From Cycas panzhihuaensis (taxonomy: Eukaryota > Plantae > Cycadophyta), in the NCBI GenBank assembly GCA_023213395.1, contig CM041465.1, positions 233,995,741 to 234,059,740 of the forward strand: DNA of 64,000 bases, in the 5' to 3' direction. Shown piece after piece: positions 1-64,000 of the stretch. Both the position numbers and the translations under genes were made by a program. Positions within the stretch are counted from its first letter, which is position 1; each line of letters begins with the position of its first letter. A model generated the notes under the pieces. The model did not search any database, was not told the origin of the DNA, and saw only the letters and a program-made list of their open reading frames with translations.

Positions 1-1329
1 GCTTAAGAGGGTTATATGCCTCATGAGGGCTATCTTGGTTGTGAGGACTATGAGATACATGTCTATCCTCCTAAGGGCTCTCAGTAATTTGTATGAAATC
101 CCTATAGAGAAAGGTTATTTTAAATACCCTAAGCCACATTTGAGGAATCCATCCTTAGTAGCCTCTACTTCTATTTAGGAAGAGGTACATGTTGATCACA
201 TTGGCCATTTAGTTTCAAAGCCTTTACTCACTAGGATTCATTCTCTTATCCTCATCTTAAGATACTAAGATCCTTTCCATTAGAGCACACACATCATGAC
301 ATTATCCTTGTATCTTCTCCATGACTAACATTAAGAGAAACCTAATCCTCTTCCTTAGGAGCATTAACTCCCTCATGTTAATCATCCCCACATATATAAT
401 ATTCTACCTTCCCCTTATCCCTCTCATCCCTTTACCCAAAGCCACCTTCTATCCTACCTAATGAGATGGGAGACACTAGATCAATCCACTTCCAACCCTA
501 AGCACCATTTAACATTATGAAAGGAGGAGCCTAAGTTCATCCCATGCCCTTCATTTCATATGATATCCCATTTGAGAGTAGTGATTAGAAGCAACATTTT
601 ATCATAGTATATGTATACCAAGCATCCACGTCCAACTAATTCCCTCATCTGAGACCTATCATAGGGCTATCTCTCATGTATAGGTATAAGTTTCTTCACA
701 CTGCTTCACAGGTTCCATCTACTGGTTAACCCATCCCTTCTCATAGTGTCTCTCATCCTGGTAAGGGGATCCTCATCCCCTACCTCATCAAATCATAAGT
801 CATAGTGTGAGACCACCTCCTTTCTAGTCCCATAAAGGGCCTACACCATCTACTCCTCCATACTCCACGTATGATACTTATGTTGGAGTACAAAGGACCA
901 TTGGGGGCTCTCACACTCATGTTCCTCTTGATTAACACATACACCAATAGTAGATTTTGAGACTTGTCAAAGGGCCTATACCATCTTATGGTCCTAGACC
1001 TATTTACCTATAATAATCCAATCTATGACATACAATTCCCCCTCTCTAATATATTATTTCATCATAATAATATCCTATGCCTTAGATAAGAATGCATCTT
1101 AATCATGTTACATGGTTTACTCCTCTACATCCTCCACCTTCTCATCCACCATGCTATGAACATCCCCCATATGGAACTTCCACTCCTTACCAACAACCTC
1201 CTCCTCAAAACTCTTCCATGTTGATGTCAACTCCTCCTCAACACTCTTCCACATTGAGGACTAGAAGGCCTTTATGGACTACATGAGATTCTTTTTCCAC
1301 AAGAGGTTCTCCTTTCATACATACCTCCA

Positions 1330-2110
1330 TTTATCCTTGAATTACCTAAGTTATCTAGGGAACACTCACAAGATCCCACTAGGCATGTATAAGATTTTAC
1401 ACTTGCCTATGTTGACTTTCTCCTATATGACTATGTCATGATGGGATTATTTCCCAAATCACTTCAAGGTGATGCCTTGAAGTGGTTCTTTTATCTCCCA
1501 TCTACTTCCATTTTTACCTTTTAGCAGCTAGTTGATGCTTTTATCAACTACTTAGACATTGTCATACCATTCAAAACTAGCATTAAGTCCCTCCTATCTA
1601 TCAAGAAAAATAATGATGAATTGTCTCATAATCTTATAAGGTAATTCCAAGATTTAGTTCATGTTTATCACTCTCAACTTGATTTAGGACTCTTATTTGA
1701 CATTTTTATCAATGCTTTGAGACCTCATGTATACTTAGAGGTCCTAAAACTTGGTCCACAAACCTACAAGGAGGCCATTGATAAATGCTTAGCTCTCAAA
1801 GCTTTCAATATTCAAGTAGGAATTAAGAAGAAAGACAAGCCTACTCCAGTGAAAGACTTAAATTATAGGCCCAAACCTAGTCAAGGGGATTATACATATG
1901 ATCATGTTGCATCTTCCATTAGAGCCCTTGAGCATACTATCAACACCAAGTTACATGTTAAAAATCCTATTGTTTCTAAGTAAAAACAAGAAACCAAAGT
2001 CATTTGTTATACTAAAGGAAAGAAATGTCAAGATCCCCCTACTCCTTCAGTAAAGAAAGCTCCTTGATATTCTTATTACTAAACCAATACTCATGATCAA
2101 GATGAGTGTC
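1330..2110 (+). pseudogene. T1 gag (retrotransposon gag domain plus degenerate zinc knuckle)
   Basis: Manual translation: DPTRHV..FTLAYVD..MMGLFPKSLQGDALKWFFYLPSTSIFTF*QLVDAF; knuckle-like *YSYY*TNTHDQDEC near 2065-2110; multiple stops. Confidence 0.8.
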
Positions 2111-2739
2111 AGATTATTTAAGCCATGGATTGTAAGATTTAAACTCCTAATAATCCTATATCTGGGCCAAATTAAGACTAATTAATCCACAAATACCCTT
2201 TGCCTCATCATGATCTAACGAAAACTAAGGATAAGATTAAAGGAAATGCCAAATAAAATGATATAAGTGATAGTGAGAGTATGAGCTCTGAGTTAAATAA
2301 GAAATATATAACCTCACTCAAAGGAGGTGGAAAATGAGATAACGACTAAAATTGGCTACCTCCCAAAGGTGGTGACACTAAGAGAACAATTAATATGGTC
2401 AAGGTAACAAAGAACCTAGGCACGTTCAAATCCTTTGAAGATTTATTAACCAAAAATCCTAACTCCTTGTCTCTCATTCCACCTAAACCTATTTATTTTA
2501 GGTCTATTCATTTTACTATAAAATATGGATCTTTCTCTTTAGTTGATGAGTTGAAGTTTATTTCTATTGGGATCTTGGTCATGGACTTGTTAAATAGTTA
2601 TCTAGAGTAATATCAACTCTTACTTAATGACTTGGCGTCCCTACTCTCAACTCCCCAATAAGTCTTACTCTCTCTTTTGATCCTTTCATCTTACCTAGTG
2701 AAAATAAAAGAAACCCTAATGATATCCTCCATTCTACAT

Positions 2740-3090
2740 TGAGATTTGTATGAAGGCTATCAACATTGAATGTGTCATTATTTATGAAGATTCATCAATA
2801 AATATAATCCCTCTCCATCTAGTAGAAGATCTAGAGATTGTCGCCTATGAACCTTATGAGTGGATATGTTAAAGGTATAATAAGAACCAAAAATTACTAC
2901 TAGGGTAAGTCACTCTCCCTCTTACATTAGAAGGGGAAAAAATTATGGTTGATCTCACCATCATAAACCTAGACTCAAAATATAATATTCTCTTAGGAAG
3001 ACCTTGGATCAATCAAATGTTCATTGCTTATTCCTCACTCTTTAGGAAGCTTAAATTCATTCATGAGGGAGAGTTGAAGGTTGTCAAGTG
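2740..3090 (+). pseudogene. T1 aspartic protease
   Basis: VIIYEDSSINIIP (degenerate DxGSSIN) and YNILLGRPWINQM motifs. Confidence 0.8.
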
Positions 3091-4321
3091 AAAAAATATA
3101 CCTATTAAATAATTTATTCCATTTGTGGAAACCATCTTAGAAATAGGGATGCCCTTCAACTCCTCTAAATATTTCTTTTAATCTCTAGGCCTTAGGCAAT
3201 ACTTTGTTACTAAGTCTCTTTCAATGTTTAAATAAGAGGTTAAGGGTATTAACATTATTGATATTATTCCTTTAGGGAAAAGCTCTTCATCACGTCAACC
3301 ATGCATGGGAATGTTTCAAGCCACATTGGAACCTTTCCCAATTCCTACCCCTACAGAAGAGACTTTACCCCTCCACTCTACAAGTTATTTATCCAATAAT
3401 ACATAAATGGAACAAGACCTAATTCATCACACCCCTCCATCGTCACATTAGGCCAATGATGAAAATGGCATGTTATAAGACAATCCCCTTTTATCTCAAG
3501 AAATAAATTCATCAGGTTCATCCTTTAGCAAGCCAAATTTTATGCATATCCTTTACTTACATCATATGAAAGATACACTAAACATTGTTACACCTATTAT
3601 TGGCCCTTCCTGATAAACATGCTTACCTTGATCCACTTCATCCTTATCTAATGGGATATCTTGTCATAAGTCTCATTTTCAAATTGCTTAGTTTAATTAG
3701 CATAGTGAGAAGCTTCTCATGTATAGGAATCTAAACCTCTCACCTCTAAAAGGTAGGGAATCCCCTTCACATACCTCACCTAGATTGAACCCAACACATA
3801 GGAGAGAAATAAAAGAGATTAACATGATTATGACAATCTCTCTCCCAATAAAAGTGATTATTTAGGAGGATACTATACTATCACTCATGCATATATCCCC
3901 TCTCGTAAACCTTCCTCTAATTGATGAGTCTAGCTTTCATCAGATTATACAATCAAATTGAGAATTCTCCACTCAATTTAGTCCATCCTCTCAAATCCCC
4001 GCAATTATAGATATCTTTCTAAATCAAGACCATGTCCTTCCTATAAAGACAACTTCCCTATAATTGCCTCATCATTCTCATTCTTAGCTTGAAGGCTCTA
4101 TCTTTAAAGATCTCCTTCATCTTGATCATTTCAAGAATGTTGAATTGATTCTAGAGCATTTAGTTAGAGCCTCACTTAATATCCTTCCCAATCATCACAA
4201 GCTTGGATTTAATAAGTACTTGCACCTTGATTTATCTTTTGCTAATTTAGATCAACCTTTACAAGATCCTCTATCTTTTTCAAGTCATACTTCTCCTCAC
4301 TTCAAGGAGGGGAATACCATG

Positions 4322-4620
4322 CTTGATGGCAAGAAAATAGATGAAACATACTTGACAAGACTACAAAATAATCTTACTTCTAAGACTAGAGCTCAAGCAA
4401 CTTATGATAAGTAGTTAAGACCTTGTGAGTTTTGTGTTGGTGAGAAGGTACTCAAGCTTGAGTATCTTCATGATAAACAACAAAAGTTTTCCCCAAATGG
4501 GCAAGACCTTATCCTATCATTGAAGACCTCAAGAATGGTGCATATCACATCTCTAACCTTGATGGCCTTGAAATTAAAAAGCCAATCAATTCATAGTTTT
4601 TGTGAATGTTCTATGACTAA
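4322..4620 (+). pseudogene. T1 integrase C-terminal (GPY/F-type) remnant
   Basis: IDETYLTRLQNNLTSKTRAQATYDK*LRPCEFCVGEKVLKLEYLHDKQQKFSPN aligns with the G integrase tail LDKICLTAYQANLTSKAKAQKTHDKHLRP..GNQVLKLEYLYDYLSKFNPKWLGPF. Confidence 0.8.
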
Positions 4621-4639
4621 AAGTAGAGCACTCATAACT

Positions 4640-4890
4640 CTCTAATGAGTATAAACTATGGCTTTGAGAAACCCACCTACTGAAGAGCCTAAACTATGGT
4701 AGTAATCCTTATCTTATGATATGGAAAAAACTTTACAGTGAATATAAACTATGGCTCTGAGAATCTCATCTACTAAAGAGCCTAAACTATGGTAGTCTCC
4801 TCCATCTAGTAAGATGGATCCCCTACCTCTACAACAAGTATAAACTATGGCTTCAAAACCCTTGCCTTCTAATAAGTCTAAACTATGGTT
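4640..4890 (+). repeat. Array of paired TAAACTATGG motifs (3 units of about 93-96 bp)
   Basis: Exact motif at 4652, 4690, 4745, 4783, 4841 and 4879; each pair is 38 bp apart. Confidence 0.95.
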
Positions 4891-5709
4891 GGATTGTCTA
4901 TTTCTTATTAAGACTTGTATTTCCCCATGCCCTATTATGACTCTCAATAACTGTGTAAGACTGTTACTATATTATATTGTATAGGCATCAATTATTGACC
5001 ATGTATACATGGGTCTAAGTTAATACAATTGGGATGATCTCATTTGGTTCATGACACTTTATCTTCCATCTTTTCCTCTTAGGTTATGTACATGGGAATG
5101 TGGGGTCCTCATTCCTTCTTAAGGCATGAGGATAAGAAAAACTCTAAAATAAACATGGTGTTGATTCAAAACTTAGCATACTTAAGAAAAGGAAATGATA
5201 CCTAGAAAGATAGACCCTGATGAGAATCTAGGGCCAAGGAGGGATTTAGTAGGTTATTGGCTCCATATAAACCACTACCTAGAATTAGCCAAGGTGTGTC
5301 TTAGAGATTTATCATTTGTCAATCAGGTTTTTGAATTTGTTTTAAAGGTGGCTAGTTTTCTTGCACAAAGTGTTATATGAACATTAGTCAGTTAGACCTC
5401 CTTAACATTGATAGATATTCCTACAACTGCTCTTAGGTGTGTCTCATTAAACTTTATTTTACTTCTTCTAATCAAAGGTAAGATATAACTTGGTTGCTAT
5501 TCCTAACAAATCAATGTTCCTTTTTTTTGGTAGCTTTTGATACTAGATAAACGAACCAACCTCGGCTTATTGGGGATGGTCCTTGCACAATCTTTCATAG
5601 TTTCTCTTTCTCAAACTAAGGAACACCAAGCTTGAATCACCCTTATATTCCATTCTCTTGAGATTTCCTTGCCCCTTTAAAGAAATAACCATAACATAAA
5701 ACATCCCTC

Positions 5710-5770
5710 TATAATAAGGCTAAAACTATGGCTCTAAAAGCCACACCATCTAATGAGCCTAAATTATAGT
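5710..5770 (+). repeat. Fourth, degenerate motif pair
   Basis: aaaactatgg at 5722 and taaattatag at 5760, again 38 bp apart with gagcc before the second copy. Confidence 0.85.
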
Positions 5771-6613
5771 TAATCCTTCATTCTCTCTCTCTTTTCAAAC
5801 ATCACTTTAGCATAGAAGTATCAGTCCTCCTTTATTGCCATTACTCCTTGATCAAGCTTAATGCTTTCTTGCATGTGAATCATTACCAACAACCATGTAA
5901 GGCTATTGTCCTGCTGCTAGACATAGGCATTATTTATTAGGTACATGCATTCACTTCACTCACTTTAACTAAAGCAATGTTACTCTTCCCTCCCAAGTTT
6001 TGTACTTAGGAGGGAAGGGGGATCCCTAACTTTAATTATCAATATAATAGTAAGGTATAAGTTTAGACAATTAGTTACTTCTATTATGTGAGATACCTTA
6101 TTCCTTTTTAGACTTTCACCCATGGTTTTTGGATCTTGAACTACTTCTTTCTCTTACGATCATATAAGTGTGCTTGGTAGATTTATAGATCTTTCACTTC
6201 CACTTGTTTGGCCTTTTTACTATGGTTCCCAATACCTTTTTACTATTTCTCTTAAAGTTTGTTACACATTCTACCACTACCCCTTCACACTCAAAGAAAC
6301 TTTGGTCTAAAGATCCTTTTAACTCTCTTAGTTTAACCTCTAATAATTTAGGCTCATGTTATCATCTTCTTAGTTTCATTAAAAAGGTCATCCTTGATAT
6401 AGTTTAAGAGGTATCAATGTTTCATGATCAGGTCAATCATCAATTACCTAAGATCATTTTTTCTCCCTCTTCATCATATCTCAATGAAAATTGTATAATG
6501 ATCATAGTCAAAGTGATGAATACCTATCTTCTAGAAAGTGGGTTTAGTAATACATAGTTTACTATGACTGTCATCTAAACTATTGTATAGAATGACCTAG
6601 ATAGTAGTGGAAG

Positions 6614-6620
6614 TATAAAA
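6614..6620 (+). promoter_or_regulatory. Candidate TATA box of the T1 aRH module
   Basis: gTATAAAAgaaagaaaacacccaaaaa matches cTATAAAAagaaaagaacccaaaaa upstream of the G aRH (minus strand, about 51067). Confidence 0.45.
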
Positions 6621-6699
6621 GAAAGAAAACACCCAAAAAAAAAAGTAAAATGAAGAACAATTAGGTTAAGAAAGAAAAGAATCCTTTTATGTTTTCCAC

Positions 6700-7430
6700 C
6701 ATCTTATTATCTATAGAAAGTCATGTGACAACTTTAATTCCACCCACATTATTGCAGTTCGGGTTCATTGGGGTGTATGATTTAAGACCTTCAAATCTAA
6801 TTGCATAGGCTCACCATGGTATCAATTGTGATCAAAACTTATTTGACATCTAATAGTCTTTTACATTTATTTGTGTTTAGGGAGGTATCCTCATTATGAG
6901 GAAACCTAATCATGATCCTATTTCCTCTCATCTTATAGTTGAAACCAAGTCTCTTATATAAAAACCACTTCCTTGTAGGTTGATTCCTATAACATCCCTA
7001 CATATATCATTTTGTCTCTAAGTTTAATCCTCTTTTATTAGGGCACTGAGCATATATACTGATGGAGGTTGTCAATGTAGCTCAAGGCCATCTGATATTG
7101 CATGGGTAGTTTGTGATCAAATAGGTAATATGTTAACTTTTTCTAGCATGTTCCTACCTCAAGCAACCAACAATGAAGTCGAGTACATCACTATCATAGG
7201 AGCCCTAATAAATATCTTGTAATTTCATGATGGTCCTATTGATCTTTTTATTAATTCCTAAATTGTGGTCCTTCAACTTATTAGTGCCTACCATGTTCAT
7301 TCACCTCGATTATGCTCCCTTCATGCTCAAGTTTTATCATTGTTATCCCGCTTCCCATTGATTACCATTTAACATATCTCTCATAGTCAAAATATCAAAG
7401 CTGACTCTCTACTCTCTTATATGTTTTAGT
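6700..7430 (+). pseudogene. Archaeal-type RNase H (aRH; core 7046-7430) with N-terminal extension
   Basis: IYTDGGCQCSSRPSDIAWVV..ATNNEVEY..FINS*IVVLQL..HISHSQNIKADSL. The upstream 6700-7045 is homologous to G 50970-50620. Confidence 0.88.
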
Positions 7431-7469
7431 ATCATAACTCATAGCCTCATCCTTTTGAGCTAGAGGCAT

Positions 7470-7550
7470 CACTCTATAATGAGAATAAACTAACTAAACA
7501 CTCTATAATGAGTATAAACTAACTAAACATTATGTAATGAGTATAAACTA
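7470..7550 (+). repeat. 29-bp tandem repeat (about 2.8 copies) containing the GAGTATAAACTA motif
   Basis: cactctataatgag(a/t)ataaactaactaaa at 7470 and 7499, partial diverged copy at 7528. Confidence 0.92.
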
Positions 7551-7819
7551 AAATTTAAATACTATTATAAGAAAATGCAAAAAAAAAAAAAAAAAATTAT
7601 AGATATATTCAAAACACAAAGAAAAGCATGCACATGAATTCAACACTACACATGTTTACTCATCATCAAGAGGAATAAGGGGGAAGGAAGGTTAGAGAAA
7701 ATCATGTTCTACATAATTAATGATAAAAATGATGGTACAATGTATATATAAATATGAAATACCATATAGTACATGTGTCATCATAAGTATAAAATCATGG
7801 TCTTATAACTTCCATGGGC

Positions 7820-9615
7820 ATGTACACATGCTCATAGGTGAGCTCTTATAGTCACATCCCTATCCCTATTGAGTAGACTCATGCCCATCCCCTCTCAAGT
7901 TTATTCCCATATACATGATCACCCCTATGATGGTTTTCAAGAGCTGGCGTATACTCTCCTTGAATGGCGATTAAGGGTGTGAGTCCTCTCTCTCATATGA
8001 GGGCCATGCCTAGCCTGTTATATGCTCTGACTACCTAACAGAGTCATACATCCACCTACCTATAGGATATTCATCCTATGTAGATATGACCTCTCATCCT
8101 CAGTGGCATTTAGCTCTACCTCTCTTATCTCCAACTTCCCCACCAACTCCCATGTCTTGAGCTTAAATGGTGCATATAAAATACTATGTAAGAGGGCCCA
8201 ATAATTTTGGATCCCTCTTGTTGCCAAATGGGAGACTCTCGAGGGTCCTCCTCACCACTAAGAGATTGATCATCCCCTCACCTATCATATAAACATATAA
8301 TGATTAGTCATTTTTATCAAAACTATTTATCAAAAGAAGATAGTAGTATAAGCTAAATTAATAATGTCTGAACAAAAGTAATAGATACATGTTGGAGGTG
8401 GTACTACCATGATAATTATTAGCTTAGGAATCTCTACTACTCCCTCCTCATTTATTTCTATCTTTGGAGCTCCCTTCGAGCCTAACTCCATGCCATCAAT
8501 AGGGGAGTCACCTCTTGCTACTATTATTGGTTGCTTTATCTAACTAACATCCTTCCCATCCTCTATCCTATTAATATCTCCTCCCTACTCAGTAGTTGAC
8601 TTTCCCTCTCCTCTATCATCATACTCTCAGTCTAACAGGAACCTCATTATATGTTAGATTAACCATCTCCTCCATGGCCACCTCATTTTTCCATATGACC
8701 TCCTACTCCCCCTCCTTTACCCTTATGTGGAGGTGGTAACCCCCTGCTATAGCTCTCTCTACAACATTAGTCTCCTTATCTGACCATGTTAGCATCCTAT
8801 CATATAGGTTAGGAACTAGTTGGTTCCTTGTCATCCTGCTAAGTAGAGGGCTGTGTGCACTCCTCACTATAACTACCTATTTGTCATGGATCTGAGATCA
8901 CATATTCTATCTATTTATCATAGTGTCCATAATGCTCAAGTCCCCCCTGGCTATCCTTCTAGTTTTATCAAAGGGATATGGTTGTATAGTCAACATATTA
9001 GGATCAAGCTATATGAGAATCCTTCTCATCCCTACCTAGAAATGTGTGATAACTATTGGGCCATGCTATTGACAATAAATTTATTCCAATCTATCTAAGC
9101 CCTACCTCACATCATTGAATGGTGCTCACCCATTGAGTTACCACACTCATGTAAGTATGTATCTAGGTGGCTCAGAATACAATAATATAAGCTAAGACTT
9201 TTCTAAGTGCTAAAATTCCCTCTACCTCCCTCATTACCTTAAGGGAGATGCCATGAACTCCAAAATAGTCAACTGACCTAGTTAAGTAAGTGTTCTAGGC
9301 TTGTTGAGCCTCCTCATCCACTACACAACTCTATCATATCTCTATGCCTTTCCAGCTCACTCCCAAGATCCTTCCAATATATTTAGTGGTGATCTTAATA
9401 TCCCCTATCCCACATACTCAGAATACTCTCTCCCTAGGGACCCATAACTTCACAAAATCATTTATAACCTCATACTCCATCACTAGTTGGATGGAGCGAT
9501 TAGCCCTTATTAGCCCACATTGCTATAAAAGTTGCTACTTATTAACTATCAACACCTCGAGCAATGGTTTGATAACCCATCCTTCATTCTCTTGTGTCTC
9601 AATCCTGTAGATGGG
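7820..9615 (-). pseudogene. Antisense plant-mobile-domain (PMD)-like gene of T1; intron 8282-8388
   Basis: Minus translation QCGLIRANR..INDFVKLWVPRERVF*VCGIGDIKITTKYIGRILGV and IDWNKFIVNSM..FSYSLILIC*LYNHIP resemble the PMD W..TF...GE.TIT..DV..ILG and W..EH.P motifs; acidic tail; the 3' end is approximate. Confidence 0.7.
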
Positions 9616-10125
9616 CTATCAAATAAAAACTATAACTTTAAGATAGTTTCAAGCTCTGAAATCCTAAATTAAGAAAAGTACTTAACGTTTCTATTTTCTT
9701 TAATTTATATAAAAAATATAGTAGTAAGCCCAAAAATGCAATAAGCTAACCAAAAATATAATAAGCTAGCCAAAAACACAATAAACTAACCAAAAATGTA
9801 CTCCACCAAACTCGTTATTTGGAATATTATATTTTTTACTAATTCTTTATATTTTTTTATGAATAACTCATGTTTTTGGTGAATTCTTTTATGTTTTTGA
9901 AGAAAAATTATAGAAAATTGAAATACTTTCAATTAATAACTTACTAGATATCATGCCTCTCACTATATCCTCACTTATTTGATCTGATATTATCCTCTGA
10001 TCATTAAAATAGCTCTTGAAATTATTGCAATATTGATCTCAAAGATGAAAAACATCTCTTAATCTTAACTCTTACACATGAAAACAAATTGAAAAGGGAC
10101 CCATTTTTCCTTATAAAAATGGCCT
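9616..10125 (-). promoter_or_regulatory. Candidate TATA (about 10115), first exon and first intron (9944-9616) of the T1 antisense gene
   Basis: Minus strand: ggccatttttataagg..cccttttcaatttgttttcat, GTAAGT donor at 9944, T-rich intron, tttgatAG acceptor at 9616. G has the same layout. Confidence 0.55.
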
Positions 10126-10453
10126 CTCTCACATGATAATTAGGTCTTCCAATTGTCTTCTTTGAGAAGTTTCAATATAGGTGCAATGTAACTTGTAAAT
10201 TTGGATTTCTCCGAAGGATTTTGATCATAAATTTTTCTCACCCTTTTTGCCTTCCATTAATAAGGCCATCATGTTGAGATAAATTAGAAATTTGACCTAG
10301 AGATGGACTGCTTATAACCTATTCATGGTTATACTCCATGGGATTAATTTCTCACCTACATTTCAAATTCCATATCTCTTTTGACCTCTAAGCCTCCTTG
10401 AAATTCAAGACCCTCTAAAATCTTATAGTCTTACTCACTCGAGATATGGGATG

Positions 10454-10565
10454 GTCACTATTGAGGTAAAACTATGGTGATCACCCCTTTAAGGCATTAC
10501 TAATGAGGTTAAACTATGACAACCAAACCTCCAAAAATAGGTGTTAAAAAGGCTAAACTATGGCA
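10454..10565 (+). repeat. Three AAACTATG motif copies at the end of the T1 internal region
   Basis: Copies at 10468, 10510 and 10554. gtcactattgaggtaaaactatggtga matches G minus-strand copies at 49635 and 50107. Confidence 0.88.
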
Positions 10566-11445
10566 ACCACCCCCTCTTAAAACCCCATCAACATGATGGG
10601 CAATCTAGTATTAGGTTAAAGTTTGAATGTGACAATGTAAATTGCTTTCTCGAGCCACCCTTATTCTATTCTAATGGAATGTCCTTCATCACATTCATAT
10701 CCTACATACTCATCATCTAATCTAGCCTTTGTTTTAGCTTAGGAAACGAGCCCAAGCCATCCCAAATTTGAACCTCACTCTAGTCCTAAAAGCCAAATTA
10801 CCATCTTTCACCATCTTGCTCTTTATCATTATTAAGAGCTTCTAATGGTAAGTGTGCAAATGTTTCACCATAACTAGCCCTTTTAGTATAATTAGGCTCA
10901 TGTCTTCATTTGTTTTCTAAAATTTCTTATTAGTTATAGTGTTTTATATTCATACAAGATATCAATTGGTTAATATCTTAGTTATGAATTTCTTTTGGTT
11001 GATCATTTCTTAGTCTAGTCTTTAGTTTGGATATGTATGCACACTCATCATTTGATTTTAAGTTGATGGATTACCAATTAGATGATTAAATGGATGTGAT
11101 TATGATGATCTTTTTTTGTTGATGACTAATACTATGATGTGATTTAAAGCTCTTATCTAGCATAGTTTGTACATTGCTCCAAATTTCCTCTTTTTAACCA
11201 ACTTTTTATTCAATACTATAAAATGCTTTGATCAACTATTGCCTTGTTTCTAGTATTTTTTGGCATCTACCTATAGTGATCTACTTTTTATTGAAGTCTT
11301 TACTGACTTTGGAGGCCCCAACAAGTTGTTTTTTATGAAAATTACCTTTTATTTCTATTTTTCTAGTATTTCTAACTTGTCATATTTTTGGCAACACAAA
11401 AAATATGACTTTATAAATAAAATGTAATAATTATGTTATTATTTA

Positions 11446-11827
11446 TGTTAAAATAATGTTTTATATTAATGTTATGTAATGTTATCTTTATAAAAAATAT
11501 ATATATTTAATTAAAATTTTAGTGAATGGACCATTGTCCATCTAATAAACTTTACATTATCATTATCATTAAAATTATACAAGGATCTTCTTGCATTGGG
11601 TTGGCTTGGATAAGTAGGATAGGCTAGATGGGCTAATTAATAAAGAGAGAGAGGATGAGATCCTTCCTATAATATGCATTATGATATATCTATAAAATAC
11701 ATATTTTTCAAGGTGGTTTTTCTTTCCCTATAGGGGTTTTCCACTATCTAATCTCTTGTGTATATCTATATGATTAATTTGTGCACGATTCATGTATAAT
11801 ATTTCTTGTATACTCCTCTCTCCAACA
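11446..11827 (+). repeat. Copia A 5' LTR
   Basis: tgttaaaataatg..tccaaca, followed directly by the PBS. Confidence 0.95.
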
Positions 11828-13659
11828 TGGTATCAAAGCACATTGGAGAATTTCACAAGTCTTTCTATCTAGAGAGATTCCTTAGCCTCATAAGTGGACA
11901 ACCATAACATAGAGCAATAAAAGCAATGGAATTTGAGGAGCTAATACCCTAAAGATCAAAGAGGTGGTTGTCCAATCTATGTGACTTAAGATTAGTGGTA
12001 GACTCACTTAATAGTACCTGATACTTGCATGTTGCTATGTGTATTTGTGCCCTACATGCACCATGAAGAATTGTCATTAATGAATTGCATTGACTACCCC
12101 TACATGGTATGAGTCATTATCCTATATTATTGTGGATATCCTCTTTCTCACTCTATGCAACATCTGGTGGGTACATTGCAAGGCTAGTGACATCTTTGTA
12201 TATGACTATACTTTAGTGCTTATACCCAATAGATGACCAAACATTAGAGATTTTAACATTTTGTTATGAGGTGTTCTTCAAGGTCTACATTTACTATTTA
12301 AAAGGCATGAAGTTAGAAGGTGAAAATAGCCACCATTAAAAGACACACAGCTATGAACTCACACAAGTCAAAGAGATTGAAGATGCACCTACCATCAAAC
12401 ATAGAACAAAGGGTAATCATTAAATAGAGAACAATTCAAAACATTACACATAAATGTCAATATCACTACCCCTCAATGAAGGAATTCTATATGTATGTAG
12501 AAGGCTCTAAATACAAATAAAGATCACAAAGGAAAAAATAAAACTTTGAAGCTACCATTACGAAGATCCCTTTTTCCTTTTGTAGATACATCTCACATAG
12601 ATGCACCAAAAAATCACAAAATAATTAAGTGATTAAATCATGTGGAGATGCCAAAACTCGTGCAACCCTATATAAATCATCGATAAATTTGATGAAACTG
12701 TAAAGTTTTAGGAATAAATATTTCATATATTCAACTATTTTTATAATTTGGAAAAATCCAAATATTTATTAAATTCTTTGTAATCTTTTTACAAATGCAA
12801 AAATAATTCATTTTGGTTTATTATATTTTTGGGTTTGGAGCCCCTTTACCCTTATCCCCCAATCCTATTACCCCCCCATATGACCTTACCTTATGGTGTA
12901 AAAGGGGTTTAACCCTTTAATTTTTAGCCCCTCTCATTTTCATAAAGGGTTATCCATATGTTTTTTACCATAACTTCATTATTCGAAGTTCAAATTCAGA
13001 ACTAGAAGTTGTGTTGGATTCCTAACTCAAACACCTTTGATTTGGCTGGTTATTTGAGTATTTTTAAAACTTCTTTGATGGGTAAAACTATGATCAAAGT
13101 GAACAAAACCAATCACAACCCAGGTAAGTGTAGGTACATAATATAATCTATCAAATTTCTTTATATTTTTTTAATATTTTTAATTCAATTTAATATCTTA
13201 TTGATCATTTATTAAATTTATAAATTAATAACATCATTATATCCCTCCCTTTTTAACAAATTCATTTAATTTATTAGTAATCAATGGGATTGTTATTCTA
13301 ATATTATTTATTTACAAAACTTTTAATTTAATCTTTAATATTTATGCTTACAAATATATTTTTTAAATAATACAATTAATTAAAGTGTTTAAAAGGGTCA
13401 CCCCCCTAAACTTATTTTATAAATTACATAATTTATTTGTAAACATATTAATGCATCTTTATTTTCAATAAATTAATATTATTATACTTTAATTTGGAAA
13501 TGAAATTATTATGATTATATTAATATTTCATGTTTATGGCTTAATATATCAATCATTTTAATTTGGAAGCTTCCTTTTCATCATACACCTTATATTTTCT
13601 TTTCACTTTTTTGTCATCAAAGAGGATCTCTTTATTTGAGATTATTTTTCCCAAAATAG

Positions 13660-16600
13660 TTATTATGCCTGGGACAATCTCTTCTACCCAAATTCTAGTT
13701 CTAATGATGCAAATTATATTGACTGCAAAGTCAAGGTATCTGGCCAACTTAAAAAATACAAGCTTTAGCAGTACATGACTAGGGAGTTTATAAAACTTAG
13801 AGATACAAAATCAGAGGCCTATATGATCTATCCGATGAATTGTGATAGAGCCCTATACACCATCTTAACCTCTCTCTTATCAGACATATGTAAGCAATTC
13901 AATAAATTAGATGAATTTGCCATTGTATAGGCTCAGTTAAAGGAAAAGTACAATAAGGTAAATACTACTCAAGTTGTCGTGCTTGAATAAAAAATGTATG
14001 ACTTAAAATATGAGGATTTTTCTAGAGTTGAAGAGTTTTTATCTAACTTTTAACTTATAAATATAGATATAGGAAACTATATTAAATTAATAATTAAGGA
14101 AGGTGGTAAAACCATAACCATAACCCATGCCAAAGATGATGATACACTTGTTCGTCTTGCTATCAACAAACTTCCAAAATCTTTCAATCAATATAAAACT
14201 ACTAGACAATAGTGTGGGCACCCATAATTTTATTTATCAACTAACAAACTAATTAGTTGAATACTAGGCTATGTTAATTTAAATAAGAAAAATTAAAAAT
14301 CCTTCTTAGGCTTTTTTTTTTTCAAAAATGAAGCCACAAAATAAACCCAAAAAGAAAAATAATTAATAAAATAATCACAATAATCATCCTAAATCTTAAA
14401 GACCTTATAGAGGTCATTCTTTAAATAATAATTATAATCAAAATTCTAAATATTTTGAATCATCTAAAAATCAAAACTCACCTAGGTGAACATTTCAAAC
14501 AAAGAATACTTTTAGACCTCATCACAATTAAAACATTAGTTGTACCTATTGCCATAAAAAGGGGTACACAATAGATGTTTGTAGAAATAGAATAGTGTTT
14601 GAAGCTTGGAAATCTTTAAAAGGGATTCAATCATGATCTCATAATTACCTAATTATTTCTACTTCTACCTTTTCTGTACTTACTACCCAATAACCTTTAT
14701 GAATTCTAGATTATAGTGCTTTCCACCACATGATAGAACATCAAGAATACTTATTTACTTATTAACTTTATTCCAATTCCAAAGAGAAAATCTCTTTTGG
14801 TAGTGATTTTCAACTAAAAGTTGTAGGAACATGTGAAGTAACCCTAAAAAATAACTCTATTAATGATGCTTTTTATGTTCTTAGATTATTACCTAATATG
14901 TTATCTATATATCAGATTTTCCAAAAGGACCTTATAGTCAAATTTTGGAAAGATAAGTTTATTATTAAATAACCTTTCAATAGATTTAAACCTATTAACT
15001 CTAGACCTACTAATCATAAAATATATCTTCATAGTCTAAATAACTTAAATCATTCAAAATTTAAATCATTTACTACCTTTATAACTAAGCTTGATGCTAC
15101 TAATAAGTTATGGCAAGCAGGTTTTACCCATACAAGTTATGGCAAATTGTATTACCTAAACCAATATGATATAGTTCATAATTTTCCACCTTTATGTACA
15201 ATGTATCGTGTTTGTGAAGCTTGTGTAATAGGCAAATAATACATAGACCCCTTCCCTTATCAAACCACATTTTAAGTAAAATCACCACTCAAACTTGTTC
15301 ATTTAGATATTTCTAGTCCCTTCCAAGTACCCTCATATTCTAGAAATAGATAATTTATAACTATTATCAATGGTTTCTCTAAAAAGTATTAGGTTTACAT
15401 GGTAAAGAGTCAAGGTCATGTTTTTAATATTTTTGTTAAATTTAAAATGTTGGTTAAAAATCAATACAACTTTAAAATTAAAATTTTTCATATTAGATAA
15501 TGTAAAAGAGTATTTAAGTAATGAATTTACTTATTTCTATAAAAAGAACAAAAATATTATGTTGCTTAGACTCTCCAACAAAATGGTGTTATTAAATACA
15601 AGAACTATACATTGGTTGAAATAACCAAATTCATATTATGTGTAAAAGGTTTTAATTTAAAATTATGGACTGAAGTAATAGCTTGCTCTAATTATCTATT
15701 AAATAGGTTACCAACAAAAGCTTTAAACAGTGTTGCATCATAACAAAAGTAGTCTAGATGTAAACCTTCAATAAAGCATCTGAGAATCTTTGGAAGCATT
15801 TCTTAGGCACATGTTCCTAAAGAGAAGTATCAGAAAATTAACCTAAAATGCTCCAGGCTTATCTTTGTTGGTTATAGAAAAGAAAGTAAAGATTATCGAC
15901 TATTAGATCTTGTCATGCACATTATTTTGATTATGTATGATGTTATTTTTAATGAAGATGGATCTTCATCAAACTTTAATTCTGGATAAATTAATCTTCC
16001 TATTGAAAATATTTTAACTAATATTATTTCGATTAATTTTTCAGAAAAATAAATTAAAAATAAAATCATTAAAATCTTATCAACATAAGTCTAAAACTAG
16101 ATTCTAATCGAATCGAATAAATATGATCCATTATCTTCTTCAAATCAACCTTCTAGAAATAAACAACCAAAATGGATTCAAAAAACCCTTTTTTATACTG
16201 ATGTTAATGATGGTAATCCTTCAGATACCAGAAAAATTAGATCATAAAAATTATAAGCCAATTTTACCTTAATAGCTAAAGTAATAGCTAATAATGATCC
16301 TAAAACCTTTCAAGAAGCTCTTAACAATCTAGTATGGTAACAAGCCATGCAAAGTGAGCATGAAGATCTGCTAAAAAACTCAACTTGGGACTTAGTACCA
16401 TTACCTTTAAGCAAAAAAATGGTAGACTGTAAATGGGTCTATTGTACTAAATACAACTTTAAAGGAGTCGTCAAAAAGCATAAAGCATGTTTAGTAGCAA
16501 AAGGTTTCTCTCAAATAGATGGTATTGATTATATCAATCCATTTGCCCTTTTTGCTAAATGAATACTATAAAAAATGTTATTATACTTATAGCCAAGTTT

Positions 16601-17790
16601 GACTAGTAAATACATCAAATGAATGTCAATAGTGCTTTTCTTAACGATGATCTTACTGAAGAAATTTACATGTCCCAACCCCCCAGTTTCATTACTAATC
16701 TTAACCTTGTTTGCAAATTAGAAAAATCTTTATATGGCCATAAATAAGCCCCTCGAGCTTGGTATATTAAGATTGATAATTATCTTATTCAAAATGGTTA
16801 TACTAAATGTATAAGTGACCCTAATCTTTATTTGAAACAACAAAATAATAATATTACTATGTTAACTTATTATTATAATAGGATCCTTATACTCTAATAT
16901 TATTCAATTAAAATCTATCCTTATGGACAAATTTGAAATGACAAACTTAGGTCTTCTTCACTACTTTCTCAATTTATAAATCTATCAATATAAATCTTCA
17001 ATTTCTATTTTATAACCTAAATATATACATGACTTAATTAAAAGATTTAATATGGAGAATTCTAAACTAGCTCCAATACCTTTATAAATAGGTATAAAGT
17101 TATCAAATGATTATCAAACATATATATGTGATCCTACTTTATATCATCAATTAATTAGAAGTATTACATATTTAACCTATATTTGTCAAGACATTTTCTA
17201 TGTTATTGCTATATGTTCTAGGTACATACAAAAACCTTACGAATCACATTAGAAAGCAATGAAATGGATCCTATAATATCTTCAAGGTATAATTCATTAT
17301 AGTTTAACCTATAACTATTATAATTTTGACCTTAAGTTATCAGGTTATATAGATTTGGATTAGGTAAGTGATTCTGATAATCACAAATCTATAACTGGAT
17401 ATATTTTCTTGCTTAATTCTTCTCCTATTACTTGGTCAAATAAAAAGATGCAATCCCTTGTATTATCTACAATAGAAGTTGAGTATTATGCATTGGTAGA
17501 AACTAGTAAAGAATCTTTATGGATTACATCTTTACTACATGAACTTGTTTTATTTTCTACTTCTTTCATTCAAATTAAAGTTGATAATCAAAGTGTTATT
17601 TCTATTGCTACTAATCCTATAGCATATTCTATAACTAAACATGTAGAATTGCATCAATATTTTATTCATAATCATGTGAATGATAGTACTATTAATCTCT
17701 CTTATTGTCTTATAGATTTGTAGATTACAGACATATTAATGAATCCCCTAACAAAAGTCAAGTTTGTAAAGTTATAAAAAATATTGAAGG
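13660..17790 (+). pseudogene. Copia A gag-PR-INT-RT-RH
   Basis: CTYCHKKGYTIDVC knuckle (14541), *ILDYSAFHHM protease, LVHLDISSP integrase, STWDLVPLP..CKWVY..LVAKGFSQ RT, ITWSNKK..EVEYYAL..VDNQSVI RH. The YVDD segment appears deleted near 16860. Confidence 0.93.
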
Positions 17791-17804
17791 TCAATGAAAT
17801 CTTT

Positions 17805-17870
17805 ATCAAAAGGGGATTAACATTCTAAAGTCTTCATCAAAAGGGGATTAACATTCTAAAGTCTTCATCA
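17805..17870 (+). repeat. Perfect 31-bp tandem duplication upstream of the Copia A PPT
   Basis: atcaaaaggggattaacattctaaagtcttc at 17805 and 17836. Confidence 0.95.
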
Positions 17871-17915
17871 TTCTTTTTCTTCCTCTCTTGTACTGAAGAT
17901 AACATTGAAGGGGAG

Positions 17916-18301
17916 TGTTATAAATAATGTTTTACATTAATATTATGTAATGTTATCTTTATAAAATATTTATGTATTTAATTAAAAGTTTAGTGAATAG
18001 ATCATTGTCCATCCAACAAACTTTACATTATCATTTTTGTTAAAATTATATGAGGATCTTCTTAAACTAGGTTGGATTAGATTAATCAGATAGGCTAGAT
18101 GGGTTAACCAATAAAGAGAGAGAGGATGAGATCTTACCTATAATATGCATTATGATATATCTATAAAATACATATTTTTTGAGGTTTTTTTTTTTTTTCC
18201 CTGTAAGGGTTTTCCACCTGTCCAATTTACTATGTATATCTTTACAATTAATTTATGCATGATTCATGTATAATCTTTCTCATATGCTCCTCTTTCGAAC
18301 A
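17916..18301 (+). repeat. Copia A 3' LTR
   Basis: tgttataaataatg..ttcgaaca, colinear with the 5' LTR. Confidence 0.95.
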
Positions 18302-19230
18302 AGTTATATATCACATTTTTTTACTATCATACCCATAAGCTTTTAGGTAGAACACTAATTTTACATAATTTTCACTATGGAACCTACCTAGATTTGGAGT
18401 TTGGTGTCGCCCCAACTACCATGATTCATTCGTGATTATCTCACCTACCCCTATTCCAAGATTTTTTGGTTGTAAATTAGCTAAACTATGGGAAGAAACC
18501 ATAGTTTTCTTACCCATCCTTCCTCCTCTCATTTCTTATGAATCCCTATGTGCTTACCATAAGGATATAACAAAGGGTAGAGGATAATCCTTAATGTAAT
18601 GAAGTGCTACCCAAGTTTTGCTAGCCCTTATTACTAATATCTTGTTACTTCTTAGAGGTAGATTGAAGCTTATCTTTTTAGGAGATTGTAAATTTTGTTG
18701 GAGGAATTGAAGGTCTACTCTTACCTCAATCACCATCTAATTCTTAAATTCCTCCTCCCACTCACCTATTGAGGTCTTCTTCTTACAGTTTCAACTAGTT
18801 TTTATCTATATTTTTCTCTCCTACAACATCCCTTACTATCAAATTCATCATTCATATGATATTTAAAGCTTGATGGAAATTTGTTAGACATGATTAAAGC
18901 ATCATTTTGAGGCATACAACACTAATTATTTCTCATATTAGAGGTAACTCTTTTGTTAAATTAATTGTTGGTTTCAAAAATTAGATTAGCTTGCTTTAGA
19001 TTCATCATTAAAAAAAGAAAAGTCTTTTCATTGTTATTTATTTCATTTTCCATGAAAGCTTAATTGATCTTTCTAATTTGTTTGGGTGATTTGACTTGGA
19101 TTCAAACCAATTTTAATTCCCAAGCCTGTATCACATTGTTAGAATCATAAAAAAACGTTGTCTTAGAGTATTGAACTAGTTTTAATCCTTGATTATGACC
19201 TCCATTAGGCAAGTCCATTCATATATCTCC

Positions 19231-19646
19231 TATTACATAACTCATCTTACTAAGTTATATAAAATATTATTATACAAAGAGCTATCAGGAGGTTAAGAGA
19301 TAAGGTTAATTATGGAACTTTGTGTATGAGCCAATAAGTTAGCCAATGATATGCAAGGTCACTATGTCATTCAATAGAACGTAAGGCTGCTTAAGCCACC
19401 AATAGAATTGCATATAAAAAACCCTCTTTTATCTATATAAGGGTCATAGATTGTAAATGATGGTTAGCTTGATGTAACTTTTTATAAAGATTGTATTATG
19501 ATACTCTTTATTTTGGTGATCATTTGGTGTTCTTATATTCTTGTAAGATTCTCTGTTAATTTGTTTGCCCTATTGGATAGAACAAAGTGGTTGTAATTGT
19601 CATCTTTCTACTATCTCAAGGAGCACTTATGAGAAGATATGTTTCA
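19231..19646 (+). repeat. Gypsy B 5' LTR
   Basis: tattacataactcatc..gtttca; the terminal TG has mutated to TA. Confidence 0.95.
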
Positions 19647-21019
19647 AGTGGTATCAGATCTACGTTACGATCGTGGGATGATGCCCAAAAAAAATAGAAT
19701 TTTTTTTTTCCTATAAGATCAAGTACTCTCTCTACCCTAGTAGAGATCGAAGAAAGACCTTTACTTAGTACTCTCTCCATAGAGATTGAGGATTAGTACT
19801 AGGATAGTCTAAGAGTTGGGAGAAAAAGAAATTTTTTTTTGTCCTAGTTAATGCCAATACTTTATCCTTTTATTTTTCATCTAGTTTTAATTTCATTTCT
19901 ATATTTCAATTTTTGTATTAGATTAAATCTCAAGGGTAGATAACACTATTGGGTAGCTACCCTTTCTTCCTCCCACCTCTTTTCTCGGGTAGATAACACC
20001 ATTGGGCAGCTACCCAAGTAGTTATGTAGAGACCTTACACCAGGGGTCTTTAAATATCACAGGGATCTATCATTTTGGCTAAGCGTATCATGGTTCTTTC
20101 ATCTCTTATGTGAAGGACTAGAGATAACACTCTTGAACTAAGCCCTGGATAGGACTTGGCTATAAAAGTGTGCCTTCACATACCTTTGGGTATATAAGAG
20201 GACCCCTTTAGGTCCCAATTCCTTCCTAGCATAGGCAACTATCGATCGATGAAGTATTGTAGTACAATGGTTAACGATTAGTACCATGAAGCTACCTACC
20301 CTGAACTTTTACAGTTTATTGGCATGCCTATAAGACTAAGCATACCTTGTCTAGTGGTTAGTAGGATACTCTAATATATATATTCCACTTCCAGGTTTAG
20401 ACCACAAGTCACCTTATATTTTGAAAAAAAAAAAAAAATCTCTTACTCCCTGAAATCAGAACCTATCAATATAGTTAGGCTCACTACAGAAAAGGGGAAA
20501 AAAAGAGAAAAAACAAGGAGAAGAAAAAAAGAAAAAAAATAAAAGAAAAGAAAAAAGCAAAAAAGAGGAAAAGAAAGCAAGAAGAAAGAAGAACTAAAAA
20601 AAAAAATCCACTATCACACTTCACGGTGTAAGTTCACAGTGAAACAAATGTACCCTTATAACTATATACCTCATTTTGATTAGCACATCATACTGGTCAA
20701 TTTGTACTAGGTTAGTACATATGAGTAATTTTTATATTTTTCAATACCCAGTCAATGGCAGGCCCCACAACCCCTAACCTCCCCTACACCTCATATACCC
20801 CATTTGAATGAGCTTTTCATACTTGTTCGAGAGAACCTGATATCTTACTTATGTAAATTTTTGGGGTCAACAGGCTATAAACACCCCACAATCTCCCTAT
20901 TTGTCCCCTTCTCTTCTCTCTAACAACTCCCTAATTCTTACATCATGTTCTTTCTTAATCTTTCCCACATCATTCATCGCCCTTCTTTCTACTTATTCTT
21001 GCCTCTTTATGCCCTTTCT

Positions 21020-24000
21020 CCATGGCTCCTCAAAGAAACAGTGATAAAATCTTGGCACTTGAGACCCAAGTCACTAACATTCAGGAAAATATCAAGCAAG
21101 ATTTAGACAACATGTACGAGGAGGTTAAAAATAAAGTAGCTATCATAGGACAAACTTTTATAGAAATATGTTAACCCTAGCATCCCATTCTGATATCCAA
21201 CATATACTTTATAGGTTGAACAACTTCTCTCCTCTACCACTAGTTGGCCCCACACAACAGTAAACCATCACTCTACCTCCATGTCAGCAGTAACTATTTC
21301 ATCATAAGATTAGCATACCTACATTTGATCTAGATCTCAACAAGGATAGTGCACAGAGTTAGAATAGTAAACTAGAGTCCTACTTTACACTCAACCCAAT
21401 GTTAGTAAATGAACAACTTATATTTGCTTCCATCCACTTAGATGGGAAGGCACACCATTGGTTTTGATGGTGGAAGTGGGAGTTTCCTTCTAGCTAGTCT
21501 TGGGTACCCTTCTCTGCCTATTTTTTTGAGTAGTATGAAGATACTTAGAACCAATCTTTTTTCACATAACTAACATAGTTGAAATAAGTATCCTCTATCG
21601 AAGTATACACTAATGAGTTCTAATCTCTATATAATAGGACTGATCAACAACTTAATAAATAAATAAAGATAGATATGTATGTGTCTAGGCTTAAAGAATG
21701 CATCCAAATATGCTTAAAGACGATCTCTCTATCTACTCTAAAAGATGTAATTAATATAGATAAAGTAGAAGAAGTAGAGTTTTCTGCAGAAAGACCTCCT
21801 CCAGTCAAATGAGACTCCACCTGGCTTATACGATCCTAATAAGCTGATACTACCTGGTCCCAAAGACCACGTCTAATTGACTACCAATGATCACACCCAT
21901 GATTAGATGACATGCCATCTATATCTCTTAAGCAAAACACTAAGGAACCATTTTCAAAGTACATACACATCACTCCATTAAAGGTACAATGTTATCGAGA
22001 AGCTAGTCTATGTCTGTAATGTTCTGAAAAATAGACCTCTAGTCACGATAGAATCTATAAAGCTAGGAAGATGGTCTTCATAATTAACCCTAACTTATCT
22101 TTAGAAGATGACCCTAAGATTGAATTTGACTATGATGATGAACCCTAAGACCACCATATTGATGAGTTACCTCTAAATCATGAACCTGAAGTTTTCCTTA
22201 TCAGTCGTTACCTCCATTGCATGTCCTGAATTGCTCTAAGTTAAAGGAATACTTTGAAAAACCCCAATTACCATTTTGATATATGGTCATGTATCACTAA
22301 ATTTCATTGATATATCTATTACTCGATAATTAAATCTTTACATAAAACGTAAAACAAGATTTACCTACTCCTTACTTAGTCATTACACCCTTCATTGTGC
22401 AGGAATAATAAAAAACGTCATGGTTCACATTGGCTCATATACCCTTATCTCTGATTTTTATGCCCTATCAATAAGTGGTCTAGATGTAATTCTTGACATA
22501 TAATGGCTCCAGACTCTAGGAACTTATAACACCAATAACTCACCCACGACCCCATTCATTATATTCAAAGATCACATGGGCCACTCACATAAACTTTATA
22601 GGATGCAAGATCCCCCAAACAAAGTAATCTCACCCACCTAAATGTGCCAACAACTCAATAGTAACATAGAATACATCATTCATCTCAACCATATCCAGGC
22701 CCCTTCAGGTATTCACCCCGATATCCAACAAGTATTAGACCAATACCAATTTGTATTTGCTTCGTTACTTACCAGCCCCCTACTCGAACAAGGTTGTTAT
22801 TATATTATTGAGTTACAAAATTTACATGACCTGATTAGCCTTCAACCATATAGGAACTCCTATTTCTAAAAATAAATAAATAAATAAATCACAAGGGAAT
22901 TATTGGACATGGGCATCATCTAACGTAGTAAAAACCCATATGCGACACCCATCATTTTAGTTCACAAAAAGGATAGCTTTTTCTGACTTTACGTTGCCTA
23001 TCGTGTGATCAATGAAATCACCATAAAAAATTAGTTCCCCATGCCATGAATCAATGATATGTTAAATGAGATCCATGGTGCTACAATTTTTACCCAACTT
23101 GATTTATAGTCAGGATATTACCAAATCCCTATCTTACTAGATGATCAATATAAAATGGCTTTTCAAACCCACCATGGCCACTTTGAGTTTCAGGTCATGC
23201 CCTTTGGCCTATATAATGCTTTGACTACCTTTTCAGGCCCTCATGAATAAGATATTTTTCCCATACCTATAAAAATTTATCATCATCTTCTTTAATGATA
23301 TTCTTATCTAGAGCCCAAACATGCCTACTCATATCCCACACCTAGAAACAATCCTTTAAATCCTGGCTGAGAATAAATTGTATGCTAAACTCTCTAAATA
23401 TGAGTTTAGGAAATCTGAACTACAATACCTTAGTCATATTATATCCTTTATAGGGGTTTGGTTGGATCCTAATAAAATCTCTTGCATCACTAATTAGCTA
23501 ACCCCAAAAACCCTGACCCAATTGTAGGATTTCATAGGGCTTATAGATTCTATCATCAGTTCATTCAAAATTATGCCACATTAACCATCCCCTTAATCCA
23601 CTTACTTTAGAAGGATTCCTTCTAATGGTCTCCCTCAGACAATGAGACCTTCCTCCATCTAAAGGAGGTCATGGCAACCACCCTAGTTTTAGCCTCTCCT
23701 GACTTTACTCAACCTTTCCAATTAGAATGTGATGCCTCCGGGTTTGGATTGGGTGCAGTCTTAATGCAGGACTTCCACCCCATCATCTTTGAAAGTTGAA
23801 AACTCAAAGATCATAAGTGTAGACTATCTACCTATCAAAAAGAAATGCAGGGCATCCTGTACGGTATTGACAAATGGTGATAATATCTACTTGGTTCTAA
23901 ATTTACTATCCTTACTGATCATCATAGTCTTCGATGCTTACTAGATCAACCAATCCTCTCAAAAGAGTAGGCTAAATGGGTCGACCACCTCTAAGTTTTT

Positions 24001-25560
24001 GACTTTATAATCACATATAAAAAGAGGAAAGATAACATTGTGGAAGATGCTCTCTCGATACTACCTTCCCCTACACTTGACGATAACACCTATCACATTG
24101 AGGACCACACCATTTATGTCATTTCTTCCCCACAACCGATGTGGCTACAAGACTTAGCCATGGCTAACCAATCCCAACCAGATTTCTCACATTAGGCTAA
24201 TAAGGTCCACACTCATAAGGATTAGTCTATTCGTAATAATCTTCTCGTATACTAAAATTGTATATTTGTACACCCCTACTTAGCTTTTATTCTATGAATT
24301 TTATCAAAATATCATTCTTCCCCTCTTGGTGATCATTCTGGTTTTGATAAAACTTATCGTTGGATACATTCTGACTTCTTTGGCCAAAAATGAAATCCAC
24401 CATCCTTACCTTTATCTCTAAATGTAACACATGCTAATATAACAAAGCCAATATGAAATCCCAACAAGGCCTCCTTCAACCGTTGCATATCCCACAAGGT
24501 AAATGATAAGATATTGCCATGGACTTTATAATGGGCTTACCACTATCTATCGGATCTGACTCCATTTTAGTAGTCATAGATAGGTTAATGAAATATGCCG
24601 ACTTCTTACCTATCCACACAACCTATAAGGCTCCATGTATCATTGATATTTACCTCTAGATAATATTTCATTTGTATGATTTTCCATCCGCTATCGTTTG
24701 TGACTGCAACCCTAAATTCACTAGTTCCTTCTAGTAGGAGTTATTTCATATATCAAGAACATCATTCGATATGAATTTGGCATACTATCCATAGACTAAT
24801 GGCTAATCTAAGATCCTTAACAAAACTCTAGAGACCTACTTACGTTGCTTTACATCTAACCACCTGTCTAAATAGACATCATAGCTAGTCCTAGCTGAGT
24901 ATTAGTATAACTCCTTACATCATTTAGCTATTGGAATGTCCCCATTTTTTGCTTTCTATGGGTATCCCTCATCGTTCCACCATACCTTGGCTACCAACCT
25001 CTGCACAATAGTTGTACAACAAAAACTACAACATATGAACCAAATTCTCCACACCCTTAAATAAAACATATCCATGGCCTAGAATCGAATGAAATAATTA
25101 GTAGACTGCCACTGCTCTGATTACTTCTTTAATATTGGTGATCTTATATTCCTTCATCTCCAACCTTATAAGCAATAATCCCTTCATCATCATAAAAACC
25201 ACAAACTTAGCCCTCGATATTATGGCCCCTATAAAGTCCTTAAATATATTAGTAAAGTTGCATATGCTCTCAACCTTCCCCCCACCACCAACATCCATAA
25301 TGTTTTTCATATATCCTATCTTTAAAAGTGTCTAAGCAAAACCCATATCCCTAAACAAACCTTCTAATTCTAGATGAAGAGCAAACCTTGTCTGTACCTC
25401 TAGAATGTACACTTGCTAGCAAACAATAGTATCTCTGGAATTGATCCATTTCAGAATATTTAATACAGTGGATAGGTTGCAACTTGGATGAAGCAACTTA
25501 AGAATCTGATGATTTTATCAAAGAGAAATGGCATCTCACATGCCTCGAGGACTCACATCT
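21020..25560 (+). pseudogene. Gypsy B gag-PR-RT-RH-INT-chromodomain
   Basis: ASIHLDGKAHHWF gag; [21 protein letters not shown] and FFNDILI RT; LECDASGFGLGAVLMQ RH; IAMDFIMGLP integrase; YYGPYKVL; EYLIQWIGCNLDEAT*E chromodomain-like tail. Confidence 0.93.
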
Positions 25561-25574
25561 CAGGGGAGGAGACT

Positions 25575-25990
25575 TGTTACATAACTCATCTCACTAAGTT
25601 ATATAAAACACTATTATATGGAGAGCTATTGTGAGGTTAAGAGATAAGGTTAATTATGAAACTTCATGCATGAGGCGATAAGCTGGCCAGTGGTATGCAA
25701 GGCTGCTATGTCATCTAATAGAACATAAGGCCACTTAGGCCACTAATAGGATTGCATATAAAAGACCATCTTTTAGCTATATAAGAGTCATAGATTATAA
25801 ATGATGGTTAGCTTGACGTAACTTTTTACAAAGATTGTGTTGTGGTACTCTCTATTTTGGTGATCATTTTTAACTCTTATGTTCTTGTGAGATTCTTTAT
25901 TAATTTGTTTTCCCTATTGGATAGAACAAAGTGGTTGCATTTGTTATTTTTCTGCTATCTCAAGGAGCACTTATGGGAAGATACGTCCCA
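25575..25990 (+). repeat. Gypsy B 3' LTR
   Basis: tgttacataactcatc..gtccca. Confidence 0.95.
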
Positions 25991-27450
25991 TCTCCTTTTT
26001 ATTTTAATTCATAACTCACAAAGAGATTAGTCCCAACATAGGGTTAAAGAAACCAAGTCAATCCTTTGTGAGGAAGTGAATGGTAAGGAAGAGTAGATTT
26101 TCAAGTAAGTAAAGTGTCCTAACTCTTTTTTATAGAGTTTTGGAAATTAGTTACTTATCGTTAAAATTCCTTATATGTAGTAAATATACTACTAAAATTT
26201 TGATAAAAAACTTTAAAGTTACATCTTTAAAGTTTCCCTTCTGAAAGTAACGATTTTATTATCTATATTATTGCATGATTGACCAGTGTGCTATATTCTA
26301 AAGTAGGAGAAATTAAAAAAATGAACCTATTACTTTTTAGCTTTGTCACAAGGTACCTATCATATTCTTTATCTTTTACAACCTTTTTTAAAGTTTTGAC
26401 AAACTAGGAAAAGGAAGTAAAAGACAAGGAAAGAGTACTCTCTTATATTGATTGGTTGGTTTATTGTTTAATACTGTCCCCTTGTTTACCCATAAAAGAA
26501 AAAGTAAAAGTTAGGAAATTATTTATTAGGTTTAGAATTAAGAAGTTGTAATTGTATGTTGCTTGCTATTTAGTGAATCTAAGAGATTGAAAATGGAAGT
26601 GAAAGAGTAACAACAAGGATAATCATAAGTGTAATTGAATATCCTAGACTATTTTGTTGCTTGTGTGTTTGATTTACTTTCACTTTTATTCCATTTAAGA
26701 AATAAAAAGTAAAGAAAGAAAAAGAATTACATTTCATTTTTGCATGATTTGAGTGTTTAATTGGATACATATTTGCTCATTATTATTTGAACTCAATTGA
26801 AAATTACATGCTAGATTTACATATAGGCTTGGTTTGATATTGTTTGGTCCCTCTAAGTCAGATTATGTCTCTTGGTTAAGGATTTACTTGATCACTCAGG
26901 ACTTAACATCCTTGATATATAGGCACATTCTCTCATATAAACAAATAATTCTCTTAATTAGGAGCTTTTTATTAATTAGGACATGACACCCCTAATATAT
27001 AAACTACTCATTTTTTTAGATTATTCAATTTCTAAGCATGTTTCAAATGCTAAAGGAAGTTGTTTACCATTTTCCTTTAGGTTGAGAGTGATTTCTTCTT
27101 TATTTCTTCACCTCTAAGTGTAGGAATCTATAAAAGTCAGATATAAGCATCTTTAGGATGTTCATCTTCATGGATGGATTATCATTAGGTGAAAAGAGTC
27201 CCCAATGGCTAATCCCCGATAAGGTTATTAATCTAGGTTATGATCTCTCATAAGTTATCACATTCATCAGTGCCCTTTATTTATAACTATTACAACATAG
27301 ATTGCTCTCATGTAGGTTGAAATAAAGAACTAGGTTAGAATATCATCCTTAGAATGGCTTCTTGGATAGTGATAGGGCAAACTTAGGTCATTTATTTTAG
27401 GGTAAGGGTCCCCAATAGTTCCTTCACTTATTAGAAGGTTGTTTGTGCTT

Positions 27451-28000
27451 TATTAAACCTTATGTTTACATGTTATGCATATGTATTTTATTCCATGTAT
27501 ATTTGTACTTTATGGGATGACTTATCATGTAAGTGATAAAGTATACACCCACATTCTTTCCTAATGATATAACATTGTCACTAAGGGTCAAATGACCCTC
27601 ATGCACTTTTGCTCACTTAAGAGCCTAAAATGGCACATGTCCTACATGTAAAACATGTAGCTTGGATATTGGATATTTGACACTTGTCAAACATCTAATA
27701 CCTTAGGTCTCTTCTATAACTCTACATATTAAGACCACTTCTTATGTTTCTCATATAGAGTTTGAGTTATATTATTATGCTTATAGTTTTCTAATCAAAT
27801 TGATATTCATTTGGAGATTGGACCAATTCCATCTCCTCCTCATTTTGGTATCATCTTTCTCATACTCTTTAATGTTTAGTCTTTTATCTTATTTACTTGA
27901 GTAAGCTTTCATTATTAAGTGTTGATCTCTTTAATTCTAGAACTAGAGTTGAACAATCTTCTAGCTCTTAGTTTATGTAGGTTAAATACCATCTTCAACA
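27451..28000 (+). repeat. Copia C 5' LTR
   Basis: tattaaacctta..cttcaaca. Confidence 0.94.
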
Positions 28001-29322
28001 ATGGGTATCAAAGCAGAAGAAGCTTATTTTTCTCTATTCTGATTTCCTCTTTTTTGAGATCTTGTAAGGGTTTACAAACCCTTGGTGATGATATTCATTA
28101 TTTGAAGGTGATATAAGGTTTTTCTCTCCTATTTTGCAGTAGTTCTAGGCATTTTCAAGCCATTTGTAGGTTGGAGGAGATGCAATTTAGATCTAGAAAT
28201 CATTTTTTTAGACTTTTATGAAGGGTTTAGCACTCACTATTATAAAAAAACAGTGATTTTCTCTGATTTTTCTTCAAGAGAAATTATTTTTTGTAGGAAA
28301 AGGAGGCACATTTGAGTTATTTTACTATTTTTTATTGTAAATTAGTCTTATAATTAGCATTTATGATCATCAATTAATTTGCAACACTTATTTCACAATT
28401 TTAGGTAGATTTGTTATCATTTTCTAATGATTTTCTATGATTTTTCTCTAAGAAAAATTTAATTTTTTACCAAAGTAAGATAGATCTCAGGATTTTATAT
28501 GTCTTTTGACTAAAAATCAGTCATTCAATCACTCCATTCAGCTTGCACTTTATTTACAAAGCTCCTTCATTGTTCTGGGCCAATTTTTCTAAAAAACATC
28601 TCTCAAATCTTTAGTGCAGACCTTTTATAATACTCTACTCCTCTTTGGAAGGTGTCTCTACCCTGTGTTGGTCCCATTGGAGCCATACAATAGCCAGATG
28701 CCATCTCAACACTACTGCATAGTTGTATATTCTCTCCACAATCATGCACCCTTTGAAAAGCATGATTACTCATAACTTCTTTTGTGTTACACTATTCGTT
28801 GTGAAACTTTAGAGGAACCTTTGTATTCCCATTGTGACCCCTCGTCTCTATTTTCACGGTGATCTAAGCATCATAGAGGCTATACGATTGAATTGAGTGC
28901 TCATAGAGTCATGCGACCTACCATCCCTCTATTTGACCTATATTTCCTCTATATGCAACAAAATTATATCAACATACTACTTAAAATGATCATGCTTAAT
29001 TGAGAACTCCAGATCTATAGTCACATCTAATATTCGACTAGCCATTCAAGTGATTTTCTCATCTTTTCGATTTATTTTTATGTCGTAGATCCCTCATTTA
29101 AAATTTTTTTAAAATGTTTTTATTTTAACTTTATAAAATAACTTTGGTTTATATGATATAGTATATTCAAAGAATATTCCATTTTAAATAAACTTAAAAG
29201 TTATAAAGTTTTATATTTTCAAAGTGATTTTAATATTTTAATCACTTTTCTTAAGTAAATTCAGCTTTTTTAAATATTTTGAGCTTCATTTAAACACACA
29301 AAAGTATTTGTACTTATGTTTT

Positions 29323-29645
29323 TGACTCATTAAATGAGCTCTTAAGTCATTTTTATTATTATAAAGGCAAAAAAAAAATCACTTTTTATAAGTGTTCTAT
29401 AAGACTCCTTGTAAGGTGTCCTTCATGCCCTAGTTCTTAATAGGGTCAAATTCACTTTTTTTCTTACTTTTCAAAGTCACTTTAACATAAAAAATTTTAT
29501 ATTTATACTTAGTGACTCATTGAATAACTTTTTCAAGTCATTTTTATCATTGTAAAGGCAAAAAATCACTTTTTTAAGTGTTTTCTTAAAGGCTCCCTAC
29601 GTGGTGACCTAGTGCCCTAGCCCAAAAGGGGCTCAAAAATCATCT
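29323..29645 (+). repeat. Diverged direct repeat (period about 190 bp) in the Copia C leader
   Basis: tgactcatt..aagtcattttta..taaaggcaaaaaa..tcacttttt..gccctag at 29323 and 29513. Confidence 0.8.
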
Positions 29646-30524
29646 TTTTAATAAAAAGATCCCTCATTTTTATGGCTAGTTAGGACTAATTTAAGTCCTA
29701 ACACTTGGTGCATAGTGTCTATATTACAAAGTAAATCTTCTTTTGCCTTCAAGTTGAGCATTTTCTACTAAAAAGAACCAACTCGAAGTATCATCCCAAG
29801 GTAGTTCATCATTCTATTTGGGTACTTAGCACTTTCCTTGATCTTTTGAAAAGTGCTTTCTTCTTAAACACTTAATGTGTTACATGTGATGTACTCAAAT
29901 ATATTACTTAGATATCTTTAGCACTCCTTTTCACTTCATTAAGTGCTTTTTAAAACACTCTAAGTGTTATATTTTTGATGTACTAAATTACTTCTTTTTG
30001 AAGCCATATTTGTAAGCTTTGAAGCATTTATCTTTTAAGTACATCATCCAAGTAAAACTCATTTAAAGTTTATTTCAACATCTTTAAAAAGTGAATCTAA
30101 AAACTAGTAGAAGAGGCCTAAAAAAGGTTCAAATGTTGCCTCTAAAATAACCTTAAGCTTAGTACATTCTCTAGGGGACCAACTAACTGTATAGTCAGTG
30201 CACAATAATTAAGGTTGTTTGAGGAAAAGGAGGTTTGAAAACAGTGCTATTGGCATGGTGAATCCCAAGGAAAGCATGGTATATCCATGTAGATTAACCC
30301 TACCTACCTTATCCTAGATTTGACTTGGTTAACTATTAGATCTCATCTATAGATCAAGGTTAGACCAACTCTTTTGCCTAGTCCTCCACCGCTCATCATT
30401 CCATTTAGATATTAGATCTTCTACTAAGATTAGGTCTATTGGTCTATTAGAAGGTGGAACTTAAGAGACAAAAGCTTTGAGTTTCCAAGTCATCTACTAA
30501 CTTCAATTCTTTACAACTTTAGCA

Positions 30525-33500
30525 TGGCTACTTTAAATATACTCAATGTATGTACCATTAAATTAACAGGCTAAGATAGAATAGAAGAGGCAAATACAAA
30601 ACCTCTTAATAATGAATGAATTTTATGGTCATGTTTCTAGTAAAATTCCCCAACCTATACCTATGAAAAATAATGGTATTGTTGTTCATTTACATCTAGT
30701 TTATGTTATTGCTTAGGAGACCAAGGATGAAATTGCCTTAGCATTCTTGTATATAATTATTGATGTTCATGTTGATCAAAATATAGTATGTGATGAAACC
30801 TTTAAGGAAGTTTGGGACACTTTGTCCTCTTTATATGAAAGGCGATATGAAGCTCGTATTTTAATGGTGAAAGTAAAATTATACTCTTTAAAATTTATAA
30901 AGCCTATGCCAATATTTTTTCTTCTAAGGAAATATGTAATGAATTAAATACATTAGGCAAACCAACTTCCAAAGATAAGCTTATAACAGTAATTTTTTGA
31001 GCATTGCTTAAGGATTTTAATGGATTTATATCATTCATTATACGAGATGTATCACTTTTAAGTATATCCTTCAATCAACTTAAAAGTTTGTTACTTCAAG
31101 AGGAGCATATTTATTTATGGAAGATGATGATGATCCATCCACATGAAGAGCATTCATGGCCAAATTAAAGGCCAATCAAGGTCCGAAATCTCCATTTATA
31201 AAATAGTTTAAGAACATAAACATTAGCAAAATCCAATGTCATTTGTCATTATTGTGGCAAGGTTGGTCATATAGCTCCTGATTACAAAAAGAAGCAAGCT
31301 GATCTCTAGTACACATGACAGTAGCAACCATATCAGCATCATTAGAGGTAATAACAGCCTCATCAGTAGTTCTAGCAACAATAGCACTTTCAATAATAGC
31401 AATAGCAATAACCCCATCAACTAAATCATGGTGCATATCGATGAGCTCAATGAGGAAAGGGGGCATTTAGAGGTGGCAATCAACGCCATATATGATTAGG
31501 GGCATCTTAATATATGATTAAGAGTGAAGAACTCTTTTATGACATCAAAAAAGAAAAGGGTCAATCAATGACCTTTGGAAATAATAAATCTCTTTAGATA
31601 TCAGGTATAGGCAAAATTACCTCATTTCATTCACCTTCAAATCCTTCATCCACATTTCCCACTGGAGATGCCTACTTAATCCCTTCTATGGAGAAGAGTA
31701 TGTTATCTATTAGCCAATTAGACAAGCAACATATAAGCATTTTATTCAAGAATGGGAAATGTGTCATTAGTGATAAGTATGATCAGGTTATAGCCATTGG
31801 TCATGAAGATCATGGACTTTATAAAATAGATGCTAATAATAGAACCTTTAATTCTGCTTACTTTATCATACAATCATTATTAAAGATGTAGCTTTGGCAT
31901 CAATGCCTAGGCCGCGTAATCTTAGACAATATCAAGTTGATGATCAATAAAAATATGGTGCATAAGCTTCCAATGCTATATGGTTCAAAATGTCTTTGTC
32001 AAACATGTATAATGGGGACACAACATTAATAGCTTTTTCCTAAAGATAAAGCATGGCATGCATCTTATTCCTTGCAACTAATTTATTTAGACTCATGTGG
32101 ACCTATGTCCATGACATCTTTTAGAGGGGCCTTATATTACATCTCCTTCATAGATGATTTCTCTCACAAAGTTTGGGTCTACTTCATCAAATAAAAATAT
32201 GAAGCATTCTAGAAGTTCAAAGAATTTAAACTTAAAATGGAGAATAAGTCTAGCCATTTAATCAAAATTCTAAGATTAAATAATAGAGGTGAATTCATTT
32301 CAAAGGAATTCACCTAATTTTGTAAAGATAATGACATTCGAAGATATCTCACCATTCCTCATACTCCTCAACAAAACAAAGTCTTCAAATAGATGAATAG
32401 AACTTTGACAAATAAAACTAAAGCCATGATGCATGCAAGAGGACTAACATGAGCATACTAGATAGAAGTATTCCACACAGTTGCCTATATGGAAAATTAG
32501 AGTTCTACATCAACGGTCACCAACATCATGCTAAAGAATGCTTGGTCTAGCAAAAAGCCTATCGTTAGCTATTTAAGGATATTTGGGTGCACTGCATACA
32601 TGTATATCCCTAATCAACAAAGATCCAAACTAAACAAACATAGTCTAAAATGTATTTTTGTAAGTTATTCCATTCATAGCAAGGCATACAAGTTGTATGA
32701 TCCTATTGGTAAGAAAATGTATCTCTCAAGAGATGTAATCTTTACTGAAGATGAACACAAGGAGTTGGAATCAACATCCATCCAACCTTCTCTCGAAAAA
32801 GGTAAAAAGATTGTTGAGGATTTCCTTCCCTCTCAATCTTCAATACCATATACATCATCTGCACCAGTTTGTCCATCCATATCATTAGAATCATTGTTGA
32901 TCAACCACTCTGACCAAAAGATCTAGAGGTTCAAGTTACATTAATTCAAAAGTTGCTTAAATGGTATACTAAGATTGTTCATGACAACTAGGTCATTAAA
33001 GGAAAATATCCATCAAAATATTGATAACAAACTAATTATGCACTTATGGTTGAAGTGTTATTTGTTGATGAGCCTTCGACTTTTGAGGAGGCATATAAAA
33101 ATAACAATTTGAAGACTATCATGGATGAAGAAATCTATTTTATTAAAAAGAATAGAACTTGGGATTTGGTAGAATTACCTAAATATAAATAGGCAATCCA
33201 TTACAAATGGGTCTACAAGACCAATTTTTACTCTAATGGGACACTTAATCGCTAAAAGGCCTAACTTGTTACAAAAGGCTTCAAACAAAAGGAAGGCATT
33301 GTCTATGAGGAGACTTTTGTACATGTTACTAACATGAACACCATCAAACTCATATTGGCCTTAGTTACTTAATGCAAGTGGCTAGTTTTCCAGATGGATG
33401 TGAACAATACCTTTCTTAATGGTGATCTTCAAGAGGAGGTATATTTGGAGCAACCTCCTAGTTATAAAGTACAAGGCAATGAGCACTTGGTTTGTCAACT

Positions 33501-34600
33501 CAAAAAGGCATTATATGGATTGATATAAGCCCCATGAGTATGGTATTCAAAAATTAATGATTATTTCTTGAGACATGGTTTTCATCGATCCACATTAGAT
33601 CCTAACTTATACATCAAAGTTGGAAAAGACCATGCTCTTTTTATTATCTTGTATATGGATGACTTAGTGATCACTGGTAATAATACTAAGATAAATTAGA
33701 TTCTCCAAGGTGATTTGAAGAGAAGTTTTGAGATGATAAATCTTGGACTTCTTTATTATTTTTTAAGCTTTGAGCTATGGCAGCAGCCAGACTATATCTT
33801 CATCTCCTAAACAAAATATTCTTAGGACATTTTATCGTGGTTAAGGATGTATGACTATAAACTAGTGCCTACACCTATGGAGAATGGAACAAAGTTGAAT
33901 CTCAATGAGAAAGATAAACCTACAGATCCCACTCTTTTTTGGCAACTAATTAGTAGCCTAATCTACCTCACCAACATAAGACTAGATATTTTATTTACCA
34001 TTGGGATTTGCTCTAGATACATATATCAACCCAATTAAAAACATTAGAATACAATAAAATGTATACTGAAATATATAAAAGGCATATTGCAATATGGCCT
34101 TCAGTATGTACATAATGAGAACTTTATATTGGAAGGGTTCTTAGACTCTGATTAGATAGGATGCCAAGATAGCCATAGATCAACCTTAGGGTATTGCTTT
34201 ACCTTTGATTTAGGAGTCATTTTATGGAGTTGTAAGAAGCAACCTAATGTTACCTTATCCTCCACAAAAGTAGAGTAAAAAGTTGTAGTCAGTGTAGCCT
34301 TTGAGGCTATATAGCTTTGATGGTTTCTTAGAGAGCTTGGACTTGAGCAGGATCACCCCACCAAGCTATATTGTGACAATTAGAGTGTACTCAACTTGAC
34401 TAAGAATCCAATTTTTCATATGTAGACCAAACACATCGAGGTTCGTCGTTATTTCATCAGAGAGCATGTGCAAAATAGTGAAATCAACCTCTACTACAGA
34501 CCTACAGAGTAGCACATAACAAATATCTTTACTAAGCCTCTTGGTAGAGAAAAGTTTGTAAAACTTAGAGAAGGTCTAGGGGTCTGGCTTAGCATTGTAA
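30525..34600 (+). pseudogene. Copia C gag-PR-INT-RT-RH
   Basis: KEVWDTLSSLYE gag; CHYCGKVGHIAPD knuckle; LRIFGCTAYMYIP..KCIFVSY; TWDLVELP..KWVYKTN and LYMDDLVITG RT; LYCDN*S..TKHIEV RH. Confidence 0.93.
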
Positions 34601-34614
34601 ATAGTAAGGAGGGG

Positions 34615-35152
34615 TGTTAAACCTTATATTTACATATTATACATATGTACTTTCATGTATATCGATACTTTATGGGGTAACATATCGCTTAAGTGATAAA
34701 GTACACACCCATATTCTTTTCTAATGATATAATAGTCACTTAAGGGTCAAATGACCCTTATGTACTTTTGTTAACTTGAGAGCCTAAAAGGATACATGTC
34801 CTACATGCAAAGCATGTATCTTGGATGTTTGAAAAATATCAAACATCCAATGCCTTATGTGTCTTCTGCAACTCTATATATTAAGACCACTTCTCATGTT
34901 TCTCATATAGAGTTTAAGTTATATTGTTATGATGTTAGTTTGCTAATCAAACTAATATTCATTTGGAGATTAGAATAATTCCATCTCCTCCTTATTTTGG
35001 TATTATCTTGATCATACTCTTTCATGTTTAGTCTTTTATCTTATTTACTTGAGTAAGTTTTCATTATTAAGTATTGATCTCTTTGATTCTAGAACTAGAG
35101 TTGAACAATCTTCTAGATCTTAGCTTATGTAGGCTAAATGCCATCTTCAATA
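34615..35152 (+). repeat. Copia C 3' LTR
   Basis: tgttaaacctta..cttcaata; the terminal CA has mutated to TA. Confidence 0.94.
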
Positions 35153-35399
35153 AGCTTTCTTTGTTTGTCTTGTTTGATTATTTGGAGTGCTTTCATTTAA
35201 TCAAATTTGGGTTTGATTTTTTCATATATATATATGAGCTAGTTTAGGTTACAAGTTAGTTTGATTCTCTCTTTCTTACTCAAGCATACAGGTAAAGGGA
35301 CCCCTTCTTAGAGGTTGGTTAAAAGGTCCACCCTTGAGATTCATCACCATTGATTCATTCTCTTATAGATCCAATAGATAGTTGGCCCAAAGATAAGGA

Positions 35400-38300
35400 A
35401 CCACCTAGTAGAATGCATTGACATTTAAATAATAGTATGGGATGCATTGTCTATATTAACAACATTGAAGCACACACCACAACTAATCCTGATATCTAAA
35501 ATATAATCACCAAGTACTAGTTTGTTCTTACACCCATCCCTATTACCACCCATCCAAATCATGGATTCTATCACTCAACTAAACTAAAACAACCCTATGA
35601 TCCAACTAGCCTAAGGCCATACTATAACTCATATTTTTAAAAGAATAAGATTAAGAAAATAACCACTAAACTTATGGACATATGAGTTATACAACCTAGC
35701 AAAAGCCCTTATGCCACTCTAATTGTCCTAGTCCAAAATAAAGATGGTTCATTCATCTTATGTGTAGACTATAAGGAACTTAACAAAGTTATGATTAAGA
35801 ATAAGCTTCTAACACCTAAGATTAATGATATGCTTAATGAGATCCATGGCATAATTATATTCTTTAAACTTAATCTCTAATTTGGTTACTACTAGATCTC
35901 CATCACCCTAGAAGATCTCCAGAAATGGTGTTCCACATATATTATGACCACTTCAAGTTCTAAGTCATACCTTTTGGTCTTTGTAATACCTTGGCAACAT
36001 TTCAAGCCCTTATAAATTGGATAATTACACCCTACTATGTAAATTCATCATTGTATTCTTTGATGATATACTTACTTATATCTCTATAATGCTCCATCAT
36101 CTTAAGAATTTAGAAAATATCCTTTAAATCCTTGCACAACAAAAACTTTATGACAAACTATCAAAGTGCAAACTTGGTAAGACTGAGGTATAATACTTGG
36201 GACATACCATCTCTATGAAAGGTGTCTAAGTTGACCCCAACAAAATCTCCACTATTACATCATGCCTAATACCCAAAAACTTAATATACCTTTGTGCCTT
36301 TCTTGATCTTACAAGATTCTATAGATAATATATCTATAACTATGCCTCTATTGTTGTCCCACTAACTAATTTACTTCATAAGGATTTGTTTCAATGGTCC
36401 CCAATAGTAGAAAATGCATTCAACTATCTCAAGGCCATCATCACCTTGACCTTAGTCTTGGGCACCCCAAAATTTTCACAACTATTTGAGCTAGAATGTG
36501 ATACCTCAAGATATGGATTAAGTGTTATCCTTATGCAAAATTTTTATCCAATTGTCTCTGAGAGTTATAAGCTTAAGGACCATAAATATAGGTTATCCAT
36601 CTACTAAAAGGAAATAAAGGCCATCATACATATAGTTGAAAAGTGTTGTTAGTATCTCCTTGGATCAACATTCAAAATTCCTATAGACCACCATGGCCTT
36701 TGAACCCTACTTGATTAACCAACATTATCAGAGGATCAAGCTAAGTGGCTCAATGGCCTCTAGATATTTACTTTTATTATAATGTATAAAAATAGGAAAG
36801 ATAATGTTGTTGCCAATGCCCTCTCTCATCTTCCCCCTCAAACCACCCTTGAACCCATGATTTAAGCAACCATCAAACCTAAACCTACATGGCTCACAAA
36901 CTCGGCAATTGCCAACTAGGCCCAAATATATTATGGTTAATGGTCATCAAAACACCTCACACAAAAGGATAAGTCTCTTTATAATGATCTCCTATTATAC
37001 AAAAATCATATTTTTGTTCACCCCACTTCCCCTTGCATTCCCTAAATTTTGTCTAGATATCATTCTTCTCCTATTGGTGGCCACTCAGGCTTTAATAAAA
37101 CCTACCAACATATTCACTCTAATTTTTACTGGCCGCAATCCTTACATTTGTGATAGAATGTGACATACGTCAAAGAAATAAAGTTGACATAAAAGCCTAT
37201 CCTAGTTTCCTCTAACCCTTTTATATTCTTTAAGGTAAATGATAAGACATTATAATGGACTTTATCAAGAACCTTCTATTATCTATTGGGTTTGATTATA
37301 TTTGGGTTATCATAAATAGGCTAACCATGTATGCTCATTTTTTACCCATGTATACCTCTTATAAGGTCGTATGTCTCATTGACACATACATTCAATCTAC
37401 CTCCTTCCTCTATGGGTTTCCCTTAATAATTGTATATGACTAAGACCCAAAATTCACCAGCTTGTTTTAGCAAGAGCCTTTCATACCTAGAGCACCTTGT
37501 TCAACATAAGCTTAGCTTATCATCCTTAAACCAATAGATAGTCTAAGGTTATTAACAACACTCTAGAAATATACTTCACCTTATAAAACCAAAATAAATC
37601 GTCCTCCTGGCTTGCACTTGATGAGTATCAATACAACTCTTCCTACCACTCTACCATTGGTATATCCCTATTTTTTGCTTTATATGGTTATCAACCACCT
37701 TTCCACCATACCCTTGCAACAAGCCTTTGCACAATGGTTGCTTAGTAAAAATTAGAAGACATGGATAAAATCTTACACATCCTCAAGCAGAACTTAGCTT
37801 TGGTCCAAAATTAAGTGAAGCAACTAGTTAACCACCATTGTTCCAATTGAGAATTTATAATAGGTGATATGGTATTCCTTTGTCTTTAACTATACAAGTA
37901 GTAGTCCCTCTGTAAGAATGAAAATCACAAGCTTAGCCCTCTGTACTACAATCCATACAAAGTTCTTCAAAAGATTAGATAAGATGCTTATGCCCTTGAA
38001 CTACCACCTAACACCAAAATCCATAATATTTTTTATGTCTCTTATTTGAAAAAGTATCTTGGTAAAGCTATTATTCCCTAGACCACCCTTCCTATTCTAG
38101 ATGAAGAACAAGTTCTCATGGTCCCTCCAGATCGTACCTTCGTTATAAAGCAATGTCATCTATGTAATCAGACCATCTTCAAGTATCGTATAGTAGGCTA
38201 GTTGTGATTTAGAAGAGGCAACTTAAGAATCAACAAAAAATGTACATTAGTATCTGCATCTTCTTCACTTTATGGACTCAACATCTTGAAGGAGGGGACC

Positions 38301-38692
38301 TATTACATAACTACTTCTTAACTGTGGAGTTTGACCACTAGCACATATGACCGAGCAACCAATTTGTTAGTGTTGGGTATTAACTTTTGTGTGGGCTATT
38401 TAGTCATACCAATAGGATCATAGGCCATATCTCACACTAATAAGATTCTATATAAAACAACCATCTTTACATATTTAAGGCCCTAAAAATGTACCTAGTG
38501 GATTATGTTGAAATAATATTAAAAGATTATACTATTATTCATTTTGGTGCCTATTTGGTGTTCATATTTATGCTTATTTTTGTACTTAATTTAATTATAT
38601 TTGTTAGAGTGATTGATCTAAAACATTATCTATGCTCTTTGATCTATAAATATGCTATTGCGTATAAGAATACTTAGAAAAGACACACTCTA
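35400..38692 (+). mobile_element. 5'-truncated chromoviral Gypsy element D (RT-RH-INT-chromo plus 3' LTR), relative of B
   Basis: Colinear with B from about 22630; FFDDIL RT, LECDTSRYGL RH, MDFIKNLL integrase; PPT gaaggagggg about 38288. Confidence 0.9.
38301..38692 (+). repeat. Gypsy D 3' LTR (unpaired)
   Basis: Starts tattacataact like the B LTR, after a PPT; the end is estimated from similarity to the B LTR end. Confidence 0.75.
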
Positions 38693-38726
38693 ATAATTAA
38701 TGAGTTGACTAGTCAAAGGTAATAGG

Positions 38727-39037
38727 TGAAGGAATGATGGATCTAGGGAATAAATCACTCACATGCATACAATGGCAATGGAAAATAAAAAAGAGATGAA
38801 ACAAAATATAAGAGCAAGCTTGGAGGTGAGAATGAATAATGACTCCCTCCTTGAGATTTCACCTTTTATTATTAAGGGTGAGCATTAACATTAGGATTTT
38901 CCTGCCTAATGACATGAACCCAAAATTACATCTAAATGCACATAAAGTGCATTTCATTAAGAGACTAATGCTAATAATATATCATAAGGTCACATAATTA
39001 ATCTACATAAATAACCTTGATACATTATCCTCTTTCA
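38727..39037 (-). repeat. Copia E 3' LTR
   Basis: tgaaggaatg..ctctttca on the + strand. Confidence 0.96.
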
Positions 39038-39499
39038 ATCCCCCCCTTAATGGTCGAAGGTCATTTTAAGAAAATCTATTTTATGAGATCTTCATTTGAG
39101 CCTCATTATTATATTAAAATTCTAAATGACAGTTTTATGGGAAAACCCTCATGGGGAATAAAAAGCCACGAACTTTCTAAGATCTATAGCCCCTTTTATA
39201 AATAAAAAATGGCTAAGGTGGCTCTTTGATATAGCATAATAGCCAAGTAGCTTAAATATGTAGCTTAATCTGCTAAGTCTTCATATACTGTTTGGTCATC
39301 CCCTATGCCCTTTTGGGTTTTCATAGGTTCTAATTTTCTAAAACTAGTATAACCCTTATCCTTCCATGCCTACATAGGGTTTTCACAAATAGGATAAAGC
39401 AGAGACTTACTCTTATTCTCCCACACCCACAAGGGATTTTCACAAAGAGAATAGAGTATGATAATCCTATTGCCATCTTCTTTGATCAGTTGAAAATGG

Positions 39500-42400
39500 A
39501 GGCCCTAAGGTCAAGCTACCTTTGAAACTATTCAAACTTCACCTTTTGTAGTTATTTGGTGAAGATATCAGCCACTTAATCTATTGTGGGGTAGTATTTC
39601 AGTTGAATTGTGCCATCATGAACAAGTTCTCTAATCCTATGGACTTTTATACTTATGTGTTTAGTACGATTGTGAAATACATGGTTTTTTGCATTGCAGA
39701 TTGTTGATTAATTATCCGCATGAATACTCGTAGGACTTGTTTGGGTGATATTCAATATTTTTAATAATTTTTTCAGCTATATCACCTCCTTACTGGTCTC
39801 AGAAGCAGTAATGTATTTAACTTTGGCAGTTGAATCTGCAACTATCTTCTACCATCTAGATATCCATGATATTGGTGCTATTCTAAGAAACATTACATAC
39901 CCAGACATATATCTTCTTGTATCTTTATCTCCTGCAAAGTCTGAGTCTGTGTATGTAGAAAGCTTAAAGTTTGAATTAGGTTCATACAACAAACCATATT
40001 TATTGGTCGTCTTAAGGTATCTCAACACTCGTACTACTACTTGCCAATAATTCTACCTAAGATTTATCATGTAACAAGTAAGAATACTAACAGAGTATGC
40101 AATATCTAGCCTTATATTGGTAGTGTAGATGAGATTACCTATAAGTTTCTTGTAGAGTGTTGCGTTTGCCTCCCTAGTGTCACCTTCAACTGAGAGTTTG
40201 GTATTAGGGTCCATAGGTAAAATCACTAGTCAAGCATCTTATAACTAAAACTTGGTTAGAAGATCGTTGATGTATTTTCTTGGGAGAGGAAATTTTTTTC
40301 ATTTTTTTATGTTACTTCAAATTTTAAGTGATATTTCATCAAACTGAGATCAGACAATTTGAACATTTTACCAAGGTCCTTTTTCGCCTTATTATCACTG
40401 TTCACTATTACCCATTACTAGCATGTCATCCACAAAGATTATAAGATAAGTGACTTTATCCTTATGGTGCTTGATGAATAATGTTACATTAATATCTGGG
40501 TAGTCACAAACCTCGTATCTAAGTTACCTCATTCTTTTAGACAACTTGGTAAATCAAGCACGAGGGGCTTGTTTAAAGTCATATAAGGTCTTTTTGAGCC
40601 TGAAAACCTTATGCTCTTGACCTTCGATCTTATATCCTTATGGTTGAGCCATGTAAATTTCTTCTTCAAGATCTCCATTAAGAAACACGGTATTAATATC
40701 AAGTTGGTGGATTTTCCAACCCTATTAAATAGTCAAGGCCACAAGAGTTCTAATTGTAGGCCACTTAGTTGTAGGTGCAAAGACTTCAGTGTAGTTGATG
40801 CCTTCCCTTTGTGTAAATTCTTTAGTTACCATTCTCGCCTTATATTTTTCAAAGATGCCATCTAATCTATATTTGTTTTTTAACACCCATTTATTTTGAA
40901 CTACCTTTTTGCCAAGTGGTAGATTAACGAGCTCCCATGTATCGTTCTTGATAAGAGATTATTACTCTTTGTTCATGATATTTCTTCAAACTATATGTTT
41001 TATAGCTTCCTAATATGAGAGAGGTTCTTCACTAAGAGTAAGGTACAGTTCTACCAATTCAAGCTCAGTATATAATGATTCTTGCATCCTTGCTCTATGG
41101 GCACTTTGAGTGCTAGTTTTACCCACCTCATTTGGTTACATGTCCTTATTAAGTTGGCAGGCTTCTCAAGATCATCGAGTTGTGAATGAGGTCCTTATTT
41201 TCTCAACTTCTTGGTTATTATCTTATTCATTAGAATGATTATTTTGTGAGGAGGATGTTGATACATATGAGGAAGATGGTCCTTCTACCACTGTCTTGCC
41301 TTTATCGACTAAAGGTGGAGAGGATGGTTCTTCTGTAATGGCTTTGCCTTTATCAACTCTATTATCTTCAAAGGATGGTACTGGATGTGCACTCATCAGT
41401 TCAGAGTCACAACTTTTATCCTCTGAGGCTCTATTATCAGCTTCCAATATTTGGGGTAATTTATATCTGTACCTCCCCCCCTCGGCCCCCAAATTTTTGA
41501 ATTTGAATATCATACTTAATAACATGATTATAGCGGTATGAGGGTACTTTGGAGTCTAGTTTAAGTAATTCATCCTCTATCTCTGCAAAAATGAAATCTT
41601 TAGTAATAATGATTTTTCATTGTGAAGGTATAAATACCTCATACCCTTTCTTATGCATAGGGTATCCAACAAAAATGCCTTTAAGTGCCTTGGCTGGAGT
41701 TTATTTCGATCTGAATCCAGAATGTGAGCATAACATGTAGAGCAAAAATGTTTTAAGTAGTGAATAATGGGGACTTATCCTGACCACTTTTCATTAGGTG
41801 CTTGTCTTGCCTTTGATAGGCTAATAGCATTGATACAATAAATAGTTATCTAGATTGCTTCAAACCATAGGTAGGCAGGTACATTTTTATATACTAATAT
41901 AGCCTGAACCATGCTCATGATTATTCTATTCATGCACTCAACAACTCCATTTTGTTATGGGGTACCTGCTACTATTGTTTGATGCTTAATGCCATTGTCT
42001 CAAAGGTATCTTTCAAACTCATGTGAGGTATATTCACCACCATTATTAGTTCGAAGACATTTGAGTTAATAACTTGACTCTTTTTCAGTGAGGGTTTTAA
42101 TTCTTTGAATACATGGAAGACTTCATCTTTCTTGTGTAGAAAAGTTACCCATACTTTTCTAGTGAAATCATTAATGAAGGAATGGACATTGATCCGCATA
42201 GATTAGAGTGTAGCAATTGTAATGGATGACTCGATTTCCACTGACTTTTGGGAAAGGGTTGTCAATGAGATTTGGCAATGATACAAGCTTCATATTTAAA
42301 GGGCTTAGAGGAGAACTTTGGAAGATTTGGAAGAGTGTTAGAAAGATCTCTAAGTCTATCAATATAAACATGGCCCATGCGAGCATGCCAAAGAGCTTTT

Positions 42401-44042
42401 AGTGACAACGTTAGATGGGTCAAGATGGAATTAAATGCAAATTCTTCATCGGTACAAGGACTTTGGGCATAATGAGCTTCAGAAGATAGAGAGTTATTCA
42501 GTAAAAAGAGTTTGCCAGAGAGATGTCTAATCAAGACCACTTGATTAGTTATAGGGTGAATGACCTGGATAGTCTGGTCATTTGCAGTTACACTCAGATT
42601 AAATCCATGATAAAAAAGTGTGGATAAAGATAGTAGGTTTTGTTTGAGATTGGGTATGTATAAGACATCAAACAATGTAAAATCTTGTAAGCTTAGGAGT
42701 TTCAAATGAATGGTACCAATTCCTTCAACAGGTTATTGTGATTTATTAGGCATGTGAATAACTCCTTTAACATTTGAGTCAAATATCTGATATAGACTAC
42801 GATTTCACATTATATGTTGAGTTACTCCTGTGTCCATGTTCTACTGTCCTTCGATTGAAGCCACATTATTTGTAATTCCAATAAGATTTGGCATTGGTGA
42901 AGTGAATTCACAAGTCATATATCCAGATCGAGCTTGAAAGTATCTCTTTGGTTGGTTAATGGAATTTGATACTAAAGATACCTCAATTCTTTAAAAATGT
43001 GCATGTACAAAACTAGCACTATTAAAGGATTCTTCATAAGTTTCTTCAACATTGTGAGCTTCATATTTTGGTTAGAACTTAGCCAACTTATAAGTGGTAG
43101 TTCTGTAGTCTTTTGCTAAGTGTCATTTATGGTTACATCGATCATACATAATAGTTTGATTACCAATCCCTAAAGAGGTACTGGTTTGGCGTGACTGTGT
43201 TACTCTTTGTTGAGGTGGCTCTTAGCCTTGAGACTGTCGAGGTTGTGATTGAGGGTTTGATTAACCTTACGGATGATTTCCCATATTTCTTCCTCTTTCT
43301 CTTGCTCGATTATTTCCTCTACCACAAGAGGGACCTTGATTTTTTATGTAGCAAACTTCTTCTTACACCTCAAAGGTTGCATCTGGAAGAGAGTTAGAGG
43401 CTACAAAGTTGGTATCAAAGGTTTTGTCAAATTCTATAAACTTCTCGGTAAGTGCTTTGAAGTTGAGTTTCTTCAATGTTCCACTAGATTGAAGACTTCT
43501 AAGCAAGTTTTTATAATTAAGGACATGTAGACATGATTGGATCAAGAATGCCCAAGTGGTATATTAGGTCTTAAAATCTTTATCAATTACCTATTTTATT
43601 GGTTGAAGGAGATTTATTATCTCATGAGCTCGTCCCTTCTATATTTTTAATTTGTTCATTTTCAAAATAAGATGAACAAATTCTAAATCTGACTTGGTAT
43701 CAAAGTTCTTCTTAAGAACTTCAAGAACCTTCTAGGCTATATCATGTTACTCTTCATTAATCGAGTTGTGCAAAGAGTGATCAGTAACCAACTAAATTTT
43801 TGCACAATTTTTTCATCATCTATCTCCTATTGTAGTTTGACTACAACATCTGTAGGAGCTATTGGGGCAGATCTACTAGAGGTAGGTGTTATAGCTGTTT
43901 CTGATATGATGGGTGTAGGTTATAAGTGGGCTTTTCAAATGCCTTCATACTTTGCAGCATTTTTAACTCCAGTGTACTACAAATCCTAATTTTCTTTATC
44001 TTTCAATATGTAGTTAATATTCTACTTGAACTGAGATGACAT
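39500..44042 (-). pseudogene. Copia E gag-PR-INT-RT-RH
   Basis: DVLYIPNLKQNLLSLS, LWHARMGH, FINDFTRKVWVTFL, TWELVNLP, IFVDDMLV and VADIFTK motifs on the minus strand. Confidence 0.93.
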
Positions 44043-45991
44043 GGTGATGATGAAAAAGTAGAAGAGATGATAGAAGTATGTGCCACTGACACATGTGGCT
44101 AATACACCTAGTGCAATAGGGATATAGAAATGAATGTTATAATGAGAAGTAAGCAATAATTAAGTATTTTTCAACAACTATGAAAAATAAGTATAAGTAA
44201 TGATGTAAGAATAAGTCCTAATGTAGAGCTGTCAAAGAGTGGTGATGTGTCATGCCACTAACCTCTAATTTATGTCCAAATGTAGGTGAGGTTTCAATGC
44301 CTAAGGCTTCTAGTATACAATTAGGGCCTTCACTTGTGATACCTGCACATACGCTTGGTGATGAAATCCAAGTCACAGTGGAGCCTAGGTACTCCTAGTC
44401 CTCACCCAGTTTACCAGTGAGCAGCTATATAACTCCTTCGAAGAGTCAAATGGTACTACATATCCCATAGCTATGATGAATATTAGACCAGGTTAATTTT
44501 AATCTTGCATTAAAGTTTTCAGTTTTCTTAGGCGGTTATCAAGATTATCCTTGATTTGAGGCTATAGGTATGGCTAACCTGTCCCTCCACCACTATTCCA
44601 GTTAAGACTAAACCCAGTATAAAACTCACACCTCTCTTAAGGCATGGACTTCAGCCAACCGTGGTCTATTTCAACTAAGGCGAGTGTGTGCACAAGTTAA
44701 GAATTGATGGTATAGATCGTACACATGAGATTCCTTTTAGGAATAATGTAAGTTATTTCTGAATAACTGAAAACTGAAATGGAAAGTTTCTAAATGTGCT
44801 TGCTTGCTTTTCGTGCTTGCTTTGATATTGATGTTACTTTTATGATGCTTTATGCTATTTGTGCAAATAGAAAAAGCATGCTAGATTTAGCAGGGGAACT
44901 AGTTGTTGCTTCTGATCTAAGGTTTCCCTTACTTTAGTATAATGTTTCTAAATATATTTTTAGAAATTTTAATACAAAAGCTACAATAGGCTAAAAAGTG
45001 AATCAACTTGCCACTAAAATACTGATTTTTCTAAATTTATATGCATGTTAATTTTCCATATTTGTGATTTTTCATAAAATTTATAAATAATGATAAATAG
45101 AAAAATTATTCTAAAAGTTACAAATATGAAGGCCTAAATGATGAAATATGAATTTATGACAAAAGAAAAAAGTGGTCAAAATGTTGTTTCAGATAGAGAA
45201 GTGAAGTCAGATTTCTAAAAAGGCATAAAAATATTTTGCTTAAAGAAAGCACAAAAGCAGAATCCTGTCAGATCCCCTATCTCAGAATCTAAACTTCAAT
45301 ATGCTAAAAGTTATATTTTGACATGCACATCAATTTTTCCTTCCACACGACCTCCAAAATCAGCTAAAACATTACCCAAAATGCCCTCACAATATCCTTT
45401 GTAGGATTGAGTAAGTAAATTCAACATCCGTGATAAAACTGGATAGATTTCACTAACCATTGGATGAAATTTGATAAGATTTATCTTAAAATGATTCTAA
45501 GACATAAATTTACCAGATCCCATAATAAAACTTTTAGATTTTTAGCTTATAATTAAAGGATTTCATTGGAAAAAGTGCCTTAAGTCACTTATCTGTAAAT
45601 TTTACCCTTTTTTTTTTACCAAAACTCATTGTTATAGGTTGAATCTGAAGTTGTTCTAGAAGACAAAAATGACCCTCTAGTCAAGGAAACCTTGCATGCC
45701 AAATTTAATCAAAATCTGAGATGGTCCAATTTTTTATAAAATTGTAATCCTTTAATGTTTCTGGGACTATTTTAACAGTTGAATGGCTTCAAAAACTTGT
45801 ATTAGTCACCTCTAAATTTTTTTACACATAGAGAAAGTAGCAACATATAAAGTACTATAATTTTAAGCTCTCAAAATGTTAGAAATAATGAATGCACCCT
45901 CAATACTTCACATTGAAGATGAGGGAGAGGCAAAATGACTCCACGCAAGTGGAATGGAGTTAATAGATCTCCTTGTAGCTCTGATACCACA

Positions 45992-46302
45992 TGAAGAAAT
46001 GATGTATCTAGGGAATAAATTGTTCACATGCACACAATGATAATGGAGAATGAACAAGAGATTAAACAAGATATGAGAGCAAGCTTGGAGTTGAAAATGA
46101 ATAATGACTCCCTCCTTGAGATTTTACCTTTTATTATTGAGGGTGAGCATTAGGGTTAAGATTTTCCTGCCTAATGATATAAACCCAAAATTACATCTAA
46201 ATGCCCATAAAATGCATTTCATTAAGAGACTAATGCTAATAACATATCCTAAGGTCACATAATTAATCTACACAAATGACCTTGATACATTAACCTCTTT
46301 CA
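45992..46302 (-). repeat. Copia E 5' LTR
   Basis: Adjacent to the PBS and the TSD. Confidence 0.96.
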
Positions 46303-49300
46303 ATAGGTGTCATCTTGTAGTTCCAGACTTTGTTATATTGTTAATATGAGAAGATGGATCATTCTTATATTTCCACTCCTTTAACAAACGGTAGTTATAC
46401 ATATGAGAGCTTTCATAGGTAGATTGTGGGAAATCAATAATAAATCAAGGGAATGAGGTAATAACGTGAGAATTCAACACCTCTTCTTCAAAGTGCCCCC
46501 CATTCTTGTGCAGTTAAGAAGCAAGGTAATGAGGTGTCCCTCTGAATATAGAGAACATAAAAGTCAAAGTTTTACTAATATTACATTTTCTACTACTTTT
46601 TCTAAGTGATGCTTTTTTAGAGTGTTAGGAGTTTATGCTTTGATTTCTATTATCTTGTGATGAAGGTGTATGTATGTAGAATTAAATAAGTGATTTTTAT
46701 ATTTATGTGAAATATTTGATAATTAAAAGAATGGTATTGTAAACTTCTTGAAAGTAGTTGTGGTATTTTCCATGACAAATAAAAAAACTATTATGGTATT
46801 TAAAACACTCCAGATGGAAGGTGACCTAGGATGGTTACACTTTATTAATGAAGAGGGGCCTAGGATGTGGAACCTCTACATGTGCAAACAGATCCTATGA
46901 TGCTAATGTTAGGCATCTGTGCACTACATGAGCATGATTACAAGGGTAGAAGCAACCTAAGACAAAGAGGCTAGACTAAGGGCAATGAGTGGATGCACAG
47001 GTGCATGAAACGAGGATATGGTTGTGGTCCTAAGCTAGCCTGTGGCAAACTAAGGGAGGTAACACATTCCTAAATGCAGTTATATGCTCTTTATGTTTTT
47101 TAATACACTCATTAAGTCTACCCTAAAGAAAGGTTATAATTCACCCATATGGATTTAAAACTCATAATCACAGGATCCCTCCTCATGTCTTAGGCTTGTA
47201 ATAAAGTAGACAATTTGTTACTCCAATTTCCTACCTTTAAAATGTAATGCAATACATATGAAAACAAAGGAAGTGCAATGCAACTAATCCTTTTTTGTTT
47301 TTTATCTTTTCTCTTTTTTGGAATGAAGGAAAGGAAAACAAAAGGTGGGGGGAGAGAGATAAGTAAATTAAACTAACTTCTTCTTTGTTTCTTTCTTTTT
47401 TTTTTTTTTTTAAGATAAAAGAGGAAAAGAAACAATGAGAAAATGAAGAAACCTTTATACCTTTTTTTCTTTTTCTTTCTCTTTTTTTTTTTTTGAAATG
47501 CAACAAAAGTAAGAAACTAAAAGGGGTGAGGTGTACTTGGAAAAGAGTAGGTTGAAGTAGTAAAAACCCCCTTCTAGCAAGCAGTGGTGTCCTTGGTATG
47601 ATGGGAAGGGAATAAAACTAATACTTACCTATCCTAAAGGAATTTCAACAATATTTCTACTTGCTAAAAGCCTTTATGATAGAAGAAAGAGTGCGAAAAT
47701 TGTAAACTTGAGGGGAAAATGAAAGGAAAGGGCATGTGGAGCTTACCTTTTTTATGGTGGTTGGTATGGAGGTTATTAAAATGTTTGTGTGATGGATAAT
47801 GGTTGAGAGTCTTACTAACTTTTATCTCCTCCCTACAAACATGTTAGTTTCCTACAAGGATAGCAAACCTATGATATCTTCAATGAAAATGATCATATAT
47901 AGCTCATGAAAGGGAATAAGCCCAAAGCATAAAGAAACAATCCTAAATCTATGAGCATAAGAGAAGAAAATGGATTGGGTTGGGGTGTCTGAGAATGGCA
48001 ACCATCCCCTAATCTATAAGGATTCCTAAGTTGTACTTAGGAACCTCCCCAACCTTGCAACTTCTAAAATCAACCAACAAAGAAATAAGCAGAAAGGGTG
48101 CTATAAAGAAATATTATCCAATGGGTGAAAGCAATCAAGAAATCAAGGAAATCTTCTAGCTAATCCTACCATAAAATCATACTCTCATGGAATACGACTA
48201 TGGCAAACAAAAGACAAAGGAAAAGAAGCTAAGCAAAATGGAGTTGATTACCTATACCTTATGAAGATTTGTAGGCCAATGGTAGTTGGTTCTCCTCTAA
48301 GGACTCTCAAGTTGCTTTGGGCATATACTTATAATCTCTAAGTGGAAGCCAGTGGGTTGAGTCAAATTACTAGCATTATAGCAAAAATTTGATAGTATAA
48401 TAGCAAGGTTACTCAACCTTAAAGGTGTCCTCCATTTTGAAGGTAGAGGGTTAGTGATTTTCTACCCATAATGTGGAAAAAAATACCAACCAAAAACCAT
48501 GAATCTTGTTCATGATTTAAGAGATTTATCTTGAAAAAAGCAAAAAATTATAAGGATTGAGGCATGTTTAGCCTCTTAATGCTGATGCAAGCTAACTTGG
48601 GGTTGACACAATTCACCAAATCTAACAATTGATCATTTATAAGCTAATTGTTACTATTAAACTCAAATCTAGATTGGTGACAGTCATGTCATAAATTTAT
48701 TTACAATATCACAAACATGTATGCAGTATCATGAACTACTTTGTTGTACCACTATTGTAGTAAAAAAATAAGACAGTAAAGTAATAAAATCCATTTTTTC
48801 ACCAATTTTCATCATACAATCAAGTAGACTCACAAATAACAGGTCCTAAGGATAGCGATCAGTCAACATCGAGTTGCAATAAGGTGAAAATAAGGCCAAA
48901 TAGGAAAAGACAAGGCAATAATCAACAAGAAAACAAGTTGCAAGTGGTCAGGAAAGCATTGTTTCCAACCTAGAAGTCCAACAAATGGAGATAATAGCCA
49001 TGGACTGAGGTCCTAATCTTCATCGGCATATGATAGGGGGATGGATCAACCATCAAGTAAGCAATCAAGCATATACCAACTATATAATCCTTAGATATAA
49101 ATCAATAAAGAGTAAAAAGAGGTGAGAAATATACATATACTCACCTTACTTGGTTGAGTATTGAAATGTTATTCTTGGAAGCTGAGAAACACTATCCCCT
49201 TGGTAGTAGAACATCTTCGATCTAGAGCTAGAAGATGGTGAATTCTACTAATAGAAGTAATGTGAAATACAATAATAATAAAAATCAAATGTGTATGTGT

Positions 49301-50234
49301 CACATGGGGTAGTGGTTGCTATAGTGGTCCCTCATTAATAGAAAATCAGAGGGGGGTTGCCCTTAATTTAGCCTCCTACAGAACCTTTGGCAGAGGTGCA
49401 TAAGCTAAGAAGGATGATAAGTTAGTTATTGGATCAATCCAAAGGTCAGTGGCTATGAATCCTAGGTATGTACATGATAGGGACATTAAAGAATGGAGGT
49501 GTTGCTCCATGGTAAGACAAAGTGGGCATCATGCACTAAAATAGGGGCTTGGAAGCCCAAAGCCCCTTGAATACATGAAGCGATGCTTCAAATACTCAAG
49601 GGAGAGAAAGACTTAATGAGTTGAAGTTTGGTCGCCATAGCTTTACCTCATTAGTGACTATCTTTCAAAGGTTCTATTTTTTTTCTTGTTTTTAACATTT
49701 TATAATTTTTTTTATATTTTATAGTTTTATATTGTTTTTGGATTTTCAATTGTTTTATATATTCTTTTGTTATTTTTAATAGTTTTATGATTTTTTTAAG
49801 ATTTTAAAAGGATTTTCTATAAATTTTTGGTTTTTTCTTTTTTTTTCTTTTTCCTTCTTAATAGAATTTACATAAAAGGAAATAAATAACAAGAAAGGAT
49901 GATAAAACCAAGAGATCCAAGATATAGGATAGAAAGAAGTTGTGCGACCTATGGAAGTCATACCCTAGTTTAATATGCACAAATATATATGGTAGTTTAT
50001 CCTCGTTTTAGAGCAAGGTGATCATTTAGTCTCTTATCAGAGTGCAAGGGAAGCTTTAACAATATGGCGTAACTTCCAAGGGGGCTATATAAGCCTAGAG
50101 TTATCACCATAGTTTTACCTCATCAATGAGTGCCTCTTGGAGGTTAGAGACTAGGTGAGACTTCCCCCTAAATAGGTGTCTCAATGGGTGGTCTGTTAGG
50201 TCAAAGGAGAGTCATCCATTAATGGTAGATGGCA

Positions 50235-50970
50235 CTCGAGGATGAAATTCACTAAATTGTCAACTTCGGTTTAGTCCACGAGAAATATGGTGAATGTTGA
50301 TGGAGGAGAATTAGGCCAAGGGAGACCTAGCAAACGTGGCTAAAGACCTTAATTATGAGCAATGGACCTAGAAGACTTGGATGAGCTGGGATACAATAAT
50401 CTATGAATCACAATAGAAGATGATGGAGCCATTGTGGAAGTGGAGCGCATTAATCAAAGCTTATGTAATAGTGGTATACTCAACATCATTATTAATGGCT
50501 TCCAGTAGGTAGACTCCAGATTGAACTAAGGTATTCCTAAGGTGATTTTGAATGATCTAGGCTGCAGTAGAAGGCCCTAGATTCCTATAACTACCCCCAT
50601 TAATGTGGATGATCAATGCCATAAGGATATGTAATGACAACTCAGGATAGAGTCATTGAATAAAGGGAGATGGTGGGAATCAATGATCAACAAAAGGAGC
50701 TCAAGCAGGCATGTAAATCTAACTGAGATGACAAAAACTCTTAGTCATTAAGAATGACCATGTACCTAAATCATAAACTCCTCTAGGATCTAGCCAAAGT
50801 AGTAGTAGTTGTGTTATTTGGATTTTGATCATGATTAAGACCATAGTAGGTCCAAGTAACTAGATTCAAAGGTTCAAAATATCCCACTCATCTAGATCCA
50901 AACTATAAATTGTAGGTAGGGATGAGGCCATCACATGACCTTCCCTGGATGCCAAGAAGATGGTGGTAGA
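50235..50970 (-). pseudogene. G archaeal-type RNase H (core 50620-50235) with N-terminal extension
   Basis: IHINGGSYRNLGPSTAA*II..AINNDVEYTTI..FYCDS*IIVSQL..HHISRGLN..VDNLVN. Confidence 0.88.
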
Positions 50971-50981
50971 TATGCCCCCTT

Positions 50982-50987
50982 GAAGCA

Positions 50988-51018
<31 letters not shown>

Positions 51019-51126
51019 GTTTTTTTTTTTTTTTTTGGGTACATTTTTGGGTTCTTTTCTTTTTATAGCTTTAAGAAGGCATAGACATATGTAATCGCTT
51101 GGATGGTGTGAGAAGCATACCCTATG

Positions 51127-51193
<67 letters not shown>

Positions 51194-51266
51194 GTACCTT
51201 TTTGGGCTCTTTTCTTTTTGTAGCTTTAAGAGGGCATAGACGTATGTAATCGCTTGGGTGGTATGA
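50982..51266. repeat. Tandem duplication (2 units), each containing a (TA)n tract
   Basis: gaagcatacccta-(TA)n-..ggtac..tagctttaag..gtaatcgcttgg at 50982 and 51112. Confidence 0.92.
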
Positions 51267-52089
51267 GGTAGGTGCAAAGGTAAATCAAACCATAAGGAGG
51301 CCAAGAGAGTTGTCATAATAACAATATTTTAACATAACCAACACATGACAGTGAGCACCTACTGAAAAGGTCAAATCGTGGGGCAAAAGGGGTAAGTCAT
51401 GTGACAACCCTAAGTGTCGATTATGGGACATGCATGAAGCAGGGTCTTCTGGTTAGTGACCATGGAGAACTAAGGCATCTACCATGACTGGGGACATGCG
51501 AGAATCATTATAGTTTCCATACCCAAACTATACGTGTGACCAACCAAAGCCCAGATAGAATTAAGGTGAAGAGATAATATGACAATTGATGAAATATTGT
51601 TTGATACCAACGGTATATATACTCAAGAAGGACAAGCCAAGGCACATAAAAACTTAGTAGGGTATAAAATGAAGTGGTCCAAGGGGATTAAGGGCTACAA
51701 AAAATTGAGCTAAAGATGCAAATGAGGCATAGGAAATAGCATAAGAAACAATATAAGTAATGAAGATAATGAAAAAAAGGTGGCCAAGTGCTACCTGATA
51801 AGTGAAGGGCCAATATGGGCATTAAATCAACAATCAGTATGAAGACATGGTCCCATGGACTATAAACACCAATAGGAGATGAGGTAGGTGGATAAGGGGT
51901 AAAAAAGGCTTATTCAGGGGTCAAAAGGCTATCAATGTCGTGCATTAGATAGCATGAAATTGGGGCCTAGGCATAAACAAGGTTGTTAGCCCAAATGAAT
52001 AGAATAGTGTGTCCAGGTGGCCATATTGTCAGTGCGGTCAAAAGGAGAGGAACAAGAGGCTAATTAGGAGTCATACAAGGGGAAAGGGG

Positions 52090-52742
52090 CCATCTATATA
52101 TTTGAGTTTCCTTTGAAATTTGATTTCATTTTCACTATCAACTATAGGATTTCTGAGAAAACCTTCTTCGACACCTTATTTTCCATTGCCTTCCTAAGCT
52201 CACTTTAGGAGATCTGACCATTTGATTACTAAGTAAGTAGAGTCATAGGGACTACATCATCATCATGGTCATCGTGCATCTAGACTTAGTAAGTGGATAT
52301 GTTATGTTTTTTCTATTTTTGTATTTTTCACAAAGTGTGTTTTTTATATCTAGGCTATGCCTATTTAGATGAAATGAGGCTGAATGGGGCCTATTTGGGG
52401 CCTCATTTTAGGCTAGACCAAGGCATCTTGGTGCCCTAGTCTTGATGGGCTAGTTGTTGGGCCTAAATAAGAATTTATTTATTTATTTATATTTATAGAT
52501 GGTATGATGTGTACCATAGCAAAGTTTGTGGTACCACAAACTCTCTCAGAAAAATTCCTATTGTACTACAGAAGTATTTGTGATATTGTAAATATATCTA
52601 TGGTATAGACAAGTTATTATCAAAATTTATTTTTTTCCTTAAAATATTTATTAGTTTTAATTCTTTAGATTATTGGTTAATAGTATGTAGTCCTTAGGCT
52701 CTTAATGACTAACCTATTGGGACTTTTCATGTGTCATTTCAG
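52090..52742 (+). promoter_or_regulatory. Candidate TATA (52095), first exon and first intron of the G antisense gene
   Basis: ggccatcTATATAtttg; GTAAGT donors at 52233 and 52289; branch-like TGACTAAC at 52706; tttcAG acceptor at 52742. Confidence 0.6.
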
Positions 52743-54030
52743 GCTATTATCACGATTAATAATTGTGAAAATATAGGTACTATGATTGACAATCATGAAA
52801 ACATAGGTGCTCATGATTGGAAAATATTAAGGCAGTGTAGGTTACTTAAAGTGGTCATGATACACCAGTATGCATCTAATCAGGGCCTATTTATGGATAT
52901 CATATCCCATTGGGACTGTAGGAGGTAGGTTTTCCATCTCCCTAGTATAGGGAACATTATTATCACTATCAATAACACTCAGAGGAGTCTGGGCTACCAA
53001 CAAGAGGGGCACCCTACATGACTATGTGAGGCATCCCTACTGGGGTGTCCATTGGGATAATGAGGATGAGGATGAGGGAGACACAATAGGGCTAGTAGTG
53101 GAGATTGGAGAGGAGGAGGGTGATGGAGGTGAGGTAGTCAGAGGTGAGGAGGAGGATCTAGATGTTGGTAGTGACAAGGAGATACATGGTATCAGTGTAG
53201 TAGGGAAGGAGGTAGGCCATCTGGGAGAGGCTCCTTAGAGAGGTATCTATCTTGTCTTATTTAAGTCTATTTTAGTTTTATGTCATTTAGATATATACTA
53301 ATTTTCTTAGATTCATTCCTGACATACAAACTTGTTTTACTTGGTAGGAGAGGGCCTTATAGTAGAGCTCGTCAATAAAGTTGTTGTCGAGCTTTTCCTT
53401 ATGGTGCATATAAAGGGCCAACCTCTGATAGTTGACATCAAAGAGATAATATCAACACATCCTCATACCAAGCTATTTACCCCCTATTGAGGGTAAGGGA
53501 GATGTGGGTGGCTAAGGTCCATGAGTTTTAGTGAGAGAGTAATTGGTTCCAGACTAAGAGGAACTAGTTCTAGGTGAAGAGGGACCAGTTACAGGTGAAG
53601 CAAGTCTAACTACATTATCAGATTAGAGATTTATAGGCACGATGAGTGAAGATAATACCTCCAATCATCACAGCTCCCATATAAATGGCTCATGGGGTAG
53701 AGGTCTACATTTCTATATTAGAGTTGTGGCTTCAGGAGATCCAAGGGGGGAGGGGTCAACTTTAGTCCAGATATGACCAGTTGGTAGAGCAGATGGTAGG
53801 TCATTCATCCAAGACTCATACCACAATGATGACATAGTGATATCAGAGGGATGACGGTCATCCGTAGGATGAGAGGAGTGAGGTTGGACCTTCACAATGG
53901 CCAAGGAGGAGTTAAGGGGATGCTTAAACCCCCTCTAAGCAAAGGCCAATACCAACAGATGCCATCCACTTAGGGAACAAGGGAGAGGATGCATTTTTGT
54001 AGAGGAAAACTAGACCTCTAAGGGTGTTGA
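52743..54030 (+). pseudogene. PMD-like gene antisense to G; intron 53243-53347; probably internally deleted
   Basis: WKILRQCRLLKV..GLFMDIISHWDCRR*VFHLPSIGNIIITINNTQRSLGY followed by an acidic tract; aligns with the T1 antisense gene; the 3' end is approximate. Confidence 0.72.
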
Positions 54031-54147
54031 GATTATGCATGCCCCAATCTTATTAGGTAATTATACACCCCTAAAAGGATTCCAACTTCCTCATGGTGTA
54101 TTGTGTTGATATCCACATTGTACTTCATCTTTGTGTGTATGTGTGTG

Positions 54148-54265
<118 letters not shown>

Positions 54266-54599
54266 AGTGGGGGCTAATTGGTACCCCATTGTTCATTTGT
54301 ATCTTTTGTGTACTTGTTATGTGGATGCATTGCTACTTGTTTTATCATTTCCGCATGTGTATGTGCTTATTCTTTTATGTATGTTTGATCTGAAATTCAC
54401 TCTTGTGCATGGCATCATAGCTCACACACTAAGCATACATACACCATCCACATGAAATGATGTCACACAATTAGCTTCTATTTTATACTTATGGAGGAGT
54501 CCCATACCCCTATTTTGGGGTTAATCTCATCATTAGCCAAGAATGGTAGGAGATAGATCTTAGTGAGGTGCTATATAAGGAGGCTACTGTATCCAAGAT

Positions 54600-54772
54600 G
54601 AAGGTAGTTTAGGCTCATTTCAGAATAAGAAAAAAAAATTGGAATGTTTTGGCATCATGCCCCCTAGTAGGGGATGCCCAACCTCATAAATGGGAGTAGT
54701 TTAGGTTCATTTCAAAGTGGGGGTTAGCAGTTTAGGCTCATATTGGAGCATGGTTGGCAGTTTAAGCTTACA
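54600..54772 (-). repeat. GAGCCTAAACT-type motif array right after the G integrase
   Basis: On the + strand: agtttaggctc, agtttaggttc, agtttaggctc and agtttaagctt at about 54606, 54698, 54729 and 54759. Confidence 0.85.
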
Positions 54773-54809
54773 CTGGATCATGGTTTGGTTGCCCCCCTAC
54801 ATTGCCCCC

Positions 54810-57285
54810 CAAACTTAAGGCCTTCTAATGTAGCAATCTAGTATGAGCTATTATTGAGGCTTTCAATAACAACAAAAGGGCCTAACCATTTGGGGTTGAA
54901 TTTGGAAAGGTAATCATATAGATATTCTAGTTTGAGGACCTGGTTCCCAAGAATTAGAGATCACGGTCTTAAATGTTTATCATGTGTCTTTTGGGCCTTA
55001 GCTTTAGATGTAAGGTTAGCCTGATATGCAGTAAGGCATATTTTGTCTAATGCCTCAAGATCGAGGAGACAAGCCTAGCATTGCTAGTCTTTATCTATAA
55101 ATTCTTTAAGGGAAACCAGTGAGGAAGGAATTTCCACCTCAAGGGGCAATACCACTTCCGATCTATAAACCAAAGAAAATGGTATCAAGCTTATAGTCAT
55201 CCTAATGGACATTCTATAGGCCCATAGGCTGAATAAAGATAGAGGTACCAATCTCATTGGGGTTGAGTGTTGATTTTCTCTAAGATGTTGATCAAGGTTT
55301 TATTGAAAGCCTTAACTTGGTTATTGGCTTAGGAGTAGTATGGAGATGAGGTTTTATGAGAGATCTTGAACCTCTCACAAAGTTCATCCATTTCCTTATT
55401 ACAAAATGGGCCCCTATTATTAGTAATAAGGATGTTGGGGGTCCTAAACCTACAAATGATATGTTAAAAGATGAAGGTGGTTATTATCTTACCTGTCATT
55501 AAGGAAGCCTTGGCCTATTTAGTAAATTATTTTATTTCCATTAGAACAAACTTGTGTTGGGCTGAGGAAGGGGGGGTTATGTCTTGAATGAGGTCAAGGC
55601 CCCGTTAGGAAAATGGCCATGGCAACATTATAGTGTACAACACTTCATAAGGTTGATGTATTAATTTGAAATGCTCTTAGAATTTTCGACACCATTGGGC
55701 ATAAGCATGAGCATCCTTAAAAAGGGTTGGCTAATATAAACCCATATGAATGATTCATTATGCCATAGATTAGCCCCTAAAATATCCATCACAAATGATT
55801 TCATGGCATTCATAAAGAACTTAACTAGTTTCCTCTAGATTAATACAATGAAGGAGAACATCATCAAATCACCATTTATATAATACATCCTCAACAAGGA
55901 AATGTTACTAAGTGGAGGCTCCTACGTAGAGTTTGACTTTGTCGCTAGCATTTATGGGATATTTCTGCTAAGTTAAATAATTTAGAATGTTGTCATACCA
56001 CTCATTGTTGGCCATGGGATGCCTATCAGATTATTGGAGGGCTAAGATGGGTTCATCAAGTAATGAATCGTCAATTGGCATATTGGTAGAATTGAGAAGA
56101 GAGGCATCAACCAGTTGCTTAGCTACCACCATACCCTTTTTTGACTTGTAATTAATGACCTCTAAGTCATATTCTTGGAGGAGAATAACCCATTTTCCTA
56201 TTCTCCCTGTCAGGTTAGACCTAGCCATTAAGTAATGTAGTGGATCCAATTGGACTATTATGTGGGTGGTGTTGCTAAGGAGGTAGTTCCACAGCTTCTT
56301 AATAATAAATATCAATGTGAGGTATTCTTTTTCCACTAGTGGGTAGTTTATTTTAGCTACCATGAGGGTCCAACTTATAGAATAGACTACCCTCTCGACC
56401 TTAGAATCATTTTCTTATATAAGCATAGCACCAACAGATTTATCAGTTGCTAAAGTACAGAGAATAAAGGGTCGATCAAACAAAGGCAAGGTTCATGGGG
56501 GAACCAAGATGAGAGCCCTTTATTAAAGTATATAGAATAAAGAGCCAATCAAACAAAGGTGAGGCTAATATAGGAATCAAGATAAGAACTCTCTTAAGCT
56601 CTTGAAAAGCCTCTTAGGCTCGAGGGGTCCAAATGAATGGGATTCTCTTTTTAAGCAGGTTAGTCAGTGGCTTCGCATTAATAGCAAAGTTTACCAAAAA
56701 TCATCATAGGAAACTTAGTTTCCCTAGAAACGGCTTGATTTGTCATCATATCTTTGGAAGTGGAATCTCCATTATAGCATTGACCTTATCAAGGTCAACC
56801 TGGATCCCTTGTTGGGACACTAAAAAGTCCAATAATTTGGTAATAGTTTCTACAAAAATATATTTAAACAGGTTAACACTAGCATGGCATTTACAACACC
56901 TAATGAATATCTTTCTAAGATCCATAGGGTGATCAGCCTTCTTGCGGGAAAGGCCCATTAAATCATCCATGAAGACCTTAAGTACCTTATTAATGAGGTC
57001 ATGGAAGATGAAGCACATGGCCCTTTGACAGGTCACATGGACATTCTTCAAACCAAAGGGCATGGCCTTGTAAACAAACATTCCCCAAGGAGTTGCAAAG
57101 GTAGTTTTATGATAGTCTTCAGGGGATATTTGTATTTGGTTATATCCTGTAAAGTTATTCGTCAAGGACATAACCTCAAACCCTATAGTATGGTCAATGT
57201 TTTAATCAATAAATAGGAGAGGGAAGTTGTCCTTGGGACATGCATTATTAATATCCCTAAAATCAATACATATTCATATGGCCCA
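54810..57285 (-). pseudogene. G pol fragment RT-RH-INT, with no aRH between RH and INT
   Basis: ICIDFRDINNACPKDNFPL, GYNQIQISPEDYHKTTFATPWG..MPFGLKN, VFMDDL; NYPLVEKEYL..KWVILLQEYDL RH; then directly WYDNILNYL and the integrase. Confidence 0.93.
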
Positions 57286-58426
57286 TGCACTACTTAAGCG
57301 TAGATTCAAGACCCATGTGATGAAGCCCCTCTTGGCATTTAGGGTTTGGAGTTCTAGTTTTCTAGGTGCTTTCAGTTTCATTTGTTTATTCTTTGCAGAA
57401 TTAATAATTTTTTGTAGAAAAAGAAGTGGTTGATTTTGTTTGTTTACCTTCTTTTATATATTTTTTGTTTATAAATAAAAAAGGGATGAGAGGGGATAAA
57501 ATGAGATGAAATAAAACACTACTAAACCTCCCTCTCTTTTACCTTCTCTCTCTCTATTTCCTTTTATATTTTCTTTCTTTTTTTTTCTTTTCTCTTTTTG
57601 TATGGCAAAAAAATGGGAAGGAAAGGGGGGATAAGAGGAAGAAGAGGCACTTATAAACTACCCTCCCCTTTTTATTCCTTCTTTCTCTCAATGTCTACCT
57701 TCCCTTATGCTTTATCCCATCCTTTTCCTACTTTCCTTTTTTCTTTCCTACCCCATTTTCTTTCTTCTTTCCTTTTCTTTAAGCAAAAAAAGAAAAAAAA
57801 CATATAATTAAGAAGGTAGGGGAAATTAACTTAGAAAAGGAAGATGGAAACGAGGGTAAGGAGGTGTACACAGGTAAGAATGTTAGCTACAATGTAGATG
57901 CTCCTTTTGACTTACTTTGGCAACTCCATGTGTAGTTGTGAAGGAATGGGGCTACAACTTACCTATCCCCAAGCATAAAGGTAATAAAAATGTAAGGAAA
58001 GAGAGACAACAGAAATAAAGAAACACAATATAAACACTAACTCACCTTTTGATGTGAAGTTGATCTCCAATCTTTTGGAAGATTTAGGAAGCTTTACTTC
58101 CTACTTTATCATGTAAGTTAGTAGCATTCAATAATAACGAAACTTATAATGCTAACACTAACAAACGAAACTAACTAAGGATGCAATCTTTAAATCTGGA
58201 CATTCATCATGTAAAAAGAGAAAAATAAGATAAATACAAGGAAAAAATAAGAGGAAAGTGCCTCAAGATGGTAGTAGTCTCATGCAAATATAGGTGGTTT
58301 CCTAAGTTGTACTTAGGAAACCTCCTTAAAATCCTATAACTCAAGCAATAAGGAGAGGATGGGGGAAAGAACATGCATGCATCTTGATCCTATCCCTTTA
58401 TACCAAAAGAAAATACATAAAATCAA

Positions 58427-58840
58427 GTAATCACTAGTTTACCATAGCCCCAACAACATGCAACATGGCATAAATAGGAGACCAAGGGAAATAAAAGATG
58501 TCAACCACACAAAAAAAGGTATAGAGATTACCCAAGCCTTTAGAGATGGTAGGAGAGATAATGGCCTACCAAAAAGAACTCCTTAAAGCTCCCTTGATTG
58601 AGTGGATGAAGATCTCTTCAAGATGTTACCTCAATTGGTAGCTAACAATCACTTAAAAGTTGATTACATTTGAGTAGAAAACTTGGTAGTATTTTGATAT
58701 CACTATGTAAGAATGAGAGAGTCCTCCCCTCCTTTGAAAAAATAAGGGGTTTTATAGAAAATTTCTAGGTGAGGGGGTGGTGGTTTCATGCATATAATGT
58801 AGGAAAACCACCACCCAAAACCATGAGTAATGTCATGGTT
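58427..58840 (+). repeat. 414-bp direct repeat, copy 1
   Basis: Matches 62977-63390 with 13 substitutions and no indels by manual count. Confidence 0.97.
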
Positions 58841-58859
58841 GGGCCAAGATGAAAAAATA

Positions 58860-59112
58860 GTTCAAAGTGAACAACTGAAGATTAAACAGATTAATGTTAA
58901 AATAGAAGAGCAACCTCAGATGATCTCCATAGAGGATTATTGGGATGTGGAGACTATGCAACAGCCCACAACACTATTCTTGGAATATAAGGATGTTTTC
59001 TCTTAGTCATATAATGATCTAAAAGGTATATCACCAAAATTAGGAGAACATCAGATAAAACTAGTAGAAGGGGCAAAGCCTATTTGACAACGTCCCTATA
59101 GAATGAATCCCA
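58860..59112 (+). pseudogene. Gypsy pol fragment (region just upstream of RT)
   Basis: ISIEDYWDVETMQQPTTLFLEYKDVFS*SYNDLKGISPKLGEHQIKLVEGAKPI*QRPYRMNP. Confidence 0.88.
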
Positions 59113-60000
59113 AATTGTTGGTACGTGAAGAAACAATTGTTATGGAGAGGTCTATAGCTGAGAGAAGCATACAACACTAGAATAGCAGGAAAAAGTAGAT
59201 TGATTGTCATGTTGGAACAATAATAGACATAAGATGGAATATACAGATCGAGGCTGGAGTCGTAAACTATCATTATGTCTCCCCTATTCCATTGTCTTCT
59301 GCTATTGAGTCTTGATTGTGGAAAAATTTAATACTGCGACTGACATAAATGCAGTAGATCATAAAGGAGAATAGTAAACCCTGGCCATCCATTGACTAAG
59401 GAGCGACTGCAAATCCATGGGCTACGTGAAGAACATAAGAGTGACTGCCCATTGAGCCTGCACACATGAAGAACCCTCCAGAAAGGGAGACTACTGTTAT
59501 ATAGTAGAAGCTGCCAATGAAAGAGATGCCCTACTGTAAACTCGCAAGCTGTATATGATCACGGTGAAGTTTAGATAATCATTTTAGCTCATTGAAAGAA
59601 GATGAAGAGTTCTCGAGTTGTAGTTATTGAATTAAAGCAGAATTAATTTAGACCAGTCAATGATCATGAAGCCATTCACATAATAGAAAAGGGTCGTCCC
59701 TTTGATAGATCAAAGAATTCACTTAGGAATTCTTTTTGCTGAGCGGCATGCAATTGGTATAAACATAGGAGTATAATTGTCGGTGCTTGCTATAAATCAC
59801 CAGTCCCAAGATCTACATTGACAAAGAATTATAAGACCTGAGATGGACATCTAGTAAACCACCACACACATCCAACCAAAAGAAGGAATGCAGACAGTTA
59901 GAAATTCAAGAGAGAAATCATGGAAGGAAAGATCCCTGCACAGAGTATTGATATTGTTGCCTAGTTCACCATTGAAGCTTGAAGATATCTTCAACTGTCT

Positions 60001-60144
60001 GAAACTGAAGCATGGTTCATTGATTCATTTGAAGAATGGCGTAAAGCCAAAAACCTGGATAACTTTATTTTACTGGGTCACTCTTTTGGAGGCTATGTTG
60101 CTGCAAAATATGCCATTAAGCATCTAGAGCATGTTCGCTGCCTA
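60001..60144 (+). pseudogene. CGI-58: Captured fragment of a CGI-58/ABHD5-like alpha/beta hydrolase (LPA acyltransferase)
   Basis: ETEAWFIDSFEEWRKAKNLDNFILLGHSFGGYVAAKYAIKHLEHV with GxSxG motif; recognised from plant CGI-58 proteins. Confidence 0.9.
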
Positions 60145-60394
60145 AAACCTGTCTCATGTTCTCGATCGCTCAAACACAAAACCTGTTTCATGTCCTCAGT
60201 CTCATCCATAGTCTTGTCCTCATCATCAATATTCGTTGGGTCTAGCATGCTCTACTGTCTCTAAGTTGGCAAATGAGGTAGACCACATATATTGAGAATT
60301 ACTTCCAAGTCCTGTGCCACCACTACTGGGTAGAGAACTACTCTGATTGAATCCCCAAGACTGATGTGGCAGATTCTCCTCTATCTGAGATTGA

Positions 60395-60499
60395 TTTGCA
60401 ATTGTAGCAGTTAGGCTTGGGCTTCACAGTGTGACTCTCGGTTAGGTTGGTAATGATATGTATGACCAGTTTCTAAGGGAAGTGCTGAAGAAAGAGGGT
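60395..60499 (+). pseudogene. Captured fragment of a pfkB-family kinase (plastid nucleoside kinase-like)
   Basis: FAIVAVRLGLHSVTLG*VGNDMYDQFLREVLKKEG matches the pfkB N-terminal signature AxxxARLG..G.VG.D.YG.FL...L..EG. Confidence 0.8.
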
Positions 60500-61239
60500 G
60501 AACACTACAGAATTTGATCATGTGATAAGAAACTGTAAGCTAGTCTTATGTTAAGTTCTTATGAATCCTAGTCAAAGACATGACAACCTTGCTGGTTTTG
60601 ATAGCTGGCTGAAATAAGGACAGTACTAGCAATCCTGGCAGGCAGTGTTGAATAAGCAGTGCTGAACATAGTCCTGGTAGGCAGTACTCATGAAGATAGA
60701 GCTGTACTTTTGATGTTGATGCCTTGCATACTATGGACGTTATTAACACTTACTATGCTTTTGCTGATTATTATCAAGATCTGAAGGGCATTAAAGTGTA
60801 TGAGGCTATCATCAAATCCTTAAGCTCTTTTTCTAAATCTATTCAAGACACAGAGTTGTAGGAGGAATCTATCAACTGAAGACACCATTACTACTATTGT
60901 AGGAGGAGGTCATTTCTTTACAGTTGTAACTCAGTGGTATGATAAACTGGCTGGAAGAGTAATCTTGATAGGAAACTCTAATCTTTGGTCAGTTGGTTGC
61001 TTACAAGTATACACAAAATGTGGAAGGAGAGCACTGCCCACCATGATAGTTACCTTGGTAGCAACATTCATAGATTGTGAGGAGAGATGGAACAATATTC
61101 AGGTTTAAGTCTTCCTTTGTTAATTTGATTTTCAAGTTGAAGTGGATATTCTTTGATCATACACTATGGAGTTGAGTGATGTCATAGTCTTTCTGCCTAA
61201 AAAAAATGAATACTAGCTATCAGATCTTCCCTTCCCTTT

Positions 61240-61520
61240 TCCAAAATATATTGGAACTAATTTTCATTTATGAAAAATTAAGATGGAAAGTCTATTTGTA
61301 GTAAAGAAACTTTGGAAAATAGTCATGGGGACTGAAATGGCTCACGAAGAAGGGGAGGAAATCTTCAAAAGGAAAAACAGAATTGTTATTGACGTGATAC
61401 TTGTAGCCATTGATAAGGATAACCTCCATACTTCCTATCACTTTATTATTCAGGTTCTGCAGAATTCAAACTCAGCTAAGGACGCTTGGAAACTATTGAC
61501 AGAAGTGCATGAAAAGGACC
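61240..61520 (+). pseudogene. Copia gag N-terminal fragment
   Basis: GTNFHL*KIKMESLFVVKKLWKIVMG..SAKDAWKLLTEVHE. Confidence 0.85.
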
Positions 61521-62610
61521 AAGAAGTGCAAAGAAAGAATCAAAAGAGCAAAAAAACAAAGGAAGAAGTTGAAGAGAAAAGAAAAAAGGGAAAGCTAGTA
61601 TGACAAAACCATGATCTTGAAACCAGCCTTGGAGGCTAAAGATTCTAGGCACCAATCCCTGGCGATAATAGTTCATATAGACACGAGTTGCCTAACAAAA
61701 GGTATGAATAATGTTATCCTAATTTGTGTTGACAAGTTGATAGGAAGAATTCAAATGGTGATAGGTCATACAGTGATTTGCATGTATTGGAAAATATCCG
61801 TGATCTCCCTCAACTCAGTTACATCCTCCATTCTCATCTTTGAAAAGATCAAAATTATAACAGCATATCCTAGAGCGGCACTAAAAAGTTGTTTTCAAAG
61901 AAACATAAGAAGGATACCATGTCATCAGGATCTTGCTTATCAATTTCATATTACCTTTTGGATAGGTTACCTGATTATGAAAGTCAATCATATTGAAATA
62001 ATGTTCCATGTATGCATATCCATAATCAGAAAGCATATGTATGTGAGTATCATAGAAATACTCATTATACTTAGCTTATGGAACCCTTTGAGTGACACAG
62101 AGAAAGCAAGGTACATCACACAGATTATAGGAACTTGACTCAATAAATCCATTGCTTCAGAGGAGGATAATGATGATGTCTCATTGCTACATTTGGATAA
62201 TGATGATATTGCTAACATCTATTTTTTTGGTCACTCACATACTGAAGAAAATGGAAGTAAACAGGTGATAGATATCCTTGATGAGTATATGCAAGATCAT
62301 GTGGAATTAGCTATCATTCGCTACCTGTTTAGCATAGCAAAGGATTCTCAACTATGTATGAAGTTGAAAGAAGCAAAGCTCGGAGATCATCAGTTCAAAG
62401 GACAGCTTCAGAAAGGACACTACAAGGTTGAAGACCAAGACCATGCCCAAGACATGGTGTTCAAGACCTTTCCAAGATCAAGGCAGTGGAGATTCAAAGA
62501 AGACAAAGTCTATTAGAGTCTGTTGATAGTCATGTTGTCTTTAATGTCTCAAATTCATGTCAAGTGTTAATGTATGTCAAATTGTCCTTAGTTCAAACAT
62601 TAAGGGGAGG

Positions 62611-62976
62611 TGTTAGAAATAATGTTTAATGTGTGTGGGTCCTAGGACAATAAGTGATAGTCCTAAGTCTTAGGGTCAAAAGGTCATTATAATACTATGT
62701 AAAAGGATATAAGTTTATTGGCCAGGTTAGTGGTGTAAAGCTATTGGTTAGGACAAAGGTATTTATCCCACATGCATTACTTGTGTTGAATAGTCTCCCA
62801 CCTCTTTGGTATATAAAAGTGGTTGAGGTAGTATGTAAAGACATCACATCATCAAGGCTCATATTGAGTCTTTGGTTCTTTTGGTATGTTAATACATTCT
62901 GATTATATTATGTTAATCTCTGTTGATGTTATTGATCTTGCTATTGATGAGTGTTCTCCATGTTAAAAACTTAATA
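62611..62976 (+). repeat. Single 3' LTR of H
   Basis: Follows the PPT; tgttag..cttaata (TG..CA with C to T); internal tatataaaag TATA. Confidence 0.85.
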
Positions 62977-63390
62977 GTAATCACTAATTTACCATAGCCC
63001 CAACAACATGCAACATGGCATAAATAGGAGACCAAGGGAAATAAAAGATATCAACCACAAAAAAAAAGGTATAGAGATTACCCAAGCCTTTAGAGATGGT
63101 AGGAGAGATAATGGCCTACTAAAAAGAACTCCTTAAAGCTCCCTTGATTGAGTGGGTGAAGATCTCTTCAAGATGTTGCCTCAATTGGTAGCTAACGATC
63201 ACTTAAAAGTTGATTACATTTGAGTAGAAAATTTGGTAGTATTTTGGTATCACTATGCAAGAATGAGAGAGTCCTCCCCTCCTTTGAAAAAATAAGGGGT
63301 TTTATAGAAAATTTCTAGGTGAGGGGGTGGTGGTTTCATGCACATAATGTACAAAAACCACCACCCAAAACCATGAGTAATGTCATGGTT
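62977..63390 (+). repeat. 414-bp direct repeat, copy 2
   Basis: Begins immediately after the H LTR end. Confidence 0.97.
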
Positions 63391-64000
63391 TGGAAGTTAG
63401 ATTTTCAAAAAAAAAAAAAAAAGAGTTATTGGAGGCACATTTAATGTCCCAAGACCACGGTGAGCTAACCTGGGGTTGCTAGGTCTAACAAAAGTATCAT
63501 AAATGAGCTAACTAAATCTTAAAGACTGTGGTTAAATATTATAACCATCATACTATTAGGAAATCTGTGATATAATAAATATATTTGCGGTGCCATAAAT
63601 ATATTTATAGTACAAGTAGAATTGACAGAATTCATAGTGGTACATACAAAATTTATAGTAATCATAGAAATATAGGTACAAAACTAATTTTTTCACTGAT
63701 TTTCACCATTAACCAAGAAAATCTCACAAATGGATAATCCTAAAGGTGGAAATCAATAAACACAGAGTGGCAACAAAGTGAAAACAAGGCTAAAAGGGAA
63801 AAAAAAAAAGTCAACAATCAATAAGAAAATGAGTTGCAAGAGGATAGGGAGGTTCCTTTTTGAACCAATGGACCACGACAAGGAGACAACAAAGCCATGG
63901 ATCAAAGTCCTAATCATCATCAACAAAAAAGGGGATGAATAAGCAAGCTGAATAAGCAAATAAAGCATACATTCCCTATCTAAAATCATTATAATTATCA

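Follow-up and report, generated by a model that had tools for sequence, protein, structure and literature searches.

Swapped accessory genes and conserved motif arrays in the 3' regions of two decayed Tat-type retrotransposons of Cycas panzhihuaensis

The stretch of Cycas panzhihuaensis DNA analysed here (64,000 nucleotides, referred to as the window, whose coordinates are used throughout) is densely packed with nested LTR elements, among which five LTR pairs were found. T1 on the plus strand and G on the minus strand are decayed Tat-type Ty3/gypsy elements; the comparison is one of two elements, both full of stops. G carries a Ty3/gypsy reverse transcriptase (56749–57201; Pfam RVT_1, 4.6e-11) followed by a gypsy-type RNase H (56034–56414; RT_RNaseH, 2e-13) and by an integrase tail (54814–55068, minus strand), which was delimited by its tblastx pairing with the T1 tail. 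A young element is nested within G at 58426–63393. The pol remnant of T1 is the C-terminal tail of integrase alone (4319–4596, plus strand; stop at 4594–4596 read from the sequence), and tblastx and Pfam detected no reverse transcriptase, RNase H or integrase core in this element. Comparison of the T1 tail with G 55068–54814 gave 45–53% amino acid identity (tblastx) and 67% DNA identity; as T1 has no detectable reverse transcriptase or RNase H, its membership of Tat follows only from its homology to G. In both elements an additional RNase H of archaeal type (aRH) lies downstream of the integrase tail, as in TatIII or lineage III of gymnosperms, a published class in which aRNH follows integrase and the 3' end bears a PMD eORF in antisense (Ustyantsev et al., 2015, PMC4408406; Neumann et al., 2019, PMC6317226). 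The distance from the pol stop to the start of aRH is 2.4 kb in T1 and 4.2 kb in G, and in neither element does aRH appear to form the C-terminus of the Pol polyprotein.

The aRH of T1 is a stand-alone ORF (7037–7417, plus strand) with in-frame stops, and its start codon is now absent. Its counterpart in G (50263–50625, minus strand) has kept an ATG at about 50623, with in-frame stops beyond. Pfam RVT_3 (7.9e-7) and RNase_H match T1 at 7028–7219, and full-domain tblastn with RNase HI proteins covers 7037–7417 in T1 and 50625–50263 in G; the sense aRH read earlier in both elements is therefore confirmed, by Pfam and tblastn in T1 and by tblastn in G. Amino acid identity between the two is 42%. 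A HMMER search of 1.84 billion representatives with the 64-aa aRH piece of T1 returned 23 matches, the three closest being short ORFs on contigs of 1–2 kb. The position of the aRH start is common to three database relatives, and in the relatives, as in G, the ORF begins with Met right at the fold. A conserved region upstream of the T1 gene (6615–6850, plus strand), made up of an A-rich block at 6615–6650 and a second block at 6690–6850, aligns to G 51065–50810; the corresponding region of G (50810–51267, minus strand) holds a 120-bp tandem duplication around (TA)n, the A-rich block and the conserved block. An A-rich tract follows aRH in G (49680–49873, minus strand), and G 49873–49816 is matched (E 9e-4) by the A-rich tract that follows array B in T1 (7553–7603, plus strand).

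A homologous unit lies antisense to both elements, at 7620–10392 in T1 (minus strand, multi-exon and heavily decayed) and at 51802–54493 in G (plus strand). In G it is not at the 3' end; it is interposed between pol and aRH. Eight ordered HSPs lead from T1 10392→7626 to G 51802→54364 with an E value of 2.5e-5, as compared with 0.11 or worse for 11 shuffled or reversed control sequences. The earlier note had called this unit an antisense PMD gene: the homologous antisense unit is present in both elements, but PMD found no profile match. Pfam was run on 20 stop-free pieces from the antisense units, units 1 and 2 (below) and the gag/pol of T1. No stop-free piece of the antisense units matched PMD, and among the pieces searched the matches were confined to aRH in T1 and to RT/RT_RNaseH in G. 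A 71-aa PMD-like piece of G retrieved nothing by ESM Atlas or by word-index protein search, and the PMD N-terminal signature is visible by eye only, at T1 9534–9346 (minus strand) and G 52821–53009 (plus strand). The data support two self-contained accessory genes, the antisense unit being a separate gene and aRH having its own start position.

Every inter-module gap holds copies of a motif of about 20 nt, ATGAG-NN-TAAACTA-TGG. On the plus strand between 4601 and 10600, TAAACTA occurs 13 times, or 2.2 per kb, as compared with about 0.2 per kb elsewhere. Array A (4640–4915, plus strand) begins 44 bp after the pol stop and comprises 2.6 copies of a 93-bp unit, with six exact TAAACTATGG copies at 4652–4888 that lie two per unit, 38 bp apart. 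The 38-bp spacing is found again in a fourth motif pair, at 5722 and 5760 (5707–5778, plus strand). A stem of 5–6 bp is kept in four copies of the 38-bp motif pair, with one compensatory change; the idea of an RNA hairpin was nevertheless rejected, since array A folds no better than shuffled sequences (z −1.6). Rfam and tRNA scans gave no match.

Unit 1 (4916–5706, plus strand) and unit 2 (5779–6574, plus strand), which had been taken for gene modules, are unrecognisable as genes: neither has detectable coding or homology, they resemble neither each other, G nor the rest of the window, they have no Pfam match, and G holds no counterpart. The motif copy at 6576 is a marginal half-motif (6575–6589, plus strand) with three mismatches to CTAAACTATGGTAGT, a level expected by chance in the window, and the counterpart stretch in G is without the motif. 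Array B (7470–7551, plus strand), with 2.8 copies of a 29-bp unit of the variant TAAACTAAC, matches G 50013–49993; its copy number varies among contigs, with joints that go back in four runs. Array C (10450–10580, plus strand), before or at the start of the LTR, has distinct units at 10468, 10510 and 10554, each of which matches a unit of G. Tandem arrays of variable copy number are thus present between pol and the 3' LTR. A further array, of a related half-motif (9730–9797, plus strand; 3.4 copies of 20 bp), lies inside the antisense unit and has a weak counterpart in G at 52658 (minus strand); motif copies are therefore not restricted to the edges of modules. The layout of T1 given in the earlier note therefore stands for aRH, the antisense unit and most motif arrays, but its integrase is a tail alone and units 1 and 2 are lost from it as genes; motif copies do lie in all gaps, although the 6576 copy is marginal and a related array is found within the antisense unit.

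In G, array A' (54600–54790, minus strand) runs from the pol stop on and contains four variant units, TAAACTGC / TAAACTAC, as a four-copy array at 54764–54611. A motif at 51516–51504 that had been described as degenerate proved to be genuine: it carries the rare AAACTATRRTGAT, which occurs three times in the window as compared with 0.04 expected, and it retains the left flank of the T1 10468 unit. This decayed counterpart of the 10468 unit (51493–51545, minus strand) lies beside the 5' flank of the antisense gene. The units that follow aRH (49993–50150, minus strand) include one at 50116, whose right flank is of the T1 10468 type, and one at 49999 of the array B type, while two units before or at the LTR start, one at 49644 and one near 49370 (49340–49676, minus strand), were matched to T1 units. 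A matrix made solely from T1 copies matches 50116 and 49644 strongly, and this, together with the variant array, bears out the remaining motifs reported in G.

The pre-LTR units pair one by one between T1 and G (85–96% over 23–34 nt, as against 67% DNA identity for the integrase tail and 42% protein identity for aRH), the placement 'pre-LTR' being approximate, with both 5' LTR starts outside the window. That these units are positionally orthologous across very diverged families suggests conserved function rather than turnover. The units are also mosaic: G 49644 has its left flank in common with T1 10468 and its right flank with T1 10510. A stronger statement, that the pre-LTR units of T1 and G had exchanged flanks reciprocally, was dropped in favour of this one because T1 10510, in its left flank, resembles the two G units to about the same degree. 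In both arrangements a 10468-type unit adjoins the 5' flank of the antisense gene, and a TAAACTAAC-type unit with an A-rich tract lies downstream of aRH; the gene-attached units look like parts of the genes' flanks. A metagenome scan with a pre-LTR unit gave a single match, dismissed as chance, in a coding-dense, phage-like contig (L001).

T1 reads aRH then antisense unit and G reads antisense unit then aRH, with orientations unchanged. Since the antisense units are homologous and collinear, and the aRH genes match, the swap of order with kept orientation that the earlier note described is real. Where synteny between T1 and G breaks, the breaks abut motif units. Homology of the pre-LTR block, for example, begins exactly at T1 10450 and G 49662; to the left lie the 5' flank of the antisense gene in T1 and the A-rich tract that follows aRH in G. 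The junctions of the T1 family recur in paralogous contigs of about 80% identity, which bridge array A and unit 1 (one contig, about 81% identical, spans 4771–5242), unit 1, the fourth pair and unit 2 (one spans 5590–5882), and aRH and array B. Upstream of 10441, the sequence is common to 31 contigs in one run.

A composite origin, in which separate elements, nested or neighbouring, make up T1 or G and the order is accidental, is extremely unlikely. The density of the nest, the young element within G and the missing RT core of T1 would all suit such a composite, and hidden LTRs or TSDs at module edges had been named beforehand as evidence against the cassette reading discussed below. A scan of the module edges, however, found no LTR pair and no TG..CA with TSD, and the recurrence of the T1 junctions in paralogous contigs also argues against a composite. 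The sole LTR/TSD-like match, 5754/6573, was rejected because the motif itself produces it. Separate gain or repositioning of aRH or PMD at different sites, with arrays that are unrelated hypervariable repeats, is very unlikely. It would agree with the repeated acquisition or shuffling of aRNH proposed for the Tat clade (PMC4408406), and with the frequency of tandem arrays in this region (PMC11963269), but non-coding flanks of both genes (the upstream blocks of aRH, array B with its A-rich tract and the 10468-type unit) are common to T1 and G, and the arrays are demonstrably related between families.

The earlier note had proposed an integron-like system, in which the motif is a dedicated joint for RT template switching or recombination, so that cassettes are repeatedly cut out, inserted and put in a new order there. 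We consider this quite unlikely. Self-contained genes, the swap, motif copies in all gaps, breaks that abut motif units and the mosaic structure of those units accord with it, and motif-bearing bins draw far more contigs than do the modules. Some contigs also join A-type to B- or C-type units; the sides of these joints are only 19–29 nt, often with extra letters between, and their reading as deletions was rejected in favour of mixed arrays elsewhere. An integron analogy would call for many orders or contents as well as a dedicated joint. Against it, the orders seen are two, those of T1 and G; motif unit types remain with their genes; the pre-LTR units correspond by position in deeply diverged families; and paralogues of about 80% identity keep the T1 junctions. 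In addition, units 1 and 2 are non-genes, and the only recombinase seen is the remnant of the element's own, retroviral-type integrase. Because a non-coding repeat confined to non-coding gaps must fall between genes, much of the boundary pattern is forced. Nor are the sites found only at every cassette boundary, given the array at 9730–9797, the chance-level 6576 copy and the tandem arrays. It is similarly doubtful, and in our view improbable, that the arrays are hot spots of RT template switching between co-packaged RNAs of related Tat families, at which accessory genes and their flanks are exchanged and reordered as modules in a retroelement version of cassette shuffling, the motif doubling as the binding or processing signal needed by each module.

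Another explanation is that the motif copies are duplicated replication signals (polypurine-tract/LTR-terminus-like or PBS-like) spread by aberrant strand transfers. The best-conserved units are indeed those at the LTR or immediately ahead of it, several run into TGG and then PBS-like strings, and an A-rich purine tract directly precedes the G 49644 unit. The motif itself, however, is not purine-rich, and LTR ends and PBS could not be located within the window; we regard this explanation as unlikely.

We favour a different account, whose chances of being correct as a whole we put at about even. The region would be the pol-to-3' LTR part of two ancient, decayed gymnosperm-type Tat members (TatIII or lineage III), T1 probably being a copy with an internal deletion. 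It would encode two compact accessory genes, each expressed separately: aRH, standing alone with about 125–130 codons, and a multi-exon, PMD-like gene in antisense. The gaps between genes hold short tandem arrays built on a single conserved motif of about 20 nt, with specific units for each gene flank: upstream of the antisense gene, after aRH with the A-rich tract and after the pol stop, with three before or opening the LTR. Since specific units belong to specific gene flanks, we infer that they are most likely cis-acting signals for regulation, processing or replication, whose copies were multiplied by slippage. The opposite order would then distinguish the families, having arisen on one or a few occasions and been inherited stably since. 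Direct repeats of about 20 nt, when scattered along one RNA, are known to serve RT as a substrate for deletion, duplication and recombination. The mosaic units, and the position of breakpoints next to motif units, are compatible with a swap caused by recombination between such repeats; the swap probably arose in this way, either by RT template switching between co-packaged RNAs or by DNA recombination. G has an extra 10468-type unit between aRH and its B-type unit, which a single cut-and-paste event does not explain.

At present these findings are a descriptive refinement of a published element class, from dead copies. The two papers on TatIII (PMC4408406; PMC6317226) do not describe conserved motif arrays in all gaps. 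With TatIII the elements share a Ty3/gypsy backbone, aRH past integrase and an antisense extra ORF in the 3' region that may be of PMD type, the order of T1 being that of the published scheme. They differ from TatIII also in that aRH is a separate ORF 2–4 kb past the pol stop rather than the Pol C-terminus, and in that the antisense gene of G sits between integrase and aRH.

Macas and colleagues reportedly described, in 2009, the POL-3'LTR region of Retand/Ogre elements as one with tandem-repeat arrays and antisense ORFs. A recent account gives the same features for this region (Vicient, 2025, PMC11963269). The elements here likewise have a long 3' region outside pol, accessory ORFs in antisense and tandem arrays that vary in copy number. 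The Retand/Ogre arrays, however, are described as hypervariable and family-specific and the accessory domain is TRP28, not PMD, whereas here two families too diverged to be recognised as related in their DNA have kept the same motif and individual units.

The likeness to integron attC sites lies in self-contained genes, each with a one-sided repeat, in an order that differs between two arrays; but here no site-specific recombinase is seen, nothing points to circular cassettes, the orders number only two, and repeats occur also inside a gene and in tandem arrays. Mosaic motif units fit template switching at direct repeats as known from retroviral reverse transcription; what the two old copies show is end products, not a recombination event itself. 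If the orders and the gene-linked units hold genome-wide, accessory genes of LTR retrotransposons would be movable modules with their own flanking signals, and a defined sequence would be available whose role as a signal in regulation, processing or recombination could be tested. This touches on the question of how extra genes enter retroelements and become rearranged in them, for which retroviral env and accessory genes offer the comparison.

The window holds decayed plant LTR retrotransposons, nested together and with five LTR pairs; its GC content ranges from 26 to 40%, and ORFs longer than 80 aa are nearly absent. Of the two Tat-type elements compared here, T1 runs from the window start to ~10.6 kb on the + strand, and G extends, on the − strand, from ~49.3 kb past the end of the window. 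G is split by a nested young LTR element (58426–63393; LTRs of 418 bp, 96.7% identical), which sits between the G 5′ LTR/leader and G pol; G is very old, as its own LTR remnants are only ~69% identical to each other. The four further LTR pairs (11446/17916, 19233/25577, 27453/34617 and 38727/45992) are 84–90% identical. DNA-level matches between T1 and G are confined to the integrase (INT) tail (67%) and short motif blocks. GC skew is −0.15 to −0.3 on the T1 strand, with the mirror sign on G, so that sense strands are poor in G relative to C; the skewed regions (1–10000, 20000–26000 and 50000–54000) are decayed elements, and differences from paralogous contigs are mostly transitions. This strand asymmetry is not expected from symmetric methyl-C deamination alone.

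In G pol, Pfam matched RT (RVT_1) and a gypsy-type RNase H. No RT, RNase H or integrase core was detected in T1, either with Pfam or by tblastx against G pol, which gave nothing upstream of 4319. Just 1.2 kb separates a protease-like stretch (2909–3088; identified by eye, no Pfam match) from the start of the INT tail at 4319, and T1 therefore seems to be a non-autonomous copy or one with an internal deletion, its accessory region still in place. The T1 ‘INT’ of the earlier note is thus the tail, which closes with a stop at 4594–4596, without the core.

The archaeal-type RNase H gene (aRH), in sense orientation, was confirmed in both elements: T1 7028–7219 is matched by Pfam RVT_3 and RNase_H, and RNase HI proteins align over the full RNase H length with T1 7037–7417 and G 50625–50263. 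The two genes share 42% amino-acid identity over 119 residues. It lies 2.4 kb (T1) and 4.2 kb (G) from the pol stop. To judge from sequence, aRH is probably a small separate gene rather than the end of Pol, because its three closest database relatives have their Met-Ala start right where the first strand of the fold begins, and the ATG at that position is kept in G, while lost in T1. Common to both elements are an A-rich block and a ~150-bp conserved block upstream of aRH (T1 6615–6850, G 51065–50810), and a B-type motif unit and A-rich tract downstream (T1 7470–7603; G 50013–49993 and 49873–49816). An identical 15-mer, AAGTCATGTGACAAC, occurs at T1 6718–6732, just upstream of the aRH block, and inverted at G 51394–51408, in the gap between the antisense gene and aRH; its core has a second, direct G copy at ~50945. 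It may mark a promoter element common to both elements, or be due to chance (E 0.13). The same G gap holds a 120-bp tandem duplication (86% identical) flanking a (TA)31 microsatellite (50993–51267).

The antisense units of T1 and G are homologous and collinear, with eight ordered HSPs (E 2.5e-5); one reversed and ten block-shuffled controls all gave E 0.11 or worse. No stop-free piece of them matched Pfam, and two further searches were blank. Their putative identity as PMD genes comes from the best-kept stretch (T1 9534–9346(−)/G 52821–53009(+)), which by eye resembles the N-terminal PMD signature, and from literature on the clade (PMC4408406). A (TA)59 tract (54148–54265) lies at the 3′ end of the G antisense unit.

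T1 units 1 (4916–5706) and 2 (5779–6574), which the earlier note had listed in its layout of T1, show no similarity to one another, to G, to the rest of the window or to Pfam. They are nevertheless genuine parts of the T1 family, since paralogous contigs, ~80% identical, bridge their junctions. These came from four DNA runs of three organisms, placed on 4600–10599 at at least 80% likeness, as short contigs only. T1-type junctions are present in the diverged paralogues, and array B varies in copy number among contigs. Motif bins draw many more contigs than modules; such depth does not measure copy number. Apparent inter-array joints, whose sides are <30 nt and often separated by other letters, are read as mixed arrays elsewhere, not deletions.

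Aligned copies of the motif read roughly CTAATGAG-NN-TAAACTATGG, with a tenfold excess of the 7-mer core on the T1 sense strand. On the + strand of T1 they form array A (4640–4915; six exact cores, paired 38 bp apart), a fourth pair (5722/5760), array B (7470–7551, the TAAACTAAC variant) and array C (10450–10580; three distinct units); the antisense unit itself contains a related 20-bp array (9730–9797). A weight matrix built from T1 copies only found two strong sense-strand matches in G, at 50116 and 49644, and a variant array of four units, A′, follows INT there (54764–54611, − strand). The copy proposed at T1 6576 is at chance level, and the aligned G stretch is unlike the motif. The degenerate G copy at 51516–51504 held up: AAACTATRRTGAT, a pattern defined after its sites had been seen, occurs three times in the window (T1 10469, G 50103 and G 51504) against 0.04 expected, and the 51504 site retains the GGTCAC left flank of the T1 10468 unit. 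A unit of this type lies beyond the 5′ flank of the antisense gene in both elements (T1 10450–10490, G 51545–51493). All three T1 pre-LTR units have G counterparts (50116/49644, 49644 and ~49370), 85–96% identical over 23–34 nt. No other DNA in the 3′ region is as well conserved as these short blocks, which take up 130 bp in T1 and are scattered across 800 bp in G. The sole metagenome match to a pre-LTR unit (L001, 1644–1666) falls at a ribosome-binding-site/start-codon junction in a coding-dense phage-like contig and was dismissed as chance. At 18481–18508, just outside the 3′ LTR of element 11446–18317, an exact TAAACTATGG faces its own reverse complement 7 nt away (AAACTATGG-GAAGAAA-CCATAGTTT); this pair may be a further piece of T1 LTR or flank, or chance.

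After the pol stop, T1 runs through array A, unit 1, the motif pair, unit 2, a block of upstream blocks, aRH, B and A-rich tract, a block of antisense gene and 10468 unit, and the 10510 and 10554 units to the LTR. G runs from the pol stop through A′, the antisense gene with its decayed 10468-type unit, a block of upstream blocks, aRH, 50116 unit, B-type unit and A-rich tract, and the 49644 and 49370 units to the LTR. All three adjacencies differ, with motif units in each gap. A mosaic of separate nested elements is an unlikely source of these orders: internal LTR-like repeats are absent, and TG..CA ends with a TSD appear at module edges only in one coincidence created by the motif itself, so the hidden LTRs or TSDs that the earlier note had considered did not emerge.

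During reverse transcription, template switching is known to occur at direct repeats of this size that are dispersed along the template. The motif would suit such switching, as the earlier note had proposed in casting it as a joint in an integron-like array of accessory genes; the changed adjacencies with motif units in their gaps agree with this, and one breakpoint does fall within a few bases of a motif unit's left edge (T1 10450, G 49662). The G 49644 unit, moreover, combines the left flank of T1 10468 with the right flank of T1 10510, probably a mark left by exchange inside the core. Against a dedicated joint of integron type, just two orders are seen here, T1 junctions are stable in paralogues, the motif is found inside a gene too, and an unbiased matrix scan of G gave no significant association with block ends. 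The ‘boundary’ pattern is also partly forced, because non-coding repeats can sit only in gaps. Despite the deep divergence, unit types stay with the same genes and in the same positions, which suggests a conserved role in cis and not interchangeable joints. One cut-and-paste also leaves the extra G unit at 50116, between aRH and the B-type unit, unexplained, and several events therefore separate the two families.

No description was found in the literature of a stand-alone aRH gene, of an antisense gene placed between INT and aRH, or of a conserved motif that is tied to the genes and present in each gap. In the layout published for gymnosperm lineage III/TatIII, aRNH follows INT at the C-terminus of Pol, and the 3′ end carries an antisense PMD extra ORF (PMC4408406, PMC6317226).
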